Source: an uncultured Collinsella sp.
GTDB taxonomy: Bacteria > Actinomycetota > Coriobacteriia > Coriobacteriales > Coriobacteriaceae
Reading direction: 5' to 3'
Length of the DNA: 64,000 nt
NCBI GenBank assembly: GCA_900546115.1
Contig: URBQ01000003.1
Location: 22,415-86,414, forward strand
Shown here: one piece after another, positions 1-64,000 of the stretch
Layout: each line of letters begins with the position of its first letter
Position numbering within the stretch: the stretch's first letter is position 1
Program-made: the position numbers and the translations under genes
Notes under the pieces: generated by a model
What the model saw: the letters and a program-made list of their open reading frames with translations, nothing else
Databases searched by the model: none
Told to the model about the DNA's origin: nothing

Positions 1-1
1 A

Positions 2-607
2 ATCGCCGTCGCGTGCGGGCTTGCCCGCACCGGCGTGCGCCTTCTCGCCGCGGGCGAGATGGGCATCGGCAACACGACCACCTCTGCGGCGGTGGCCGCA
101 GTGCTCATCCGGGCGGAAGCGCGGAGCCTCGTCGGGCGCGGCGCGGGGCTCTCGGACGCCTCACTCGCGCGCAAGCGCGACGTGGTCGAGCGTGCTATCG
201 ACGCGAACTCGCCCGATCCCGCCGACCCGATCGACGTCCTCTCGAAGGTGGGCGGCTTCGACATCGCGGCGATGTGCGGCTTCTACCTGGGGGCCGCGGC
301 CTCGAAGGCGCCGGCGCTCCTCGACGGGGTCATATCCTGCACGGCGGCCCTGTGCGCGGCGCGCCTGTGCCCCAACGCCTTGGGCTACCTCGTGGGCACC
401 CACGCATCAAGCGAACCCGCAAGCCAGGAGCTCCTTCGCGAGCTCGGCATAAAGGCACCACTCGACGCAGGCATGCACTTGGGCGAGGGCGCGGGCGCCA
501 TGGCGTATCTGCCCCTTCTGGATTCGGCGTTGCGCGTGTACCGGGATGGGAAGACGTTCACGGCGACTGGTATGGCTGCGTACGAGCATTTCGAGGCCGG
601 GAAATGA
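2..607 (+). CDS. cobT: Nicotinate-nucleotide--dimethylbenzimidazole phosphoribosyltransferase (CobT), 5'-truncated by window edge
   Basis: Frame is open from nt 2 (IAVACGLARTGVRLLAAGEMGIGNTT...) to TGA 605-607. GEMGIGNTT and HLGEGAGA motifs are typical of CobT. It heads a run of cob genes. Confidence 0.85.
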   Translation: MAVACGLARTGVRLLAAGEMGIGNTTTSAAVAAVLIRAEARSLVGRGAGLSDASLARKRDVVERAIDANSPDPADPIDVLSKVGGFDIAAMCGFYLGAAASKAPALLDGVISCTAALCAARLCPNALGYLVGTHASSEPASQELLRELGIKAPLDAGMHLGEGAGAMAYLPLLDSALRVYRDGKTFTATGMAAYEHFEAGK

Positions 608-1152
608 CGGTGACACTTGTCATCGGCGCCGCCGCGAGCGGCAAGAGCGCCTACGCCGAGTCCCTGTGCCTCGGGCACGACGGCCCCCGCGTGTACCTGG
701 CAACGATGGAGCCCTTCGGGGAAGAGGGCGCCCGCCGCATCGCGCGCCATCGGTCGCTGCGCGAGGGCAAGGGGTTTTCCACCCTCGAGTGCACGCGTGA
801 CGTGGGCGCCGCAGTGCCCGGGCTTCCGCGCGGCTGCACGCTTCTTTTGGAGGACGTGGGCAACCTGGTTGCGAACGAGCTTTTCGCGGAAGGCGGCTTG
901 TCCCCACGTGACCCCGACGCTGCGGCGCGCGAGGTGCTCGGAGGCATTGAACGGCTCGCTCAGGCCGCTGCGTATACGGTGGTGGTCACCGTCGACGTGT
1001 TCGCCGATGGGATGCGCTACGATGAAGGGACCGAGGCATGGAGGCGCGCGCTCGCGCGCGTGAACGCGGGTGTGGCGGCGCTGGCCGATCGCGCAGTCGA
1101 AGTGGTATGCGGGATTCCCGTGTGTATGAAAGGCGAAGGACCTACAAGGTGA
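604..1152 (+). CDS. cobU: Adenosylcobinamide kinase / adenosylcobinamide-phosphate guanylyltransferase (CobU/CobP)
   Basis: ATG 604 overlaps the cobT stop (ATGA). Has P-loop GAAASGKS, is ~180 aa, and translates MTVTLVIGAAASGKSAYAE... inside track ORF 13..1152. Confidence 0.8.
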   Translation: MTVTLVIGAAASGKSAYAESLCLGHDGPRVYLATMEPFGEEGARRIARHRSLREGKGFSTLECTRDVGAAVPGLPRGCTLLLEDVGNLVANELFAEGGLSPRDPDAAAREVLGGIERLAQAAAYTVVVTVDVFADGMRYDEGTEAWRRALARVNAGVAALADRAVEVVCGIPVCMKGEGPTR

Positions 1153-1916
1153 AGATAGTAGAGGCAATCGGCGCGGCGTTCGGAACGTTCTCGCGCATCC
1201 CCGTCCCGAAATCGGCCTGGACCGATTTCGGGTCAACCCATGCGCTTGCCGTGTTTCCCCTGGTGGGCCTTGCGGAAGGCTTCCTCATGACGGCGTGGGG
1301 GTACGTGGCGAACCTGCTCGGCGTGCCCGCGACCATCGTCGCGGCCGTGCTCGTGGCGCTGCCTGTGGCGGTGACGGGAGGCATCCACCTAGACGGGCTC
1401 TGCGACACCTCCGATGCGCTTGCAAGTTGGGCCCCGCGCGAGCGAAAGCTCGAGATCATGCACGACCCGCGGGCGGGCGCCTTCGGGGTCATCGGTGTTG
1501 TTGTGTACCTTATTCTGCAGTTTTCCCTGTTCACCGCGCTGCCGCTTACGGCGGGGGCGTTCCTCGCGCTTCTGTGCTCGCTCGTGTTCTCCCGCTCGCT
1601 TTCGGGGCTCGCCGTTGAATACTGGCCTGCCGCGCGGGCGGACGGCATGGCCGCGGGGCTCTCGCCTGCGAAGAAGCGCGCGGCGATCGTCGTTCCGCTT
1701 TACGCTTTCGCAGCGGCTTCGGCTGCAGGGATGGTCGCGTGCGCTCAGGCCGTCGGCGCCCTTATGGCGGTGGCGGGGCTTTTGGTGCTCGCGTGGTACC
1801 GCCATGTTGCCCTGTCCCGCTTCGGCGGGGTGACGGGGGATTTGGCCGGATGGTTTCTGCAATGGGCCGAGCTCGCGATGCTTGCCATGCTGGTGGTGGG
1901 GGGCATGCTCCTATGA
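1149..1916 (+). CDS. cobS: Adenosylcobinamide-GDP ribazoletransferase (cobalamin synthase CobS)
   Basis: GTG 1149 overlaps the cobU stop. Polytopic membrane protein with FSRIPVP and GGIHLDGLCDTSDAL motifs. Confidence 0.85.
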   Translation: MKIVEAIGAAFGTFSRIPVPKSAWTDFGSTHALAVFPLVGLAEGFLMTAWGYVANLLGVPATIVAAVLVALPVAVTGGIHLDGLCDTSDALASWAPRERKLEIMHDPRAGAFGVIGVVVYLILQFSLFTALPLTAGAFLALLCSLVFSRSLSGLAVEYWPAARADGMAAGLSPAKKRAAIVVPLYAFAAASAAGMVACAQAVGALMAVAGLLVLAWYRHVALSRFGGVTGDLAGWFLQWAELAMLAMLVVGGMLL

Positions 1917-2914
1917 TGCTCGTGGTAGGTGGCGCGCATTCGGGGAAGAGGACCTTCGTGCGCGAAAAACTCGGGTTCGCGGCGGACGATTTCGTCGACG
2001 CGGCGCAGCTTGCGGAGGGCGGCGTGCCCGCGGCTTTTGCCGGCCGTGTCGCTTACCGTGCTGAGGAACTCGTACGCGCGCTCGACGCTGACCGGGCGCT
2101 CGAGCGGCTGATCGGCTTCGACGCAGTGATTCTGCCCTTGGTCGGCTCGGGGGTCGTCCCCATGAGTGCGGAAGACGCCCAATGGCGCGAGCGCGCGGGG
2201 CGCCTGGGATGCGCGCTCGCTGCGCGCGCCGACGTCGTCGTGCGCATGACGTGCGGGATTCCCCAGGTCATCAAAGGAAACCTTGCCGATGCACCTCGAG
2301 GGACGCAGGGCGCGGGTGCGCTTTTGGAAGTCGTCTTCGTGCGCCATGGTGCCACGGCGGGCACGGAAGACCATCGCTACAGCGGGGCGGGCACCGACGA
2401 GCCCCTGTCGAGTGCGGGCGAGCGCGCTTTGCGCGACCTCGCGTGCGATCGTGACGTGTTCCGTGTTATCACGAGCGGCATGGCCCGCACCGACCAGACG
2501 GCGCGCATCCTCTTCCCGAACGCGGAGCTTATGGCGTGCCCCGGTCTGCGCGAGATGGATTTCGGCGACTTCGAGGGGCGAAGCGCCGCCGAGCTTAAAG
2601 AGGATGCGCGCTATCGCGCCTGGGTAGACTCCTGGTGCGAGACGCGCTGCCCGCATGGCGAGGGCAAGAGCGATTTCACCCGCCGCGTCATCGCGGCGTT
2701 TCGGGAGGCGTGCGAATCGGAGCGCGCCCAGGGGAGTGGGCGCGCCGTCTTCGTCGTTCACGCGGGTACCGTGAAAGCGCTGCTCTCCGAGCTAGCTGTC
2801 CCGAAAATGGGATACTTCGACGTGCATACCGAGCCGGGCGGCGCATGGGCCGCCACTTGGGATGGGCGCTGCCTTCGCGACGTTCGCCCCGCTTGGGGGG
2901 GCGATGCCCGGTGA
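1913..2914 (+). CDS. Fusion protein: CobU-like P-loop domain + histidine-phosphatase domain (alpha-ribazole phosphatase CobC-like)
   Basis: ATG 1913 overlaps the cobS stop. The N-terminus MMLVVGGAHSGKRTF has a P-loop and aligns by eye with the C-terminal part of CobU (GIPQVIKG vs GIPVCMKG). The C-terminal half has VRHGATAG (RHG motif) of the phosphoglycerate-mutase / CobC family. Confidence 0.65.
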   Translation: MMLVVGGAHSGKRTFVREKLGFAADDFVDAAQLAEGGVPAAFAGRVAYRAEELVRALDADRALERLIGFDAVILPLVGSGVVPMSAEDAQWRERAGRLGCALAARADVVVRMTCGIPQVIKGNLADAPRGTQGAGALLEVVFVRHGATAGTEDHRYSGAGTDEPLSSAGERALRDLACDRDVFRVITSGMARTDQTARILFPNAELMACPGLREMDFGDFEGRSAAELKEDARYRAWVDSWCETRCPHGEGKSDFTRRVIAAFREACESERAQGSGRAVFVVHAGTVKALLSELAVPKMGYFDVHTEPGGAWAATWDGRCLRDVRPAWGGDAR

Positions 2915-3888
2915 TGACGATTCTTGCCGTCGCCGCCGGGTTCGCGGCCGACCTTGCCTTCGGCGACCCGCGCTGGCTTCCCCATCCCGTCGTCGCCATG
3001 GGGCGCGCGATCACGTGGGCCGAAGGCCGCCTGCGGGGCGCATTCCCGCAAACGTCCGCGGGCACGCGCGCCGCAGGGCTTGTGCTCGCCGTGGCGCTTC
3101 CGCTTGCGTGTGGGCTTTTGACCTGGGGAATCCTGCATCTTTGCGGCATGGTTCACTCCGGCTTGCGCTTCGTGGCCGAGACATGGGCGAGCTATCAGAT
3201 TCTCGCGGCATGCGAGCTGCGCCGCCAGAGCCTGGCCGTTGCCCGCGCGTTCTCGAAGGGCGGACTTGTCGCGGCGCGCGAAGCCGTCGGGCTCATCGTG
3301 GGACGTGACACGTCTGTTCTCGACGAGCAGGGCGTCGCGCGCGCCGCCGTGGAAACGGTGGCGGAGAACGCGAGCGACGGTGTCATCGCGCCGCTTTTCT
3401 ACCTTATGATCGGGGGTGCGCCTTTGGGCATGGCGTACAAGGCGGTGAACACGCTCGACAGCATGGTGGGCTACAAAAACGAGCGCTACATCGACTTCGG
3501 CTGCGCCTCGGCGCGCCTCGACGATGCCGTGAACTGGATTCCCTCGCGGTTATCGGCCCTGTTCATGATCGCCGTGTGCCCGATCGTCGGGCTCGACGCG
3601 CGCGGGGCGGCGCGCATCTGGCGCCGCGACAGGCGTCGCCATGCGAGCCCGAACGCGGCGCAGACCGAGTCGGCGTGCGCGGGTGCGCTCGGACTGCGCC
3701 TGGCAGGACCCGCGGTGTATTTCGGCAAGCTCGTTGAGAAACCGACGATAGGCGACGCGTCCCGCGAAATCGAGTGGGGCGACATCGCCCGGGCGACAAG
3801 GCTCATGCTCGCCGCGTCCGTATGCGCGCTCGTCGTCTTCGGCGCCGCGCGCGCGGCGGTCGTGCTCGCCGTGGGGGCGATGGCATGA
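2914..3888 (+). CDS. cbiB: Adenosylcobinamide-phosphate synthase (CbiB/CobD membrane protein)
   Basis: ATG 2914 overlaps the upstream stop. Motifs AFGDPRWLPHPVVAMG and DSMVGYKNERY; several TM helices. Confidence 0.85.
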   Translation: MTILAVAAGFAADLAFGDPRWLPHPVVAMGRAITWAEGRLRGAFPQTSAGTRAAGLVLAVALPLACGLLTWGILHLCGMVHSGLRFVAETWASYQILAACELRRQSLAVARAFSKGGLVAAREAVGLIVGRDTSVLDEQGVARAAVETVAENASDGVIAPLFYLMIGGAPLGMAYKAVNTLDSMVGYKNERYIDFGCASARLDDAVNWIPSRLSALFMIAVCPIVGLDARGAARIWRRDRRRHASPNAAQTESACAGALGLRLAGPAVYFGKLVEKPTIGDASREIEWGDIARATRLMLAASVCALVVFGAARAAVVLAVGAMA

Positions 3889-5108
3889 GGGAAGATCACG
3901 CCGCGCCCCGGGCTGCCGGGGGAATCCTGCGCGCCCGCACGCATGGGGGCAGCGCGCAATCGCTCGGCATCGCTTGCGAAGGGGGTGCCTCCGACCTCAT
4001 TGACTTCTCGGTGAACGTGAATCCGGCAGGCCCCTCGCCGCGCGCCGTCGCCGCAGCTTGCAAGGCGCTTTCTCGAATCGACGCCTACCCCGATAGGGAA
4101 AGCCTCGCCCTCGTTCGCGCGCTAGCGCGCGACCAGGGCATTCCCGAAGATACTATCGTCTGCGGCGCGGGCGCGTCCGACATCATCTGGCGGCTCGCCG
4201 CGGCGGTGCGCTCGAAACGCCTCGTCGTGTGCGCGCCGACGTTCTCTGAATATGCGGAGGCGGCATCGTACTACGGCGCATGCGTGCAGGAGTTCCCGCT
4301 CTCCGAAGCGGACGACTTCGACGTGCCTGCCTCCTTCGCCCGCGCGATCGAGGGGCCGAGAGACGTGGCGTACCTCTGCAATCCGAACAACCCGACGGGG
4401 CGCCTCGTCGACCCCCGTGTGATCGATGCTGCGGCCTGCCGCTGCGAGCAGGTGGGCGCGCTGCTCGTCGTGGACGAGTGCTTTCTCGGATTTGCGCCCG
4501 ACGCCCGCGAAAGGAGCGTGGCCGCACGCGCCGCGTGTTCGCGCCATGTGGCCGTGCTCTCCGCGTTCACCAAGCTCTACGGAATGGCGGGGTTGCGGTT
4601 GGGATATCTGATCAGCGGAAACGCCCAACTCATCGAGGGGATTCGCCGGGCGGGGCAGGCGTGGCCCGTCTCCTCGGTCGCCGAGGCCGCGGGCATCGCC
4701 GCCCTGGAGGACGTTGAATACGTCTCGCGCACGCGCGATGTATTGGCGGGCGAGCGAGCGTGGCTTTCCCACGAGCTCTCCTCGCTCGGGCTTTCCGTCG
4801 TGCCGTCGGATGCGAACTTCCTTTTAGTCCGCACGCCGGCGAAAGACATCCCCGAGCGCCTGTATAAACAGGGGGTTTTGGTCCGCACGTGCGACTCGTT
4901 TTCGGTACTGTCCCGTTTCTGGTGCCGCGTCGCGGTGCGCACGCGCAAGGAGAATGCCCGGCTTGCGATGGCGTTCAGCCGCGTGCTTCGGGCGGAAGGT
5001 GCATCGGGCGAAGGCGAACCCGACGAACGGGGCGGCGCTTCTTTCAGCGGCGCTATGGCGGGCGCGGATGGCCGAGGCTCGGCGAAGGAGGTCGATACCC
5101 GTGGGTAG
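3885..5108 (+). CDS. cobD: L-threonine-O-3-phosphate decarboxylase (CobD, class I/II aminotransferase fold)
   Basis: ATG 3885 overlaps the cbiB stop. Motifs DFSVNVNP, CNPNNPTG and the PLP-lysine context SAFTKLYGMAGLRLGY. Operon context fits. Confidence 0.75.
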   Translation: MREDHAAPRAAGGILRARTHGGSAQSLGIACEGGASDLIDFSVNVNPAGPSPRAVAAACKALSRIDAYPDRESLALVRALARDQGIPEDTIVCGAGASDIIWRLAAAVRSKRLVVCAPTFSEYAEAASYYGACVQEFPLSEADDFDVPASFARAIEGPRDVAYLCNPNNPTGRLVDPRVIDAAACRCEQVGALLVVDECFLGFAPDARERSVAARAACSRHVAVLSAFTKLYGMAGLRLGYLISGNAQLIEGIRRAGQAWPVSSVAEAAGIAALEDVEYVSRTRDVLAGERAWLSHELSSLGLSVVPSDANFLLVRTPAKDIPERLYKQGVLVRTCDSFSVLSRFWCRVAVRTRKENARLAMAFSRVLRAEGASGEGEPDERGGASFSGAMAGADGRGSAKEVDTRG

Positions 5109-6600
5109 GGCGAAGCCCATCATGATCCAGGGCACCATGTCGAACGCGGGGAAGAGCCTGCTTGCGGCTGGGCTGTGCCGCGTACTTTCGCAGGACGGCC
5201 TGCGCGTGACTCCCTTCAAGAGCCAGAACATGGCACTCAACAGCGGTGTCACGGCCGACGGGCTCGAGATGGGGCGCGCCCAGATCATGCAGGCCGAGGC
5301 GTGCGGCATCGCGCCCGACGTGCGCATGAACCCCATCCTGCTCAAGCCCGAAAGCGGCCACCGAAGCCAGCTCATCGTGGCCGGCAAGGCGCAGGGAGCC
5401 TTCGCTGCGAGGGACTACTTCGCGCGAAAGAAGGCGCTCATGCCGCAGATTTTGGAGGCGTTCGATTCGCTCGCGGAGGAAAACGACGTCATCGTCATCG
5501 AGGGCGCCGGCAGCCCCGCCGAAATCAACCTTGCCGAAAACGACATCGTCAACATGGGGCTCGCGCGCGCCGTGTCCTCCCCCGTGCTGCTCGCGGGCGA
5601 CATCGACCCGGGCGGGGTGTTTGCCCAGCTCTACGGCACGGTCGCGCTCCTTGCGCCCGAGGACCGCGCGCTTTTGCGGGGGCTTGTGGTGAACAAGTTC
5701 CGCGGCGATGTGGAAATCCTGCGCCCGGGTTTGGCCCCGCTCGAGAAGATGTGCGGGGTTCCCGTCGTGGGGGTCGTGCCGTATCTTACGCTCGACCTGG
5801 ACGACGAGGACTCGCTCGCGCCGCGCCTATCTGCCCGCGAGGCGCGCGGCGTCATCGACGTCGCCGTCGTGCGTCTTCCGCATCTGTCGAACTTCACCGA
5901 CTTCGACCCGCTTTCGCGCGTGCCCGGCGTGGGCGTGCGCTACGTTTCCTCGACGACCGATCTGGGCCGACCCGACCTGGTGGTGCTTCCCGGCTCGAAG
6001 ACTACGCTCGACGACGCGCGCTGGCTTGCGGCTAGCGGCATCGGGGCCTGTGTACGCGCGCTTTCGGGCACGGGCACGCCGGTGCTCGGCATATGCGGAG
6101 GCTACCAGCTTTTGGGAGACGAGCTTTCCGACCCGCACGGCAGGGAAGGCGCTGGCACCGCGCGCGGGCTCGGGCTCATCCCTGCAAGTACGGTGTTCAA
6201 GGAGGAAAAGCGCCTCGCCCAGTCTGAGCTGCGCATCACGGGCGCCCAAGGCGCGTTCTCGGCGTGGAACGGCATGACGGCGCGCGGGTACGAGATTCAC
6301 GACGGCGAAACGACCGTCTCCTGCGCTCCTGCGGGCACGATTGGCGGCAAACCAGAAGGCGCGGCCTGCGGAAACGTGTTCGGAACCTATCTCCACGGCC
6401 TGTTCGACGAACCGGGGGTGGCGCTCGCCCTCGCGCGCTCGCTCGCGCGCATGCGCGGCCTGCCCGAGAACGTCGTGGGTGCTGCGGGCGCGGCGTCCGC
6501 GGCCGATCACCGTGCGCGCGAGTTCGACCGCCTGGCCGACGTCGTGCGCGGGGCGCTCGACATGGAGTATGTCTACCGCATTATCGAGGAGGGCGTATGA
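5101..6600 (+). CDS. cbiP: Cobyric acid synthase (CbiP/CobQ)
   Basis: GTG 5101 overlaps the cobD end (alternative ATG 5122). N-terminal IMIQGTMSNAGKS, KSQNMALNS, and a C-terminal glutamine amidotransferase motif GICGGYQLLG. Confidence 0.9.
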   Translation: MGRAKPIMIQGTMSNAGKSLLAAGLCRVLSQDGLRVTPFKSQNMALNSGVTADGLEMGRAQIMQAEACGIAPDVRMNPILLKPESGHRSQLIVAGKAQGAFAARDYFARKKALMPQILEAFDSLAEENDVIVIEGAGSPAEINLAENDIVNMGLARAVSSPVLLAGDIDPGGVFAQLYGTVALLAPEDRALLRGLVVNKFRGDVEILRPGLAPLEKMCGVPVVGVVPYLTLDLDDEDSLAPRLSAREARGVIDVAVVRLPHLSNFTDFDPLSRVPGVGVRYVSSTTDLGRPDLVVLPGSKTTLDDARWLAASGIGACVRALSGTGTPVLGICGGYQLLGDELSDPHGREGAGTARGLGLIPASTVFKEEKRLAQSELRITGAQGAFSAWNGMTARGYEIHDGETTVSCAPAGTIGGKPEGAACGNVFGTYLHGLFDEPGVALALARSLARMRGLPENVVGAAGAASAADHRAREFDRLADVVRGALDMEYVYRIIEEGV

Positions 6601-7112
6601 TCCACGTGTATCATGGCGACGGCAAAGGCAAGACCACGGCGGCGATGGGCCTCGCCCTTCGCATGCTCGCTGCAGGCCGCCGCGTCGTCGTCGTGCAGTT
6701 CCTGAAAGACGGCGAAAGCGGGGAGGTGCGCCTGCTCGCCGAGCATTTCGGCGTGCCCGTGTTCGCGGGGAAGGCGTCGGACAAGTTTACCTGGTCGATG
6801 ACGTCGGAAGAACTTGCCGCGACGTGCGAGCTGCACGATGGGAACCTCGCTTCCGCGCTCGCCGAGCTCGAGGGCGCGCAAGAGGGGCTGCTCGTGCTCG
6901 ACGAGGCGCTCGACGCGCTTTCGAAGGGGCTTGTCGACGAGGCGCTCGTGGACCGCGCGCTCGATATGTCCGCGCGCGGCGTCGAAGTAGCGCTCACCGG
7001 GCGCGCGCCTTCCCGCAAGATCGTGGAGAAGGCCGACTACATAACCGAGATGCGGTGCGAGAAACATCCCTACGAGCAGGGGATATGTGCAAGGGAAGGA
7101 GTGGAGTACTAG
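6597..7112 (+). CDS. cobO: Cob(I)yrinic acid a,c-diamide / cob(I)alamin adenosyltransferase (CobO/BtuR type)
   Basis: ATG 6597 overlaps the cbiP stop. Motif HVYHGDGKGKTTAAMGLALR; ~170 aa. Confidence 0.8.
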   Translation: MIHVYHGDGKGKTTAAMGLALRMLAAGRRVVVVQFLKDGESGEVRLLAEHFGVPVFAGKASDKFTWSMTSEELAATCELHDGNLASALAELEGAQEGLLVLDEALDALSKGLVDEALVDRALDMSARGVEVALTGRAPSRKIVEKADYITEMRCEKHPYEQGICAREGVEY

Positions 7113-7754
7113 ATGGATTCCAAGGAGATGGCGCCCGGCGACATCGAGCGGCGCAGCTTCGAGATCATCACCGAAGAGCTCGGCGGCCGCACGTTCCCGC
7201 CGCTCGAAGAGCCCGTCGTGAAGCGCGTCATCCACACCACTGCCGACTTCTCGTACGCCGATTCCCTCGTGTTCACCCATGACGCCGCGCACTGTGCGCT
7301 CGACGCACTGCGCGCAGGGGCCACGGTGCTCACCGACACGAACATGGCGCTCGCAGGCATAAGCAAGCCCGCGCTCGCGAAGCTCGGCTGCAAGGCCGTG
7401 TGCTACATGGCCGACCCTGATGTCGCCGCGGCTGCGCGCGCCGCGGGCACGACTCGCGCCGTTGCGAGCATGGACAAAGCTAGCGGCATCGAGGGTCCGC
7501 TCATCGTGGCCGTCGGCAACGCTCCCACAGCACTTCTGCGCCTCGCCGAGCTCATGGACGCGGGGAAGATCGCGCCCGCGCTCGTCGTTGGGGTGCCGGT
7601 CGGGTTTGTGAACGTGGTCGAGGCGAAAGAGGAGTTACTCGCGCGACGCGTGCCGGCCATCGTCGCGAGGGGTCGCAAGGGCGGCTCGAACGTGGCGGCC
7701 GCCATTATGAACGCGCTGCTCTACCAGATCACGCGCCCAGGCGGCCCGAAGTGA
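7113..7754 (+). CDS. cbiC: Precorrin-8X methylmutase (CbiC/CobH)
   Basis: Motifs VIHTTADFSY and VGNAPTAL; ~210 aa; starts directly after the cobO stop. Confidence 0.85.
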   Translation: MDSKEMAPGDIERRSFEIITEELGGRTFPPLEEPVVKRVIHTTADFSYADSLVFTHDAAHCALDALRAGATVLTDTNMALAGISKPALAKLGCKAVCYMADPDVAAAARAAGTTRAVASMDKASGIEGPLIVAVGNAPTALLRLAELMDAGKIAPALVVGVPVGFVNVVEAKEELLARRVPAIVARGRKGGSNVAAAIMNALLYQITRPGGPK

Positions 7755-8524
7755 CGGCGCCCGCATCCGCGCCGGCGCTGCGCATCTTCGCCGGCACCAC
7801 CGAGGGCCGCCTTCTGTGCGAATGGGCGAGCGGGGCGGGCATCCCCGCCCGTACCTATGCGGCAACCGAGTACGGAGGCGAGCTTTTGGGCGAGCTTCCA
7901 GGCATCGAGGTGCATGCGGGCAGGCTCGACGAGGCTGACATGGAGCGCGAGCTTTCCGGCGCGCGCATCGTTGTCGACGCCACGCACCCCTTCGCTACGC
8001 TTGCAAGCGGCAACATCCGGGCCGCTTCGCTCGCCGTGGGTGCACGATGCCTGCGCCTTGCGCGCCCGGTCGAGGCGCTGCCCAAAGGCGTCGTGTCGGT
8101 CGCGTCGATCGCCTGCGCGGCGCGCTTTCTCTCCGAGAACCCGGGTCGCGCTCTTCTCACGACGGGGAGCAAGGAGCTTGCTCCCTACACGCGCGTCGCC
8201 GATTTCGCGGAGCGCTTCTTCGTGCGCGTGCTCCCGCTGCCCAGTGCTATAACGAAGTGCATCGACGCGGGGTTTTCGCCGTCGCACGTCATCGGCATGC
8301 AGGGACCCTTCACCCGCGAGCTCAACGAGGCGATGCTTCGGCAGGTGGGCGCCCAGTGGCTTGTGACCAAGGACTCGGGAACCGTAGGCGGCACGGCCGA
8401 GAAGCTCGCCTCCGCGCGCGACGTGGGAGCGCGCTGCATCGTGGTCACCCGTCCCGCCGAGGGAGGCGGGGCCCTTTCGCTTCGGGAAGTGGAAGACGCG
8501 CTCTTACGGGAGTTCGCGCGCTAG
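7751..8524 (+). CDS. cbiJ: Precorrin-6A/cobalt-precorrin-6A reductase (CbiJ/CobK)
   Basis: GTG 7751 overlaps the cbiC stop. Motifs IFAGTTEGR, VVDATHPFA and LLTTGSKEL. Last gene of the + strand operon. Confidence 0.8.
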   Translation: MTAPASAPALRIFAGTTEGRLLCEWASGAGIPARTYAATEYGGELLGELPGIEVHAGRLDEADMERELSGARIVVDATHPFATLASGNIRAASLAVGARCLRLARPVEALPKGVVSVASIACAARFLSENPGRALLTTGSKELAPYTRVADFAERFFVRVLPLPSAITKCIDAGFSPSHVIGMQGPFTRELNEAMLRQVGAQWLVTKDSGTVGGTAEKLASARDVGARCIVVTRPAEGGGALSLREVEDALLREFAR

Positions 8525-8734
8525 GCGCTTGCCGCACCTGCGCGCCCTCCCGCCCGCGTGGGGGGGTGTTCCTGTAGTTCTGTCAAGAAGGATTCGCCCT
8601 TTCGATAGGCGTTTTTGGCAATGCTGACGCAGGCCCTGCCGGGCCCAGGCCGACTTCGGCGAGGCCGATCTCTACGTTTCCGGCGTCCGCACCCCCAAAC
8701 GGTCCCTAATTCGCCGCAACTTGTTGGTGGTGGC

Positions 8735-9949
8735 TTACTGGTAGCGTAGGCACTCCACCGGGTTGAGCTTTGCCGCGCGGCGAGCGGGGTAGAAGCCAAA
8801 GATCACGCCGATGCCGACGGAGACGCCGAAGGCCAGCAGCACCGTGGCGATTGAAAAGCTCGGTGTGATCTCCCCACTGGCACCGAGCTCGTTGAGAACC
8901 CCTGATCCTGCGGCAAACATCGCGAGGCCCCAGGCCAGCAGATAGCCAATCAGGACACCCAGCAGGCCACCGGTGACGCACAGCGCCGAGGACTCGGCCA
9001 AAAACTGCGCGGTGATATCGCGGCGACTGGCGCCCAAGGCACGGCGAATACCGATCTCGCGGATGCGCTCAGTCACGTTGGTAAGCATCATATTCATAAT
9101 GCCGATTCCGCCGACAAGCAGTGAGATACTGGCGACAGCGCCCATGATGAGCGAGAAGGCGCCCATAAACGAGTTGAGTGCATCGATGGCGCTTTTCATG
9201 GAGGTCGCCGATACGCTGTCGTACTCATCATCCTCCGAGATGCCCTTCATCGCGCGCACCTTAGACTCGATGGTCTTGCAGAGCTCGTCCATGTCTGTGC
9301 CCTCGGCGGCAAGTGCCGTCGCGCTGGGGAATGAAGGATTCTCGTCGCCAAACAGGCCGGAGATGGTTTCGCGTGGCATATATAGCGTGAGCGAGCCCAT
9401 GGAGTCGCTGCCGCCATCAATCACGCCTACAATCTGCACCTCGCCGTTGGACACCTTGATGGTTTTCCCCAGTGCGTCCTGTTCGTTGCCGTAAAGCTGA
9501 TCGGCGCCGCCGCGGCTGATGAGCGCCACGCGCGAGGCTGATTGAGACTCTGCCTGTGAATAGACACGTCCCGCAACGAGCTTGCTGGCGCCCACGGCAT
9601 CGAGCATGTCGCTATCGACGCCGTGTGCCATGACGGTATAGCTTTTATCCCCGACCTTGTACTCGGAATAGGCGCTATCGACGATGCCGATCTGCTCAAT
9701 CTGCGGCACCAGTTTGCGAAGCTTTTCCACATCCGAATCGGTGAGTTCTTGGGACGAATAGATCTCTACCATGCGGGCTGCATTGAGGCCCAGGCTGTTG
9801 ACCAGGCTGTTTTGGATGCCGCCGATGAGCGAAGTCATGGCGATGACCGAGGCGATGCCAATGACGATGCCAAGGATGGTGAGCAGGCTGCGTCCCTTGT
9901 TGGCCTCGAGCGAGTGAAGGGCTTCTTGGACAAGATCGCGGGTGCTCAT
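8735..9949 (-). CDS. ABC transporter permease, MacB/FtsX type
   Basis: 404 aa. N-terminal TM helix, large extracytoplasmic domain, C-terminal FtsX-like 3-TM bundle (RRALGASRRDI). Overlaps the upstream ATPase gene by 4 nt. Confidence 0.85.
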   Translation of the reverse strand: MSTRDLVQEALHSLEANKGRSLLTILGIVIGIASVIAMTSLIGGIQNSLVNSLGLNAARMVEIYSSQELTDSDVEKLRKLVPQIEQIGIVDSAYSEYKVGDKSYTVMAHGVDSDMLDAVGASKLVAGRVYSQAESQSASRVALISRGGADQLYGNEQDALGKTIKVSNGEVQIVGVIDGGSDSMGSLTLYMPRETISGLFGDENPSFPSATALAAEGTDMDELCKTIESKVRAMKGISEDDEYDSVSATSMKSAIDALNSFMGAFSLIMGAVASISLLVGGIGIMNMMLTNVTERIREIGIRRALGASRRDITAQFLAESSALCVTGGLLGVLIGYLLAWGLAMFAAGSGVLNELGASGEITPSFSIATVLLAFGVSVGIGVIFGFYPARRAAKLNPVECLRYQ

Positions 9950-10719
9950 TCCTTCGCTCCCTTCGGCTGATTGGTGGATGTCGAAATCGTGGGCAGGGCG
10001 TTCACGGCCCCGCGTAACGTATTCGGTGTATGCGCGACATATGCGCCGTCATGGATTCGCCCGTCACGGATGGTTACGGCTCGATCGGCCTCGGCGGCGA
10101 TGCCGGGGTCATGCGTGATGAGTACGATGGTCTTGCCGCGTTTCTGGAGCTTGTGGAAGGTTTCCATGACGAGCGCCCCGGTTGTCGAGTCTAGATTTCC
10201 CGTTGGCTCGTCGGCCAAAATGATGGGCGGGTCGTTGACGAGGGCGCGCGCGATGGCGACGCGCTGCATCTGTCCGCCCGAGAGTTCCGATATGCGGTGG
10301 TCCCAATGGTCGACCGGCAGTGTGACGGCTTGCAGCGCGTGCACGGCGCGCATCTCGCGCTGGCTACGCGGCACATTGGTGTAGGACAGCGGCAGCATGA
10401 CGTTTTCGATCACCGTCAGACGCGGCAGCAAGTTAAAACTCTGAAAGACAAAGCCGATGCTCAGCGCGCGCACCTCGGTGAGCTCATCATCGTCGAGCTC
10501 GGCGACGTTGAGCCCTTGCAGGAAGTAATCGCCCGCCGTCGGTTTGTCCAGGCAGCCCAGGATGTTCATGAGTGTCGACTTGCCCGAGCCCGAGGGGCCG
10601 GTGATGGCGACGAACTCACCGGGATCTACTGCCAGGCTTACGTTATGCAGGATGTGGGCGCAACCGGCCTCGCTCTCAAAGATGCGGTGCACGTTGCGGA
10701 TGTCGATGACGGGACGCAT
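9946..10719 (-). CDS. ABC transporter ATP-binding protein (MacB/LolD-type)
   Basis: Walker A GPSGSGKST, signature LSGGQMQRVAIARAL, Walker B ILADEPTGNLD. Confidence 0.9.
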   Translation of the reverse strand: MRPVIDIRNVHRIFESEAGCAHILHNVSLAVDPGEFVAITGPSGSGKSTLMNILGCLDKPTAGDYFLQGLNVAELDDDELTEVRALSIGFVFQSFNLLPRLTVIENVMLPLSYTNVPRSQREMRAVHALQAVTLPVDHWDHRISELSGGQMQRVAIARALVNDPPIILADEPTGNLDSTTGALVMETFHKLQKRGKTIVLITHDPGIAAEADRAVTIRDGRIHDGAYVAHTPNTLRGAVNALPTISTSTNQPKGAKE

Positions 10720-12131
10720 TACTTGCCCTCGTCGGCAGGCATGTTGTCGCCGCCGTCTGCCGTCATGCCTGTGCCGGTATCCGTCACGATGGTGTCGCCG
10801 TCGCGTAACTTGGTAACCGGGACGTCTGGGTTGATCTCGTTGCCCTGGTCGTCGCGCTTGACCTGCGTCTTACCGACTACAGCCTCGTTGTCGTTTTGCG
10901 TCACGACGGTCACCTTCACGCGGCGCGTCTTCTTGCCTTCCGAATCGGTGGCCAGATTGACGTAATAGTGCTCGCCATCTTCGGTCATCAGCGCCATGGT
11001 CGGCACCATAACCACGTCGTCGAGCTTCTCGGTCACTACCGAGACCTCGGCAGTCATACCCGGCTTAAGGCGACTGTCGGGTGCTTCGATGAGGATGTCG
11101 ACGTTAAAGGTCACGCTGCCGCCGCTACCGGAGCCGGAGTCAGAGTTTGCCACCGAGGCGATAGCCGTGACGGTGCCCTGGCTCACGATATCGGGAAACG
11201 CGGGATAGGTCACGTTGGCGCTTTGGCCCACGGCGATCTTGGCGATATCCTTTTCGCCCACCTGAACCGTCACCTTCATCTTGGACAGGTCGGCGATTTG
11301 CATGCACTGCTTGCCGCCGCTCGTGTCGCTTTCACCCATGATCATGCCGCCTGTTACCGTAGCGCCCACCTTGGCGTTGAGCTCCACGATGCTGCCCGAG
11401 CTGGGGGCCTTTACGGTGCGCTCGGCCGCCTTTGCAGTTGCCTGTTCCAGCGCTGCCTGGGCCGAGGCGAGGTTGCGCTGGGCGGTCGAGACGGCATTTG
11501 CGTTGGCGTTTGCGTCCGATGGACCGGTCGATCCGTCACTGTCCGTTGTCGGTGCGGCCTGTGCGGCCGCGAGTGCCACCTTTGCATTGTTCAGGTCTTC
11601 CTGGGCGGCCGCGACCGCGCGCTGCGCCTCGTTAACAGCGCTATCGAGCGCGTCGTTCTTAATGGTCATGAGTACGTCGCCCTCGTTGACGCTCTGTCCG
11701 GCATGCACGTTGATCTTTTCAACCGTACCGTCGACAGAAGGGGAGACGACCGATGCCGAGATGGGCTTAAGCTGCCCCTTGGCTTCGACTGTGGTGGTAA
11801 ACGTGCCTTCGGTGACCATGTCGGTCACCGGTCCGTTGGTGCCTGCGGGTTGCGCGTTGATGACCAGCGTTGCGATGATAGCAATGAGCGCGATGGCAAC
11901 AACGACACCGACGGCGATACCGCGTCGGATGAGCTTTTTGCGCCGACGCTCGGCACGCTTTGCCTTGAGCTTTGCATAGGCTTCTTCATCGGAGATATCG
12001 GTCGAATCGTCGAGACTCGTTTGGGGCTGCTTGTTGTCTGCAGCGCTGATAATCGGCAGGGTCTCGGTGGCATCTTGGGGCATGCGATCGGAATCGTCAG
12101 GACCCGGATTGATCGTGGGGACCTTGGACAT
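10719..12131 (-). CDS. Efflux adaptor / membrane-fusion protein (HlyD/MacA family)
   Basis: N-terminal TM anchor, Ala/Gln-rich coiled-coil segment, beta-rich C-terminus. First gene of a 3-gene efflux operon; its stop overlaps the ATPase start. Confidence 0.75.
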   Translation of the reverse strand: MSKVPTINPGPDDSDRMPQDATETLPIISAADNKQPQTSLDDSTDISDEEAYAKLKAKRAERRRKKLIRRGIAVGVVVAIALIAIIATLVINAQPAGTNGPVTDMVTEGTFTTTVEAKGQLKPISASVVSPSVDGTVEKINVHAGQSVNEGDVLMTIKNDALDSAVNEAQRAVAAAQEDLNNAKVALAAAQAAPTTDSDGSTGPSDANANANAVSTAQRNLASAQAALEQATAKAAERTVKAPSSGSIVELNAKVGATVTGGMIMGESDTSGGKQCMQIADLSKMKVTVQVGEKDIAKIAVGQSANVTYPAFPDIVSQGTVTAIASVANSDSGSGSGGSVTFNVDILIEAPDSRLKPGMTAEVSVVTEKLDDVVMVPTMALMTEDGEHYYVNLATDSEGKKTRRVKVTVVTQNDNEAVVGKTQVKRDDQGNEINPDVPVTKLRDGDTIVTDTGTGMTADGGDNMPADEGK

Positions 12132-12165
12132 AGCGTCTCCTTTATCGATATGGCTCCGATAAGTA

Positions 12166-12195
12166 TATACGCCCGTCGCGATAGGCGGGCGTATA
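12166..12195 (-). terminator. Hairpin downstream of the L,D-transpeptidase gene
   Basis: 10-bp stem tatacgcccg / cgggcgtata with a 10-nt loop, followed on the minus strand by an A/U-rich stretch. Confidence 0.45.
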
Positions 12196-12263
12196 GAAGT
12201 TGCGGATGACGGTACTGTAAGTTTTGTCGCCGTGCTGTTTACTTGTTGTAGACGTTAGCTGCG

Positions 12264-13988
12264 TTACGAGTGCACGACCACGCAGAGGCCGACTTTGATG
12301 CGCTCGTGGAGCGACTTGGCATCGGCCAGACGCAGGTTGATACAACCGTGGCTACCGCACCACTTGTACGATTCGGCGTTATCGAAACTCGAATCGTTTT
12401 GCCAGGTGGCGTCGTGGAATCCGACCATATTGCCCTCGAACGGCATCCAGTAGCTTACCGGGCTCTCGTATTTGGGCTTGCCGGTCTCGGGGTCCTTGGC
12501 ACCGATGAGTTTGCTGGCGCCATCGTTGCTGTTGATCTGCCATACGCCCTCGGGGGTGGCGTCTTCGCCCGGTTTGCCAGAAATAAAGTTGGCCTCCCAC
12601 ACGATGTTGCCGCTCTCGTCGTAGTAGCGCGCATGCTGCTCGGACAGGTCGACGTCGATATAGGCCTTCCAGTCGGGCTCGCCCTTGGCGGTAAATGTGT
12701 CGGCCTTCTGGGAGTACTTGATCTCGATTTCGCCGGTCTGCTTGTTGTTGATGGCGTCCTCGACCTGCTTGGCGAGCGAGCTGCTGTCGATGGACCAACC
12801 AAAGTCGCCGCCTTCGACGGCGCACTGCTTGCCATCGGCGCGCGTCCACCAGCGAGTGGAGCCCACGGTATTAAAGCCGTTGGCGAGCTCGGCTGCCCAG
12901 CTGCTGATCTGCGACGTATCGAGCGTGGGGTTGGCCGGATCGGCAAAGCTGATCCACTGCAACACGGAGCTGCCATCAACCTTGCCGGCATCCTCGCCGT
13001 TGAGCTTGAGGGTCACGTTGACGCCCAAGAAGTTGTTGGCGGCATCGCATGCAGACTGAATCTGATCATCGGTCAGCGTTCCATTGAGCGGCTCATAGGC
13101 ATCGTTGCCGAGCTTGGAAAGATCTACGGTCTCGGCCAGCGAGGCAAGCTCGAGCTCGGCATACTTAATGACATGCTCGCGGTTGAGTTTTTCGTTGGAG
13201 CGCGCCTTCTCGACGGTAAACTTGCCGGCCTGCTCGTCATAGGAGCTATTGGCCTCGAACGCGCCCGAACGCCCCTCGTTAAACTCGTCGATGGCGGCGC
13301 CCAGATCCTTCTCAAACTGCTTTTGGTCAAAGGTGTCGGAGAGCATGGACAGGTCGACGTCTTGATCAAGATCGACTTCGTTGGAGCTAGCGGTTGTTTT
13401 GGTCTTGCCGCTTAAGGATTCTACAAGGCGAACCGGCCATACAATGGCTTCGTTGCGGCTGATAATCTCTTTTGCGGCAGCTTCGCCGTCGACAATGGGC
13501 TCATCGGACTCGGGCTGATAGGTCCAGCTAAAGTCATCGCCTGTCACGGTGAGCTTATAGTGCTTCCAAGCCGAGTTGACCTTGGTGGCGGCAGACGAAG
13601 CGTTGGAGAACGAGACATCGACGCCGGCGATAGTGGTGTTGGGGTAGGCTACCTGCGAAAACGCTACAACGCCTACGATATAGACAATGACGATAAGACC
13701 CAGAACGACAAAGAGCGTCGTCTTTTTGCCCGACTTATTGTTCTCGGCGGGTTTGCGTGCGGGGCCGCGATCGCCTCGAGCGTGCGTGGGGGGCTGCTTG
13801 GGCGCATTGCCATTTGCCTGGCGCTGCTGATGCTGCTTGTTCGGACGTTGGGAAACGTTTGCCGCACCTCGCTGCTGACCGCGGCTCGGCGCGATAGGAC
13901 GCGGCGACTGAACGCCGCCGGTATGCCTGCTCGGCTGCTGCGGATCGGGAATCAGTTGAGTTCGATCGTTTTGCGACATCGTATGCAT
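12264..13988 (-). CDS. L,D-transpeptidase (YkuD/ErfK family) with long N-terminal extracytoplasmic region
   Basis: C-terminal catalytic motif GFHDATW...CGSHGCINL. Has a low-complexity basic N-terminus followed by one TM helix. Confidence 0.75.
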   Translation of the reverse strand: MHTMSQNDRTQLIPDPQQPSRHTGGVQSPRPIAPSRGQQRGAANVSQRPNKQHQQRQANGNAPKQPPTHARGDRGPARKPAENNKSGKKTTLFVVLGLIVIVYIVGVVAFSQVAYPNTTIAGVDVSFSNASSAATKVNSAWKHYKLTVTGDDFSWTYQPESDEPIVDGEAAAKEIISRNEAIVWPVRLVESLSGKTKTTASSNEVDLDQDVDLSMLSDTFDQKQFEKDLGAAIDEFNEGRSGAFEANSSYDEQAGKFTVEKARSNEKLNREHVIKYAELELASLAETVDLSKLGNDAYEPLNGTLTDDQIQSACDAANNFLGVNVTLKLNGEDAGKVDGSSVLQWISFADPANPTLDTSQISSWAAELANGFNTVGSTRWWTRADGKQCAVEGGDFGWSIDSSSLAKQVEDAINNKQTGEIEIKYSQKADTFTAKGEPDWKAYIDVDLSEQHARYYDESGNIVWEANFISGKPGEDATPEGVWQINSNDGASKLIGAKDPETGKPKYESPVSYWMPFEGNMVGFHDATWQNDSSFDNAESYKWCGSHGCINLRLADAKSLHERIKVGLCVVVHS

Positions 13989-14082
13989 ATCCTTCGGATT
14001 TCGCCTTGCGGCTCATCGTGTTTTTACTGGGCTTGCATTATAGCGATTACCCAGTTGTTTGTGGTATGGAAACGGTGGCATT

Positions 14083-14110
14083 CAAAAGAGGTGGGACATT
14101 TGTCCCACCT
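14083..14110 (-). terminator. Intrinsic terminator of sdaA
   Basis: Stem aggtgggaca / tgtcccacct, followed on the minus strand by CUUUUG. Lies 19 nt after the sdaA stop. Confidence 0.6.
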
Positions 14111-14128
14111 TCGAGTCGTTCTTTGTCG

Positions 14129-15736
14129 CTATCCGCACACACCGCATTTTGCACAGGCCGAAAGTGCGGCCGGAGCCTGCGCGATGCCACCCTTTGCCGT
14201 CTCGCGCAGCGTGGCCGGCAACGCGTGGCCCACGGAGAGCATGACGTGCGCCATCTGGTCAAACGGCACCAGGCTCTTGATACCGGCAAGTGCAAGCTGC
14301 GCCGAGCTAAATGCCGCGGCCACGCCGATGGCATTGCGGTTTTGGCACGGCACCTCCACGAGGCCGCCCACCGGGTCGCAGACCAGGCCCAGCAGGTTGC
14401 TCAGGGCGATGGAGCTGGCGTCGAGTGCCTGCTCAGGCGTGCCTCCGAGCATCTGCACCAGCGCGGCGGCGGCCATGGCGGCCGCGCTTCCCACCTCGGC
14501 TTGGCATCCGCCCTCGGCGCCGGCGACGCAGGCGCTCGTGGTGAGGTTGAGGCCGATGGCGGCGGCGCAGTAGAGGGCGTCCATGACTTGCTCATCGTCC
14601 AGTTGCAGATGGTCGGCGAGCGCCAGCACGCAGCCGGGCACGACGCCTGCGGAGCCGGCCGTGGGGGCGGCGACGATCACTCCCATTGTGGCGGAGCGCT
14701 CAAGGACGGCCATGGCGCGGGCCACGGCATCGGTCTGGACGGCGCCCATCAGGCTTACGCTCAAGTCGTTGCGGCCGGTGGCATCAACGAGTCTGGCCTC
14801 GCCGCCGATAAGCCCGCCGAGCGAGCGCTGAGGATTGGCGATGGGGGCCGTGGTCTCCTCGCGCATGACGTCGAGCACGCGGCGCATGGCGGCGACGGCG
14901 TGGGCCTCGCCGGTCAGGCGCGCCTCGCGAACGGCCATGACGGCGCCGATGTTGAGGCCGAGTTCGGCGCAGGCGTCGAGCAACTGCGCACCATCGTCAA
15001 AGATTTCCTTGGCCGAAACGCCGGGGGAGAGCGACGAGGCCGAGCCCGGGAGCTCGATAAAGGTGGCGTAGTTTACATTGTCGAGCTTGCGCAGCATGGG
15101 GATGACGGTGTCGTCGGGGGCGCCATCGGTTTCAAAGACGGAGTATGCCTGGCCGCCCACCTCGGTGCGGTAGGTGCGGCAGAAAGCGATGTTCACATGG
15201 GCGTAGGCGAGCAGGTTCGTGAGCGCGGCGAGCACACCGGGGACGTCCTGGTGTGCCACGAAGAGCGTGGAATACATGCCCGAGATATCGACGCCGACGC
15301 CGTTGATGCGGCTGATGCGCATCTTGCCGCCGCCGAGGCTCTCGCCGCGGACCTGCGCCGTGGCGCCCGTATCGTCGGCCATGTCGATGTCGACGGTGTT
15401 GGGATGGATGGAGGCGTCGTCGCCCTTAATTTCAAAGTGGTAGTCGAGGCCCTGCTCGCGTGCGAGGTCGAAGGCCTGCTTGATGTTCTCGTCGTCGGTG
15501 TCGAGGCCCAGGATGCCCGCGACGAGCGCACGATCGGTGCCGTGGCCGCGGTAGGTGTGGGCAAAGGAGTTCCACAGGCCAAAGGTGACCTTAGTGATGC
15601 GGCCTTCCAGCAGGCTGGCGGCAACTTGGGCGCACCGCAGGGCGCCAGCGGTGTGCGATGAACTGGGGCCGACCATGACGGGCCCCAAGATCTCGAATGC
15701 CGAGGTCGTAGCTAGTGTTTGCGGCTTGCCTGCCAT
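14129..15736 (-). CDS. sdaA: L-serine dehydratase, iron-sulfur dependent, single-chain beta-alpha form
   Basis: N-terminus has FEILGPVMVGPSSSHTAGA (beta-type). The C-terminal half has the alpha-type motif AAPTAGSAGVVPG. 535 aa. Confidence 0.85.
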   Translation of the reverse strand: MAGKPQTLATTSAFEILGPVMVGPSSSHTAGALRCAQVAASLLEGRITKVTFGLWNSFAHTYRGHGTDRALVAGILGLDTDDENIKQAFDLAREQGLDYHFEIKGDDASIHPNTVDIDMADDTGATAQVRGESLGGGKMRISRINGVGVDISGMYSTLFVAHQDVPGVLAALTNLLAYAHVNIAFCRTYRTEVGGQAYSVFETDGAPDDTVIPMLRKLDNVNYATFIELPGSASSLSPGVSAKEIFDDGAQLLDACAELGLNIGAVMAVREARLTGEAHAVAAMRRVLDVMREETTAPIANPQRSLGGLIGGEARLVDATGRNDLSVSLMGAVQTDAVARAMAVLERSATMGVIVAAPTAGSAGVVPGCVLALADHLQLDDEQVMDALYCAAAIGLNLTTSACVAGAEGGCQAEVGSAAAMAAAALVQMLGGTPEQALDASSIALSNLLGLVCDPVGGLVEVPCQNRNAIGVAAAFSSAQLALAGIKSLVPFDQMAHVMLSVGHALPATLRETAKGGIAQAPAALSACAKCGVCG

Positions 15737-15759
15737 ATGCGCTCCTGTTCTATCCCGTC

Positions 15760-15880
15760 GTTCCGAGGGCTTTGGTATTTGGTCGCCTGCTCTACAGTCC
15801 TGGCTCGCACGGAGGCCACATTAAGTGGCCTCCGGCTCGTGCGGAACTCGCGATCGACCAAATACCAAAGCCCTCGGAAC
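15760..15880. repeat. 121-bp palindromic element in the sdaA 5' leader (26-bp perfect arms plus inner hairpin)
   Basis: Arm gttccgagggctttggtatttggtcg (15760-15785) is exactly complementary to 15855-15880. Inner hairpin ggaggccac/gtggcctcc lies at 15811-15833. Confidence 0.8.
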
Positions 15881-15974
15881 TTAGGATACATGGTAGGGGC
15901 ACGCTTGCTGCAAAATTCATCAGCTGGGAACCTATTCTGCGTCCCATGTCGACTCATCTTCACCACCGGTTAAT

Positions 15975-16010
15975 AAAAAAGAGGTACCGGTTGTTCCGGT
16001 ACCTCTTTTT
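15975..16010 (-). terminator. Intrinsic terminator of metK (symmetrical A6 / T5 flanks, could act bidirectionally)
   Basis: aaaaaa-gaggtaccgg-ttgtt-ccggtacctc-ttttt: 10-bp GC-rich stem with a U-run on both strands. Lies 38 nt after the metK stop. Confidence 0.8.
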
Positions 16011-16047
16011 GGCGTGTTTCTATTTGGCTGTGGCTTTTCTCGTAAGC

Positions 16048-17328
<1,281 letters not shown>

Positions 17329-17437
17329 GATTGTCCTTTCAAAAACGTGTCCCGGCGACCGTTACCATTCCGCCGGGCTCTCTATGCAAGGGCACATCAT
17401 AGCGCGTAAATCAAACATTCACACCCTTTCCGCACCT

Positions 17438-17510
17438 ACTCATTGGGGACAGACTTAAATGACCATCAGGGTGCTCTTTGGGTAGTCATTTAAGTCTGTC
17501 CCCAATGAGT
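17438..17510. repeat. Long palindrome in the metK / gltX divergent region (26-bp perfect arms, 21-nt spacer)
   Basis: actcattggggacagacttaaatgac (17438-17463) is exactly complementary to 17485-17510. Pairing extends a few more bp outward. Confidence 0.8.
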
Positions 17511-17594
17511 GGGTCGGTGCCCTTTGTGCGGAGGTTGCTTTGATGCTTTATACTGGTGCGGTTAGACATCCATCCTGCAATCGAGGAGATTTCC

Positions 17595-19070
17595 ATGGCA
17601 TCAGACGTTCGCGTCCGCTTTGCACCCTCACCGACGGGCAAGCTGCACATCGGCGGCGCCCGCACCGCTATCTATAACTGGGCTTTCGCCCGTGCTAACG
17701 GCGGCACGTTCATCCTGCGCATCGACGACACCGATCCCACCCGTTCCACCGACGAGAACACGCAGATCATCCTGCGCGCCATGCGTTGGCTGGGCCTGGA
17801 CTGGGACGAGGGTCCTGAGGTGGGCGGAGACTTTGGCCCCTACGCCCAGACCGAGCGCCTGGACCTGTACAAGCAGGCTGCCCAGAAGCTTTGGGACGAG
17901 GGCAAGGCCTATCCCTGCTTCTGCACCAAGGAGCAGCTCGACGCCGATCGCAAGGCCGCGCAGGAGCGCAAGGACCCCTTCCAGGGCTATCAGCGCCGTT
18001 GCCGCGACCTTGATCCCGAGGAGGCCCGCCGTCGCATCGAGGCCGGCGAGTCCTACGTCCTGCGCATCAAGGTACCCGAGGACCGCGGCGACGTCGTCAT
18101 CCACGATGCCGTCCACGGCGAGGTGACCTTCGACGCCAAGGAGCTCGACGACTTTGTCATCTTCCGCTCCGATGGCACGCCCACGTACAACTTTGCGACC
18201 GTCGTCGACGACGCCATGATGAAGATCACCCATGTCATCCGCGGCGACGACCACCTGTCCAACACCCCGCGTCAGGTCATGGTCTACGAGGCCCTCGGTG
18301 CGCCTGTGCCCACGTTCGCCCACATCTCCATGATCCTGGGCGCCGACGGCAAGAAGCTCTCCAAGCGCCATGGCGCCACCTCGGTGGAGGAGTACCGCGA
18401 CGCCGGTTACCTGTCCGACGCCTTCGTCAACTACCTGGCGCTGCTCGGCTGGTCGCTCGACGGCGAGACCACAATCATCCCGCGCGATGTCCTGGCCAGC
18501 AAGTTCTCGCTCGACCGCATCTCCAAGAACCCGGCGACCTTCGACCCCAAGAAACTCGACTGGGTCAACGCCGAGTACATCAACGGCATGTCCGATGCCC
18601 AGTTTGCCGACGAGATCATGGTCCCCGAACTGCACGAGGCGGGTCTCATCGAGGGTAATGTCGAGTACGGCGAGGACTGGATTGATGCGCTTGCCGCCAT
18701 CGTCAAGCCGCGCACCAAGATGCCGGCCGACGCCGTGACCGTCGCCGCCCCCATCTTTGCCACGGCCGAGACACTCGAGTATGACGAGAAGTCCGTCAAC
18801 AAAGGCCTGGCCAAGGAGGGCATGGGTGCCATTCTGGACGCCGCCAAGGCCGCGCTTGAGGGTGTGGGCGAGTGGACTGCCGAGACCATCGACGCCTCGC
18901 TTGAGCCGCTGCCCGAGCAGATGGACCTTAAGAAGCGCGTGGTGTTCCAGGCCGTGCGCGTCGCCGTCTGCGGCAACATGGTGAGCCCCCCGTTGGGCGA
19001 GACCATGGCGCTCGTCGGCCGCGACGACTGCCTGGCACGCATCGACCGCGCCCGCACGATGGCGCTGTAG
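17595..19070 (+). CDS. gltX: Glutamate--tRNA ligase
   Basis: ATG 17595 lies 7 nt after GAGGAG. Translates MASDVRVRFAPSPTGKLHIGGART (HIGH motif) with KLSKRHG (KMSKS motif). Confidence 0.95.
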   Translation: MASDVRVRFAPSPTGKLHIGGARTAIYNWAFARANGGTFILRIDDTDPTRSTDENTQIILRAMRWLGLDWDEGPEVGGDFGPYAQTERLDLYKQAAQKLWDEGKAYPCFCTKEQLDADRKAAQERKDPFQGYQRRCRDLDPEEARRRIEAGESYVLRIKVPEDRGDVVIHDAVHGEVTFDAKELDDFVIFRSDGTPTYNFATVVDDAMMKITHVIRGDDHLSNTPRQVMVYEALGAPVPTFAHISMILGADGKKLSKRHGATSVEEYRDAGYLSDAFVNYLALLGWSLDGETTIIPRDVLASKFSLDRISKNPATFDPKKLDWVNAEYINGMSDAQFADEIMVPELHEAGLIEGNVEYGEDWIDALAAIVKPRTKMPADAVTVAAPIFATAETLEYDEKSVNKGLAKEGMGAILDAAKAALEGVGEWTAETIDASLEPLPEQMDLKKRVVFQAVRVAVCGNMVSPPLGETMALVGRDDCLARIDRARTMAL

Positions 19071-19093
19071 CAGACGCGTAAACGCATGTATCC

Positions 19094-19127
19094 GAGCCCC
19101 GTTCCCCCGAGCGGGGCTCTTGTTTCT
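19094..19127 (+). terminator. Intrinsic terminator of gltX
   Basis: Stem gagccccg / cggggctc with a 10-nt loop, followed by ttgtttct. Confidence 0.65.
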
Positions 19128-19146
19128 GTACCGATGAGTGGGTTGC

Positions 19147-19248
19147 TGGGACAAAATAATCAGTAGTGTTTGTCCCATGTTCGAGTGACGCAACAAGCTC
19201 GACACTCGTATCGGCCATGGGACAAACTCTACTGATTATTTTGTCCCA
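19147..19248. repeat. Long palindrome between gltX and priA (33-bp arms, 1 mismatch, 36-nt spacer); each arm is itself a hairpin
   Basis: tgggacaaaataatcagtagtgtttgtcccatg (19147-19179) pairs with catgggacaaactctactgattattttgtccca (19216-19248). Within one arm, tgggacaaa and tttgtccca are self-complementary. Confidence 0.8.
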
Positions 19249-19280
19249 CCCCTTTCAGGTCCGTTCGTTAGAGGTGGTGT

Positions 19281-21707
19281 ATGGCTCAACAACTGTCGCT
19301 GTTTGGTTCGCCGGAACCGGAGGAGACTCCGGTGAAGCCCGAGCCTGCACCCGAACCCATCGCCGCCTACGCGAGCGTGGTCCTCGACATCCCCACCCGT
19401 GCGCTGTCGGAACCGTTTGCTTACGGCATCCCCGAGTCCCTTGCCAACGAGGTCCAGATCGGATCCACGGTCCTGGTCCACTTTGGTAACCGTGCCGCCG
19501 CGGGCTATATCGTTGATATTGCGCCTGAGCTGGGCGACCTGCAGGGTAACAACGCCCTCGACCCCGCGCGTATTAAAGCCGTCGAGGCTATCCTCAGCAA
19601 ACCGCTCTTTACCGCCGAAGCCGCCCGTATCGCACGCTGGATGAGCCACGAGTACGTCGCGACGCTTTCCGAATGCCTGCGCCTGTTCTTGCCCCCTGGC
19701 GGCAGCCCGCGTGTGGTCAAGGGTGACGACAGTGTGTGGACGGTTGAACGTCCCGCCGTGAAGCCTATCCAAAACCGCTGGGTCATGCTTACGCCCGAGG
19801 GCTTTGACTACACGCCGCCCAAGACCGCGGTCCGCCAGCGGCAGCTCATCGAGGCGCTCCAGTGCGGCCCGGTCACGACGCGCGACCTCAACCTTCTCTA
19901 TAACAGCATGTCGGCGACCATCAAGGCGCTCGAAAAACGCGGCGTCGTGGTTGTGGAGGAGCGCCGCGCCTGGCGTGGCTGCAGCGAGCAGACCACGCTG
20001 TCCTCGGCGAGCGGCAAGGCCCCGATGGCACTCACCAACGGTCAGCGACAGGCCCTCGCGCAGATTGAGCGCGCACGCCTTGACGCTCACGGCGACGTGG
20101 TCCTAGTCGATGGCGTCACTGGATCCGGCAAAACCGAGGTCTACCTTTCCGCTATCGAGCGCGTGCTCGCGGCCGGCCGCTCAGCCTGCGTACTGGTGCC
20201 CGAGATATCGCTGACAGCCCAGACCGTCGGCCGCTTCCGCTCGCGCTTTGGCGAGACGGTCGCCGTGTTCCATTCGCGGCTTTCGGCCGGCGAGCGCCTG
20301 GACCAGTGGGATATGGTTGCCAGCGGTGCGGCCCGCGTGGTCGTCGGCGCTCGCTCGGCGCTCTTTTGCCCGCTCAGCGACTTGGGCCTCATCATCATCG
20401 ACGAGGAGCACGAGACCAGTTACAAGCAGGGCTCCAGTCCGCGCTACCACGCGCGCGAGGTGGCGGCCGAGATGGCGCGGCGCTATCGCTGCCCGCTCGT
20501 GTTGGGCTCCGCCACGCCCTCGGCCGAGGCCCTCGACCGCTGCCGTCGTGGCACGTATAACGGTGCCACTTGGACGCGTGTCGAGATGCCCGAGCGCCCG
20601 GGACACGCCGTGCTTCCCATGGTCCGAATTGCCGACCTGCGCCGTGAGTTTTCTCACGGCAGCCGCTCCATGTTCTCAAAACCCTTGATGGAGGGCTTGG
20701 ATCGCGTGGTCGAACGCCGTGAGAAGGCCGTGCTGCTGCATAACCGCCGCGGCTTTGCGCCGTTTTTGATGTGCCGCGAGTGCGGCTGCGTCCCCACCTG
20801 CAACCACTGCTCCACCGCGCTTACGTATCACGAGCGCACGCACACGCTGCAGTGCCACACTTGCGGTTCGTCTTGGCGCGTGCAGCCGTATCCCGCGCCC
20901 ACGAGCCGTTGCCCCAAATGTGGCAGTCGCTATCTTGCAAAAATGGGGCTGGGCACGCAGCAGATCGAGGACGCATTGCACCAGATGCTGCCCGAGGACG
21001 TCGCCATCATCCGCATGGATGCCGATTCCACGCGCGGCAAGGATGCGCACAAAAAGCTGCTCGAGCAGTTCGATGCGGCCGATTGCGCCGTGTTGCTGGG
21101 CACCCAAATGATCGCCAAGGGTCTCGACTTTCCCGAGGTCACGCTCGTGGGCGTGGTCAATGCCGACTTCGCCCTCAAGCTGCCGGACTTCCGCGCAGGG
21201 GAGCGCGCCTACGATTTACTGGAGCAGGTCGCCGGCCGTGCCGGTCGCGGTGATCGTCCCGGTGAGGTGATCATCCAGACCTACCTGCCCGAGGATCCGG
21301 TCATTCGCGCCGTCGCTAAGCACGACCGTTCGATCTTTACCGACTACGACCTGGACCAGCGCCGCGACGCCCTGTATCCACCGTTCGTGCGTCTGGTCAA
21401 CATTTTGGTGTGGTCGGCGAACCGAGACGACGCGCAAGACTACATCGGCCGCATCGCCAAGCTCCTCAAGCGTCGCTGGCATGCCGCCGCGCCCGATTTT
21501 TTGCGGGCAGGGAGTGCCGTGCCGCAGGTGCTGGGCCCGGCTTCGTGTGTAATCGAGAGAGCCAAGGACCGTTACCGCTTCCATCTGCTTGTGAAGTCGC
21601 CCGTGGGGTACCATGTCTCTGATGATATCGACGCCTGCCTCAAAGAGGTGGGCTCCGTGCGCGGCGTGAGCGTGAGCGTTGACGTCGACGCCTATGATTT
21701 GATGTAA
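19281..21707 (+). CDS. priA: Primosomal protein N' (replication restart helicase PriA)
   Basis: Walker A GSGKTEVY, DEEH box, Cys-rich zinc module CRECGCVPTCNHC...CPKCGS; 808 aa. Confidence 0.9.
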   Translation: MAQQLSLFGSPEPEETPVKPEPAPEPIAAYASVVLDIPTRALSEPFAYGIPESLANEVQIGSTVLVHFGNRAAAGYIVDIAPELGDLQGNNALDPARIKAVEAILSKPLFTAEAARIARWMSHEYVATLSECLRLFLPPGGSPRVVKGDDSVWTVERPAVKPIQNRWVMLTPEGFDYTPPKTAVRQRQLIEALQCGPVTTRDLNLLYNSMSATIKALEKRGVVVVEERRAWRGCSEQTTLSSASGKAPMALTNGQRQALAQIERARLDAHGDVVLVDGVTGSGKTEVYLSAIERVLAAGRSACVLVPEISLTAQTVGRFRSRFGETVAVFHSRLSAGERLDQWDMVASGAARVVVGARSALFCPLSDLGLIIIDEEHETSYKQGSSPRYHAREVAAEMARRYRCPLVLGSATPSAEALDRCRRGTYNGATWTRVEMPERPGHAVLPMVRIADLRREFSHGSRSMFSKPLMEGLDRVVERREKAVLLHNRRGFAPFLMCRECGCVPTCNHCSTALTYHERTHTLQCHTCGSSWRVQPYPAPTSRCPKCGSRYLAKMGLGTQQIEDALHQMLPEDVAIIRMDADSTRGKDAHKKLLEQFDAADCAVLLGTQMIAKGLDFPEVTLVGVVNADFALKLPDFRAGERAYDLLEQVAGRAGRGDRPGEVIIQTYLPEDPVIRAVAKHDRSIFTDYDLDQRRDALYPPFVRLVNILVWSANRDDAQDYIGRIAKLLKRRWHAAAPDFLRAGSAVPQVLGPASCVIERAKDRYRFHLLVKSPVGYHVSDDIDACLKEVGSVRGVSVSVDVDAYDLM

Positions 21708-21725
21708 CAACCTGAAAGGATGGCC

Positions 21726-22262
21726 ATGGAAGCCAACGGAATCGTACTGTCGCCCGACCCTCGTTTACGCCAGGAGTGCGCCGTCATCGAGGAGATCACC
21801 CCGGCGATCGAGGCGCTTGCCGAGAAGATGAAGAAGATGATGTTCGAGAATGGCGGCTGCGGCCTGGCTGCTCCGCAGATCGGCGAGCTTATTCAGCTCG
21901 TCACCATCGACTGCGACTACAGCGACAAGAACGACTACGACCCGTACGTGCTCATCAATCCTGTCATTGTTGAGCAGAGTGACCATTTGGTGCCGTTTAG
22001 CGAGGGCTGCCTGTCTATCCCCGGGATTAGCTGCGAGATTGAGCGTCCCGACCATGTCGTCGTCGAGGCGTATGATCTGGGCGCCAACCTGATTCGCTAT
22101 GAGGCCTCGGGCGATCTGTTCTGCGTGTGCCTGCAGCACGAGATCGACCACCTGCACGGCAACACCATGTTCGAGCGCCTTAAGCCCATGCAGAGGCTCA
22201 AGGCCGTCAAGGAGTACCAGGACGCCCTGGCCCGCGGCGCTCGACCGGGCGAGACGGAGTAG
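21726..22262 (+). CDS. def: Peptide deformylase
   Basis: Motifs GCGLAAPQIG, EGCLSIPG and HEIDHLHG. ATG 21726 has better spacing to the AAAGGA Shine-Dalgarno than the in-frame ATG 21720 used by the track. Confidence 0.9.
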   Translation: MEANGIVLSPDPRLRQECAVIEEITPAIEALAEKMKKMMFENGGCGLAAPQIGELIQLVTIDCDYSDKNDYDPYVLINPVIVEQSDHLVPFSEGCLSIPGISCEIERPDHVVVEAYDLGANLIRYEASGDLFCVCLQHEIDHLHGNTMFERLKPMQRLKAVKEYQDALARGARPGETE

Positions 22263-22273
22263 GGCCCACCGTT

Positions 22274-22369
22274 CCCGGTGCTGAGCGCCCACATATCATC
22301 CCGTGCTCAAACATTCTCGCTTTGCTGCGAAACTGCGCGCGGGACGATATGTGGGCGCTCAGCACCGGG
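22274..22369. repeat. Long palindrome in the def-fmt spacer (30-bp arms, 1 mismatch, 36-nt spacer)
   Basis: cccggtgctgagcgcccacatatcatcccg (22274-22303) pairs with cgggacgatatgtgggcgctcagcaccggg (22340-22369). Confidence 0.8.
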
Positions 22370-22589
22370 GGCTGCGTTGTTCTGGCTCGGTTCGCCCGGG
22401 TGCCGTCGGGCCAGGGATGGGCGTCTTCGCTGATGGGTGCTTTGCTGAAAGAGCTGCTTTTATTGCGGCTCTTTCTTTGGTTTTGGGTATATTTGTTCTT
22501 GTTGAAATGTTATTGCGGATGGGCTGGTGATTTGGCTTTCCGCTGCTCTTTGTAGCCGTCTCGGCTTTGGTTGAGGGGAGATGTCCTTT

Positions 22590-23510
22590 ATGCGTATTGT
22601 GTTTATGGGTACGCCTGATTTTGCTGTGCCTTCGCTGACTTCGCTTGTGGAGGCTGGGAATGAGATTGCGCTTGTTGTTACTCGTCCTGATGCTGTTCGT
22701 GGGCGTGGTAAGAAGCTTGAGCCGTCTCCTGTTAAGGCTAAGGCGCTTGAGCTGGGGTTGCCGGTTGTTGAGGCAAATCGTATGACGCCTGAGGTTGTTG
22801 AGGCACTTCAGGCTGCCCGGGCTGACATTTTCTGTGTAGCTGCTTATGGCTGCATTTTGCCCGATGAGGTGCTGCATATGGCGCCGCTTGGTATTGTGAA
22901 TGTTCATGCTTCGCTGCTGCCTCGTTGGCGTGGGGCTGCTCCTATTCAGCGTGCCATTCTTGCTGGTGACGAGGTCGCCGGCGTTTCTATTATGCGCATT
23001 GGGCATGGCGTGGATACCGGCGCCTATTGTGCGCAGGCCTCGACCTCGGTTGCCGGTAAGCATGCCGAGGCGCTGACTATGGAGCTCGCTGAGCTCGGCG
23101 GCAAACTGCTTGCCGATATGCTTCCTTCTCTTGCCGATGGCATCGCCGTGTGGATCGAACAGGACGAGGCGCTCGTTACCCATGCTGCCAAGATTTCTAA
23201 GCAGGAGATGCGCTTGGATCCGCAAATGTCGGCGCTTGATTGCGTGCGTCATGTGCTGGCCTCATCCGATACCGCGCCTGCTCGTTGCGTGATTGCCGGC
23301 AAGACCGTGCGTGTGCTCGATGCTGCGGCGGCTGATGTGTCGCTTGGCGAGGGTCAGGTTCTCGTTCAGGCTAAGCGTGTTTACCTTGGCCTTTCCGATG
23401 GCTCGGTTGAGTTGCTCGAGGTTAAGCCTGATGGCAAGCGTGCTATGGTCGCTTCTGCTTGGGCTGCTGGCCTGCAGGGTGCCGATCTTTCGTGGGGTGT
23501 TTTGTCATGA
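22590..23510 (+). CDS. fmt: Methionyl-tRNA formyltransferase
   Basis: MRIVFMGTPDFAV start, 9 nt after GAGGGGAG (the track start 22581 has almost no SD spacing). Motif HASLLPRWRGAAPIQ. Confidence 0.9.
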   Translation: MRIVFMGTPDFAVPSLTSLVEAGNEIALVVTRPDAVRGRGKKLEPSPVKAKALELGLPVVEANRMTPEVVEALQAARADIFCVAAYGCILPDEVLHMAPLGIVNVHASLLPRWRGAAPIQRAILAGDEVAGVSIMRIGHGVDTGAYCAQASTSVAGKHAEALTMELAELGGKLLADMLPSLADGIAVWIEQDEALVTHAAKISKQEMRLDPQMSALDCVRHVLASSDTAPARCVIAGKTVRVLDAAAADVSLGEGQVLVQAKRVYLGLSDGSVELLEVKPDGKRAMVASAWAAGLQGADLSWGVLS

Positions 23511-24907
23511 GCAAGCTGTCTCCCGCGCGCAAGCTTGCGCTCGATGTGCTGATGGAGGCCGATCGCCGTGGCATGTATGCGCGCGACGTGTTGTCTTCCC
23601 GTGCTTCCGCCAAGGCCATTGACCAGCGCGATTCTGCGTTTGCCGCTCGCTTGGCGCTCGGTGTTGCCGCCACGCAGGGTGTTTTGGACGAGCTGCTCGA
23701 TCAGTTTCTCGATAAGCCCAAAAAGGTTGCGCCGCGCGTTCGCATGGCGCTTCGTATCTCGGCCTTCGAGATGCTCTACCTGCATACGCCGGGCCGTGTT
23801 GCCGTAAGTCAGGGTGTTGAACTGGTTCGTTGCGGTGCTAAGTCCGCCGCCGGCTTGGCCAATGCTGTACTGCATAAGGTTGCGGACAATGTTGAGGACT
23901 TTGCCACGGCATCCGACATGGATGAGTCCGAGCGACGCTTGGTTCGTCTGTCGCGCCTTATGGGTCTTCCTCGCTGGCTGTGCGCTCGCATTATGGCGTC
24001 GTTTGACACGCCCGAGGGTGCGCTTAACTTTGCCGGCAATCTGGCCCCCGCGCCGCTGGCCCTGCATGAGAACGCCTTTGCGACTAAGCTCGATCCGTAT
24101 ATTTCGCAGCTTGTGGCACCCGTGTTCCCGGGCTGCCATGCCCCGGTTGATGCCCAGGTTACCGTTGCTTCGGGTGTGTTTGAGCGTGCTGCCGCGGTGG
24201 CATCTGATCTCAACGCGCAACTTATCGCCACAGCTGCCACGCGCCCTGGTAGCTGCCTTGAGATTGGTGCTGGTCGTGGCACCAAGACCTATGTGATGAT
24301 GTGCCAGGCCAAGCGTGCGGGCTATGAGCGTCAGCATACGGCGCTCGATCTGCATGATCGCAAGTGCGATCTGAATCTCGCTCGCCTGCATAAGGCCGGC
24401 ATTCAGGGCGTTCGTACGGTTTCGGGTGATGCTTGCGAGCTTGATGAGGTGCTCACATCATTTGATGCCATGCTTGGCGAGCCGGTTAAGTTCGACACGG
24501 TCTTTATCGACGCGCCGTGCTCTGGCACCGGCACTATGCGCCGTCATCCCGAGATTCCGTGGCGTCTGACCGAAAAGGATGTGACGGTTGAGCTGCCCAA
24601 GCTGCAGCTGACGATGCTCAAAGAGGCTGCTGCGCGCGTGGCTGCCGGCGGCGAGCTCATCTATGCGACGTGCTCGGTTTTCGACGAGGAGAACACGCAG
24701 GTCGTGGAAGCGTTCCTGAGCTCTCCCGAGGGTGCCGGCTTTAGCGTTGCACCGCTTTCCGAGGCGCAGATTCTTCAATTGCCTGAGTTCGCCCAGGCCA
24801 AGAAGCTCGTATCCGTACGCCAGAACGATCGAGGCCTCTTCCAAAGCGTGCCGGTAAACGCCGACTCCTACGACGGCCACTTCTGCGCCCGCCTGGTCCA
24901 CAAGTAA
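23507..24907 (+). CDS. rsmB: 16S rRNA (cytosine-C5)-methyltransferase RsmB/Sun
   Basis: ATG 23507 overlaps the fmt stop (ATGA). N-terminal NusB-like domain; SAM-MTase motifs DAPCSGTGT and YATCS. Confidence 0.85.
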   Translation: MSKLSPARKLALDVLMEADRRGMYARDVLSSRASAKAIDQRDSAFAARLALGVAATQGVLDELLDQFLDKPKKVAPRVRMALRISAFEMLYLHTPGRVAVSQGVELVRCGAKSAAGLANAVLHKVADNVEDFATASDMDESERRLVRLSRLMGLPRWLCARIMASFDTPEGALNFAGNLAPAPLALHENAFATKLDPYISQLVAPVFPGCHAPVDAQVTVASGVFERAAAVASDLNAQLIATAATRPGSCLEIGAGRGTKTYVMMCQAKRAGYERQHTALDLHDRKCDLNLARLHKAGIQGVRTVSGDACELDEVLTSFDAMLGEPVKFDTVFIDAPCSGTGTMRRHPEIPWRLTEKDVTVELPKLQLTMLKEAAARVAAGGELIYATCSVFDEENTQVVEAFLSSPEGAGFSVAPLSEAQILQLPEFAQAKKLVSVRQNDRGLFQSVPVNADSYDGHFCARLVHK

Positions 24908-24913
24908 CGACTA

Positions 24914-24980
24914 AGTTGCGGTGAAATAGGGATTGAATAGCGGCTTCTGCCCGCCAAACAGTCCTTATTTCACCGCAACT
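24914..24980. repeat. Palindrome just after rsmB (19-bp arms, 1 mismatch, 29-nt spacer)
   Basis: agttgcggtgaaataggga (24914-24932) pairs with tccttatttcaccgcaact (24962-24980). Confidence 0.7.
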
Positions 24981-25004
24981 CATAAGGAACCTGGGCAGCT
25001 AAAG

Positions 25005-25042
25005 AATCAGCCCCGCGATTGGTGTTGGTCGCGGGGCTGATT
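25005..25042. terminator. 14-bp hairpin between the convergent rsmB and zinc-ribbon genes
   Basis: aatcagccccgcga / tcgcggggctgatt with a 10-nt loop. U-tails are weak on both strands. Confidence 0.5.
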
Positions 25043-25047
25043 GGTTT

Positions 25048-25284
25048 CTAGTGGCTATGCGGGCAGTTGGCGCAGCAACCGCTGGTGGCGCTGGTGCTGG
25101 AGCCGCCACTGCGCTGATCAGTGTTGTAGAAGCCGCTGCCCTCAAACTTGATGCCGCTGGCCGAGAACGTCTTGGCGGCCGGAGCGCCGCAGTTGGGGCA
25201 CACGACCTCGGGGGTCTCGGACATGGGATGCTCAACCTCAAACACGTTGCCGCAGCTCGAGCACTTGTAATCGTAGCGCGCCAT
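25048..25284 (-). CDS. FmdB-family zinc-ribbon protein
   Basis: MARYDYKCSSCGNVFEV...VVCPNCG: CxxC...CxxC N-terminus typical of the family, with a Ser/Gly-rich tail. 78 aa. Confidence 0.7.
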   Translation of the reverse strand: MARYDYKCSSCGNVFEVEHPMSETPEVVCPNCGAPAAKTFSASGIKFEGSGFYNTDQRSGGSSTSATSGCCANCPHSH

Positions 25285-25372
25285 AATACTTCCTTTTCAG
25301 CACAAAGCGGGCAGATTACTCTGCCCGCAAAAATTCAAACGTCTGTAACTGTACCCTATATCGGGCGTTTTA

Positions 25373-28300
25373 TCACGCTTCGCCCCAGAATCTATGCGTG
25401 TTGCGCAGGAGCTGTGCGGTTTTGCCCTCGGCGGCCGCAACGTCGGCCTCGTCAGCCTGCCAGGTCCAGTTGCCCGTGGCCACGCCCGGTACGTTCATGC
25501 GCGCGTCGTCGCCCAGCCCCAGGACATCCTGCAGCGGCATCATCACCAGGGGAGCGTCGCTTGTCAGCGCGTCACTCATCAGCTTGGCTGCCACCTCAAC
25601 ACCGCTCGGCTCGTCGCCGCCCGCAAAGGAGCGCGTGCACCAACCCGCGAGCGTCGACGTGTCGTGAGTCGATGTGTACAGGATCTTGCCGGGCGTAGGG
25701 TGCACGCCGCAACGAACGTCGTAATCGCTAAACTCCAGTACGTCCATACCGGGGAAGCCGCAAGTCGAAGCCATGGCGCGAACACCGGGCGTCAGGTAGC
25801 CCAGGTCCTCGGCGATAAAGTTGAGCGGCCCCAACTCGTCATAGGCGGTCTGGAAAAGGTCCTTGCCCGGGCCTGCCAGCCAACGCCCGTCGGCACAGGC
25901 CTTACCTGCGGGAATGCTAAAGTAGCTGTGGAAGCCCAGGAAGTGATCCAGGCGCACGCGGTCGTAGAGCGAGAACGCACGACGTAGGCGATCCATCCAC
26001 CAGCGGTAGCCGTTCTGCTTCATGTGGTCCCAGCGGAACGTCGGGTTGCCCCACACCTGGCCCTCGGGCGCAAAGTTGTCGGGCGGCGCGCCAGAAATCT
26101 CAATCGCCTTACCGGTATCGGACAGCCAGAAGTTCTCGGGCTCGCTCCATGCATCGGCCGAATCGTCCGAGACATACATCGGGATATCGCCGATGACCTC
26201 GATGCCCTTCTTGTGCGCGTAGTTCATGAGCTCGCACCAGGCTAGGTCAAAGCGGTACTGCATGTACGCCTGCAGCTCTGCCTCGTCGTGGAAACGCTTG
26301 TCGTCAATCAGGTGCTCGTTGTAGCGCGCGACATCCGTCGGCCAATCGTGGCGCGACTCGCCCTCAAAGTACTTCTTAACGGCCATGTAGACGCAGTATT
26401 TCTCGAGCCAATCGGCGTTGCGATGTTTAAACGCGGTGTAGAGCGGATCGGCATCTTCGCCGCCACGGGCCTTCCAGGTCTCAAAGTCGGCGGCTAGCTC
26501 CTTGTGACTCTCGGGCAGCAGGTCGATATTGCCAGCAAAAGCCGAGGGCCCGGCATAGGGGGAGCGGAAGAAATCCGTCGGGTTGACGGGCAGGACCTGC
26601 CAGTAGCGCATGCCCATAGCGGACAGATGGTCGATAAAGCGACGCGTTGGTGCGCCGATCGTGCCGGGCTTGCCGTCATCGGTCGGTACCGAGGTGATAT
26701 GGCACACAACGCCCGCGCCGTGATCGAGCGGCTCCTGCAGGCGCTGCTCGGCATGGTGATAGATGATCGACGAGCCCAGCGGATACAAATCGAGCGTGAC
26801 CGTGCCGTTGTGGATCTCGCACTCGTGACCGCTGATCACGTCACTCGCGCATTCATCGAGCGCCGGAATCGTCACGCGGTGCGAATTGCGCAGACTACGA
26901 TTAATGATAACCGTCGCGGACTCGCCATCCTTGCCCGTGCGGTTGTATGCCAGCACCTCGTCGTTGAGCGCGAAGGCCTTGATCTCGCCGTCGATCATAA
27001 ACGGCAGTCCGCGGCGTACGGCGGAGGCGTTTTTGACAATAGCCAGCGTGTCGAAGTCGTGCAGTTGGTCCTTGGCCGGCAGGGTGCGGCGGTTGCCCGG
27101 ATCGGTTAGACCCTCCAGGCCGTATTCGTCGCCGTAGTAGATCGAAGGCACGCCGGGGAAGGTCATCTGCATGAGCGTGGCGAGCCAAAAACGGCTCTTG
27201 GCTAGGCCCATCGAGTTCTCGTCCAGGCGCCATTTGCTGCGCTCGCACTCGGGCAGCTGCGACTCGTCGGGGCCGCCGCCGAGCACCGAGATAATGCGCG
27301 GACGGTCGTGGCTCGAAAGCAGATTAAGTGCGCAGGACAGGGCCTCACGGGGATAGTTCTCGCGCAGGGTTTCGATATCCTCGGCTGCCTGGTAGGCGTT
27401 CTTGTAGCCCATCAAAAAGCCGATGACCATGTCGCGGAAGGGGTAATCCATAGCAGAGTCCAACTCGGAGCCCTGTAGGTAGCGACGCAGATGGCCGTAG
27501 CTGATCTTGTTGGAGGCATCTTCCCAGACCTCGCCGAGCAACAGCGCATCGGGCTTTTCGGCAAGTACGGCCTTCTTGATCTCGGCCAGGAAGTCGTCGG
27601 AAAGCTCGTCAGCGACGTCCAGGCGCCAGCCATGAGCGCCGGCACGTAGCCATTTACGGATCACGCCGTCCTTGCCCAGAAGCCGCTCGCGTACCAGCTC
27701 GGAGCTCTCATTGATGGCGGGCATATTGCCCACGCCCCACCAGCAGTCGTATGAGCCGTCCTCGTGGAAATAAAACGCATCGCGCCATGGCGAATCCTCG
27801 CTCTGCCACGCGCCCACGCCGGGGTAGTTGCCGTAGCGGTTGAAATAGATCGAGTCATCGCCCGTGTGGTTGAAGACGCCGTCCAGAATGATGGAGATGC
27901 CCAGCTTCTCGGCCGCCTGGCACAGCTCGGTAAAGTCCCGCTCGGTGCCCAGGATCGGGTCGATCTTGGTGTAGTCGGCCGTGTCGTAGCGGTGGTTGCT
28001 CGCGGCTTCAAAAATGGGGTTGAGGTAGATGGCCGTAAAGCCCAGCTCGGCGATGCGAGGCAGGTCTTCCTGGATGCCCTTGAGCGACCCGCCGTAGAAG
28101 TCCCAGGTTTTGATGGAGCCGTCTTCGGCGCGCTCGTACACGGGCGGCTCGTTCCAGTCCTCGACCATGCGGCGCTGGATTCCGTTGCGCGGTTTTTCGA
28201 CTTCGGCCAGCGTGCGCTCGCGCCAGTTTTCGTCGCGGGCATAGCGGTCGGGGAAGATCTGGTAAACCATGCCACGCTCGTACCACTCGGGACGAACTTC

Positions 28301-28669
28301 GCGGTGCTTGTAGACGGTGACCTGGAACGACGGAACCTCGGCGTAGTCGTAGGTTACGCCCTCGCCGCCGGTGCGGCCCTGCGGTGCGCCCAGACGAACC
28401 TCGGGCTGGCCCTCGATATTGCAGATAAAGCTGTACCAGATAAGACAGGGCTCGGTGCACTCAAGCTCTACGGTAAAGATGCCGTCGCCCTCGTGCGTCA
28501 TGGGATACAGAGTTTCCCCGATCTCATCGACCCAGGTTCGCAGCGTAAGCGTTGCCTGGTTGGGGTCGGCATCCTCCAAAATTACCGACAGCGAAACGGA
28601 AGTTCCTATGGTCACAGCGCCAAACGGAGTGCGAAACTGCGGCAGACGGCTGTTGTGTATCAATCTCAT
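25373..28669 (-). CDS. Bifunctional glucan enzyme: GH13 alpha-amylase/neopullulanase-like domain fused to GH77 4-alpha-glucanotransferase (MalQ-like)
   Basis: N-terminal half has GH13 motifs YLNPIFEAASNHRYDTADY, DGVFNHTG, GWRLDVADE and LLSSHD. C-terminal half has GH77 motifs YWQVLPVNP, SPYAGPSAFAGN and IGDIPMYV. The start at MRLIHNS (28669) is preferred over the track start 28765 and is uncertain. Confidence 0.8.
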   Translation of the reverse strand: MRLIHNSRLPQFRTPFGAVTIGTSVSLSVILEDADPNQATLTLRTWVDEIGETLYPMTHEGDGIFTVELECTEPCLIWYSFICNIEGQPEVRLGAPQGRTGGEGVTYDYAEVPSFQVTVYKHREVRPEWYERGMVYQIFPDRYARDENWRERTLAEVEKPRNGIQRRMVEDWNEPPVYERAEDGSIKTWDFYGGSLKGIQEDLPRIAELGFTAIYLNPIFEAASNHRYDTADYTKIDPILGTERDFTELCQAAEKLGISIILDGVFNHTGDDSIYFNRYGNYPGVGAWQSEDSPWRDAFYFHEDGSYDCWWGVGNMPAINESSELVRERLLGKDGVIRKWLRAGAHGWRLDVADELSDDFLAEIKKAVLAEKPDALLLGEVWEDASNKISYGHLRRYLQGSELDSAMDYPFRDMVIGFLMGYKNAYQAAEDIETLRENYPREALSCALNLLSSHDRPRIISVLGGGPDESQLPECERSKWRLDENSMGLAKSRFWLATLMQMTFPGVPSIYYGDEYGLEGLTDPGNRRTLPAKDQLHDFDTLAIVKNASAVRRGLPFMIDGEIKAFALNDEVLAYNRTGKDGESATVIINRSLRNSHRVTIPALDECASDVISGHECEIHNGTVTLDLYPLGSSIIYHHAEQRLQEPLDHGAGVVCHITSVPTDDGKPGTIGAPTRRFIDHLSAMGMRYWQVLPVNPTDFFRSPYAGPSAFAGNIDLLPESHKELAADFETWKARGGEDADPLYTAFKHRNADWLEKYCVYMAVKKYFEGESRHDWPTDVARYNEHLIDDKRFHDEAELQAYMQYRFDLAWCELMNYAHKKGIEVIGDIPMYVSDDSADAWSEPENFWLSDTGKAIEISGAPPDNFAPEGQVWGNPTFRWDHMKQNGYRWWMDRLRRAFSLYDRVRLDHFLGFHSYFSIPAGKACADGRWLAGPGKDLFQTAYDELGPLNFIAEDLGYLTPGVRAMASTCGFPGMDVLEFSDYDVRCGVHPTPGKILYTSTHDTSTLAGWCTRSFAGGDEPSGVEVAAKLMSDALTSDAPLVMMPLQDVLGLGDDARMNVPGVATGNWTWQADEADVAAAEGKTAQLLRNTHRFWGEA

Positions 28670-28823
28670 AATACGGTCCAGTTCAATAGAATCACGGCCT
28701 GCGGGCCATGGCTTTACGCACAGGATGTAAGTATATCTGTTGTACATAGGCTGTATAAACAACATCCGTTTACCATCGGCGAACGGTTGTCCTAGAAAAT
28801 CGTTTTACCAACTATTAACAGAG

Positions 28824-28850
28824 AAGGGGCGCCCGGTTGGAGCGCCCCTT
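28824..28850 (-). terminator. Weak hairpin downstream of glgA
   Basis: aaggggcgc / gcgcccctt with a 9-nt loop. There is no convincing U-run. Confidence 0.3.
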
Positions 28851-28884
28851 GCTTAGGGTTTGATGAGGTTTTGGATCGTCTGGA

Positions 28885-31182
28885 TTAGCGGCGCTTGCGG
28901 GTGGCCGTTGCCTTGCGGACGGAAGTCTTCTTGGTCGGAGCCTTTTTCTCGGTCGGAGCGGCAGCCTTGGTCTTAGCCTTGACCTCGGCGGCCTTCGGTG
29001 CCGGCTCGGGCTTGGTCTCCTCTTTGACGGCGGCGGGCATAGCCTCTGCCTTAGGAGCAGCAGCCTTGGTCGTGGTCTTTTTGGCCGTCGTTGCAGTGCG
29101 CTTGCGCGTGGTGGTCTTGGCGGTCGGCTTGGCCTCGACAGCTGCCTCGGCCTTGGGCTCGGCGGCTGCCTCCTCGGCCTTGGTCGCAGTAGCATTTGCG
29201 GCGGCCTTCGGAGCGGCCTTGGTCGCAGTAGCCTTGACGGCCGTCGACTTCGTTGCCGTGTTCTTCTTGACGGTCGTTGCCTTCTTGGCGGTCGTGGTCG
29301 TCTTCTTGGCAGCGGTCTTTGCCGGAGCCTTGGCGGCCGGCTTGGCCTCTGCGACCTCGGCCTTTACCTCGGGAGCAGCCTCGGCCTCGGCGGCTTTCTT
29401 GGCAGCGGCGGTGGTGCGCTTGCGCGCGGTCGTTGTCTTGGCAGCGGTGGTCTTGCTCGCGGTCGCGGTCTTGCTCGCAGCGGCTTTCGTGGTCGTGGCC
29501 TTCTTCGCCGTCGTCTTACGAGTCGCGGTCTTCTTAGCTGCGGGCTTTACAGCAGGCTTGACCTCGACCTCTGCCTTGGGAGCAACCTCAGCCTTCACCT
29601 CAGGCTCGGCCTTTGCGGGCTCAGCCTCAACAGACTTCTCCTCGGCCTTGGGCTCCTCGGCGGCCACCGGCTCAGCAACAGCCTCAGGCTCGTCGACAAC
29701 AGCCGCTGGCCTCTCAATCTCCGGATGCATAAAGAAGTACAGGTCCAGATACTTGTCGGCCGAGCGCGTCCAGCTAAAGTCCTGGCTCATTGCCTGCGTG
29801 ACCAGTTGGTTCCAGACATCGCGGTTGTCCCAGAACAGGCGCGCCGCGCGGAACACGGCGTCGCCCATCTCGTCGCCGTTAAAGTTACTAAACGAGAAGC
29901 CCGTGCCCTCGCCGGTAAACTCGTTATACGGGATCACCGTGTCCTTCAGACCACCGGTCTCGCGCACGATGGGCAGGGTGCCGTAGCGCATGGCGATGAT
30001 CTGTGAAAGGCCACAGGGTTCAAACTTCGAAGGCATCAGGAACATATCGGCGGCGGCATACATACGCTGCGACAGCGCAGGATCGAACTCGATGCGTGCG
30101 GCCATGGTTCCGGGGTACTTGTCCTGGAAGTAGCGCAGGCCGTCCTCGTAGTCGCGGTCGCCGGTGCCCAGCACCGCTACCTGCACGCCGCCGGCCAAAA
30201 TACGGTCGAGCGCGTACATGACCAGGTCCATGCCCTTCTGGCGCGTCAGGCGCGTGACCATCACCATGAGCGGACGGTCGTCGCGCACCTCGAGCCCCAG
30301 CTCTTCCTGCAGCTTGGCCTTGCACACGGCCTTGCCAGAACGGTCCTCGACGGTGTAGTTGGCGGCAATGCGCTTGTCGGTCGCCGGGTCAAAGCCCGCC
30401 ACGTCAATGCCGTTCAAAATGCCCTGCAGCGCATAGGATCGCTCGCGCAGCACGCCGTCCAGGCCCTCGCCAAACTCTGGCGTCTGGATCTCGCCCGCAT
30501 AGGTGGGGCTCACCGTGGTGATGGCATCGGCATAGCGCAGCGCGCCCAGCATGTAGTTGATGCTGCAGGCGTCGCAACGCAGCTGCGAGGCGGCCGCCGG
30601 AATGTGCGCCACGCCCAGGATGTCCTCCATCACGGTGTCGCTAAACTGGCCCTGGAACGCCACGTTATGGATCGAGAACACGGTCTTGACGCGGTCGTAT
30701 AGCGGCAGGCCCTGGTAGAACTCGCGCAAGAACACGGGCGCCAGTGCCGTCTGCCAGTCGTTGCAGTGCAGGATGTCACACTCAAAGCCCTCGGGCAGGT
30801 GCTGCAGGCTCTCGGTGATAGCCTTGGAGAAAAACGCAAATCGCTCGCCGTCGTCAAAGAAACCGTACGGATAGTCGCGTGCAAAGTAGCGCTCATTGTC
30901 GATGAACATGTACGTAACGCCGTCGTGCTCGAGCTTCTCGAGCCCGCAGTACTCGCTGCGCCAGCCCAGGCTCACGTAAAAGTCGGCGAAGTGTTGCATC
31001 TGGGACTTGTACTCGTCCTTGATGGTGGCGTACTTGGGTACCATCACGATGACCTCGGCGCCGGCGCGCACAAGCGCCGCAGGCAGAGAGCCCGCCACGT
31101 CGCCCAGGCCACCGGTCTTTACAAACGGTGCGCACTCGGCCGAGGCAAACACGATCTGCATCTTTTTGCTGGAATCTGCCAT
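28885..31182 (-). CDS. glgA: Glycogen synthase (ADP-glucose type) with ~275-aa Ala/Lys/Thr/Glu-rich C-terminal extension
   Basis: MQIVFASAECAPFVKTGGLGDVAGSLP (KTGGL motif). Start MADSSKK at 31182 lies 5 nt after GGGAGA. The low-complexity tail runs from about nt 29720 down to the stop. Confidence 0.9.
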   Translation of the reverse strand: MADSSKKMQIVFASAECAPFVKTGGLGDVAGSLPAALVRAGAEVIVMVPKYATIKDEYKSQMQHFADFYVSLGWRSEYCGLEKLEHDGVTYMFIDNERYFARDYPYGFFDDGERFAFFSKAITESLQHLPEGFECDILHCNDWQTALAPVFLREFYQGLPLYDRVKTVFSIHNVAFQGQFSDTVMEDILGVAHIPAAASQLRCDACSINYMLGALRYADAITTVSPTYAGEIQTPEFGEGLDGVLRERSYALQGILNGIDVAGFDPATDKRIAANYTVEDRSGKAVCKAKLQEELGLEVRDDRPLMVMVTRLTRQKGMDLVMYALDRILAGGVQVAVLGTGDRDYEDGLRYFQDKYPGTMAARIEFDPALSQRMYAAADMFLMPSKFEPCGLSQIIAMRYGTLPIVRETGGLKDTVIPYNEFTGEGTGFSFSNFNGDEMGDAVFRAARLFWDNRDVWNQLVTQAMSQDFSWTRSADKYLDLYFFMHPEIERPAAVVDEPEAVAEPVAAEEPKAEEKSVEAEPAKAEPEVKAEVAPKAEVEVKPAVKPAAKKTATRKTTAKKATTTKAAASKTATASKTTAAKTTTARKRTTAAAKKAAEAEAAPEVKAEVAEAKPAAKAPAKTAAKKTTTTAKKATTVKKNTATKSTAVKATATKAAPKAAANATATKAEEAAAEPKAEAAVEAKPTAKTTTRKRTATTAKKTTTKAAAPKAEAMPAAVKEETKPEPAPKAAEVKAKTKAAAPTEKKAPTKKTSVRKATATRKRR

Positions 31183-31272
31183 ATTGTCTCCCATGTTGCA
31201 ATTCGAGAATAGCCGCCTGGCACAAACCGGGCGGCTATTCCACATGTTACGAGCGATGTCGCGGTGCCAACG

Positions 31273-32400
31273 TTAACGTGCGATGGTGGTATCAGATGTT
31301 AACGGGGCCTTGCCCAGCACCAGGATGTTCTCGGGCGTGCCGCGAAGCTCGGTGTTGGTGGGGACCACGTTGTTCTTGTCCAGAATGGCATTCTCGACGC
31401 GTGCGCCGCTCTTGATGATGCAGCTCTGGTTGATGATCGAGTTGGTCACCGAAGCACCTTCCTCAACCACAACGCCGCGCGACAGGATCGAGTTGCGCAC
31501 GGTACCCTTGATGATGCAGCCGGCCGAGATGATCGAGTTGCACGCGTGGCTGCCGGTCGCATAGCGCGAAGGCGGCACGTCGTGGGCCTTGGTCAGGATC
31601 GGGCGCTCGGGATCAAAGAGCTTGTCGGACACGGTCTGGTCGAGCAGGTCCATACTGCGGCGATACAGCGACTTCTCGCTAAACACGCCTACGACCTCGC
31701 CCTTGTACTCGTAGCTGCACACGTCGATGTTGCCAAAGTCGCCCTGGAGTGCCTCGAGCAGGTCCAGATAGTCGGCAGCCTGGTAGTGATCGATAATCTC
31801 GAGCAGCGTCTGGCGGTTGACGATGCAGCAGTCCATAGAGGAGTTGTCGCCGTACACGACGCCGGCGCTCACGCCCGTCAGGCGGCCGTTCTCGTTAATC
31901 TCGAGTTTGGTCTCGTCATCGATGTTGCGCGTAGCCTTGGAGTACACCACGGTCATCTGGGCACCGGAGTTCTCGTGCGCCTCGATGATGGTGTTGAGGT
32001 CCATGTTAAAGATGATGTTGGTGCCCATCATCACGACATAGGGCTTGTCCGAGCGCTGGAACAGCGTCTTGTTGGAGATGATGTCGCGCAGCAAAAAGCG
32101 CATGCCGCCCTTGGTGGTGCCATAGGCGTTACCCGGTACCAGGAACAGGCCGCCCTTCTTGCGGTCCAGACCCCAGTCCTTGCCCGAGCCCACGTGGTCG
32201 ATCAGCGAGCGGTAGTTACCCGGCATGACAACGCCGACGGTCTTGATGCCGGCATTCATCATGTTGGAGAGCGGAAAGTCGATCAGGCGGTAGCGGCCCA
32301 AAAACGGGACGGACGCGATGGGACGGTCCTTGAGCAGCACGCTGCCGTAGGTCGAGGAGTAGTTAGCGGTGATATAACCGATGGCCTTGCGATTGATCAT
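31273..32400 (-). CDS. glgD: Glucose-1-phosphate adenylyltransferase, GlgD (regulatory) subunit
   Basis: MINRKAIGYI... start lies after GAAGGGGGAA, 4 nt downstream of the glgC stop. NTP-transferase fold without the GGxGxRL motif, plus a left-handed beta-helix C-terminus. Confidence 0.8.
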   Translation of the reverse strand: MINRKAIGYITANYSSTYGSVLLKDRPIASVPFLGRYRLIDFPLSNMMNAGIKTVGVVMPGNYRSLIDHVGSGKDWGLDRKKGGLFLVPGNAYGTTKGGMRFLLRDIISNKTLFQRSDKPYVVMMGTNIIFNMDLNTIIEAHENSGAQMTVVYSKATRNIDDETKLEINENGRLTGVSAGVVYGDNSSMDCCIVNRQTLLEIIDHYQAADYLDLLEALQGDFGNIDVCSYEYKGEVVGVFSEKSLYRRSMDLLDQTVSDKLFDPERPILTKAHDVPPSRYATGSHACNSIISAGCIIKGTVRNSILSRGVVVEEGASVTNSIINQSCIIKSGARVENAILDKNNVVPTNTELRGTPENILVLGKAPLTSDTTIAR

Positions 32401-32404
32401 CGGA

Positions 32405-33553
32405 TCATTCCCCCTTCCCGATAACGACGTCATTTCCGATGACGGCCGTATCCTTGGTGGTATCGACAGAGCCGAGCTTCACGCCCTCTTCGACCGTGGA
32501 GTTCTCGCCCAAAATGGCGCGGCAGATGTGCGCGCCGCTCTTAACGTGCGCGCCCGGCAGCAGCACGGAGTCCTCGACCACGGCGCGCTCCTCGATGATG
32601 ACATCGGTCGAAAGGATCGAGTGGCGAGCGGTGCCGTAGATCTTGCAGCCGTTGGAGACCAGGCAGTCGTCCAGGCGGCCGTCCGGACCAATGTAGTGCG
32701 GCGGACGCGTGGTGATGTTGGACATGATGGGGAAGTTCTTGTCAAACAGATCGAACTCGGGGTTGTTGCCCAGCAGGTCCATCGAGGTCTCGTGGAAGCT
32801 GGCGATGGTGCCGACGTCCTTCCAAAAGCCGTGGAACTCGTAGCTATACAGGCGCTTGTCCTCGCCGAGCAGCTTGGGGATGATGTCCTTACCAAAGTCG
32901 TGGCTCGAGCGCTGGTCCAGAGCGTCCTCCTCGAGCGCCTCGATTAGCACGTCGGCCGAGAAGATATAGATGCCCATGGATGCGAGGTTCGAATCGGGCT
33001 TCTCGGGCTTCTCGGTAAACTTGGTGATGCGGCCGTCATCGGGATCGGTGGTCAGAATGCCAAAGCGGCTGGCCTCCTCCCACGGCACGGGCATAACGCT
33101 CACGGTGAGGTCGGCGTTATTCTCAATGTGCGTCTTGAGCATCTTGCGGTAGTCCATGCGATACAGGTGGTCACCCGAAAGAATCAGGACGTACTTGGGG
33201 TCGTTGGCCTTGATGTAATCGAGGTTCTGCGTAATGGCGTCGGCCGTGCCCGCATACCAGGCGCCACCGGTCTGCGTTTCGTACGGCGGAAGGATCGACA
33301 CGCCGCCGTCACGGCTGTCCAGATCCCACGCCTCGCCTGAGCCCACGTAGGCATGCAACAGGTAGGGACGGTACTGCGTTAGAACGCCCACCGTGTCGAT
33401 GCCCGAGTTGGAGCAGTTGGAGAGCGAAAAGTCGATAATGCGGAACTTGCCGCCAAAGCTCACCGCCGGCTTGGCGATCTTTTGGGTCAGTGCCCCCAAT
33501 CGGCTACCCTGTCCTCCTGCGAGGAGCATCGCGATGCATTCTTTCTTACTCAT
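32405..33553 (-). CDS. glgC: Glucose-1-phosphate adenylyltransferase
   Basis: Motifs [13 protein letters not shown] and [10 protein letters not shown]; AAGGAGA Shine-Dalgarno before the ATG. Confidence 0.9.
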
Positions 33554-33659
33554 CGATTTCTCCTTCTGTCATCGATGTTTCTAAACCCGTTAGCGTCGGG
33601 CGCGGCGCTCGGTCGCGCCCGTCGAGTAATACCGTGCGGCAAAGGGAACTCGCGTGCCT

Positions 33660-36086
33660 TTACGCGTGCCAGATCTCGTCGCGGTACTCGCGAATGGTGC
33701 GGTCGCTCGAGAACCAGCCGGAGGAGGCGGTGTTGAGCAGCGCCTTGCGGTTCCAGGTCTCCTGGTCGCCATAGCTGCCGGTGAGCGCCTCCCACGCATC
33801 CACGTAGCTACGGAAGTCTGCCATGACCAGGTCGGGGTCGTTGTTGTTCATGAGCTCGTTGTAGATGCTCTCGAAGTTGCCCGAAAGACCCGCAAAGGTG
33901 TTGTCCTTGAGCTCGTCCATCACGCGGCCTAGGCGCTCTCGGTCGCCGTTGAGGGTATCCCACGCAAAGTAGCTGTTGGATGCCCAGAGCTGCTCGACCT
34001 CGGGAGCGGTCAGGCCAAAGATGGCCTCGTTCTCGCGGCCGGCCAGGTCGGCGATCTCGATGTTGGCGCCGTCGAGGGTGCCCAGCGTAATGGCGCCGTT
34101 CATCATGAGCTTCATGTTGGACGTGCCCGAGGCCTCCTTGCCGGCCGTGGAGATCTGTTCCGAGATCTCGGCGGCGGGGTAGATGAGCTGGGCGTTGCTC
34201 ACGCGGAAGTTGGGGATAAAGCAGACCTTCATGACCTCGTTGACGCGGGCATCCTTATTGATGACCTCGACAACGGAGTTAATGAGGCGGATGGTCTCCT
34301 TGGCAAAGGTGTAGCTCGAGGCAGCCTTGCCGCTAAAGATGAAGGTCGTCGGCGTCACGTGGAAGTTGGGATCGGCGATGCGACGGTTGTAGATGTCCAT
34401 CACCTTCATGATGTTCATGAGCTGGCGCTTGTAGGCATGGAAGCGCTTAACCTGAACATCGAAGACGGTGTTGGGATCGATGACCAGACCGGTCTCGGCC
34501 TTAACGTAGGCGGCCAGGCGTTCCTTGTTGGCGCGCTTGGAGGCTCCCACGGCCTTCAGGAACTCGGTGTCGTTTTGGAAACTTTTAAGCTTCTCAAGCT
34601 CAAAGGCGTCCTTGAGCCAGCCGTCGCCAATGGCATCGGTGACGAGCTTTGCGTAGGTGGGGTTGGCCTCGGCAAAGAAGCGACGGTGCGAGATGCCGTT
34701 GGTCTTGTTGTTGAACTTCTCGGGCGTTAAGGCATAGAAGTCCTTGAGCACAATGTTCTTGATGATGTCGGAGTGGATCTTTGCCACGCCGTTGACGCTA
34801 TGGCTGCAGATCACAGATAGGTTGGCCATGCGAATCTCGCCGTCCCACAGAATGGCGGTCTGGCGCAGACGCTCCTGCCAGCCCTCCTGCGTGGTATCGA
34901 ATGACTCGTGCCAACGACGGCTGATCTCGTCGATGATCTGGTATACGCGGGGAAGGAGCTTGGAGAACGTGCCGATGGGCCACTTCTCCAGAGCCTCGGG
35001 CAGGATGGTGTGGTTGGTGTAGCTCACGACCTGCGTTACGATGTTCCAGGCGTCGTCCCACTCGAGCTTCTTTTCGTCGATCAGGATGCGCATGAGCTCG
35101 GGGCCGCACATGGCGGGGTGGGTGTCGTTGGTATGGATGGCAACAAACTGCGGCAGCAGCTCCCAGTTCTCGCCGTGTTCCTTTTCAAAGGTGTCGAGCA
35201 GGCTGTAGATGCCGGCCGAGACAAACAGGTACTCCTGCTTTAGGCGCAGCAGTCGGCCGTGCTCGCCGGCGTCATTGGGGTAGAGGATGGCGCTGATGGC
35301 CTCGGCCTCGGCGCGCTCGGCGTCGGCCAGGGCATAGTCGCCGCGGTTGAAGGCCTCAAGGTCAAAGTGCTCTTCGACCGGCTCCGCAGCCCAGACGCGC
35401 AGCTTGTTGACGGTCTCGCCGGCATAGCCCACCACGGGGATGTCATAAGGGACCGCCAGGATGTCCTGCGTGTCCACCGTGCGGTAGAACGTGCGCCCGT
35501 TCTCCTCAAAGCCCTCAACATGGCCGCCAAACTTAATGGTCACGGCCTTGCCCTGACGACGGACCTCCCAGGGATAGCCGTGGGTGAGCCACTCGTCGGT
35601 GGTCTCCACCTGGCTACCGTTAACGATCTCCTGCTTAAACAGGCCGTAGCGGTAGCGCATGCCGTTGCCGTAGCCGGCGATGCCCTCGGCTGCCATGGAA
35701 TCCAGGAAGCAGGCTGCCAGGCGGCCCAGACCACCGTTGCCCAGAGCCGGATCGGGCTCCTGGTTCTCGATGACGGAAAGGTCGAAGCCCATGTCATCGA
35801 GCGCCTCGGCGACCATGTCGCGTACGCCAAAGTTGAGCAGGTAGTTGTCGAGCAGGCGGCCGATCAAAAACTCGATCGAGAAGTAGTACACGCGCTTTTT
35901 GCCCTCGGACACCACGCGGGCGTCGCTCTTGGTGGCAACGGTGCGGGCCTTCGCGGCCACGAGCTTGGCCAGGGCGTTAAAGCGGTCGAGGTCGCTGGCG
36001 GCCTCGACGCTCTTGCCGCTGATGCTCATGACGGCATCGCGATAGAGCTCGGTAAACTCCTGCTTGTTGTCGAAGATCGTATTCAT
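33660..36086 (-). CDS. glgP: Glycogen/maltodextrin phosphorylase
   Basis: 808 aa. PLP-lysine motif GKEASGTSNMKLMMNGA; SD GAAAGGA upstream. Confidence 0.9.
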   Translation of the reverse strand: MNTIFDNKQEFTELYRDAVMSISGKSVEAASDLDRFNALAKLVAAKARTVATKSDARVVSEGKKRVYYFSIEFLIGRLLDNYLLNFGVRDMVAEALDDMGFDLSVIENQEPDPALGNGGLGRLAACFLDSMAAEGIAGYGNGMRYRYGLFKQEIVNGSQVETTDEWLTHGYPWEVRRQGKAVTIKFGGHVEGFEENGRTFYRTVDTQDILAVPYDIPVVGYAGETVNKLRVWAAEPVEEHFDLEAFNRGDYALADAERAEAEAISAILYPNDAGEHGRLLRLKQEYLFVSAGIYSLLDTFEKEHGENWELLPQFVAIHTNDTHPAMCGPELMRILIDEKKLEWDDAWNIVTQVVSYTNHTILPEALEKWPIGTFSKLLPRVYQIIDEISRRWHESFDTTQEGWQERLRQTAILWDGEIRMANLSVICSHSVNGVAKIHSDIIKNIVLKDFYALTPEKFNNKTNGISHRRFFAEANPTYAKLVTDAIGDGWLKDAFELEKLKSFQNDTEFLKAVGASKRANKERLAAYVKAETGLVIDPNTVFDVQVKRFHAYKRQLMNIMKVMDIYNRRIADPNFHVTPTTFIFSGKAASSYTFAKETIRLINSVVEVINKDARVNEVMKVCFIPNFRVSNAQLIYPAAEISEQISTAGKEASGTSNMKLMMNGAITLGTLDGANIEIADLAGRENEAIFGLTAPEVEQLWASNSYFAWDTLNGDRERLGRVMDELKDNTFAGLSGNFESIYNELMNNNDPDLVMADFRSYVDAWEALTGSYGDQETWNRKALLNTASSGWFSSDRTIREYRDEIWHA

Positions 36087-36180
36087 ACGTTCCTTTCCCC
36101 CGGGGATGTTTCTCCCGGAACGGCTATGACTTGTATCCTACGCCCCGGCGGGGCGGGTTAATGCAGCGGTAACGGCTTTG

Positions 36181-38469
36181 TTACGCATTCTTGGCAGACG
36201 ACTTAACAGAAGCAGACTTGGCCTTGGTAGCGGCCTTTTTGGCAGCCGGCTTCTCGCTTGCGGTAGCCTTAGCAGCGGGATTTACTGCGGCCTTAGCCTT
36301 GGCCTTGGCCTTGGTCGCGGTTGCGGCCTTCGTCTTGGCCGGAGCCTTCTTGGCAGCCGCGGGCTTGGGCTTCACCGAGGACGTACGCTTTTTGGGCGCA
36401 GCCTTGGGCTCCTCAACCACCGGCGGCTTGTAGCTGCTGGGGCCACGGCGCTTAAGCACCACGCCAGCCAGGCCGGGCACCTTAATCTCAATGGAGTCCA
36501 TCTGCCCGTTCCAGGGATAGGGCTCGCTCGAGCAGGTGTAGGGCTCCTCACCGGCATAGCCGCTGCCGCCAAACTCGGGTCGGTCGGAGTCAAAGATGAC
36601 CTCCCAGTCACCTTCGCGCGGCACGCCCACGCGGAAGCTCTCGTAGCTCGCCGGATCAAAGTTGATCAGGATCACCAAGTCGTCGTCGATGTCCTCGCCC
36701 TGGCGCACAAAGCTCACGATAGACTGCTTGGAGTTGTCCGCATCGATCCAGGTAAAGCCGTCATCGGTGTAGCCGCGCTCGTACAGGGCGGGCTCGGCGG
36801 TGTATAGGTGATTAAGCGCCTTGATAAACGCCTGATGATGCCTGTGGGTCTCGTACTGCTCGGTCAGGAACCATTGGATGGACTCGTAGTAGCGCCACTC
36901 AATAAACTGGCCGATCTCGTTGCCCATAAAGTTGAGCTTGGCACCAGGGTGCGTCATCTGGTAGAAGGCCAGCGTGCGCAGACCGGCAAACTGGCGCCAC
37001 CAGTCGCCCGGCATGCGGCCGATCAGCGAGCACTTGCCGTGCACGACCTCGTCATGGCTCAGCGGGCAAATGAAGTTTTCGGTGAAGGCGTACATGATGG
37101 AGAACGTGAGCAGGCCGTGGTTTCCGGGGCGCCACGGAAAATCGGTCTGCATGTAGTGCAGGGTGTCGTTCATCCAGCCCATGTCCCACTTGTAGTGGAA
37201 GCCCAGGCCTCCGTCCTGCGGCGGATAGGTCACGAGCGGCCACGCGGTGGACTCCTCGGCCATCATCATCACGTCGGGGAAGTGGGCCTCCACGGCGCAG
37301 TTGACCTGGCGGATAAACGCGCTGGCGTCCAGATCCTCCTCGGTACCGTACTTGTTGAACTTCTTTTGGCCCGGATCGTCGATGCCAAAGTTGAGGTACA
37401 GCATGCTGGAAACGCCGTCCATGCGAATGCCGTCCACGTGGAAGTTCTCGAGCCAGTACAGCACGTTGGAGACCAGGAAGGAGCGAACCTCGCCGCGGGC
37501 GAAGTCGAACTTGTGCGTGCCCCAGTTGGGGTGAATCTCGTGTTCGAACAGCATGTGGCCGTTGAAGGTGGCAAGTCCGTGGTCGTCGGCGCAAAAACCG
37601 CCGGGCACCCAGTCCATGATCACACCGATGCCCGCCTCGTGGCACGCATCGATAAAGTGCATGAGCTGCTGCGGGTTGCCGTAACGCGACGTGGCGGCAA
37701 AGTAGCCGGTTGTCTGGTAGCCCCAGGAGCCGTCGAAGGGATGCTCCATAAGCGGCATGACCTCGATATGCGTGTAGCCCATGTCGCGCACGTAGTCCAC
37801 GAGCTCCACCGACAGGTCGTCGTAGGTGTAAAACTCGCCGCGCTGCGCGGGGAAGGGGTCCATGGGGCCGGGGTAGTTGCCGAACTCGTCGGGCTCGCCC
37901 TGCGGCGCGTCGCCGTGGCGCTTCCACGAGCCAATATGCACCTCGTAGATGTTAAGCGGCTGCGACATGTGGTTATGGCCGGCACGGCGCTTGAGCCATG
38001 CGGCGTCGTTCCACTGGTAGTCGTCGATGGTCCACAATACGCTTGCCGTTCCCGGAGGGCACTCGGCCTTAAAGGCGTACGGATCGGCCTTGTAGAGCTT
38101 TTCGCCCTCGTTGGTCTCGATAAGGTACTTATAGAGCTGACCCTGCTCGGCACCAGGAACAAAGCCTTCCCAAATAGCGCTCGTACGCACGGGAACCAGC
38201 GGGTCGGCTTGCTCATCCCAGTCGTTAAATTCGCCAATGACGTGGACGCTCTTTACGTCGGGCGCCCAAACGCAAAAGCGCCAGCCACGTGTACGGTTCT
38301 GCGTGTCGGGGTGAGCACCCATCTTTTCCCAGCTGCGCTCCCACATGCCAATGCCAAACAGGTAGACATCGTCCTTGGAGAGCTCCGGTGCGTGCGGGGC
38401 GGCTTTACGGGTGGCGGGCTTTTTGGTTACTGGCTTTAGCTTTGTATCGCTCACGTTTGATCCCATCAT
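36181..38469 (-). CDS. glgB: 1,4-alpha-glucan branching enzyme with ~80-aa Lys/Ala-rich C-terminal tail
   Basis: GH13 motifs GVIMDWVPGGF, DGIRMDGV, MMAEEST and LSHDEV. The first ATG is 38469 (the track uses TTG 38514), so the start is uncertain. Confidence 0.88.
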   Translation of the reverse strand: MMGSNVSDTKLKPVTKKPATRKAAPHAPELSKDDVYLFGIGMWERSWEKMGAHPDTQNRTRGWRFCVWAPDVKSVHVIGEFNDWDEQADPLVPVRTSAIWEGFVPGAEQGQLYKYLIETNEGEKLYKADPYAFKAECPPGTASVLWTIDDYQWNDAAWLKRRAGHNHMSQPLNIYEVHIGSWKRHGDAPQGEPDEFGNYPGPMDPFPAQRGEFYTYDDLSVELVDYVRDMGYTHIEVMPLMEHPFDGSWGYQTTGYFAATSRYGNPQQLMHFIDACHEAGIGVIMDWVPGGFCADDHGLATFNGHMLFEHEIHPNWGTHKFDFARGEVRSFLVSNVLYWLENFHVDGIRMDGVSSMLYLNFGIDDPGQKKFNKYGTEEDLDASAFIRQVNCAVEAHFPDVMMMAEESTAWPLVTYPPQDGGLGFHYKWDMGWMNDTLHYMQTDFPWRPGNHGLLTFSIMYAFTENFICPLSHDEVVHGKCSLIGRMPGDWWRQFAGLRTLAFYQMTHPGAKLNFMGNEIGQFIEWRYYESIQWFLTEQYETHRHHQAFIKALNHLYTAEPALYERGYTDDGFTWIDADNSKQSIVSFVRQGEDIDDDLVILINFDPASYESFRVGVPREGDWEVIFDSDRPEFGGSGYAGEEPYTCSSEPYPWNGQMDSIEIKVPGLAGVVLKRRGPSSYKPPVVEEPKAAPKKRTSSVKPKPAAAKKAPAKTKAATATKAKAKAKAAVNPAAKATASEKPAAKKAATKAKSASVKSSAKNA

Positions 38470-38664
38470 GACGCGGCAGCATGTTGCCTTGGTGACTAGA
38501 TGCCAAAGGTCCAAGGCTGCACGAATCGAAGGGACGGCGAAGTTTCAGTGATTCGTTCCACCTCGCGTGCTCGGTGGAACTTTCGGCAAAAACTACGATA
38601 ACACCTGTACGTTAGTTTTATGGACGAAAGTGGATTTTCGGGGGCGTTTAATCGGTAAGCGCCG

Positions 38665-38779
38665 TGTTTATACCATTGGCAGAATTGCCGTGGTAAAACT
38701 CTTGACAGCTTTTACCAATTAGGGTTTCAAATTGTTAGTCAGACGTTTGGTAAAACGTTTTTAGCAGCTTGTTTACCAT
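38665..38779. promoter_or_regulatory. Array of TGGTAAAA / TTTTACCA half-sites in the glgB / HAD divergent region (candidate operators)
   Basis: TGGTAAAA at 38691 and 38748; complementary TTTTACCA at 38710 and GTTTACCA at 38771; degenerate copy TATACCA near 38670. A TTGACA hexamer (38702-38707) sits between the first pair. The palindrome AAAACGTTTT lies at 38752-38761. Confidence 0.3.
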
Positions 38780-38800
38780 TTGACATCGAAAGGCTCGGTT

Positions 38801-39490
38801 ATGGACCACATCGCTGCCCCAAGTGTTGCTTTTATTTTCGATTGCGACGGCACGCTGGTTAATAGCACCCCTGTCTGGGGCTATGCGCAGCCCGAGTTAT
38901 TGCGCCGTCATGGCATTGATGCAACGCTCGACGATTTTGCCCAGTTTGAGCATCTTTCGCTGGAGGACGAGTGCCAGGCCTACCACGACACGTGGGGCAT
39001 TGGCACGAATGGCGAGGAGCTGTATCGCGAGCTTGGCGATATTTTGATTGATGGGTACTCCAAGGTACCGCCGCGCGAGGGGCTCCTGGCATTTTTGGAG
39101 CAGGCGAAGGCGGTGGGTATTGCCATGTGCGTTGCCACGTCCACGCCGGCCGAGTTGGTGCAGTCCGCCCTTGCGGGTGCTGGCCTTGATCGCTATATGG
39201 AGTTTATTACCACCACGGGCGAGGCGGGGCGCTCCAAGCAGTTCCCCGACGTATACGAGCTGGCTTTGCGCCGCCTGGAGGTGCGCCACGGGCACCAGTT
39301 TGAGCGCGCGTGGGTGTTTGAGGACGCCGTCTTTGGACTTAAGAGCTCCGGTACTGCAGGCTTTAAGCGCGTGGGCATCTATGACCCGCACGGTCGCATG
39401 CAGCGCAACGACCTGCGCGCCAACTGCGATATCTTTATCGACAGCTATGAGGACCTGGACCTGGCCCGCGTACTTTCGTTTGAGGGCTAG
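38801..39490 (+). CDS. HAD-superfamily hydrolase (beta-phosphoglucomutase-like subfamily IA)
   Basis: Translates MDHIAAPSVAFIFDCDGTLVNS (DxDGT motif); later motifs VATST and FEDAVFG. ATG 38801 is preferred over TTG 38780. Confidence 0.75.
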   Translation: MDHIAAPSVAFIFDCDGTLVNSTPVWGYAQPELLRRHGIDATLDDFAQFEHLSLEDECQAYHDTWGIGTNGEELYRELGDILIDGYSKVPPREGLLAFLEQAKAVGIAMCVATSTPAELVQSALAGAGLDRYMEFITTTGEAGRSKQFPDVYELALRRLEVRHGHQFERAWVFEDAVFGLKSSGTAGFKRVGIYDPHGRMQRNDLRANCDIFIDSYEDLDLARVLSFEG

Positions 39491-39499
39491 GCGAGGGCC

Positions 39500-40159
39500 G
39501 TGGCTTGCAAAGTATTAGTGGTTTGCGGCTCGCCGGTGGGGGCGAGGCCCGATTTGCTGCGTCAGCTGGCGGGGGAGTGCGATCACGTTGTCGCCGTGGA
39601 CCGCGGGCTCGATGCGCTGCTGGGGGCTGGCCTGAGCTGCGACGTCTACGTGGGCGATGCCGACACGGTGAGCGATGCCGACACGGTGAGCGATGCGGGT
39701 CGCGCGCTAGTCGATGCCGCCGAAGCCTTTGAGGTGGAGCGTCACAACCCCTACAAGGACTATACCGATCTGGCGTTGGCGCTCGATTCCGTTCGCCGCC
39801 GTTGGCCGGGTGCCGAAGTGGTTGCGACTTGTGCCACCGGCGGCCGTCCGGACATGGCCCTGTCCGTTCTGGGCCTGCTCGCGGGCTACGAAGATGCCCC
39901 CGTCTGGATCGAAGAAGATGAAGTGACGGCCAGAATCCTGCACCAGGACGAGACCTGGACCATTGAGGGCGCCGACGGCAAAACCTTCTCCATCATCGCC
40001 ATCGCTCCCAACACAGAGATAAGCGAACACGGCCTGGAGTGGGAGTTAGATCACAGCCCCCTAGGCCTGCTAGTCGACACGGGCATCAGCAACGTCGTAA
40101 GGTCAACAGCCACGATCCAAGTCCACACCGGCACCGCCATCGCTTACCTCTACAAGTAA
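39500..40159 (+). CDS. Thiamine pyrophosphokinase
   Basis: GTG start. Motifs VVAVDRG and VGDADTVS (GDxDS-type), KDYTDL, plus a C-terminal thiamine-binding-like beta domain. 219 aa. Confidence 0.7.
   Translation: MACKVLVVCGSPVGARPDLLRQLAGECDHVVAVDRGLDALLGAGLSCDVYVGDADTVSDADTVSDAGRALVDAAEAFEVERHNPYKDYTDLALALDSVRRRWPGAEVVATCATGGRPDMALSVLGLLAGYEDAPVWIEEDEVTARILHQDETWTIEGADGKTFSIIAIAPNTEISEHGLEWELDHSPLGLLVDTGISNVVRSTATIQVHTGTAIAYLYK
39656..39691 (+). repeat. Perfect 18-bp tandem duplication inside the thiamine pyrophosphokinase gene
   Basis: gatgccgacacggtgagc occurs twice (39656-39673 and 39674-39691), followed by a partial third copy gatgc. It encodes DADTVS-DADTVS. Confidence 0.9.
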
Positions 40160-40173
40160 GGGCTATCGCATCA

Positions 40174-40246
40174 GGGTTTTATCGGGACGGTGGATGGAAA
40201 TAATCGCTCGAAGAGTGATTATTTCCGCCCCGTCCCAGGAAAACCC
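40174..40246. repeat. Imperfect long hairpin after the TPK gene (about 34-36-nt arms, 3-nt loop, about 7 mismatches)
   Basis: gggttttatcgggacggtggatggaaataatcgctc - gaa - gagtgattatttccgccccgtcccaggaaaaccc. Probably the TPK terminator structure. Confidence 0.6.
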
Positions 40247-40276
40247 GTAAGTTTGAGATTCAACCCAAAAAAGTCC

Positions 40277-40305
40277 TTGCACCAAGCAAAACATTCCCCT
40301 ATAGT
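40277..40305 (+). promoter_or_regulatory. Sigma-70-type promoter of tRNA-Ala
   Basis: -35 TTGCAC (40277-40282), 17-nt spacer, -10 TATAGT (40300-40305). The -10 element ends 13 nt before the mature tRNA 5' end. Confidence 0.55.
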
Positions 40306-40318
40306 ATCTCCTCGTCAC

Positions 40319-40394
40319 GGGGGCGTAGCTCAGCTGGGAGAGCGCTTGACTGGCAGTCAAGAGGTCAGGGGTTCGATCCCCCTCGTCTCCACCA
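40319..40394 (+). tRNA. tRNA-Ala (anticodon GGC), CCA encoded
   Basis: Cloverleaf readable by eye. Acceptor GGGGGCG/CGTCTCC has the G3:U70 alanine identity pair. D-arm is TAGCTCAGCTGGGAGAGC, anticodon loop CT-GGC-AG, T-arm GGTTCGATCCCC, 3' end ACCA. Confidence 0.9.
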
Positions 40395-40407
40395 TCGTGA
40401 ATGCAAG

Positions 40408-40431
40408 GCCACTCAATCGAGTGGCTTTTTT
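40408..40431 (+). terminator. Intrinsic terminator after tRNA-Ala
   Basis: gccactc-aatc-gagtggc followed by tttttt. Confidence 0.65.
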
Positions 40432-41349
40432 ATTTGCATATTATTTTTGACGGCCTGAACTGCATTTTTTCAATATTTGCAAATTGCTTTCCTGTTCAAG
40501 TTTGCCGTCTACAGTAGTTGTCGCAAAATCTGCGACAACTACACGCCAAAAGGTGTCCAACAAACCGCCTCAAAATGCGTTGACTCGGTAGCCAGGCGCG
40601 CCTATTGTGCGATGAGCGCCTTCGCGATGCGACGCTCAAGCCAGCACCCGAAAAAGTTGCGCAATAACCCGCAAGTTTTGTACATAGTCTGTTAGCCAAA
40701 CGTAATTCTTCTTACAACTCGCGCCGTCAGCCTTGCATCTCAGGCAGCGTACGCCAACCCATGTACCCCCATTAACCTGCGGCAATGTGTGCAAGACGGC
40801 ACAATATCCCCCATAACCGCGGCAAATCAACAATGTGTTGCTCAACACACCCTAAAACGTTTGGCCCATCTGCTGTGCTAGGATACAGAACGTTACATGG
40901 GTTCAACTGTGCTCACGTCTCCAGCAAGACGCAAAGCGCAGGGTCGATCAGCATCCGGCCGTAACGGCGGTGCCAGAAAAACCACGAGCTCCAATAGCGT
41001 CGTCATGCTTATCTCATCGAATGACTTGTTCTTGTTTACGTGCAAGCTTGTCTTTCGAATCGATAATTTATGACAAATCGCAGCTGTCCTACAGCTGTTT
41101 GCGTGCAGTCCAGTTTTGTACCCGTTTGACTGGGCCGCACGCAGTCAGCTGGAGACGCGGTCATTTTGCGATACACGTCCGCGACTCTAGCAACTGCACT
41201 TATACATACCGTTCACGGTGGGGCAGAGCCACGTGCTTGTCTAACTGGGCTCAGGGTTTGAATATGGAGCGCCTTCGCGCACGAGCGCCCTGGCGAAGCC
41301 ATACCCAAACCCCGTGAGCCACACGTAAGACAGCAAGGGGGTGGTGCTC

Positions 41350-41895
41350 GTGTGGTATGTGATTCAGGTCATTAACGGTCGCGAAGACGTAATGCGCGAG
41401 CGCATCGAACGCATGGTGCCGGCTGGCACCATGCAGGAGCTTTTTTATCCCCAATTTCAAACCGAGATTAAAGTACACGGCGAATGGGTCAATTCGACCA
41501 AGCCGCTCTTTCCCGGTTATCTGATCTGCGATACGGCAGATCCCCGCACCGTGCAACAGTATCTGCTGCGCATGGACGACTTTGCCCGGGTGCTATCCCA
41601 GGACGGTCAGTTTGTGCCGTTGGCAAAAGAAGAGGTCCAGCTTATTGGCGGCTTTACGCATAGGGGAGACCGCATAGTGCCCATGAGCGAGGCCCTAAAA
41701 GACGGTGATCAGGTCGTAGTGACGGCAGGTCCGCTGCTGGGCCACGAAGGCCTTATCAAAACCATTAACAGACGCAAGAGCACTGCTTATTTGGAGCTCG
41801 ATCTGTGCGGCAGACGCATTACGACGCGCGTTGGCCTTGCTGTGCTTTCGGCCGAGCAGCGTGTGATGCGAAACCTAAAAAAGGCGATCGCCTAA
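41350..41895 (+). CDS. NusG-family transcription antiterminator paralog (LoaP/UpxY-like) heading the polysaccharide locus
   Basis: (V)WYVIQVINGRE... is an NGN-domain start; GTG 41350 lies 7-8 nt after AAGGGGG. C-terminal KOW motif GDQVVVTAGPLLGHEGLIKTIN. It sits first in a glycan gene cluster after a long untranslated leader. Confidence 0.75.
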   Translation: MWYVIQVINGREDVMRERIERMVPAGTMQELFYPQFQTEIKVHGEWVNSTKPLFPGYLICDTADPRTVQQYLLRMDDFARVLSQDGQFVPLAKEEVQLIGGFTHRGDRIVPMSEALKDGDQVVVTAGPLLGHEGLIKTINRRKSTAYLELDLCGRRITTRVGLAVLSAEQRVMRNLKKAIA

Positions 41896-42762
41896 GTGCG
41901 GATGGTCGCTACGCAATGCGGGGGGGGGGCTCCCCGACTCGGGGACGAAGTTTTGGAAGAGAAGTTGTCGGATAAAACTCAATATGCAACGGATGCGCCC
42001 GCGGGGGCGGCACTGATCGCTCAGGCCATGGACCGGCGTGAGGGAGCCGGTCGCTACAGGGCCATGCAATCCATTATGGACTGGGATCGCTCGCGCCTGG
42101 CCTATCGTGCCGCGAAGCGCGCATTCGACATCGTGTTCAGCGGCTGCGTGCTGTCCGTCATCGCCGTTCCGAGCCTGGTACTGGCGGCGGCCATCCGCCT
42201 GGAGAGCGAGGGCAACCCGTTCTACAGCCAGATCCGCGTTGGTCAGACCCGCTCCGACGGCAGCCTGTCCACCTTCCGCATGTGGAAGTTCCGCAGCATG
42301 TACAAGGACGCCGACGAGCGCCTCGCGGAGCTCAAGGGGCAGAACGAGATCGCCGGCGCCATGTTCAAGATGAGGGAGGACCCGCGCGTCACCAAGATCG
42401 GCAAGTTCATCCGCAAGCACTCCATCGACGAGTTCCCGCAGTTCTTGAACGTGTTCCTGGGCCAGATGAGCGTGGTGGGCCCGCGCCCGCCGCTGCCCAA
42501 CGAGGTGGCCGAGTACACCGAGTATGATCTGCAGCGCCTTGCGGTAAAGCCTGGGATTACTGGCTGGTGGCAGGTGACGGACCGCAACGACACAGATTTT
42601 GACGGCATGGTACGGCGTGACCTTGAGTACATCGTCAAGCGCGGTGTGACCACCGATCTGAAGATCGTGGCGCTCACGGTCGTCGAAATGATAACGGGGG
42701 GGGTGCCTGCTAGAGGCATTTCCCGAGACTTTTCCGTTGGCGGGGTGCTAGCCCATGCCTAG
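41896..42762 (+). CDS. Undecaprenyl-phosphate sugar phosphotransferase (bacterial sugar transferase family, small PGT), copy 1
   Basis: Motifs KRAFDIVFS, MWKFRSMY, REDPRVTKIGKFIRKHSIDEFPQFLNV, SVVGPRPPLP and KPGITGWWQV. The true start is uncertain: GTG 41896, or ATG 41902/42028/42064/42076. Confidence 0.8.
   Translation: MRMVATQCGGGAPRLGDEVLEEKLSDKTQYATDAPAGAALIAQAMDRREGAGRYRAMQSIMDWDRSRLAYRAAKRAFDIVFSGCVLSVIAVPSLVLAAAIRLESEGNPFYSQIRVGQTRSDGSLSTFRMWKFRSMYKDADERLAELKGQNEIAGAMFKMREDPRVTKIGKFIRKHSIDEFPQFLNVFLGQMSVVGPRPPLPNEVAEYTEYDLQRLAVKPGITGWWQVTDRNDTDFDGMVRRDLEYIVKRGVTTDLKIVALTVVEMITGGVPARGISRDFSVGGVLAHA
41920..41929 (+). repeat. Homopolymeric G10 tract at the 5' end / leader of the first phosphoglycosyl transferase gene
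   Basis: cgcaatgc-GGGGGGGGGG-ctcccc, counted directly (41920-41929). Confidence 0.9.
42696..42703 (+). repeat. Homopolymeric G8 tract near the 3' end of PGT copy 1, 52 nt before the PGT copy 2 start
   Basis: ataac-GGGGGGGG-tgcctgc, counted directly. Confidence 0.9.
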
Positions 42763-43399
42763 GAAACCTACCGGGACCCTCTTCTATCGCATATGCAAGA
42801 GAACGTTCGATATAACCTTCAGCGCCGGGTGTGCCGCGGTGCTGGCGATTCCCATGGCCGGTGTCTGCGCCGCGATCTGCGCGGAGTCACCGGGCTGCCC
42901 GGTCTACACGCAGGAGCGCGTGGGCAGGGGTGGACGGGTGATCCGCGTGCTTAAGCTCCGCAGCATGGTCGCCGACGCAAACGACGTACACAAGTACCTG
43001 AGCCCTGAGCAGCTGCGCCAGTGGGAGGTGGAGCGCAAGGTCGACGACGACCCACGCATCACAAAGGCGGGCAAGTTCATCCGCAAGTGTTCCATCGACG
43101 AGGTACCGCAGTTCCTCAACGTGCTAAAGGGCGACCTGTCCGTAATCGGCCCGCGTCCCATCACGCGCGACGAGCTCGAACAGCACTTCACCGACGAGGA
43201 GAAGGAGGAGCTGCTGAGCGTCACCCCGGGCATTACGGGCCTGTGGCAGGCGACCGACCGCAACGCCGCGACCTTCGAGAGCGGCATGCGACAAAAGATC
43301 GAGCTCCACTATGTACGGAACCGTTGCTTCCGTATGGACTGGAAATGTTTCAGGGGCACCTTTGGTGCCATGTTCGGAAAGAAAAGGACGGGACGTTGA
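42755..43399 (+). CDS. Undecaprenyl-phosphate sugar phosphotransferase (small PGT), copy 2
   Basis: Motifs KRTFDITFS, LKLRSMV, DDPRITKAGKFIRKCSIDEVPQFLNV, SVIGPRP and TPGITGLWQA. Its start overlaps the copy 1 stop by 8 nt. Confidence 0.8.
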   Translation: MPRKPTGTLFYRICKRTFDITFSAGCAAVLAIPMAGVCAAICAESPGCPVYTQERVGRGGRVIRVLKLRSMVADANDVHKYLSPEQLRQWEVERKVDDDPRITKAGKFIRKCSIDEVPQFLNVLKGDLSVIGPRPITRDELEQHFTDEEKEELLSVTPGITGLWQATDRNAATFESGMRQKIELHYVRNRCFRMDWKCFRGTFGAMFGKKRTGR

Positions 43400-44607
43400 G
43401 GATTCTGATGGTCAGCCAGCATTACTGGCCGGAACATTTTCAGATAACCGAGATTTGCGAGGAGCTTGTACGGCGCGGCCACCAAGTGACTGCGCTTGTG
43501 GGTATTCCTAACTACCCTAAGGGCGTTGTGCCTGAGGAATACCTGCATGGCAAGAATCGCCAGCAGATTCGAAACGGTGTCAACATCATTCGCGTGGAGG
43601 AGATTCCCAGGAAGCCCGGAATCAGGGGGCTTGCGAAGAACTACATCAGTTACATGCGGGAGGCCGACAAAAAGATTGGTAAGCTGCCGGGCGATTTCGA
43701 CGTGATATTCGCGTATCAGCTGTCTCCTGTTCTTATGTCCGAACCTGCCATGCGAATGAAAAAACGAACCGGCATCCCCGTGCTCCTGTATTGTGCCGAC
43801 ATCTGGCCTGATGCAATCAAGGCGATGCTGCCCGACAAACTCAACTTCGCGATGCCACTTATTAAGGCTATGAGCTCGAAGATTTACCGTCAGGCAAACG
43901 TTAGCGCGACAAATGCCAGCTCCTATGTCGATTACTTTGATCAGGAGTTTGGAATCAGCCGAGATAAGGTATTTTACCTGCCGCAATACGCCGAAGATTC
44001 ATATCTGGACATGGACCTTACTGCGCGTCCTTCGGATAAGGTGAGGTTCTTGATCATGGGCAACATTGGCAAGCTTCAGTACATGCCGTGCGTGCTAGAG
44101 GCCGTGAACACGCTCAAACACCGCGACGATTTCGAGCTGCACATTGTAGGTGACGGTTCCGCCATGCCGTACTGCAAACAGTATGTTGCTGAACACGAGC
44201 TGCAAAAGCATGTCGTGTTCCACGGGCGTCGTCCGTACGAGGAGATGCCGAACTACTATCGCAACGCTGATTGCTGTTTGCTTACGCTTAATGTTCCCGG
44301 AGCCCCTGGAATCAATTCGACGCTTCCCAGTCGCCTGCAAGGTTTCATGGCTGCTGGCAAGCCGATTCTTGCCTCTATCGACGGTTCCGCAGTGCAGGTC
44401 ATCAACGATTCTGGGTGCGGCAAGGCGGTTCCTGCCGGCGATGCCGAAGGCCTGGCGAAGCTCATGAGGGATTTTCTGGATAACTCCGACTCCTATGCAT
44501 CCTGCGGTGCGAATGGCCGCACTTACTACAAGGCCAATTTCACCAAACAACGGTTTATGAACGAGATCGAAAAGCTTCTCGTTTTGACGATGAAAGGCGC
44601 GCAATAG
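43396..44607 (+). CDS. Glycosyltransferase family 4 (WbuB-like, 6-deoxy-L-HexNAc transferase type)
   Basis: (L)RILMVSQHYWPE start (TTG 43396 overlaps the upstream stop; alternative ATG 43408). The YWPE N-terminus and position directly before the dehydratase/reductase/epimerase trio match wbuB-type genes. The upstream part of track ORF 43021 overlaps PGT2 and is rejected. Confidence 0.7.
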   Translation: MRILMVSQHYWPEHFQITEICEELVRRGHQVTALVGIPNYPKGVVPEEYLHGKNRQQIRNGVNIIRVEEIPRKPGIRGLAKNYISYMREADKKIGKLPGDFDVIFAYQLSPVLMSEPAMRMKKRTGIPVLLYCADIWPDAIKAMLPDKLNFAMPLIKAMSSKIYRQANVSATNASSYVDYFDQEFGISRDKVFYLPQYAEDSYLDMDLTARPSDKVRFLIMGNIGKLQYMPCVLEAVNTLKHRDDFELHIVGDGSAMPYCKQYVAEHELQKHVVFHGRRPYEEMPNYYRNADCCLLTLNVPGAPGINSTLPSRLQGFMAAGKPILASIDGSAVQVINDSGCGKAVPAGDAEGLAKLMRDFLDNSDSYASCGANGRTYYKANFTKQRFMNEIEKLLVLTMKGAQ

Positions 44608-45666
44608 ATGACTAACACTTCTACTTTCAAAGACAAGACCCTCATGATTACGGGCGGCACCGGCTCGTTCGGCAACACCGTGCTAAAGCACTTCATGAAC
44701 ACCGACCTGGCAGAGATCCGCATCTTCTCGCGCGACGAGAAGAAGCAGGACGACATGCGCCACCGCCTGCAGGAGAGGTCCCCGGAGCTCGCCTCCAAGG
44801 TGCGCTTCTTCATCGGCGACGTTCGCAACGCCCAGAGCTTGCGCGACGCCATGCACGGGGTGGACTACATCTTCCACGCCGCCGCCCTCAAGCAGGTGCC
44901 CTCCTGCGAGTTCTTCCCCATGGAGGCCGTGCGCACCAACGTCATCGGCACGGACAACGTGCTCCACGCCGCCATCGAGGAGGGCGTCGACCGCGTCGTG
45001 TGCCTGTCCACCGACAAGGCGGCCTACCCCATCAACGCCATGGGTAAGTCCAAGGCCATGATGGAGTCCATCATCTACGCCAACGCCCGCAACGGCGCCG
45101 GCCGTACTACCATCTGCTGCACCAGCTACGGCAACGTCATGTGCTCGCGCGGCTCGGTGATCCCGCTGTTCATCGACCGCATCCGCAAGGGCGAGCCGCT
45201 CACGGTCACCGACCCCAACATGACCCGCTTCCTCATGAACCTGGACGAGGCCGTGGACCTGGTGCAGTTCGCCTTCGAGCACGCCAACCCCGGCGACCTG
45301 TTCATCCAGAAGGCGCCGGCGTCCACGATCGGCGACCTCGCCGAGGCTGTGCAGGAGGTCTTCGGTCGCACGGGCACCCAGGTCATCGGCACCCGCCACG
45401 GCGAGAAGCTCTTCGAGACCCTTATGACCCGCGAGGAGCGCCTACGCGCCGAGGACATGGGCGGCTACTACCGCGTCGCCTGCGACTCGCGCGACCTCAA
45501 CTACGACAAGTTTTTCGTTGAAGGTGAGGTCCATACCCAGGCAGATGACGCATATACGAGCCATAATACCGAACGTCTCGATCTACAGGGAACGATTGCC
45601 AAGATCAAGACCGCCGAGTATGTACAGCTTGCGCTTGAGGGCCGTGAGTACGAGGCGGTGCAATAA
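44608..45666 (+). CDS. UDP-N-acetylglucosamine 4,6-dehydratase/5-epimerase (FnlA/CapE/WbjB/WbvB family)
   Basis: Motifs LMITGGTGSFGN, IFSRDEKKQ and STDKAAYPINAMGKSKAM, matching the characteristic CapE-type short-chain dehydratase. GC is clearly higher than in its neighbours. Confidence 0.88.
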   Translation: MTNTSTFKDKTLMITGGTGSFGNTVLKHFMNTDLAEIRIFSRDEKKQDDMRHRLQERSPELASKVRFFIGDVRNAQSLRDAMHGVDYIFHAAALKQVPSCEFFPMEAVRTNVIGTDNVLHAAIEEGVDRVVCLSTDKAAYPINAMGKSKAMMESIIYANARNGAGRTTICCTSYGNVMCSRGSVIPLFIDRIRKGEPLTVTDPNMTRFLMNLDEAVDLVQFAFEHANPGDLFIQKAPASTIGDLAEAVQEVFGRTGTQVIGTRHGEKLFETLMTREERLRAEDMGGYYRVACDSRDLNYDKFFVEGEVHTQADDAYTSHNTERLDLQGTIAKIKTAEYVQLALEGREYEAVQ

Positions 45667-45668
45667 CC

Positions 45669-46523
45669 TTGCGGTTTCTTGTACTTGGGGCCTCCGGAAT
45701 GGCAGGCCACCTAATTTCTCTATATCTGAAGGAAGCCGGTCATTCCGTTACGGGATTCTCTCGACACGATCTTCAGTTTCTAAATTCCCAGATTATCGGT
45801 GACGCAACAGATGTTGATACCCTTAAGCAGGTTGATTGGAATGGCTACGATGTAGTTGTTAACTGCATTGGCGTATTAAACAAAGCCGCTGAAACGAATC
45901 CCAACGCCTCGTGGCTCAACGGTGAACTTCCGCATTTTCTTGCTGACGTGACTGCCGATTTGCCAACGCGCGTGTTTCATATGAGTACCGACTGCGTCTT
46001 TGCTGGCAACACGGGTCCCTACACTGAGTGGAGCAAGCCTGATGGGGGGAGCGCCTACGACCGGACCAAAGCCGCGGGCGAACTCGATGATGAAAAGAAC
46101 TTGACGTTCCGTAACTCCATTGTCGGGCCAGACATTAATCCCAACGGCATAGGGCTTCTCAACTGGTTTATGAAGCAGAATGGACCTATTAAGGGCTTCA
46201 CGGGGGCAATTTGGACTGGGCTCACCACCCTCGAATTGGCGAAAGCGATGGAGCATGAGGCGCGCGAAGAAGCCCACGGCTTGGTGAACATGGTTCCCGA
46301 GGGGTCCATCAACAAATATGAACTTCTCCAGCTGTTTAATCGGGACCTTCGCGGTGAATCCGTTGAGATATTTGCCGATGCGGGCCTGCAGCTAGATAAG
46401 ACGCTCGTACGCACCAACTTCAAGCCAACCTACCGTCCTAAATCTTATCCAGAGCAGGTGCACGAGATGGCTGGTTGGATAAGGGATCACAAGGAACTCT
46501 ACCCCCACTACGAGGTGATATAG
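45669..46523 (+). CDS. NAD(P)-dependent sugar reductase, RmlD-like (second step of a 6-deoxy-L-HexNAc pathway)
   Basis: TTG start 2 nt after the upstream stop. Rossmann motif VLGASGMAGH, and STDCVF...YDRTKAAGE (YxxxK). At 284 aa it is RmlD/WbvR-sized, shorter than FnlB/CapF as I recall them. Confidence 0.65.
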   Translation: MRFLVLGASGMAGHLISLYLKEAGHSVTGFSRHDLQFLNSQIIGDATDVDTLKQVDWNGYDVVVNCIGVLNKAAETNPNASWLNGELPHFLADVTADLPTRVFHMSTDCVFAGNTGPYTEWSKPDGGSAYDRTKAAGELDDEKNLTFRNSIVGPDINPNGIGLLNWFMKQNGPIKGFTGAIWTGLTTLELAKAMEHEAREEAHGLVNMVPEGSINKYELLQLFNRDLRGESVEIFADAGLQLDKTLVRTNFKPTYRPKSYPEQVHEMAGWIRDHKELYPHYEVI

Positions 46524-46525
46524 AT

Positions 46526-47653
46526 ATGAGCAAGCTAAAACTTATGGTGGTTATGGGCACCCGCCCGGAAATCATCAAGTTGTCCGAAATCGTGCGCAAA
46601 GCCGATAAGTACTTCGACCTCTCTATCGTGCATACAGGGCAGAATTACGACTATGAACTGAATAAAGTATTCTTCGATGACCTCGGCATTCGAGAGCCCG
46701 ATCACTATTTAGGCGTGGTCGGCGACGACCTTGGCCAGACTATGGGCAATGTGATTTCTAAATCTTATAAGCTCTTTTCTGAAGAGCGTCCTGATGCAAT
46801 TTTGGTTCTGGGCGACACAAACTCATGCCTTTGCGTGATTTCCGCAAAACGCCTGAAGATCCCCGTATTCCACATGGAGGCAGGCAACCGATGCAAGGAT
46901 GAGAACCTGCCCGAAGAGGTCATCCGACGTGTGGTAGACGTGACGAGTGACGTGAATCTTTGCTATTCCGAGCATGCGCGCCGATATATCCTTGATACCG
47001 GTGTAAAGCCGGAGAACACATACGTTGTGGGTAGTCCCATGGCAGAGGTTCTGGATCACTGCATGGCGAACATCGAATCATCTACGGTGCTCAATGAACT
47101 CGGTTTGGAAAGCGACGGGTACATCTTACTCTCTGCCCATCGTGAGGAAAATATCGACATCGAGGATAACTTCTTCAGCTTGATGAATGCTGTCAATGCG
47201 TTGGCAGAGAAATACGATGTTCCGGTACTTTATAGCTGCCATCCGCGGAGCGCCAAGATGATAGAGCATCGCGGTTTTAAGTTTGATAGTCGAGTTATCC
47301 AACATAAGCCCCTTGGATTCTTTGATTATAACCAGCTTCAGAGAAATGCCCTGTGCGTCGTTTCCGACTCGGGAACGCTTCCTGAGGAAGCATCCTATTT
47401 CAAGTTCCCTGCGGTTAGCGTGCGAACGTCTACCGAGCGTCCCGAAGCTATGGACGCTGGCGTGTTTTGCGTTGGATCCATTACGGCCGAGCAGGTTCTT
47501 CAAGCGGTCGATCTTGCTGTGACGATGCATGCCAATGGTGATGACGGCATAGAGGTCCCTGCCTACGCCGACCGCAACGTTGCCACGAAGGTGATAAAGC
47601 TCGTTCAGAGCTACACCGGCATTATAAATAAGATGGTGTGGAGGAAGCAGTAG
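46526..47653 (+). CDS. UDP-N-acetylglucosamine 2-epimerase, non-hydrolysing (FnlC/CapG/WbvD type)
   Basis: Translates MSKLKLMVVMGTRPEIIKL, with HTGQNYD and GDTNS motifs. ATG 46526 lies 2 nt after the upstream stop. Confidence 0.88.
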   Translation: MSKLKLMVVMGTRPEIIKLSEIVRKADKYFDLSIVHTGQNYDYELNKVFFDDLGIREPDHYLGVVGDDLGQTMGNVISKSYKLFSEERPDAILVLGDTNSCLCVISAKRLKIPVFHMEAGNRCKDENLPEEVIRRVVDVTSDVNLCYSEHARRYILDTGVKPENTYVVGSPMAEVLDHCMANIESSTVLNELGLESDGYILLSAHREENIDIEDNFFSLMNAVNALAEKYDVPVLYSCHPRSAKMIEHRGFKFDSRVIQHKPLGFFDYNQLQRNALCVVSDSGTLPEEASYFKFPAVSVRTSTERPEAMDAGVFCVGSITAEQVLQAVDLAVTMHANGDDGIEVPAYADRNVATKVIKLVQSYTGIINKMVWRKQ

Positions 47654-47654
47654 C

Positions 47655-48791
47655 GTGAAATACGTTCAGATTAACGCGTATTCGGGCGGTTGGGCTGATT
47701 CAATCATATTCAAGAAACACCGCGAGCTCATCGCCAGGGGCGAAGAGTCATGGGTTTTTTGGGCTCGCGGCAACCACGAGCAAGATGAGCATATGCAGTG
47801 CATCGCCTCATACCCCGAGGTATGCGTCGACGTGCTGCAAACGCGCTTGGACGGAAAACCTGGCTTCCATTCAAAGGGCATCACGCGCAGGCTGCTGGCG
47901 AAACTCGACGAGATAGACCCTGATGTGGTGCACCTACATCTGCTGCTCGGTTACTACATCAACATTGAAATGCTCTTTAATTGGCTTGCGAGCCACCGCT
48001 GCAAGGTAGTTTGGACTCTGCACGACTGCTGGGCGTTTACGGGGCATTGCATCTACTTTACATATGTGAAGTGCATGCAGTGGAAGACTAGGTGCGCCGC
48101 GTGCACTTCATGTCCGCAAAAACGGACGTACCCCGAAACGCTTGCGAGCGACGGCGCGGTGCGTTGGTCGTTCGATCAAAAGAAACGCTTGTTCACCATG
48201 CTATCGCCTGAGCGCGTGCAACTTGTAACGCCCTCGCAATGGCTTGCCGATCTGGTAAGGCAGAGTTTCTTGGCCAAATACGACGTAAAAGTCGTAAACA
48301 ACACCATCAATTCCGATGTTTTCAAGCCTACGCAGAGCGACTTTCGTGAGCGCTATAACATAGGCGAGCGTTTTATGGTTTTGGGCGTTGCATCGAAGTG
48401 GAGCAAGCGCAAAGGCTTGCCTGACTTCGTGCGACTGGCTAAGGAACTCGACAGTGAGGGTTTCGCCCTGGTGCTTGTGGGTCTGAACGATAAGCAGATA
48501 GAGCAAGTGCAAAGTGAGGTTTCAACTGTCGTGGCCTTGGGCAAGACTAGTACCGTCCAAGAGCTCGCCGAGGTCTACACTGCAGTCGACGTGTTCTTCA
48601 ACCCAACCAACGAGGACAACTATCCTACGGTCAATTTGGAAGCCGAGGCCTGCGGCACACGCGTGGTGTCCTACGATACTGGCGGTTGCCGGGAAACATT
48701 GCGCCGCGCGGATTCTCATGTTGTTGACAACGTGTTCGAGGCCCTAGAGACCATTCTTTCTTTGCATGAAAGAACCGACGCGGCAAGCTGA
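47655..48791 (+). CDS. Glycosyltransferase (GT4-like)
   Basis: GTG start after GGAGGAAG. Motif TLHDCWAFTGHC...C..CP is typical of a GT4 subgroup; C-terminal motif NLEAEACGTRVVSYDTGG. Confidence 0.7.
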   Translation: MKYVQINAYSGGWADSIIFKKHRELIARGEESWVFWARGNHEQDEHMQCIASYPEVCVDVLQTRLDGKPGFHSKGITRRLLAKLDEIDPDVVHLHLLLGYYINIEMLFNWLASHRCKVVWTLHDCWAFTGHCIYFTYVKCMQWKTRCAACTSCPQKRTYPETLASDGAVRWSFDQKKRLFTMLSPERVQLVTPSQWLADLVRQSFLAKYDVKVVNNTINSDVFKPTQSDFRERYNIGERFMVLGVASKWSKRKGLPDFVRLAKELDSEGFALVLVGLNDKQIEQVQSEVSTVVALGKTSTVQELAEVYTAVDVFFNPTNEDNYPTVNLEAEACGTRVVSYDTGGCRETLRRADSHVVDNVFEALETILSLHERTDAAS

Positions 48792-48830
48792 CAATAGCTA
48801 TTAGGCGGGGATGTTCCGAATGGGAACGGA

Positions 48831-50297
48831 ATGATAGAGGTGAATACACTGAATGCCATAACCGTGTCTAAAAAGGCTGGAGTTATTAACGATCGCACTT
48901 ATATAAAGGATGCTAAATCGTTTCTTACGGTTTTTCTGCTTTCTTTACTATTGATCGGCGGGGCCATTTGGACATTCTTTGAGGCAATTGGCACGACGAC
49001 TCCCGTAGAGTCAGAGTATTTCATTGCGCTCACGTTCGAAGGCTTCTATTTTGCTGCTGCAATTTTAGTGAGGCACTTCAGACGCCCCGTTTATATGTTC
49101 GAACCTTACGTAATTATTACAGTTGTTTATATTCTTGTGTATCACGTTGCTGCGGTGTTTCAGCTCTCTGCGGGAGAAACTGTTCGTTACGGTGTGGATT
49201 CCACCAAATATGCGTTAATCGGCTGTATTTTTGTAGTGCTTGGTCATATTGCTTTTACAGTTGCGTATGGACTTGAGTCAAATAGCTGCTCGAATAAGAG
49301 GTTAAAAGCTTTCTATAAAGATGTAGCAAATGAACATACAATAGTAAGAACGGCATACATTATCTATGCTTTTTCGCTTGCATTGTATCTGGCGTATCAA
49401 CTGAGTAGGGGATTCAGCCTGTCATATGTTTTATCGGGAGGTCTCGCTTCACAGGGTGACCTTACGGTTAACGACAGCCCACTCAGTTTTCTCTCATATT
49501 GCAGTTACTCGCTAATTAGCGCCTGGCTTCTCATTTATATGTTCGGGCGAAACCGAATTATTAAACTTGCTGCTGGTTTCATTATGCTTGGCGTGATTTT
49601 CTTCGGAGGAAGTCGCGCTCCTTTGCTCATTCCTTTATTGGCGTGCGCTGCGCTGCACTATATCCGCAAGAATTCGTCTCCCGCACTTACAAATGTACTT
49701 GTCCTTGTCGGCGCACTCGTACTGATATTCGCCGTTATGCAGGTTGCTCGCGTTGGCATTCGAGCGGGAGCGGGTCTTGATATGCATGGCGTCGATATGG
49801 CCGGTCTCTTTGAACCTTTCTATGCGGAAATCGATGACTTTAAGGTCTATTACGGAATTTTTGGCGTTGTCCCTGGTCTCCATTCTTTCCTATATGGAAA
49901 GCAAATGATTATCGGATCGCTAACGCTGTTTATTCCTCGTGCGATTTGGCCTGGAAAGCCTCAGCCAATTATTTATGAAATCATCAATCATCTCTACGGT
50001 CAAAGAGCTGTTCTTGACGGTGTTGCATACCCGAATTTGAGCGAGTATTACGTCGAATTTGGATTTGTTGGCATCATCGTTTGCATGTTCATTCTTGGGT
50101 TGCTGTGCCGTTATTGCCGAAGTCTATTTACTGAAGGAGGTAAAAACTCACTCGCGCTTGCGATGTACTGTGTTATTTTTCCCGCGCTATTCCAGGTCAT
50201 TATTCGTGGATATATGCCGCAAAATTTCTCAATGCTCGTTTTCCTTCTTGCTCCAATCGCAATAGCTGAGCTTCTAAACAAATGTAATTGTGAATAA
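48831..50297 (+). CDS. wzy: Polysaccharide repeat-unit polymerase (Wzy-like polytopic membrane protein)
   Basis: 488 aa with about 10-12 predicted TM helices and a large loop. Low GC, position next to wzx, no other recognisable motif. Confidence 0.55.
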   Translation: MIEVNTLNAITVSKKAGVINDRTYIKDAKSFLTVFLLSLLLIGGAIWTFFEAIGTTTPVESEYFIALTFEGFYFAAAILVRHFRRPVYMFEPYVIITVVYILVYHVAAVFQLSAGETVRYGVDSTKYALIGCIFVVLGHIAFTVAYGLESNSCSNKRLKAFYKDVANEHTIVRTAYIIYAFSLALYLAYQLSRGFSLSYVLSGGLASQGDLTVNDSPLSFLSYCSYSLISAWLLIYMFGRNRIIKLAAGFIMLGVIFFGGSRAPLLIPLLACAALHYIRKNSSPALTNVLVLVGALVLIFAVMQVARVGIRAGAGLDMHGVDMAGLFEPFYAEIDDFKVYYGIFGVVPGLHSFLYGKQMIIGSLTLFIPRAIWPGKPQPIIYEIINHLYGQRAVLDGVAYPNLSEYYVEFGFVGIIVCMFILGLLCRYCRSLFTEGGKNSLALAMYCVIFPALFQVIIRGYMPQNFSMLVFLLAPIAIAELLNKCNCE

Positions 50298-50338
50298 CCG
50301 AACGGTTTTTTGAGAATTAATCGCAGGCAACGTGCCGG

Positions 50339-51826
50339 ATGAGCGCGAATGCCGACCCATACGATTGGAGTGTTGTGCTAGGTAAGGTAGTTTCCAAATA
50401 CCGCACGATGTCTTTGCCCGTGAAAGCGGGTTTGTGGTTTACGTTATGCGAGATAATTCAGCGAGGGCTATCTGTCATATCGATGCCCATATTTACACGG
50501 TTGTTCTCGATCGATGAGTATGGATCTTACAGCCTTTATGTAACTTGGGTTATGTTGTTTGGCCTTGTGATTACCCTTAATATACAACAAGAGGTATTCA
50601 ACAAGGGCATGTCTGATCATGAATACGAGCGTCCTGATTATTCAACGTCCCAGGCAGTTCTCATTACGACTTTAATCGTAATGTTTTACCTGTTGTACCT
50701 CCTGCTCCAGTTTCCTATTAACGCATTCACAGGCATGGGGACTCTTCTGACCTCCCTTATGTTTATTGACATTTGGACTTCTGCAATTGTCACGCTTTGG
50801 CTTACCCGTCGTCGCTTTGAATATGCGTACAAACCTCTCTTGACCGTAACACTCGGTATATCCATCGTTAGCATTGGCATCGGAATAGTTGCTGTGCAAC
50901 TGGCACCCAGCGGTTATAAGGTACTTGCGCGAGTAGTGAGCAATCTCGCTCCTTATTTAGCAGCCACGGTAGTTGTGATGATTGACTTTCTTAAGCACTC
51001 GCGGCACTGCTTTGACCGTGACTGGTGGAGTGCTTCGGTCAAGATGGGCGTGCCCCTCACGCCGCATTACGCATCGCAGGTATTGCTCAATCAAGCCGAC
51101 AAAGTCCTGATCAGCTGGTTTCTCGACAACGCCAAAGTTGCAATCTACGGGGTGGCACACTCCGCTGGTCTTTTGCTTGTTATGGTCAGCAACGGTATCA
51201 ACTCATCGCTTGTACCATGGCTCTATAGTAAGCTGAAATCGGGCGATTGTCGCTCTATTGCGGGTGTGTCTAACGCTGCGGCTCTGCTTGTCGCCGTGCT
51301 GGTGTTTATCCTTATGCTTCTGGCGCCGGAGTGCGTTGCTGTGCTTGCAACGGGAGATTATGCGGAAGCAATATGGTGTATTCCGCCCATAGCTACTGGT
51401 GTTGTGTTTACTTTTCTCTACACCTTGTTTGTGAACGTCGAAATTTACTACGGCAAAGCAGGCTATGTGGCAACCGCATCGGTACTGTCGGCTGTTTTGA
51501 ATATCGTCCTAAACGTTATCGCTATCCCGCTGTTCGGATATATCGCCTCCGCATACGTTACGGCTGTCTGCTATATGGGTACCGCTATGCTTCATTACTT
51601 GTTTATGAAGAAGACGCTCAAGAGCAAGGGAGTGGGCCTTCGTATCTATGATGCCAGGTTCCTGTGCTTTATTGGCGCTTTGACATGCCTTTTTGCGGCG
51701 ATATCGCTTGTTCTTTACACGCTCGGGCCCGTACGCTACGCATTCGTTGTGGCACTTTTATTTTGCATATTCGCATGTCGCAATCGTTTACGCTCTCAAT
51801 TCAAATCGATTCGTAGCAAAGGATAG
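50339..51826 (+). CDS. wzx: Polysaccharide flippase (Wzx, MOP superfamily)
   Basis: 495 aa with about 12-14 TM helices. N-terminal pattern (LW FTLCEIIQRGLSVISMPIFTRLFSIDEYG) is typical of the polysaccharide biosynthesis protein family. Confidence 0.7.
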   Translation: MSANADPYDWSVVLGKVVSKYRTMSLPVKAGLWFTLCEIIQRGLSVISMPIFTRLFSIDEYGSYSLYVTWVMLFGLVITLNIQQEVFNKGMSDHEYERPDYSTSQAVLITTLIVMFYLLYLLLQFPINAFTGMGTLLTSLMFIDIWTSAIVTLWLTRRRFEYAYKPLLTVTLGISIVSIGIGIVAVQLAPSGYKVLARVVSNLAPYLAATVVVMIDFLKHSRHCFDRDWWSASVKMGVPLTPHYASQVLLNQADKVLISWFLDNAKVAIYGVAHSAGLLLVMVSNGINSSLVPWLYSKLKSGDCRSIAGVSNAAALLVAVLVFILMLLAPECVAVLATGDYAEAIWCIPPIATGVVFTFLYTLFVNVEIYYGKAGYVATASVLSAVLNIVLNVIAIPLFGYIASAYVTAVCYMGTAMLHYLFMKKTLKSKGVGLRIYDARFLCFIGALTCLFAAISLVLYTLGPVRYAFVVALLFCIFACRNRLRSQFKSIRSKG

Positions 51827-51836
51827 GGTTCATTCC

Positions 51837-53099
51837 ATGAAAATAATCGTCGCGCACCCACAGCGCCAACATTCATATCGACTGGCCGAAGCACTCAATC
51901 GTTCTCATATGCTTGAGGCATATTGCACAACGGTTTACTATCGTCCCCATACCTTAACGGCAATGGCGGCAAGATTATTGCCACCATTTTGGAGAAAGAA
52001 AGCAACTGCCAGGCATAGCAATGGTCTGCCGAACGAATTGGTGATTCAATACTCGGAGTTCGGTGGACTTGCATTTTTGTTCACGCATAATCTGTCGTTT
52101 GCGAAGCGCTGGTGCTCACAAGTTGAGCGTATTGTCGACGACCGTTTCGCTCGAAAAGTCGCTAAACTTGTTGCAAAGACCAGAGCCGACGCCATTGTTG
52201 GATACGACGGCCATTCTGCCGTTCTATTTGAAGATGTGAAGCGCCTGTCGCCCTCTACGATCTGCATAGCCGATATGTCGGCCGGTAATGCCCTCTATTT
52301 ACGCTCAGTGTACGAAAAGGACGTTAAACTCAATCCCGACTTCTCGGATAGCCTTCACGGCTGGAAGAGGATCTGGAATCCGGTTGACGTTGATAGGACA
52401 AAGCGCGAACTTGCGGCTACCGATGCTTTTTTGTGTGGCTCGACATTTGTTGAGCGCACCCTTGGCTATTCGGGAATCCCTCAGGACAAATGCAGGGTGT
52501 GCCACTATGGCGTTGATGTCTCCTCTTTTTTATATGCCCCGCGCCAGGCGAAAGCGGATGATGAGCCGTTGACCTTTGTGTATCTTGGGCAAGTTGCTGA
52601 GCACAAGGGGATTTCCTACCTTCTGGAGGCGTTCAGAGATATTGAAGCATCGCGTGCGCGACTTGTTTGCGTGGGCGCTATCTGCATCCCGGATTCGATT
52701 ATTGCCTCACTCCCCTCAAACATTGAGTTTAAAGGAATGGTTCAGCATGATGAAGTGTCTGAACTGCTGCTTTCTGCCGATGTGATGCTCTTCCCATCGC
52801 TTGGAGATGGGTTTTCCCTCTCAATCATGGAGGGCTTTGCCTCGGGGTTGCCTGTGGTTTGCTCAGATAACACGGGTGCGGCCGATTGTGTGGTTGAAGG
52901 AGAGAACGGGTTTGTAGTGCCTACGCAGGACGCAGCAGCGCTTCGCGACAAAATCAACTGGTTCCTCGACAATCGAAGTAAGATTCCGGGCATGGCGGAG
53001 GCAGCACGAAAGTGCGCTCTGAATACGACTTGGGATGACTATTACACGAATGCGGCTATTGCAATTACGGAATTGGTAGAGAAGGCGCGCTGTGAGTGA
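51837..53099 (+). CDS. Glycosyltransferase family 4 (GT-B, EX7E motif)
   Basis: MKIIVAHPQRQHSY start at ATG 51837 (the track ORF starts upstream inside wzx). C-terminal motif PSLGDGFSLSIMEGFASGLPVVCSDNTGAADCVVEGENG. Confidence 0.78.
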   Translation: MKIIVAHPQRQHSYRLAEALNRSHMLEAYCTTVYYRPHTLTAMAARLLPPFWRKKATARHSNGLPNELVIQYSEFGGLAFLFTHNLSFAKRWCSQVERIVDDRFARKVAKLVAKTRADAIVGYDGHSAVLFEDVKRLSPSTICIADMSAGNALYLRSVYEKDVKLNPDFSDSLHGWKRIWNPVDVDRTKRELAATDAFLCGSTFVERTLGYSGIPQDKCRVCHYGVDVSSFLYAPRQAKADDEPLTFVYLGQVAEHKGISYLLEAFRDIEASRARLVCVGAICIPDSIIASLPSNIEFKGMVQHDEVSELLLSADVMLFPSLGDGFSLSIMEGFASGLPVVCSDNTGAADCVVEGENGFVVPTQDAAALRDKINWFLDNRSKIPGMAEAARKCALNTTWDDYYTNAAIAITELVEKARCE

Positions 53100-53853
53100 T
53101 GGCAAAAACAAGGTATACCTGCTTGGCGACAGTATTACACAGGGGCTCGGCAGCAAGAAAGTCAACTTTTCTGGCGAACTCTCGCAACTACTGGGAGAAT
53201 CTTACGATGTTGTAAACCTTGCCTATACTGGCACGATGGTCGATTACGCCTTGAAGCTGCTGGATGAGAATAAAGTACGCTTTACAAGGGATGGCGATGT
53301 GTGCGTCGTGTTGTACGGCAATGTTGATGCGCAAGTTCGACCCAGCCGTACAGGTCACGTTTTCCCGCACATTCCCAATAGATTCCAGGGTGGAGGCATG
53401 CTCATGCCGCGCCCTTTCTATTCATGCACGCTCGCGAAGCGTATGGGACAGCATGCTGATAACCTTTGCAGAAAAGTGCTGTCGGGGGTGATCAAGCTTG
53501 TTGACGGTACGGAGCAATGGATGCCCCTGGATTCGTTTTCGCCCCAGTATGCAAAGCTGCTTGACCGCCTGCTGGACTTGGGCTTCAAAGTTGTTCCCTG
53601 CTCATGCGTTTACATCAGCGAGAAGTTATTCCCGGGTACGCCCGAGCAGTACGAACTGTATAACCAAAGGATTTGCTCCCTGGCTTTGGAGCGCTCCCTA
53701 GGTTTCATCGATTTCTATTGCCTGTTCAAGTCTCAGGTCGATGTTTCAGGCTGGGATTCCTGCTACAACAAAGATCGTTTTCATCCCAATGGCGAGGGGT
53801 ATCGCCTGATGGCGGAGCGTATTGCAACCCAGATCGAAAAGATAAATCGCTAA
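53092..53853 (+). CDS. SGNH/GDSL-family hydrolase (possible glycan O-acyl esterase/transferase)
   Basis: Block I YLLGDSITQG and block V DRFHPNGEGY. GTG start overlaps the upstream stop. Confidence 0.7.
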   Translation: MSDGKNKVYLLGDSITQGLGSKKVNFSGELSQLLGESYDVVNLAYTGTMVDYALKLLDENKVRFTRDGDVCVVLYGNVDAQVRPSRTGHVFPHIPNRFQGGGMLMPRPFYSCTLAKRMGQHADNLCRKVLSGVIKLVDGTEQWMPLDSFSPQYAKLLDRLLDLGFKVVPCSCVYISEKLFPGTPEQYELYNQRICSLALERSLGFIDFYCLFKSQVDVSGWDSCYNKDRFHPNGEGYRLMAERIATQIEKINR

Positions 53854-54089
53854 AAATTTTTATGAGTGCATTTTAACCCACAAACGCTATTTCCCCTGTG
53901 ACTAAACCCCTCAAACCCTGAGTCTCGGTATCTCGATTTCTTCAAGCGAAATGAGAGCAACAGCAGCGTGAACCTGATCGTAGGCGGTTTGCAGATTGAG
54001 GCTGATCGTGATGCTCGAGTACTGCTGGACGGCGGATGCCTTCGCGGAGATGTCCGATGCGGAACCCGTCATGCCTATCGTCTCATCAG

Positions 54090-54527
54090 CATCGCACGGT
54101 GCTCTTTCAGCGATTTAAAAAGGGAGTTCTGCCGAGCGAATTGGCGTTACTTTCTAAGGAAAATTTGAATGTTTATGGTATAAGTTCTACTTCTACCAAT
54201 GAGCAATACCGTGAGTTAATGGAGCCTGGGGCAGTTAATTATCCACAACGTCTAACCGCGCTCAAATATTTTCATGACAAGGGGACGAAAACCTGGGTTA
54301 CTATGGAGCCATATCCCACTCCGAACGTTTTCGATCAGGATTTAAGCCAAGTACTCGAAAAGATAACCTTTGTCGATCGTATTGTGTTCGGTAACACACA
54401 TTGCGACAAGAGAACTACCGCGTTTGTCGAACATGAAGGCACTTACCGAACTTCTGCAGAGAAGGTCAAGGCTTTTTGTGTTAAGCATAAGATTGAATGT
54501 CATATAAAAAAGGGAATGGTGAGGTGA
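54090..54527 (+). pseudogene. Probable C-terminal remnant of a radical-SAM (SplB/DNA-photolyase-like) protein
   Basis: The segment ...NVYGISSTSTNEQYRELMEPGAVNYPQRLTALKYFHDKGTKTWVTMEPYP... resembles the distal TIM-barrel strands of that family. No CxxxCxxC cluster motif lies upstream in any frame. Confidence 0.35.
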
Positions 54528-54537
54528 GGTGATTGGA

Positions 54538-54879
54538 ATGAAGATCGGTCGTCAGGACCGTCCTGCAGAAGCCTTGGTTGTCGAAGCCTGGCCAATTATC
54601 TGCATTGGTGTCGGTGAAGGCATCGAGTCATTTTCGGGACGTGAATTCGAAGGATTCACAAGGTTCCTTAATCACGATAACGCCATCACACCCGAACGCT
54701 TCCCTGGACTCTGTACGTCCAAGAGCGACTGCTGCGGCTGTACTGCTTGCGCTTTTTCGTGCCCCAAGGACGCAGTCTTGTTGTTTCCCGTTGATGAGGG
54801 CTTCCTATATCTCGCTATCGATGCATCCGCCTGTATCGGCTGTAGGGCCTGCCTTAAAGCATGTCCGCTAAAGGGTTAG
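54538..54879 (+). pseudogene. Truncated 2x[4Fe-4S] ferredoxin module (N-terminal part of FrhB-like proteins that accompany polysaccharide pyruvyl transferases)
   Basis: CCGCTACAFSCPKDAV...EGFLY...ACIGCRACLKACP is followed directly by a stop. The catalytic body normally following this module is absent. Confidence 0.4.
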
Positions 54880-55805
54880 TAATGGGATTTGCGCTCAGGT
54901 ATAAGCTAGAGAACCTCGCTCGCTACGGAAAGCAGGGCACCGGGCGGCTATCTGAATATCGAGGGTATAGCCATGGGCTCAAAAGCGGCATTCCTGTTTA
55001 TTTGACCTCCTACGGGTCTCTTTCTGCGGTTTGCGTAGGCGTCTCTTGGCTACTCAAGCTTTGCGCGGAATCGCTGATCACCGAGAATAGATTGCCCGCA
55101 TTCCTTGTCACCGCATGTGGCATGCTTTCTATGCTGCCTTTCTCGACGCTTTTCTTCGGATTTTTTCTGGCGCTCCTCATTTGCTGCTTTCGTCTGATCA
55201 TTTCCATTTCAAAACACAGCCACCTTCTGAGCGCCGTGGAAGGGCTGAACTACAGCTGGAGCAAGAAGACGCATTCCGAAGAGATGCGCATATCAGAGTT
55301 AGCCAGCCACTGCTGTAGTGATATCTGCAAGTGTTTCTCTATCATGCACCCTCATTCGGGAATTGGTTGCGCTGTCAGGCTTTACGATGCCAATACTAAG
55401 AGCTATGTAACGAGGGCGCGCAGTGGGAATCTCGATGACGGGCGCGAGCGTTCTACCGAGTCGCTCTCCTCCAGCAGTTGTCTTCTCGAAGCCCTCGAAA
55501 GTGACCAGCTGCACAATTACACCGTTATTCTCTGCTCCAACACGATGAAAGCGAGAGAGTTAGGGCAGCTCGACAGCGATACTAATTCTATGTCACTCGG
55601 TGATGAGGACAGAAGCCTTTTGATTTCACGACTTATCATGAATGATGGTAATGGCAGTTCGCTCGTCGGCATTCTATACGTAAGCTCGAAAAGGAAGAAT
55701 GCGTTCGGGATTGAGGACATCACCCTCTATCTGCTTCTGCACGACCTATTCAACCACGCTCTCATCACATGCACCGGGCGCGGAGTGACTTCGAATGGGA
55801 GGTAG
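54861..55805 (+). CDS. Hypothetical membrane protein with GAF-like C-terminal domain
   Basis: About 2-3 TM helices (residues ~50-115), then a soluble domain whose pattern (IGCAVRLYD..., ...SSLVGILYVSSKRKNAFGIEDITLYLLLHDLFNHAL) resembles GAF by eye. Alternative start ATG 54882. Confidence 0.4.
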   Translation: MSAKGLVMGFALRYKLENLARYGKQGTGRLSEYRGYSHGLKSGIPVYLTSYGSLSAVCVGVSWLLKLCAESLITENRLPAFLVTACGMLSMLPFSTLFFGFFLALLICCFRLIISISKHSHLLSAVEGLNYSWSKKTHSEEMRISELASHCCSDICKCFSIMHPHSGIGCAVRLYDANTKSYVTRARSGNLDDGRERSTESLSSSSCLLEALESDQLHNYTVILCSNTMKARELGQLDSDTNSMSLGDEDRSLLISRLIMNDGNGSSLVGILYVSSKRKNAFGIEDITLYLLLHDLFNHALITCTGRGVTSNGR

Positions 55806-55808
55806 AAA

Positions 55809-56036
55809 ATGGCTAAGACTAGGGCCAAGACTAGGAAGGTTGGAAAGCGAACCAATATCGAAAAAATCCTTAGGGCGAAGGTTTCCGAGATCGATTCAAG
55901 GACAATTGCAGCGGGCGACGCAGCGACCACTGTACTTTTGAAGAAAATTGCCTCCACCGATGTGCGAGATTACACGAAGCTGAGGAAACAGGGTCCTTCA
56001 GACGAGATAGCCAAGTTGATCTCTTCCCGCATGTAG
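55809..56036 (+). CDS. Small hypothetical protein (75 aa, basic N-terminus)
   Basis: ATG lies 6 nt after GGGAGG and 3 nt after the upstream stop, suggesting translational coupling. No recognisable motif. Confidence 0.4.
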   Translation: MAKTRAKTRKVGKRTNIEKILRAKVSEIDSRTIAAGDAATTVLLKKIASTDVRDYTKLRKQGPSDEIAKLISSRM

Positions 56037-56348
56037 GAGCCTAGCCGCTAGTCGCTTGGGTCGATCTTTGTGCATCCTCTGTTCTTATATCAACGGAAAC
56101 CGTGTGGAACCTTCTAAGGTCTTCATTCGTCGGATTCATTTTCATCAAATTATCTGGTGAGATTAAAGATATTGCAGCTGTGAATAACCTATTTACAGCT
56201 CTCTAGCTCTATGCTGCAATTTTATTGTCGTTACTCTTATGTGTCTCAAGCGATTTGACATGTGTTATCAAGTCATTTCTCGTTTTGGGGACGGAAGAAG
56301 TAGGGGGCATTTAGTCAACTTCGACTACGTTGGCAGTCGTCTACTGTG

Positions 56349-56774
56349 GACACTCAGCAGCTGCTGGCCAACTACAAGGACGTGCCCCATAACCTGATCT
56401 TGGCCATCGCGGAGGCCAACCGCACCCGCACGGACTTCGTGGCCGACGAGGTACTGCAGATGGTGTGGGACCGCGTGTACGGGGGCAAGCCGAAGCCGGT
56501 CGTGGGCGTCTACCGCCTGACGATGAAGTCCAACTCCGACAACTTCCGCGCGAGCTCCATCCAGGGCGTCATGAAGCGCGTGAAGGCCAAGGGCGTGCCC
56601 GTGGTGGTCTACGAGCCCACGCTGGACGACCCGGAGTTCTTCGGGTCCGAGGTGACCCACGACCTGGAGGCCTTCAAGGCCGGCTGCGACGTGATCGTGG
56701 CCAACCGCTGGAGCGACGAGCTCGCGGACGTGGCGGACAAGGTCTACACGAGGGACCTGTTTAAGAGGGACTAG
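56349..56774 (+). pseudogene. ugd: UDP-glucose 6-dehydrogenase, 3' fragment 1 (about the last 140 codons)
   Basis: [33 protein letters not shown]...[28 protein letters not shown]...[11 protein letters not shown] is colinear with the C-terminal third of Ugd as I recall it. There is no N-terminal or catalytic part upstream, and GC jumps at the left junction (~56346). Confidence 0.85.
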
Positions 56775-56828
56775 GGGAGAGTATTCCCAACTGCGATTTT
56801 AGCTTTATCTACAAGTCGCATTGTCAAG

Positions 56829-56867
56829 AAAGAGGTCATATCGGCTAACGCCGATATGACCTCTTTT
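56829..56867 (+). terminator. Strong intrinsic terminator after ugd fragment 1
   Basis: 15-17-bp stem agaggtcatatcggc / gccgatatgacctct with loop taac, followed by tttt. Confidence 0.75.
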
Positions 56868-57308
56868 GGTATAAGTCTGATTCCTTTTGCAGCTGGTGAG
56901 CGATGCGATGTATATAGCACGTTAAGCAATGAACACCATTTTCCCTGCTTTTAGCCTTGAACACCAAGAACGGGACATCGCCCGTGCTGCAATCGACTGC
57001 GTCGGGCTTCTTGATCCAGCCCGTCAGGCTTCCGACTTCGTGGCTCAGCCAATGCGTCAACTCCACGTGGGTCATCCCGGACATTTTGCAAGGCTCCATG
57101 CTTGCATTGGTGACGACGAGGTTTAAGTACATGGCGGAGCACGAGTGTGAAAGGAGGGGATATCCGGATATGTCGGAGCTGGAAGAGACTGATGAGCTGA
57201 ACAAGAATACGGAGCGTTAGATTGGTCCGCACGGATTGTTAGGCTAAGCTCGGATGTTGCCTTTGTTTATATTTGACGTCTTAACCTTCGATGTGAAAGA
57301 AGAGGTCT

Positions 57309-58175
57309 ATGCATCGTTTATCCTGCCGGTCTGTTCTCCCTATGATTCGCCTTGTCCGTGGTTTTAAAGAACAAAAATGGGCTAAGCAGTTTTTGCGTGG
57401 CGATATATACATGAATACCCTAGGGTATTTTTGGAATGAGGGAAACGTGGAGCAGCAGGACTTTCTTGAGGGGGCCTGCGCATCTTTTGACCCCCATATC
57501 ATGCGGGGCTTTCCTATAGATTTACTCGGTGTCCTTGCAAAAGAATCGTATCCAATACCGAGAGGCGCAGGCTACTGTAATGTGTGCTGCTTTTCGTGTG
57601 TCCTCATTAAGCAAGTAGATACGAGAATCGACTTAATTGAATTGCCCGATCCGGGCCTTGATCTTGGTTCATGGATTGTTGTTATTGACAATCCATGCGA
57701 ACTTATATCTAGGCTTAGGACAGCCGTTCTACAATTGGGTTATGACTTTGTAGCTGCTCCGGTTGAATATAGAGATAGCGTTCAGTTGAATCCCTCTAAA
57801 GTTGTTAAATCAACAATGGATTTAAAATCTCATGCTCCATTACCTGCTTATATGGTTTTTCCAAATGGGATTCCACATTTTAATGCAGGAGTGTTTGTAA
57901 AGAATGTTCGTTATGCAAACCAAGCTGAATGGCGTATCGCCGTTTATAGGAATGAACGGTCATATGAGCCTCTAATTCTTAAGCTTGGCGATTTGACTGA
58001 TATCGCTCATTTGGCTAGGAGAACGGAGCTTACTGATGATCTGCAACGGGTGCACGGTTGTTCAGTCCCCTATTTGACTAGAGGGTGCTTTGGAACGAAG
58101 ACTTCTCAAGAACTATCTCAGGATCTCTTTAAGTTAGGTAATGAGGAGCTTTTCATTACGCTGACGATTGGTTAG
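57309..58175 (+). CDS. Hypothetical protein, 288 aa (possibly DUF2971-like)
   Basis: Low-GC ORF with AGAGG before the ATG. The N-terminal pattern FLRGDIYMNTLGYFWNEG...DFLEG and the C-terminal FVKNVRYANQAEWRIAV recall DUF2971-type proteins, from memory only. Confidence 0.55.
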   Translation: MHRLSCRSVLPMIRLVRGFKEQKWAKQFLRGDIYMNTLGYFWNEGNVEQQDFLEGACASFDPHIMRGFPIDLLGVLAKESYPIPRGAGYCNVCCFSCVLIKQVDTRIDLIELPDPGLDLGSWIVVIDNPCELISRLRTAVLQLGYDFVAAPVEYRDSVQLNPSKVVKSTMDLKSHAPLPAYMVFPNGIPHFNAGVFVKNVRYANQAEWRIAVYRNERSYEPLILKLGDLTDIAHLARRTELTDDLQRVHGCSVPYLTRGCFGTKTSQELSQDLFKLGNEELFITLTIG

Positions 58176-58345
58176 CACTCAATTGACCAGGATAAAAAGA
58201 GATACTACTGCTGGCCGATCTTGGTGTTTGCATTCTATGCAATAGGTTTTTCGATTCCGGCAGAAGTGCTCCTTATGTTGTCACTCGAGAAAAGTCCAGG
58301 CAGATGGCTCTTAATCAACCCGGTTCGGATTTGTCGTAATTGGAG

Positions 58346-60391
58346 CTATTCAGACTCAGCATCACAGCCTGTATCACGCCTCTTTTCGATCAGCTTTTTA
58401 GCGAGCTCGAGGACGCTCTCGTCGTAATATGGCCAGTCTACGAAGTTTTCGAGGTACCCGCGCCCCGTTGCGGCCGACAACTCATCGTTTATCTTGAGTG
58501 TAATCGCGACGAGCAAGGTTAGCATGCGATAGTAATCGGATCGAATGTTCATCGCATCAGGGTCGGTGATCGGTGAATGCGCATGGTCGTATCTGTTCCT
58601 GAGACCCTGTGAGTTGGGGAAAGAGGCGTCGTTGAACATGTAATCGAGATATGCTGCCTCGTCGGGCGCGAACAGCTTGCCGCAGTACGACAGCATTTCG
58701 TCTGAGACAAGCCCATCGATGAGCGCTAAATCACCGTCTCCGCATCCCCCAAGCGCAATCGCGCCATTATCCCAAACGGCCTTCAGGCAAATTGATCGAG
58801 GGGTTGGGGAGAGAGCGCCTGTCTTTTCGCACACACTTACCAGTTGTCGGTCGACTAATTGTTGGAGTACCTCGGCGTATACATCATCATAATCGTCGAA
58901 GGTGACCATAGCATTCGAAATTAAATCGAAGAAGCAGCGAGCACGGTCGTTATGAACTCTTCTGAATGTCAGCATGCACTGGTCGGAGAACAGATAGAAT
59001 CCCCATCTGTTAAAGCAGGCTCCGTCGATTGCGTACTTTTTCTCAGAGAGCGCGTTGAGGGTTCCAAAAGATTTAAAGTTATCATAGGGGAAATAGTCTC
59101 CGTCGATTTTTCCAATCCTCGAATATATTGAATAGGACTTAACGGCGCGCTCAATCTCTGGCCCTATCGACTTGCATTTGTCGAGCCACGAAGCTCCGCT
59201 TGACGGCAGCGCCAAGCTGAAACCATTGATTGAGTACTCCTCTGCAAAATAAACGTTGTACGTCCATTCGAGTGCATCTTCGAGCCTTGTACCGCGGCTT
59301 TCGAGGAAATTCGCGTATGCGATAACTTCGACATTGGCGAGAGATTCCCAGGTGTTGGAGATCGTATTCATTCGGTATTCCCCCAGCACGTGGGGCCCCA
59401 GCGTCGCAAGCAGGCCGCTCTCCTCGTGGGGGTGAGCAGGCGAGGCCATGAGACCGCTTCGGTCTACTACGTCCAGTAGGTATCTGCAATTGTTCATGAT
59501 GCTTGCGTGATCGGTGTATTTACCGAGCCACGTTTCGCCAAAGCTATAGGTCAAAGTTAGGCCGTTGACCTTTATTCCTTTGCAAGCAATCTGTTCAGGG
59601 TCGATTTGTACACCGGCTCCGTACTCAAGTCCAGCGCCTTGTCGGAATAGCTCATCCATGGCCTTATCGTGGGCCTGCTTTGCGCGCACTTTGACGTCCG
59701 GCGACGGAGAGAATTTGCATTTTGTTGCGCCGGAAGGCCAATTGAAAAGGGCCTCCATATAATTCGGGTTAGCGCGCTGGTCGTCAAGGTAGCCTGCCAT
59801 TATCGAATCGAAGTCGCCCTGGGAAAAGCATTTGGGGAGGTAGATTGCGTTCTGGCTCCTTGATTCCGTCGCGTACTCGCGAATGAGCAGCTCAGCGGAA
59901 TAATAAGGGTTGTCAACTAGTGATTTTCTTATCTCTGCATCGAATAATTTGACGAGCTTGTCGTTCTCCAAGATAGGAGCTAGGCATTCGATTTGCCGCG
60001 AGAGAAGTTCGTCAATTTCCTCGCCGGAGATCATTTTCTCTGCGCCGCAGGCGTGCACCAGGCCCCAGAACTGAGTGGCGTACTGCATCTCGAGTTCCTC
60101 GTAAATACCAAGGATTCCCGAAGACGCGAGCGTCTCCCTCGTATACTTGCAAGCATTCGTGAAGAGCGCGGAAACAACGCTTGCAACATCGATGTCTTCT
60201 GCTTTCTCGAACAATTCAGGGACCGTTTCGAATGTGAGCTTGAGTTGATGTGCCTCTATTGCGTCGTTAATCGTTGCGATTTGATTGTGAGGCCCCTCCT
60301 TCAGGATATAAAGACAACGGTCTATGAAAAGTCCTACGGCCCAGTCACTGCGGTCATAGGAAACGATCCTAGTGTGGTTGAATTCTCGCAA
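58346..60391 (-). CDS. Hypothetical protein, 681 aa, with C-terminal RNxxxH (HEPN-like) motif
   Basis: Long uninterrupted low-GC ORF. TTG start lies 6 nt after GAAAGG; the first internal Met is near residue 100. RNRYDH is encoded at 58583-58600. No P-loop or other familiar motif. Confidence 0.6.
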   Translation of the reverse strand: MREFNHTRIVSYDRSDWAVGLFIDRCLYILKEGPHNQIATINDAIEAHQLKLTFETVPELFEKAEDIDVASVVSALFTNACKYTRETLASSGILGIYEELEMQYATQFWGLVHACGAEKMISGEEIDELLSRQIECLAPILENDKLVKLFDAEIRKSLVDNPYYSAELLIREYATESRSQNAIYLPKCFSQGDFDSIMAGYLDDQRANPNYMEALFNWPSGATKCKFSPSPDVKVRAKQAHDKAMDELFRQGAGLEYGAGVQIDPEQIACKGIKVNGLTLTYSFGETWLGKYTDHASIMNNCRYLLDVVDRSGLMASPAHPHEESGLLATLGPHVLGEYRMNTISNTWESLANVEVIAYANFLESRGTRLEDALEWTYNVYFAEEYSINGFSLALPSSGASWLDKCKSIGPEIERAVKSYSIYSRIGKIDGDYFPYDNFKSFGTLNALSEKKYAIDGACFNRWGFYLFSDQCMLTFRRVHNDRARCFFDLISNAMVTFDDYDDVYAEVLQQLVDRQLVSVCEKTGALSPTPRSICLKAVWDNGAIALGGCGDGDLALIDGLVSDEMLSYCGKLFAPDEAAYLDYMFNDASFPNSQGLRNRYDHAHSPITDPDAMNIRSDYYRMLTLLVAITLKINDELSAATGRGYLENFVDWPYYDESVLELAKKLIEKRRDTGCDAESE

Positions 60392-60635
60392 CGCTAACCT
60401 TTCTCGCGTAATGTCGACTGCACAAGAATAACGCGTGTTCGACCTCGTCGGTGGTCAACGAAGGCGCCTAACGGGGTTCCGATGTAAAGCGGGTGGACCT
60501 TGAGGCCTCTGCGGTACCCCGCTTCTTCCCTTATGATGCCAGATTCGGTGAGTACGCGTTGTTGGCCAAAGCGAGCCCTGTCGATAAGGTTGCTGCAATC
60601 AAAGGCCCCGAGGTGCACGTCAGCGTACACCACTA

Positions 60636-60885
60636 GAAGTCCAACTCCGACAACTTCCGCGCGAGCTCCATCCAGGGCGTCATGAAGCGCGTGAAGGCCA
60701 AGGGCGTGCCCGTGGTAGTCTACGAGCCCACGCTGGACGCGCCGGAGTTCTTCGGCTCCGAGGTCACGCACGACCTGGAGGCCTTCAAGTCCGGCTGCGA
60801 CGTTATCGTAGCCAACCGCTGGAGCGACGAGCTCGCGGACGTTGCGGACAAGGTGTACACGAGGGATCTGTTTAAGCGGGACTAG
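60636..60885 (+). pseudogene. ugd: UDP-glucose 6-dehydrogenase, 3' fragment 2 (about the last 83 codons)
   Basis: ...[82 protein letters not shown] is colinear with 56525-56774. Homology starts abruptly at 60636. Confidence 0.85.
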
Positions 60886-60940
60886 GGGAGCGGAACGGCC
60901 TGCGCTGGGCGGCCGCAGTCTAAATAAGAAACTTAGTTGA

Positions 60941-60984
60941 GTACGGGGTGTATCGACGCCAGTCGATACACCCCGTACTTTGTT
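60941..60984 (+). terminator. Strong intrinsic terminator after ugd fragment 2
   Basis: 17-bp stem gtacggggtgtatcgac / gtcgatacaccccgtac with loop gcca, followed by tttgtt. Confidence 0.7.
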
Positions 60985-61218
60985 AATCTCGCTAAATACA
61001 TTTACAGTCACTGCGGTCGCGAACTCAATGACATTTATCCCAGTGGGTGTATGAGAAGGTGTGGCGTGCGCCGCGGAACTGGATCGTTTTGCTATCGACA
61101 ATCGTGCTCTCACTAATGCGGCGTATGTCATATCATCAAGCTCACCGTGGCAGTTTGGTGCAGCCTTTACCCGAGGGCGTTCGGATTGCCAGAGAAAGCG
61201 GAGGAGCGTGCAACTTTG

Positions 61219-64000
61219 ATGAGCAGAGAAATCGAAATCAGGGACAAAATCACCAGACTCGATCCTGCTGGCTTTCAGAACCTTGCCCAGGAATTGCTTA
61301 CGCAATATTTTAAGTATGATAAGCCCGTGCACAGGGGGTCTGCCGCCCATTCGGCGGCAACCGCCCCTGGAACGCCGGACACAATCTGGCTTTTGCCCCA
61401 CAACAAATTCGCCTATCTCGAATGCGGCCATTATCTAGATAGAGCTGATGCGAAGAATAAAATCGAATTGGATATCGAGAAGTGCCTGGAGGCCGAAAGA
61501 GAAGAGCTCAATTCTGGGCAGCTTGTTAAGATAGTCATTGCGTATTCTTGCCGGAGGCTAGACAGTTCTGATCTCAACTATCTAAGAGGCATTGACGATC
61601 GCATTGATCTTGTGGGCACGGACGAGATGGCGTGCATGTTGGCCCGGCGGTACCCAAATCTTGCGAAAGAGCATCTGGGCATCGAGGCAGGTACTGGGCA
61701 AATTATGTCCCCGGATGAATTCGAATCCGCAGTTGAAAAGAATAGCTTCGCATCAACCCTGAAAGTCGATTTGCTTGGCAGGGATAAAGAGATCAACGAA
61801 CTTCTCGCCGCGCTCGATGAGAATCAGTTCGTCTTGGTGTATGGGCGTCCTGGATGCGGGAAGACCAAGCTTTGCGTAGAGGCTCTGCGCCAATTTTCGA
61901 ATGGCAGCGGCGCTTATCCTCTTGTCATTAAATCGAACAGGTTGCCAATCTGGAACGATTTGGCTAACGATGTACCCAAAGATGACCCTTCGTTAATTCT
62001 GCTCGACGACGCCAACGAGCTTTCAGACCTCGAAGGGTTTGCGGACTTCGTGTCTAACAGGGGTAATATCAAGGTTCTTATGACGGCAAGAAATTACGCG
62101 ATCGGGTTCGTTAAGAGCTCCGTTTCACAGTACTGCAAGCCTTACCTCTATGCAGTCAACCCGCTTGACGAGGAGACGGCCTTACATGTGGTCGAGAACG
62201 GATTTGGTATCGCGAAAGGGACAGCCTCTGCGGATATAATTCGCTTATCGAGGGGCAACATGCGCTTGGCCTTCGCGGCGGCCGAGGTTGCTAAGGAACG
62301 CGGGGACGAAGTATTCTCCACGATGCCAAGTCTTATAGAAGCTTGCTACGGAGATAAGGCTTCTCGTCTGGGCAGCGACTTCAAAAAAGCGGCGACGATC
62401 GTCTCGGTTTTGGATGCTCACAGGATAGAGGAGAATAAAGACCTGGATAACCTGCTTTCCAAGGTAGGGATTTCTCATGACAGATATGTCGATGCTTGCG
62501 CCGCCCTGTGCCACGACGAACTGGTGGATGCATGTCAGGATATGATGGCGGTAGCGCCGGGCGAACAGGTTTTGAGGGATTATTTGCTCTACCAGGCCTT
62601 CATCGCCGAGAAAAGTTTGTCTCTTTCCGACGTGGATGAGCTGGAGTGCGGCAATGCTCGATGCCCCGGTATTGTCGCCATCCTTGTAAACAATTTCTAC
62701 AGCGAAGAGCTTATTTCCTCCTTGAAATCGCAGCTGAACGACATTTGGGCGTTGGCGAACGGTAGGAAACGATGGAAAATGGTAAGCGATTACAATTTCC
62801 TCCTCGGTGAGAAGGGCCTTGAACATATTCTCGGGGCAATCGAAGACACCGAACCCGGAAACTACGATTACCTTGCCTGTAAATTCGACAAGGCTTCCGG
62901 ATTCTATTCGCAGAAATCTCGTATCCTCACATCGCTCGCGTTTTTTCTGCATGCCCCTCAATTCAGCGAGCCGGAAGAGCTGTTCTTTATGGCATTGGAG
63001 AAGAACATTTTGCCTCCACGGGAGGCGAAGGAGACACTCACAACGAGCATGTCCTTCAACGAGAACTCGTATTCGGACGGGTTTCGATACGAGAACGAGG
63101 TCCTTGAACGCCTTTCGTGCGAGTTTCGCAAAACAAAGGAGGATAGGTACGGGGTTTTGCTTGCCTATTATGTCGAGGCTTTACTGGCGGCAGTGTACGA
63201 GGGCCGGACGAGGATGGAGGGAAACAAAGTCACGTTCATCCATGGCAACCACCTCTACACCCAGGCGATGATCGAGTTGCGGAAGCGAGCGATCGCCTGC
63301 CTCAAAGAGCTCAGAGATTGTCATGAGCTGATCCGTCTCTGCGATTCGGTTATTACCGGGCTTCGGGGTATCGGCGGCGAGGACGGTGCCGGTCGGTTGT
63401 GGAAGGAGACCTTGGAGGAGGCGTATAAAGGATATATTTCCCGAATCGAGTCGATTGAGATTTGCAGCTTGCCTGGGTTTGTTCAACTGGAGAAAGAGCT
63501 CATTTCCCAAGGTATCATCGCCGAAGAGGGACTCCCGTTCCTCAATGTGTCGCCCAAGATGCGGATTGCAGCCCAAATCTTCTTAGACGACTCCCGCGGA
63601 CACGATGTCTCGGAGGAATTGATCGAGCTTATTCAAACGGCTGGCTCGTCAGAGCTATTGAAGGCGATCTCGATTGTGTGTTCTGCCGGCCGGCAAAGCT
63701 CAACTGGGATTCCATTCCCAATCCTGAGTGACGTCATGATTCTTGGTGCGGAGACTTTGACCGAATGCGCAGAGCCGATCATCCTCTCTGATGTTCCCTT
63801 GTATACAGTCCCGGACGATTTGCTCATTCGCTGGATTGACTTGCTCGGCATCGATCGGGTTCGCGGTCTTGCCTTGAAGCGACAGGAGAATGAGATTCCC
63901 GAATGGCTTAGTCGAATTGACGAAGCGCGGTTAAAGGAGTTCGGTGTCTGTCCAGAGCTGGCAAGGGATATCGAGGAAGGAGCCGACAAATACGGCGAAA
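61219..64000 (+). CDS. Large P-loop NTPase (STAND/AAA-like) with restriction-endonuclease-like N-terminal domain and long helical C-terminus; 3' end beyond window
   Basis: Hand translation shows + frame 1 open from the TAA at 61114-61116 to nt 64000. ATG 61219 follows GGAGGAG. Walker A YGRPGCGKTK (61843-61866), Walker B LILLDDANE, VLMTARN. N-terminus has LDPAGFQNLAQELL...GTPDTIWLL...AYLECGHY. It is not in the supplied track, which has no in-window stop for it. Confidence 0.75.
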   Translation, partial: MSREIEIRDKITRLDPAGFQNLAQELLTQYFKYDKPVHRGSAAHSAATAPGTPDTIWLLPHNKFAYLECGHYLDRADAKNKIELDIEKCLEAEREELNSGQLVKIVIAYSCRRLDSSDLNYLRGIDDRIDLVGTDEMACMLARRYPNLAKEHLGIEAGTGQIMSPDEFESAVEKNSFASTLKVDLLGRDKEINELLAALDENQFVLVYGRPGCGKTKLCVEALRQFSNGSGAYPLVIKSNRLPIWNDLANDVPKDDPSLILLDDANELSDLEGFADFVSNRGNIKVLMTARNYAIGFVKSSVSQYCKPYLYAVNPLDEETALHVVENGFGIAKGTASADIIRLSRGNMRLAFAAAEVAKERGDEVFSTMPSLIEACYGDKASRLGSDFKKAATIVSVLDAHRIEENKDLDNLLSKVGISHDRYVDACAALCHDELVDACQDMMAVAPGEQVLRDYLLYQAFIAEKSLSLSDVDELECGNARCPGIVAILVNNFYSEELISSLKSQLNDIWALANGRKRWKMVSDYNFLLGEKGLEHILGAIEDTEPGNYDYLACKFDKASGFYSQKSRILTSLAFFLHAPQFSEPEELFFMALEKNILPPREAKETLTTSMSFNENSYSDGFRYENEVLERLSCEFRKTKEDRYGVLLAYYVEALLAAVYEGRTRMEGNKVTFIHGNHLYTQAMIELRKRAIACLKELRDCHELIRLCDSVITGLRGIGGEDGAGRLWKETLEEAYKGYISRIESIEICSLPGFVQLEKELISQGIIAEEGLPFLNVSPKMRIAAQIFLDDSRGHDVSEELIELIQTAGSSELLKAISIVCSAGRQSSTGIPFPILSDVMILGAETLTECAEPIILSDVPLYTVPDDLLIRWIDLLGIDRVRGLALKRQENEIPEWLSRIDEARLKEFGVCPELARDIEEGADKYGE

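Follow-up and report, generated by a model that had tools for sequence, protein, structure and literature searches.

Two stacked ugd 3' ends as probable scars of successive recombination between a capsule locus and a phage-defence island in gut Collinsella

The 64-kb stretch of DNA analysed here (hereafter, the window) belongs to a gut Collinsella of the aerofaciens group and contains two 3' ends of ugd, the gene for UDP-glucose 6-dehydrogenase, on either side of a defence gene cassette. How did two stumps of the same gene come to bracket foreign-looking DNA? The two ends are probably scars of successive recombination at the boundary between a capsule (CPS) locus and a phage-defence island, and the best reading is that illegitimate joins produced these scars, which homologous recombination later reshuffled. 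Related genomes show that the ugd spot is a site of frequent exchange, at which capsule genes and phage-defence genes have been swapped time and again, with gene stumps left behind.

The ugd remnants and their surroundings

Remnant 1 (56348..56774, plus strand) encodes Ugd residues 279-419 and the stop codon, and remnant 2 (60636..60885, plus strand) encodes residues 338-419 and the stop codon. Both match the UDP-binding C-terminal domain (PF03720) in Pfam, and fragment 1 aligns to positions 257-388 of 388 of the Ugd equivalog NF011631 (NCBIfam). Compared with the full-length, 419-aa Collinsella Ugd, fragment 1 begins with DTQQLL (residue 279) and fragment 2 with KSNSDNF (residue 338), in agreement with the original prediction that both are 5'-truncated Ugd C-termini. 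No further ugd sequence was found across the 64-kb window, and no decayed ugd sequence is detectable upstream of either breakpoint, both of which are clean.

The remnants contain a 255-nt direct repeat (56525-56779 and 60636-60890; start-to-start distance, 4111 nt) with 95% identity. The exact alignment reproduces the colinear repeat read by eye, at the same coordinates, and turns the predicted count of about 13 mismatches into exactly 13. Nine of these change only the third codon position, one is silent although it affects the first position (AGG to CGG), and three account for two amino acid replacements, D to A, through a double change in a single codon, and A to S, so that the description of the differences as mostly third-position with two replacements is accurate as well. 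Both fragments share the terminus ...GACTAGGGGAG, as originally noted. The GC content is 0.65 in fragment 1 and 0.63 in fragment 2 (GC3 of 0.97 and 0.93, respectively), compared with 0.49 in the DNA that separates them and 0.52 in the DNA downstream of the second fragment, both of which had been recognized as low-GC. Collinsella ugd is a conserved gene of native composition amid highly variable, foreign-looking DNA.

Each remnant keeps its own strong terminator. Hairpin 1 (56829..56866, plus strand; 17-bp stem, 4-nt loop, followed by a T-run) and hairpin 2 (60940..60979, plus strand; 18-bp stem, 4-nt loop) both start 54 nt past the respective stop codon and are very strong (z-scores of -7.7 and -6.1). 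The original view of two strong but unrelated terminators holds for the strength only: the 54-nt offset, the stems and the core TATCGnC/GnCGATA are common to both, and the two are positional homologues. An equivalent hairpin is located 3' of ugd in several other Collinsella genomes; in particular, a hairpin 1 counterpart follows ugd in locus L086a, and the hairpin 1 region is shared with L008.

To the left, the GC content falls at a tRNA-Ala(GGC) gene (40319..40394, plus strand; Rfam and ARAGORN) that marks the edge of the low-GC capsule/EPS locus; the gene order tRNA-Ala, NusG, Bac_transf is conserved in L098. The capsule/EPS operon (41341..53853, plus strand; GC 0.53), identified from Pfam matches and gene tables, includes genes for a NusG-like protein, a priming Bac_transf, glycosyltransferases, FnlABC-like proteins, Wzy, Wzx, a GT4 and a GDSL esterase. 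It is followed by a debris field of truncated genes (53854..56347, plus strand) with partial Pfam and NCBIfam matches, which holds a radical-SAM C-terminal piece (54036-54527), a Fer4 N-terminal piece (54529-54879), and two ORFs of unknown function (314 aa and 75 aa). This field contains no detectable ugd sequence.

Between the remnants, a 288-aa gene of unknown function (57309..58175, plus strand) belongs to a Collinsella-restricted family (24 homologue clusters) with no match in Pfam, NCBIfam or PADLOC. Genes of this family are usually the first after ugd and, in L176 and L182, lie directly 3' of an intact ugd. The next gene encodes PDC-S56 (681 aa; 58346..60391, minus strand), a candidate single-gene defence protein in PADLOC (PDLC05039, E=6e-123) that is full-length (positions 1-640 of 649 covered). 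Its upstream (promoter) region (60392..60635) shows no similarity to Ugd and ends at an illegitimate junction with ugd nt 1011, with 1 nt of microhomology by inspection. This junction is common to the window, L086 and L089, among which the remnant 2 sequence is identical. To the right, a gene for a STAND-type NTPase (1209 aa; 61219..64000, plus strand; nSTAND6/AAA_16 matches, open frame confirmed) continues past the window end and is followed by a convergent Avs2-like gene (1468 aa; Avs2 match, 3e-61).

Variability of the ugd neighbourhood

The survey covered about 40 related loci (designated by L numbers), with one genome per species plus metagenome loci among the matches listed. The ugd gene is intact in roughly half of them (L006-L009, L011, L012, L015-L018, L025, L096, L098, L099, L102, L176 and L182), and at least two ugd pieces are present in 7 of the 28 sampled species-level and metagenome loci; these frequencies are rough because of the single genome per species and the limited metagenome sample. 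A full-length or contig-cut ugd is followed by a remnant in L096, L099, L008 and L010, and two remnants each are found in L013, L014 and L110; such stacked loci carry other defence genes in between. The remnants begin at about 16 distinct 5' breakpoints, spread from nt 739 to nt 1192 of ugd, and some of the remnants in L008 and L010 are internal pieces without a 3' end.

The cargo beside or between the ugd pieces is mostly defence-related and comprises PDC-S56, STAND NTPase, Avs2, OLD/GajA-like (Gabija-like), AbiH, SIR2+HerA, PDC-S49-like, RloB and ThsA-Macro genes. Among the loci with complete Pfam gene tables, the sole mobile-element-related match is to an IstB fragment, in L181. The place of ugd in the operon also varies: it is the third gene in L009, L011 and L098 and the last in L007 and L176. 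In species-level genomes, homology outside ugd is almost absent and stops within a few bases of the stop codon. In one fragment-2-type lineage (the window, L086 and L013), patchy homology runs through the hairpin to ~61045, and native downstream sequence of ugd extends past hairpin 2 to about this point.

L086/L087 match window positions 56403-60929 with 97.3% identity but differ in the CPS locus on the left and in the cargo on the right, and the common block is itself a mosaic, with an identity of ~95% in its left part and 99-100% in its right part. L176/L177 contain an un-stacked version, in which an intact ugd is followed by terminator 1, the 288-aa gene and a PDC-S56 homologue (7e-129 in L176), with no second remnant; this block is 81-85% identical to window positions 56348-60477. 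The homology with the L176 block ends at 60477, 158 nt short of the junction, and the loci compared did not yield both the donor and the recipient of the founding nt 1011 junction. When the flanks of ugd remnants are clustered, a given upstream flank occurs with different downstream flanks, and vice versa. The cargo after ugd therefore does vary between related loci, and the arrangement is not the same everywhere, as the L086/L087 and L176/L177 comparisons show. The proposed exchange hotspot downstream of ugd is supported with respect to defence genes, whereas glycan genes are exchanged mostly upstream.

Among the unique changes of remnant 1, six are nonsynonymous and one is synonymous, which indicates that it is decaying. 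In ugd remnants generally, 36 unique synonymous and 52 unique nonsynonymous changes were counted, whereas the corresponding region of intact genes has 29 and 4 (p=3e-6), and the remnants are under relaxed constraint. Both remnants in the window are non-functional and decaying.

How the remnants arose

The 5' ends of the remnants are illegitimate joins and not homologous crossover points, since homologous recombination within ugd would yield a complete, mosaic gene. The core of the original proposal, repeated cassette replacement, is supported by all of the comparisons made, with the refinement that the ~16 scattered remnant ends do not mark crossovers inside ugd. We infer the order of events and the exact mechanism from the end states. 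A block consisting of one ugd copy (ugd-A), its terminator, the 288-aa gene and PDC-S56 would have already existed behind an intact ugd, as in other strains, and would have been joined to a chromosome carrying another copy (ugd-B), its terminator and other defence cargo. One end could have paired by homology in or upstream of ugd, with the other joining illegitimately at nt 1011 of ugd-B. Such an event would be homology-facilitated illegitimate recombination, or else an equivalent insertion without homology, and would have pushed the final 250 nt of ugd-B downstream as an orphan. A later swap of the CPS locus may then have cut ugd-A at residue 279, leaving the debris field upstream. Finally, as comparison of the loci shows, composite blocks are shuffled among strains by ordinary homologous recombination, which accounts for the same remnant having different left or right neighbours.

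A plain non-homologous insertion differs in that the founding event would have had no homologous anchor: a foreign block with a truncated or intact ugd-A end, the 288-aa gene and PDC-S56 would have been end-joined into an intact ugd-B at nt 1011, and the 5' 1010 nt of ugd-B, with other DNA, would have been lost later by deletion or a CPS-locus swap. Both remnant 5' ends are indeed clean illegitimate junctions with ~1 nt of microhomology, other truncated genes form the debris field upstream, and the end states do not separate this scenario from an anchored event. Nevertheless, we consider it unlikely: it needs an extra deletion that takes exactly the 5' part of ugd-B, no sampled locus keeps that part of ugd upstream of a cassette, and the repeated targeting of ugd (~16 breakpoints within 450 nt, across lineages) is unexplained unless homology directs the incoming DNA.

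Direct repeats of a gene 3' end around foreign low-GC DNA are also the classic signature of site-specific integration, and tRNA genes flank the region in related contigs. An element with an attP mimicking the ugd 3' end and its own, subsequently lost integrase would have left the repeats as attL and attR. This origin is improbable and largely refuted. No integrase, resolvase or transposase was found in the cassette or ~10 kb around it, in the window-type locus and other loci with full Pfam tables, and recombinase families are absent among the families listed in a census of 150 ORFs. The ~16 breakpoint positions define no single crossover core, and the internal remnants of L008 and L010 lack the 3' end altogether. 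None of the viral contigs searched carries the Collinsella ugd 3' end or PDC-S56; the phage search gave no match, and the plasmid search gave generic ugd matches only. Furthermore, the left part of the supposed element (terminator 1 and the 288-aa gene) is the native neighbour of intact ugd in L176 and L182.

A local tandem duplication of the ugd 3' end, followed by divergence and cassette insertion between the copies, would account for their collinearity, common orientation and homologous terminators at an equal offset. The two copies differ, however, with dN of 0.013 and dS of 0.217 (dN/dS ~0.06) and thus diverged under purifying selection, which is unexpected for non-functional stumps diverging in place, all the more as constraint is relaxed in ugd remnants generally. 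Fragment 1 shares 97.2% identity with ugd of L007 and L034, and fragment 2 shares 98.0% with ugd of L008, compared with 94.8% between the fragments. Each copy thus resembles ugd from another Collinsella species more than it resembles the other copy, and the two therefore come from separate gene lineages, in accord with the predicted origin of each end from a diverged lineage. Moreover, the stop-to-hairpin spacers are not alignable, and an un-stacked version of the block exists elsewhere; a duplication is therefore disfavoured and very improbable.

The two-remnant arrangement is not an assembly or binning artefact fusing two strains at the common ugd repeat: a metagenome-derived assembly is the probable source, and assemblers can be misled by a 255-nt repeat, but the copies are distinguishable by the 13 differing sites, two independently assembled gut-metagenome contigs (ERZ28597402 and ERZ27272217) match the window with 1-2 mismatches over 17.6 kb, and a diverged version is present in ERZ27258367 and ERZ28648157.

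Relation to known recombination hotspots

Some integrative elements create a second copy of the 3' end of the gene into which they insert, as do e14 and phage 21 in icd of E. coli and islands in tRNA genes. The Collinsella locus resembles these in having diverged direct repeats of a gene 3' end around foreign DNA but differs in that no integrase, fixed crossover point, or phage or plasmid counterpart was found and the target gene is not reconstituted in the window. Capsule and O-antigen loci are switched through recombination within the conserved genes that flank them, for example galF/gnd/ugd in Klebsiella and E. coli or dexB/aliA in pneumococcus. Here too, ugd is conserved, borders a serotype-variable gene set and serves as a recombination substrate, and CPS content differs among Collinsella strains with the same ugd-side block. 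Classical switching, however, involves two homologous crossovers and leaves the flanks intact, whereas the Collinsella joins are illegitimate, truncated ugd copies remain, and the position of ugd in the operon varies.

Defence hotspots flanked by core genes have been described in Pseudomonas aeruginosa (cDHS1 and cDHS2; Johnson et al., 2023, PMC10250203), and flexible genomic islands have been divided into replacement and additive types (Lopez-Perez et al., 2014, PMC4033161). Common to cDHS1/cDHS2 and the Collinsella locus are the fixed chromosomal position, the highly variable, low-GC, defence-rich content, the nearby tRNA genes and the proposed transfer via recombination in conserved flanks; in terms of flexible islands, a replacement-type glycan island adjoins an additive-type one. 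Unlike in cDHS1/cDHS2, the Collinsella hotspot is physically fused to the capsule locus, and its left 'flank', unlike a stable core gene, belongs to the CPS operon and is itself frequently truncated, present as several stumps and interspersed with cassettes. We found no earlier report of such a hotspot for Collinsella in the literature.

Sequential displacement has been proposed for T6SS effector-immunity arrays of Vibrio cholerae and for orphan Rhs 3' regions (Kirchberger et al., 2017, PMC5361080, with orphan Rhs/CDI C-terminal regions cited from Jackson et al., 2009). In that model, as in our reading of the Collinsella locus, a conserved gene region anchors one end of the incoming module and the other end is joined illegitimately, earlier 3' pieces of differing lineages are displaced downstream as orphans, and the composites spread by ordinary homologous recombination without an integrase. 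In the T6SS/Rhs arrays, the orphan is a variable toxin tip with its immunity gene, whereas what remains in Collinsella is the conserved portion of a sugar-nucleotide housekeeping gene, decaying and with no evident function; the stacked cargo consists of unrelated anti-phage genes, and the anchor gene is part of the capsule locus.

Two truncated ugd copies and their origin

The repeat finder returned a single outstanding direct repeat in the 54-64 kb interval of the window, formed by positions 56525-56779 and 60636-60890 (255 nt, 95% identity). According to the pairwise alignment, both edges of this repeat are sharp, the copies being alignable from AAGTCC on the left up to a point 5 nt past the stop codon, at ...GACTAGGGGAG, on the right. 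The copies differ at exactly 13 sites, nine of which affect only the third codon position; a tenth difference is at a first position and is synonymous, and the other three replace two amino acids (D by A and A by S). Exact alignment thus bears out the original reading of a colinear repeat of about 255 bp with some 13 mismatches, mostly in third positions and causing two amino acid changes. The further proposal that both copies encode the C-terminus of UDP-glucose 6-dehydrogenase (Ugd) is supported by matches of both to the UDP-binding C-terminal domain PF03720 (E=1.5e-10 and 5.2e-8) and by the alignment of fragment 1 to positions 257-388 of the 388 in the Ugd equivalog model NF011631. Relative to the full-length 419-aa Collinsella Ugd, remnant 1 (56348-56774) covers residues 279-419 and remnant 2 (60636-60885) covers residues 338-419. 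The 5' portion of ugd is missing from both fragments, again as proposed: the rest of the gene was not detected in the window even at permissive thresholds, with no upstream Ugd similarity at E<=50, and the N-terminal NAD-binding domain PF03721 and the central dimerisation/catalytic domain PF00984 are missing from both remnants. All three domains are present in the intact homologues of two related Collinsella loci, L176 and L182. Neither window copy qualifies as a functional Ugd gene, having only the C-terminal UDP-binding domain that such a gene requires. A weak Ugd-like peptide just upstream of fragment 1 (compared with SFGYGGYCLPK) prompted us to consider a decayed 5' continuation, which was rejected because sensitive tblastn upstream of both fragments gave no significant Ugd similarity.

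The two fragments are islands of native composition, with GC of 0.65 and 0.63 and GC3 of 0.97 and 0.93 for fragments 1 and 2, respectively, in neighbouring DNA with GC of 0.48-0.52, the low-GC surroundings that had been pointed out previously. Two minus-strand ORFs that overlap the fragments (60394-61431, 345 aa, and 56325-56660, 111 aa) arise spuriously from the extreme GC3 of ugd and are not to be annotated as genes. The two-remnant arrangement is real, because the window equals two independently assembled human-gut metagenome contigs with 1-2 mismatches over 17.6 kb; an assembly artefact as its source is contradicted by these assemblies.

Both fragments are followed by exceptionally strong hairpins (56829-56866 and 60940-60979; z-scores -7.7 and -6.1), which a simple terminator scanner omitted despite their very strong folding. 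These had been described as strong and mutually unrelated terminators; the strength is confirmed and the unrelatedness is not, given that both hairpins begin exactly 54 nt past the stop codon and have perfect 17-18-bp stems, 4-nt loops and a common TATCGnC/GnCGATA core. Equivalent hairpins are located 47-69 nt after the ugd stop codon in loci L007, L008, L010, L013, L014a and L086a, and compensatory changes distinguish their outer stems. In the lineage of fragment 2, patchy homology with other genomes extends through the hairpin and about 60 nt more, to approximately 61045. Because the hairpins and the downstream homology are shared, the repeated unit is the whole native ugd 3' module, in which a fast-evolving spacer separates the coding end from the terminator. 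The hairpin core was also considered as a genome-wide REP-like element, a candidate that was rejected: only four matches are found in the 64 kb, two of which are the ugd hairpins, so that the core looks specific to the ugd 3' module. Across Collinsella lineages (L007, L008, L010, L013, L014 and L086), the ugd terminator is a conserved and very long perfect palindrome of 38-42 nt. In L086, the 5' arm of the hairpin is deleted exactly where the homology to the window turns patchy.

The divergence between the window copies is dominated by synonymous changes (dN 0.013, dS 0.217, dN/dS about 0.06). Over the 250 nt common to both, identity is 98.0% between fragment 2 and the L008 ugd, 97.2% between fragment 1 and the ugd of L007 and L034, and only 94.8% between the two fragments, on par with ugd genes of different Collinsella species. 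Since the divergence is at this between-species level, it arose while both copies belonged to working genes in separate lineages, and the nearest alleles point to different lineages as the sources of the two copies, in line with the earlier suggestion. Local duplication of the ugd 3' end, the alternative that would derive one copy from the other, is argued against by both the predominance of synonymous changes and the allele relationships, each copy being nearest to the ugd of another species. The first 81 nt of the repeat are free of mismatches, and a gene-conversion or crossover tract was considered as the cause; this reading was dropped because the stretch is in general better conserved than the rest across Collinsella (pairwise divergence 2.0% in ugd nt 1011-1091 versus 5.5% for the remainder).

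The remnants as a class show relaxed constraint: their lineage-unique changes comprise 36 synonymous and 52 nonsynonymous ones, compared with 29 and 4 in the same 3' region of intact ugd (Fisher p=3e-6). For the window fragments, the unique synonymous and nonsynonymous changes number 1 and 6 in fragment 1 and 2 and 0 in fragment 2. The remnants are scars and not functional mini-genes.

Gene content of the locus and defence cargo downstream of ugd

The host of the window belongs to the aerofaciens group of Collinsella. The left edge of its low-GC capsule/EPS (CPS) operon is marked by tRNA-Ala(GGC) at 40319-40394, with which the drop in GC from above 0.6 to about 0.5 coincides exactly. The operon (41341-53853) encodes a NusG-like protein, a priming transferase, glycosyltransferases, FnlABC-like proteins, Wzy, Wzx and a GDSL enzyme. 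It opens with the NusG-like paralogue (41341-41895), which is similar to operon-specific antiterminators of the UpxY/RfaH type in other capsule loci; L098 retains the order tRNA-Ala, NusG, priming transferase (Bac_transf). Between the final intact CPS gene and remnant 1 lies a 2.5-kb field of truncated genes (53854-56347), which includes a C-terminal radical-SAM fragment (54036-54527), an N-terminal fragment of a 4Fe-4S ferredoxin-domain (Fer4) protein (54529-54879), a membrane-like 314-aa ORF and a 75-aa ORF, and probably consists of leftovers of earlier CPS gene sets. Some 150 nt of non-coding sequence in this field (roughly 56150-56300) are also found in L106, upstream of another ugd breakpoint.

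The cassette between the remnants contains two genes. Terminator 1 is followed by a gene for a 288-aa protein (57309-58175, plus strand) that has no match in Pfam, NCBIfam or PADLOC and belongs to a family found only in Collinsella (homologue clusters P0001-P0024). Genes of this family are usually the first 3' of ugd, with or without PDC-S56 next, and might be uncharacterised defence or accessory genes. The second gene (58346-60391, minus strand), the upstream region of which lies between it and remnant 2, encodes the 681-aa PDC-S56, a full-length match to the PADLOC candidate PDLC05039 (1-640 of 649, E=6e-123). This family is not mentioned in the literature searched, so that its function is a prediction only. 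Beyond remnant 2, a 1209-aa STAND NTPase with only weak nSTAND6/AAA_16 matches is encoded from 61219 to 64000 and past the window end, convergently with a gene beyond the window for a 1468-aa Avs2-like protein (PADLOC, 3e-61). Metagenome contigs extend this region past the window (L001 871-5277, L004 14874-18503); both contigs stop at the same point shortly after the NTPase pair, which suggests a repeat past the pair.

A census of 150 non-redundant ORFs located 3' of ugd across 27 loci is dominated by defence families, in particular AAA_21/AAA_15, OLD-TOPRIM, RloB, GajA (7e-116), UvrD-type helicases, AbiH, ThsA-Macro, AIPR and YobI, in line with the prediction of a hotspot with defence-like cargo downstream of ugd. 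Loci of the window type carry PDC-S56, the STAND NTPase and Avs2, and the same position is elsewhere occupied by OLD/GajA-like, AbiH, SIR2 with HerA, PDC-S49-like, RloB, ThsA-Macro, AIPR and YobI/Tmn genes. Known and candidate anti-phage genes are enriched at this one chromosomal position.

The left anchor, ugd or a remnant of it, is conserved, and the adjoining content is different in nearly every locus. In L013 (17037-20166), L034 (10835), L086 (18022-20143) and L089 (8603), the defence genes 3' of ugd give way to a common right side consisting of tRNA-Val(CAC), a gene of 385-454 codons without a Pfam match and tRNA-Ala(GGC), which may represent the hotspot's conserved flank on the right. 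L182, which was not scanned for tRNAs, has the 385-aa gene of that right side, and the right side of L013 includes two copies of tRNA-Ala and a tRNA-Met.

Remnants and flanks in related Collinsella loci

The comparison covered 17 species-level Collinsella loci, at least 11 Collinsella-type metagenome loci and about a dozen contigs identified by exact-protein look-ups. About half of the loci retain an intact ugd. The place of ugd in the operon varies, being third, immediately behind Bac_transf, in L009, L011 and L098 and last among the CPS genes in L007, L176 and L182; ugd is a conserved anchor within a variable region. Among the 28 species-level and metagenome loci in the sample, 7 have at least two ugd pieces, as expected under the repeated stacking originally proposed. 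An intact ugd is followed after 1.2 kb by a remnant of nt 972-1260 in L096, by a 67-nt remnant in L099, and by AbiH and then an internal ugd fragment in L008. In L010, the contig start interrupts one ugd copy, and an OLD-family nuclease adjoins an internal ugd fragment; L014 has an OLD-family nuclease bracketed by two 3' remnants, and L013 and L110 have two remnants each. Two remnants are also found in L086, as in the window. The breakpoints are clean and scattered: the 5' ends of remnants occupy about 16 positions within ugd nt 739-1192. Some of the remnants are internal fragments that stop at nt 1076/1077.

Homology beyond ugd is almost absent among the species-level genomes, and the exact fragment-2 ORF is found in several contexts. 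L086/L087 match window positions 56403-60929 at 97.3% identity, with a mosaic of about 95% in the left half and 99-100% in the right; they have a different CPS locus on the left (a heparinase-like gene, Wzy_C and Wzx) and different cargo on the right (a PDC-S49-like gene, DCD, HTH and Fic). The claimed variability of the cargo downstream of ugd is observed both in these flanks and at nearly every related locus.

When the flanks are clustered, one upstream flank pairs with differing downstream flanks around a remnant, and vice versa. In particular, an OLD-to-ugd junction at nt ~800 is common to L010, L014 and L091; L008 and L010 have the same join between ugd nt 1077 and the gene cluster that follows; and L014b and L034 have downstream flanks in common. 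The modules that flank a remnant assort independently and, because the same flank occurs with differing partners, such reassortment is the expected product of recombination within or at the remnants.

The cassette block exists in an un-stacked form as well. In L176/L177, which are 81-85% identical to window positions 56348-60477, an intact ugd is followed by terminator 1, the 288-aa gene and a homologue of PDC-S56, and the second remnant is absent. In the isolate genome L182 (Collinsella sp. LCP21S3_A9), an intact ugd and terminator 1 are followed by a shortened gene of the 288-aa family. The CPS locus of this isolate contains two full-length genes of the UDP-sugar dehydrogenase family (2339-3652, 437 aa, and 8480-9739, 419 aa), of which the 419-aa one alone is of the ugd type.

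Probable sequential displacement, its alternatives and known analogues

Orphan 3' pieces of ugd are located downstream of a complete or newer copy, with acquired genes in between, and the junctions are illegitimate, at non-fixed positions and with little or no microhomology (about 1 nt at the clean junctions of the window; some 16 breakpoint classes overall). These are features of sequential displacement, the probable origin of the arrangement, and the two window copies are of separate origins. We infer a founding event in which a block consisting of ugd-A (the source of remnant 1), the 288-aa gene and PDC-S56 would have been joined to a chromosome bearing ugd-B (the source of remnant 2) and other cargo, by homologous pairing at one end and an illegitimate join at ugd-B nt 1011 at the other, so that the last 250 nt of ugd-B would have been displaced downstream. 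A later replacement of the CPS locus would have severed ugd-A at residue 279. The same block in L086 has a different ugd-A cut, at nt 889, which argues that the truncation of ugd-A was independent and occurred after the formation of the block. Illegitimate recombination facilitated by homology has been demonstrated in a few species (PMC3240628) and proposed for T6SS effector-immunity arrays and orphan Rhs ends (PMC5361080).

The main rival is a plain non-homologous insertion into ugd-B followed by a deletion, which is retained because its outcome here is indistinguishable from that of the homology-anchored event. An integrase-borne element with a ugd-like attP, of the e14/icd or the tRNA-island type, fits poorly. 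At the loci with full gene tables, the cassette and about 10 kb around it lack a recombinase, and none is among the top 25 families listed from the 150-ORF census; the breakpoints, scattered from nt 739 to nt 1192, define no fixed crossover core; the internal fragments ending at nt 1076/1077 are at odds with such an element; the left part of the would-be element is the native neighbour of intact ugd; and neither the cassette nor the ugd end has a counterpart among the viral contigs, GenBank phages and plasmids searched. An integron cassette array was dismissed given that no integrase is among the listed census families, the repeated unit is the end of a coding gene with a terminator hairpin, and the cassette boundaries are not consistently at the hairpin.

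Long palindromes are known to be fragile, and the ugd terminator palindrome could for this reason contribute to breakage at the remnant site. A more far-reaching reading, which we consider rather unlikely, is that the ugd 3' module, with its coding end and terminator palindrome, is a portable, integrase-independent recombination anchor, the 38-40-bp palindrome perhaps seeding breaks. If so, RecA-mediated exchange with any other ugd copy could excise, capture or swap every cassette ending in a ugd stump. Arrays of defence cassettes would then be assembled and reshuffled in Collinsella in a manner functionally similar to attC or Rhs-core systems, with a mechanical coupling between capsule switching and the turnover of phage defence.

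Collinsella is among the most prevalent actinobacterial genera of the human gut and, to our knowledge, its capsule loci and defence repertoire are essentially undescribed; literature searches on Collinsella capsule and defence returned nothing relevant and no prior description. At the ugd locus, the two main determinants of phage susceptibility, namely the surface polysaccharide, which acts as receptor or shield, and the intracellular defence systems, adjoin each other; polysaccharide and defence genes are swapped at a single hotspot, where the ugd stumps keep a readable record of successive events. In practice, ugd and its remnants are a simple landmark for mining variable defence cargo from gut metagenomes, with the 288-aa family and PDC-S56 among the unannotated candidates, and for typing Collinsella strains. 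Mechanistically, the nearest analogue is the sequential displacement of T6SS/Rhs loci (PMC5361080); ecologically, the nearest are core-gene-flanked defence hotspots (PMC10250203) and the distinction between replacement and additive flexible genomic islands (PMC4033161). The Collinsella locus differs from these in that the orphan interleaved with its cargo is a housekeeping gene's conserved end, from the capsule pathway, and has no evident function, the hotspot is fused to a capsule locus, and the host is a gut actinobacterium. It adds a Gram-positive example from the gut to the few loci (Rhs, CDI and T6SS effector-immunity arrays) for which homology-anchored illegitimate recombination has been invoked in array building.

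Among Collinsella species (L006-L014, L022 and L034), the nucleotide identity of ugd is 91-98%, compared with only about 85% for the Bac_transf gene beside it (L007, L009, L011 and L025), which suggests that ugd alleles cross species by recombination. A second, more diverged group of ugd alleles (82-84%) is present in L015-L019.

Follow-up and report, generated by a model that had tools for sequence, protein, structure and literature searches.

The gene at the end of a 64,000-nt window of DNA from an uncultured Collinsella sp. (GCA_900546115.1, contig URBQ01000003.1, positions 22,415-86,414 of the forward strand) probably encodes a single-chain immune receptor of the Avs type, an antiviral STAND protein resembling the NLRs, from an uncharacterized family. 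A probability of about 0.7 is assigned to this reading, in which the antiphage function is inferred from the architecture of the protein and the context of its gene. Three parts in the order typical of Avs proteins were delimited on one chain by AF2 models and alignments: a nuclease-fold domain (residues 1-184), a STAND NTPase module (185-450) and a mostly helical putative sensor (451-1209). An effector, an NTPase and a helical sensor on one chain had been proposed in an initial annotation of the window, and each of the three parts was verified independently. All coordinates are those of the window, features lie on the + strand unless stated otherwise, and residues are numbered in the frame beginning at ATG 61219.

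Frame 1 is free of stop codons from 61117 to the end of the window at 64000, an open stretch far beyond chance, and it is a real gene. The end of the window cuts this gene, leaving its 5' part (61219-64000; 2,782 nt, 927 codons of about 1,209), which agrees with the earlier claim of an open frame of at least 927 codons. Full-length close homologues have 1,209-1,220 amino acids, so that about 282 residues are missing from the window protein. The nearest homologue, also from a Collinsella sp. (locus L017), shares 97.4% protein identity, and 176 close homologues have 80-93% identity. A family search returned 1,050 cluster representatives at E<=1e-3, of which 516 reach E<=1e-30. The family comprises more than 1,000 clusters at 50% identity, and its members are very uniform in length at about 1,200-1,250 amino acids. 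Comparison with seven close homologues gave pN/pS values of 0.17-0.25 with no stops, indicating a functional gene under purifying selection.

Most family homologues begin with MS(R/K)xxxI, matching the ATG at 61219-61221. A Shine-Dalgarno-like GGAGGAG read from the sequence (61200-61206) lies 12 nt before this ATG and 9 nt before an in-frame TTG at 61216; some homologue gene calls use this TTG or a second one at 61186 as an alternative start. The ORF is absent from the supplied ORF listing because the frame runs off the window, and the minus-strand ORFs listed in its place (62245-62961, 63181-63576 and 63633-63989) exist as antisense shadows, as had been noted. The gene had also been described as low in GC. 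Its value of 0.51-0.53 is indeed below that of the first 40 kb (0.58-0.69), but it equals that of the adjoining polysaccharide and defence region.

The central part of the protein is a STAND NTPase. The P-loop nucleotide-binding domain (NBD; 61771-62133, residues ~185-305) contains the three motifs recognized in the initial annotation: Walker A GRPGCGKT (61843-61866; residues 209-216), Walker B LLDDANE (61993-62010; LLDD at 261-264, including D263-D264) and a TAR sensor (62083-62091; T289-A-R291). Residues R188, G209, G212, G214, K215, D263, D264 and R291 are invariant in 86 relatives, and T216 (84/86) and T289 (85/86) are nearly so. The module is completed by a helical domain and a winged-helix domain (HD-WHD; 62134-62568, residues ~306-450), for which AF2 predicts helices over residues 318-432 and a beta-hairpin at 436-447; here a G346-N347-x-R349 motif is nearly invariant, with R349 fully so. 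The protein thus has the Walker A, Walker B and sensor arginine of the STAND superfamily, with the NBD followed by HD and WHD. The STAND assignment proposed earlier is upheld by Pfam, in which the window protein scores above the gathering threshold (GA) for NB-ARC (28.3; GA 23.5) and nSTAND6 (28.6; GA 27.7). Among 39 relatives, matches were found to nSTAND3 in 38 (scoring 31.8 against a GA of 27.2 in P0020), nSTAND5 in 30, NB-ARC in 20 and NACHT in 16. In Foldseek the module aligns with Avs4, Avs5, SAMD9, Apaf-1, CED-4 and NLRP2.

The N-terminal domain (61219-61770), the predicted effector, has a PD-(D/E)xK restriction-endonuclease fold according to AF2 and Foldseek. The isolated domain was modeled with a pLDDT of 87, and two AF2 models agree on an alpha-alpha-beta-beta-beta-alpha-beta-alpha-beta topology that includes the PD-(D/E)xK core alpha-beta-beta-beta-alpha-beta (helix 16-31, strands 36-38, 55-59 and 63-70, helix 75-96, strand 102-109). 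The top 20 Foldseek matches in the PDB are all PD-(D/E)xK-fold nucleases (probability 0.75-1.00, with weak E values of 1e-3 to 1e-2), as are almost all matches at lower ranks. They include FokI (E 1.2e-3), SfsA, the LCMV and Lassa endonucleases, EcoT38I, BstEII, Card1, N.BspD6I and NucS, and the highest TM-score was obtained with the N-terminal domain of Avs4 (TMq 0.59, rmsd 4.9). Pfam yielded no match in residues 1-184 of the window protein (E<=0.1), of P0001 (E<=10) or of the 39 relatives (E<=0.01). Of the Mrr / PD-(D/E)xK identity first suggested, the fold is therefore retained and the name Mrr is not, as the Mrr_cat profile is unmatched in this region and no sequence model backs it.

The putative active site departs from the canonical arrangement. 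The "PD" of the nuclease motif is P53-D54 (61375-61380), at the start of beta-2 and directly before strand 55-59; D54 is present in 86 of 86 relatives and P53 in 83, and Q20, G51 and P53 are each at least 90% conserved in the family. E68 (61420-61422) occupies the canonical acidic position on beta-3 and is invariant in a nine-sequence alignment centered on Coriobacteriia; family-wide this column holds Glu in 36, Met in 23 and Ala in 13 of 86 sequences (Met/Ala ~40%). Strand beta-3 reads E68-C-G70 and lacks a lysine, the canonical lysine position being taken by Gly or Thr, and the family as a whole does not keep the canonical ExK. The helix that follows (75-96) carries K81-x3-D85 (61459-61473), a candidate relocated catalytic lysine with an additional acidic residue, each found in 86 of 86 relatives. 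The resulting spacing, P-D-X13-E-X12-K-X3-D, is that of the endonuclease motif of arenavirus NL1, in which mutants of D89, E102, K115, D119 and K122 are defective (PMC2940758). Because D54, K81 and D85 are invariant and the spacing is identical to the arenaviral one, the nuclease is probably active, with a variant active site that corresponds to the arenavirus site in motif spacing. The glycine at residue 70 had raised the possibility of a variant or inactive domain; the concern about inactivity is probably unfounded, since the following helix carries the invariant K81 and D85, an arrangement also seen in cap-snatching endonucleases. Of the two residues singled out for mutation, D54 is invariant, and the conservation of E68 is limited to the Coriobacteriia clade.

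The first ~477 residues of the putative sensor are encoded in the window (62569-64000), and about 282 more lie beyond it, among them the most conserved C-terminal motif of the family (SWSGSE-P). AF2 models the part within the window as helical throughout, with one small beta-meander at residues 659-677, in line with the long helical C-terminus of more than 600 residues that had been anticipated. In 14 close homologues this part is the least conserved and fastest evolving, with a column identity of 0.85-0.86 compared to 0.94 for the N-terminal domain and 0.91 for the NTPase, and alignments with distant relatives end near residue 700. Such rapid C-terminal evolution is seen in Avs sensors and counts in favor of a receptor. 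The model of the whole chain encoded in the window has a mean pLDDT of 90.7. Its best Foldseek match is Avs4 bound to a phage portal (8dgf; E 1.4e-10, 1,144 aligned columns), and further matches include SAMD9 and EfAvs5 (ranks 3-8), NLRP2, Apaf-1 and CED-4.

The family is found among defence genes in five distinct contexts, one of them that of the window, a qualitative observation on a handful of loci that bears out the earlier impression of a cargo hotspot and places homologues in defence islands. In the window the neighbor is a PDC-S56 gene (PADLOC, E 6e-123). Loci L001 and L015 contain an nSTAND3/PDC-S73 gene, accompanied by AbiH in L015; L005 contains a CAP12-type TIR, a KAP NTPase and a SIR2 with a HerA-like DUF87; and L002 and L003 contain AAA_21, an AAA ATPase with a peptidase S8, SLFN/AlbA_2 and an HSP90-like ATPase. 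No partner gene is conserved in the contexts examined, nor is a methyltransferase or specificity partner conserved nearby. Transposase or IstB fragments flank some copies and are not conserved partners.

The Collinsella gene is a cassette between ~250-nt copies of the 3' end of a UDP-glucose dehydrogenase gene. Its upstream boundary is the second copy of this remnant (60636-60890, stop at 60883-60885), a 255-nt direct repeat 95% identical to 56525-56779; the ORF of the first copy matches Pfam UDPG_MGDP_dh_C. The remnant-gene junction placed about 330 bp upstream of the gene is therefore real, the dehydrogenase fragment ending at 60885. In L005, L006, L010-L012 and L014-L017 the gene is flanked on either side by this remnant. 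Between the remnant and the upstream region of the STAND gene is a terminator-like hairpin (60939-60980), a perfect 19-bp stem followed by UUUGUU, with a predicted RNA folding energy of -36.6 kcal/mol (z = -8.0). It was not called in a scan for consensus terminators, and it is kept upstream of the STAND gene in L015. The gene sits in at least two unrelated genomic settings, one in Collinsella and another in Eggerthella, and distant relatives are carried by Leptospira and Bacillus plasmids, a distribution that fits the horizontal transfer of a defence gene.

A working model can be proposed from these features. In an uninfected cell the protein would be a closed monomer, bound to ADP or ATP, in which the C-terminal helical domain restrains the NTPase and the nuclease. 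The C-terminal domain would bind a ligand from the phage, most probably one of its conserved proteins, and binding would open the NBD-HD-WHD module and permit NTP-dependent oligomerization. The N-terminal PD-(D/E)xK-fold domains would thereby be brought together to form an active nuclease, and indiscriminate degradation of nucleic acid would lead to abortive infection. Metal would be bound by D54 on beta-2, joined in the Coriobacteriia clade by E68 on beta-3, and K81, on the following helix beside D85, would serve as the catalytic lysine in place of a residue on beta-3. Activation of Avs effector nucleases by target-induced oligomerization is described, for example for Avs7, in PMC13581612. 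For the present family, no experiment on phage protection or trigger-dependent cell death was found in the literature searched.

Three other explanations were weighed. One retains an Avs-like STAND protein in which the restriction-endonuclease-fold domain is catalytically dead and acts as a nucleic-acid-binding or oligomerization module that signals to, or scaffolds, another effector. The Gly or Thr at the canonical lysine position, the family-wide variability of the beta-3 acidic residue, the failure of Pfam nuclease models to match any member and the modest Foldseek E values of the domain all fit this proposal. We nevertheless consider it unlikely, since D54, K81 and D85 remain invariant among sequences that are just ~20% identical, a pattern typical of catalysis and not of decay; an active nuclease with the PD...K-x3-D arrangement has already been validated (PMC2940758), and the contexts examined hold no partner gene that is conserved with the family.

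A restriction-endonuclease-fold domain paired with a P-loop NTPase is also found in NTP-dependent restriction enzymes, and a location in defence islands would suit these equally well. The protein might thus be a type IV enzyme of the McrBC/Mrr kind that reads and cuts foreign or modified DNA, with the C-terminus as a DNA-reading or regulatory module, and the fold matches of the N-terminal domain include restriction enzymes of types II and IIS. This is quite improbable, as the NTPase is of the STAND type (NBD-HD-WHD, matching Avs4, Avs5, SAMD9, Apaf-1 and NLRs) and not a McrB-type AAA+ or helicase motor, the ~760-residue, fast-evolving alpha-helical C-terminus is typical of protein-binding sensors, and no methyltransferase or specificity partner is conserved. 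A function outside phage defence, either regulatory or of a selfish or addiction kind tied to the mobile cassette, appears very doubtful as well. In the superfamily tree, STAND clades that have a defence role are intermixed with clades that lack one (PMC13581612), and transposase or IstB fragments lie beside some copies. Against this, the N-terminal domain has the fold of a nuclease, the fragments do not recur as conserved partners, known or candidate defence neighbors recur in five different contexts, and no HTH or output domain of the STAND-regulator type was detected by Pfam in the window protein, P0001 or the 39 relatives.

The protein is an ordinary but uncharacterized member of the known Avs/NLR-like receptor type, from a family that is unnamed in PADLOC v2, NCBIfam and Pfam. 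Because these resources miss the family, its members are labeled "hypothetical" or "ATP-binding protein". Its recognition as an Avs-type receptor would add a large family, distributed over gut Coriobacteriia and Leptospira and Bacillus plasmids, to the bacterial NLR-like proteins, extending a well-established theme without overturning current understanding. If antiviral, the family would provide a further sensor, with a phage trigger open to identification by existing gene-library screens, a variant nuclease active site to characterize, and a defence marker for Collinsella, which is abundant in the human gut and whose phage-host biology is poorly known. The cassette array set between core-gene remnants likewise offers a specific place in which to follow the turnover of defence islands. 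More speculatively, and on balance improbably, the Collinsella locus may be an integrase-independent array of defence cassettes, or the effector a cap-snatching-type nuclease that cuts RNA, or both. In the former case the ~250-nt dehydrogenase copies would be cassette delimiters offering a handle for gain, loss and exchange. In the latter, a PD...E...K-x3-D effector would cut RNA and not DNA, like its viral look-alikes, and a large unnamed STAND clade would shut down translation or transcripts.

For this protein the structure and fold searches gave a STAND assignment and a nuclease-fold N-terminal domain, and PADLOC named no system. PADLOC matches of the window protein were at the P-loop level only (best mad8, E 3e-4), and likewise for the 39 relatives. 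The NCBIfam Avs4 profile scored 10.3 bits against a cut-off of 1,500 bits, over the P-loop only, and matched one of the 39 relatives at E 7e-4. By sequence profile the protein is accordingly not a member of the named Avs types (AVAST I-V in PADLOC, Avs4 in NCBIfam), and no PADLOC, NCBIfam, Pfam or PHROG model covers the family. Lee et al. 2026 describe Avs7-Avs24 and 198 defence-associated STAND clades.

The PDC-S73/nSTAND3 proteins of L001 and L015 have a related NTPase (the PDC-S73 profile is matched by 4 of 39 family members, with a best E of 4.3e-9) and fill the adjacent cassette slot in the same UDP-glucose dehydrogenase (UGDH) hotspot. They nonetheless belong to a different family of ~813-834 amino acids with no alignment outside the NTPase, and at their N-terminal end the match is to the corresponding part of PADLOC profiles for TIR-containing short-Argonaute partners (Aga_TIR-PNTD1-PNTD2), not to a restriction-endonuclease fold. 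With the cap-snatching endonucleases of arenaviruses, bunyaviruses and influenza (LCMV NL1, the Lassa L N-terminus and PA-N) the effector shares the PD-(D/E)xK fold and a lysine, here the candidate K81, from the helix after beta-3. The NL1 motif is E-X38-P-D-X(11,13)-E-X12-K-X3-D-X2-K (PMC2940758), compared with Q20-X32-P53-D54-X13-E68-X12-K81-X3-D85 here. These enzymes recur among the Foldseek matches of the N-terminal domain (ranks 3, 9, 11, 13 and others), with low TM-scores of ~0.3. They are, however, RNA endonuclease domains of viral polymerases without an NTPase or sensor, the first-helix residue is Glu in them and Gln here, and outside the Coriobacteriia clade E68 is not conserved; the likeness is one of active-site layout and not of family membership.

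The closest resemblance is to the Avs proteins themselves. The effector-NTPase-helical repeat layout is that of Avs5 and the SAMD9-like STANDs of the nSTAND3 clade (Avs5, Avs6, Avs9), and nSTAND3, annotated in Avs5, is found in 38 of the 39 relatives; the effector here is a restriction-endonuclease-fold domain, in contrast to SIR2 in Avs5, PNP in Avs6 and AlbA_2 in Avs9. Relative to Avs4, the protein is shorter (~1,209 amino acids versus ~1,530-1,580 in the NCBIfam profile and solved Avs4 chains), its NTPase falls with nSTAND3 and nSTAND5, its nuclease has the helix-borne K81/D85 instead of a beta-3 QxK/ExK, and its sensor is unrelated in sequence. Nevertheless, as in Avs4 (AVAST type 4; SeAvs4, 8dgf), a PD-(D/E)xK-fold nuclease, a STAND NTPase and a helical sensor are joined in a single chain.

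The plus strand of the window was found by translation to be open from position 61117 to the window end, giving 961 codons without a stop, and the STAND ORF in this frame is unquestionably a gene, since it has many database homologues, pN/pS ratios of 0.17-0.25 and no stops. The first ATG of the frame is at 61219, preceded by GGAGGAG at 61200-61206, and 927 of the approximately 1,209 codons lie inside the window (61219-64000, plus strand). The initial annotation had reported this stop-free frame and ATG and had remarked that the ORF listing gives only antisense ORFs here (62245-62961, 63181-63576 and 63633-63989). Both points were borne out, the second being explained by the omission from the listing of ORFs that run off the stretch. 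Because in-frame TTG codons occur at 61216 and 61186, some database homologues start with MMSREIE or MPEKAEERATLMSREIE. Most of the family has an MS(R/K)xxxI N-terminus, and 61219 is therefore the best start. The TTG at 61186, which is the start in the homologous protein P0001, is unlikely because of its overlap with the Shine-Dalgarno sequence and the MSR start of most homologues. A minus-strand ORF overlapping the STAND start (60394-61431, 345 aa) was considered as a gene and rejected. It has no family match and shares peptide motifs with a minus-strand ORF (56325-56660) opposite the first of two UDP-glucose dehydrogenase (UGDH) remnants, and it is thus regarded as an antisense shadow of the UGDH remnant.

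A search of a 90%-clustered database returned 176 matches to the STAND protein; among the matches listed, identity was 80-93% and length 1,209-1,220 aa. With 50%-identity representatives, 1,050 matches were obtained (516 at E<=1e-30), nearly all of them 1,200-1,255 aa long and colinear from residue 1. The pN/pS values and the count of zero stops were obtained by comparison with seven close alleles. The nearest allele, with 97.4% protein identity, is at a locus (L017) of an uncultured Collinsella sp., and further close copies were found in Collinsella aerofaciens, other Collinsella spp. and Eggerthella. The profile search of genome contigs used a closer alignment and recovered only Coriobacteriia. 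A search of the E. coli genome gave no match, so an enterobacterial origin of the window is rejected. One copy, in C. aerofaciens D6t1_180914_F6 (locus L019, 10001-13632), has a homologous stretch whose length, 3,632 nt, is not divisible by 3 and whose straight translation contains 23 stops; judging from its sequence, this copy may be a frameshifted pseudogene or may reflect an assembly indel error.

The middle of the chain had been described as a P-loop NTPase, and the searches identified it as one of the STAND kind. Across an alignment of 86 relatives, the invariant positions in residues 185-450 (numbered from the ATG at 61219) were G209, G212, G214 and K215 of Walker A, D263 and D264 of Walker B, R291 and R349, and T216 (84 of 86) and T289 (85 of 86) were nearly invariant. 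The window protein passed the GA thresholds of the Pfam models NB-ARC (28.3 bits, GA 23.5) and nSTAND6 (28.6 bits, GA 27.7). When 39 relatives were scanned, nSTAND3 was matched in 38, nSTAND5 in 30, NB-ARC in 20 and NACHT in 16. When the PDB was searched by sequence, with the protein alone or with the 86-sequence profile, the matches were at P-loop level only, and a PHROGs search of the STAND protein gave only a weak PhoH-like P-loop match. A whole-chain AF2 model was built from the 86-sequence alignment (mean pLDDT 90.7, pTM 0.69). The first-ranked Foldseek match to this model was Avs4 with a phage portal bound (8dgf, E 1.4e-10, 1,144 aligned columns), followed by human SAMD9, EfAvs5, NLRP2, Cdc6/Orc1, Apaf-1 and CED-4.

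In the same model, residues 1-184 comprise a helix (16-31), three strands (36-38, 55-59 and 63-70), a second helix (75-96) and a further strand (102-109), which is predicted to be the alpha-beta-beta-beta-alpha-beta core of the restriction-endonuclease fold. The domain was also modelled separately (pLDDT 87.1) and compared with the PDB using Foldseek. The top 20 matches were all nucleases of this fold, as were almost all lower ones, and they included FokI, SfsA, the LCMV and Lassa cap-snatching endonucleases, EcoT38I, BstEII, Card1, N.BspD6I, NucS/EndoMS, EcoO109I, BamHI, MUS81 and XPF. The E-values were only 1e-3 to 1e-2, yet the matches were unanimous. The best TM-score, 0.59, was to the N-terminal domain of Avs4 (rmsd 4.9 Å over 174 columns). 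The nuclease-like N-terminus that had been proposed is thus supported at the level of fold, and its likeness to Mrr is not: Pfam nuclease models, Mrr_cat included, had no match over residues 1-184 in the window protein, in P0001 (E<=10) or in the 39 relatives. Two homologues, P0129 (1,472 aa) and P0138 (1,476 aa), carry an additional N-terminal extension of approximately 260 residues before this domain. A Pfam scan of the extension gave no match in either protein, and it may be a second effector or an adaptor.

A parallel to the PD...(D/E)xK motif, with a glycine in place of the catalytic lysine, had also been drawn, and it held in part. D54 is invariant, and 83 of the 86 relatives have P53. 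In column 68, glutamate occurs in only 36 (methionine in 23, alanine in 13). The glycine was confirmed at position 70, a column occupied by G or T, and E68, G70 and H71 are invariant within a Coriobacteriia-centred subgroup. All 86 relatives have K81 and D85 in the helix that follows beta-3, and 83 have Q20 in the first long helix. The resulting layout in the window protein, Q20-X32-P53-D54-X13-E68-X12-K81-X3-D85, has the same P-D-X13-E-X12-K-X3-D spacing as the arenavirus NL1 endonuclease, whose motif is E-X38-P-D-X(11,13)-E-X12-K-X3-D-X2-K (PMC2940758). The lysine of NL1 is likewise borne on a helix, and mutation of D89, E102, K115, D119 or K122 makes that enzyme defective (PMC2940758). The variability of column 68 and the residue at position 70 could be read as marks of a degenerate domain. 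From the invariant D54, K81 and D85 and the shared spacing we infer instead that the site is an active variant whose lysine has been relocated, which would make this nuclease site mildly unusual.

From residue 451 onward the AF2 model is helical almost throughout, with one small beta-meander, in agreement with the long helical C-terminus first described. Mean column identity among 14 close alleles was 0.94 in the N-terminal domain, 0.91 in the NTPase and 0.85-0.86 in the C-terminal region, and the alignment to distant relatives ends at about residue 700. This pattern in the sequences is that expected of a fast-evolving sensor. Past the window end, at residues ~1140-1209 of the homologue P0020, the most conserved distal motif of the family was seen (...SWSGSE-P...), followed in full-length homologues by a conserved helix and then EF close to the last residues. 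Candidate roles for this end are autoinhibition, oligomerisation or ligand contact.

GC content is 0.58-0.69 across the first 40 kb of the window and 0.47-0.53 from about 46 kb to its end, with a drop from ~0.61 to ~0.48 at ~40000-48000, over the start of a polysaccharide gene cluster. The gene had been singled out as low in GC, which is correct relative to the core genome but not relative to the adjacent polysaccharide-biosynthesis genes (Wzy polymerase, flippase and GT4 glycosyltransferases), whose GC is no different; all of 46-64 kb is compositionally foreign to the core genome. This part also contains a Radical-SAM fragment ORF (54036-54527) scoring under the Pfam threshold. A 255-nt direct repeat, the 3' end of a UGDH gene (Pfam UDPG_MGDP_dh_C), occurs at 56525-56779 and, with 95% identity, at 60636-60890. 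The stop of the second copy, at 60885, is 333 nt 5' of the ATG at 61219, which places the remnant-gene junction where it had been noted. UGDH itself, at 55809-56774, looks truncated from its sequence, since the sole ORF is the C-terminal ~142 aa (56346-56774) and the alignment to the intact 419-aa UGDH of locus L005 is limited to 436 nt. A strong hairpin (56840-56885) lies 3' of the first remnant. A perfect 19-bp hairpin followed by UUUGUU (60939-60980, plus strand, -36.6 kcal/mol, z = -8) precedes the STAND gene, and in Collinsella sp. AF29-7AC (locus L015) it is kept upstream of the gene together with ~60 nt after it. A consensus promoter and terminator scan of 60600-61400 called nothing and missed this hairpin.

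Between the two remnants, the window carries a 681-aa protein (58346-60391, minus strand) whose match to the PADLOC candidate defence system PDC-S56 is nearly full-length (E 6e-123) and which has no Pfam or NCBIfam family, and a 288-aa ORF (57309-58175, plus strand). The latter has no Pfam, PADLOC or NCBIfam match, its only match being phrog_26561 (function unknown, E 1.5e-14), and it may be a PDC-S56 partner or a separate small defence gene. At L001, which carries a 93% allele, the upstream slot is filled by an 813-aa nSTAND3 protein, with an IstB fragment on the downstream side of the STAND gene. At L015 the order is flippase, DUF2971, nSTAND3/PDC-S73, UGDH remnant, STAND gene, UGDH remnant, AbiH and DUF3825. 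On the 715-kb contig of L005, an intact UGDH ends the polysaccharide cluster and is followed by the STAND gene and, beyond it, a CAP12-type TIR protein, a KAP NTPase and SIR2 with a DUF87/HerA-like protein. In two Eggerthellaceae (L002 and L003), the STAND gene is elsewhere in the genome and adjoins a transposase fragment, with AAA_21, an AAA ATPase with an S8 peptidase, SLFN/AlbA_2 and an HSP90-like ATPase downstream. The STAND gene thus recurs in the company of known or candidate defence genes, as its proposed antiviral role had led one to look for, and its differing contexts indicate that it has moved between loci and genera. A UGDH remnant flanks it on both sides at L005, L006, L010-L012 and L014-L017. 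The repeat covers the final ~240 nt of UGDH and another ~20 nt after the stop codon, and sequences diverge beyond it; the hotspot is therefore a cassette array delimited by target-gene 3' remnants. Successive defence cassettes, arrayed where the polysaccharide locus ends, are delimited by UGDH remnants, and cassette content varies by strain (PDC-S56 and the 288-aa ORF in the window, nSTAND3/PDC-S73 in L001 and L015), which bears out the suggestion of a cargo hotspot. The flanks examined showed no integrase.

The initial annotation's reading of an antiviral-STAND architecture, with an effector-fold domain, a STAND NTPase and a helical C-terminus on one chain, was essentially right. To the ORF, architecture, folds, conservation and context found for this gene we would add a mechanism, the most likely one, with a probability of roughly 0.7, being the mechanism of Avs-type receptors. 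In this reading the C-terminus, helical and variable, would sense a phage component, the NTPase would oligomerise upon sensing, and the N-terminal nuclease would be activated by proximity, its cleavage aborting the infection and giving protection.

PADLOC, suggested at the outset as a check, did not identify the gene as a named system, its profiles giving P-loop-level matches only for the window protein and the 39 relatives. The NCBIfam model of Avs4 scored the window protein at 10.3 bits against a cut-off of 1,500 bits, and no NCBIfam family covers the 39 relatives; by these profiles the protein is a sequence member of no modelled family. Relatives carried on plasmids of Leptospira and Bacillus cereus bear the annotation 'hypothetical protein' or 'ATP-binding protein'. 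A tblastn search of phage genomes gave no match to the family, so it is not phage-borne in that collection. The window protein is a new and uncharacterised example of a kind, the Avs proteins, that is itself well known. In a recent survey, 589 STAND clades were described, 198 of them defence-associated, and Avs7-24 were named (Lee et al. 2026, PMC13581612); the present family may well be among these clades. The NTPase most resembles the nSTAND3 type, which is annotated in Avs5 and forms a group with structural affinity to SAMD9, Avs6 and Avs9. Architecture and predicted fold place the window protein with the antiviral STANDs, and since Avs4 has the same combination of restriction-endonuclease-fold effector, STAND NTPase and helical sensor, the window protein may, by analogy, work like Avs4.
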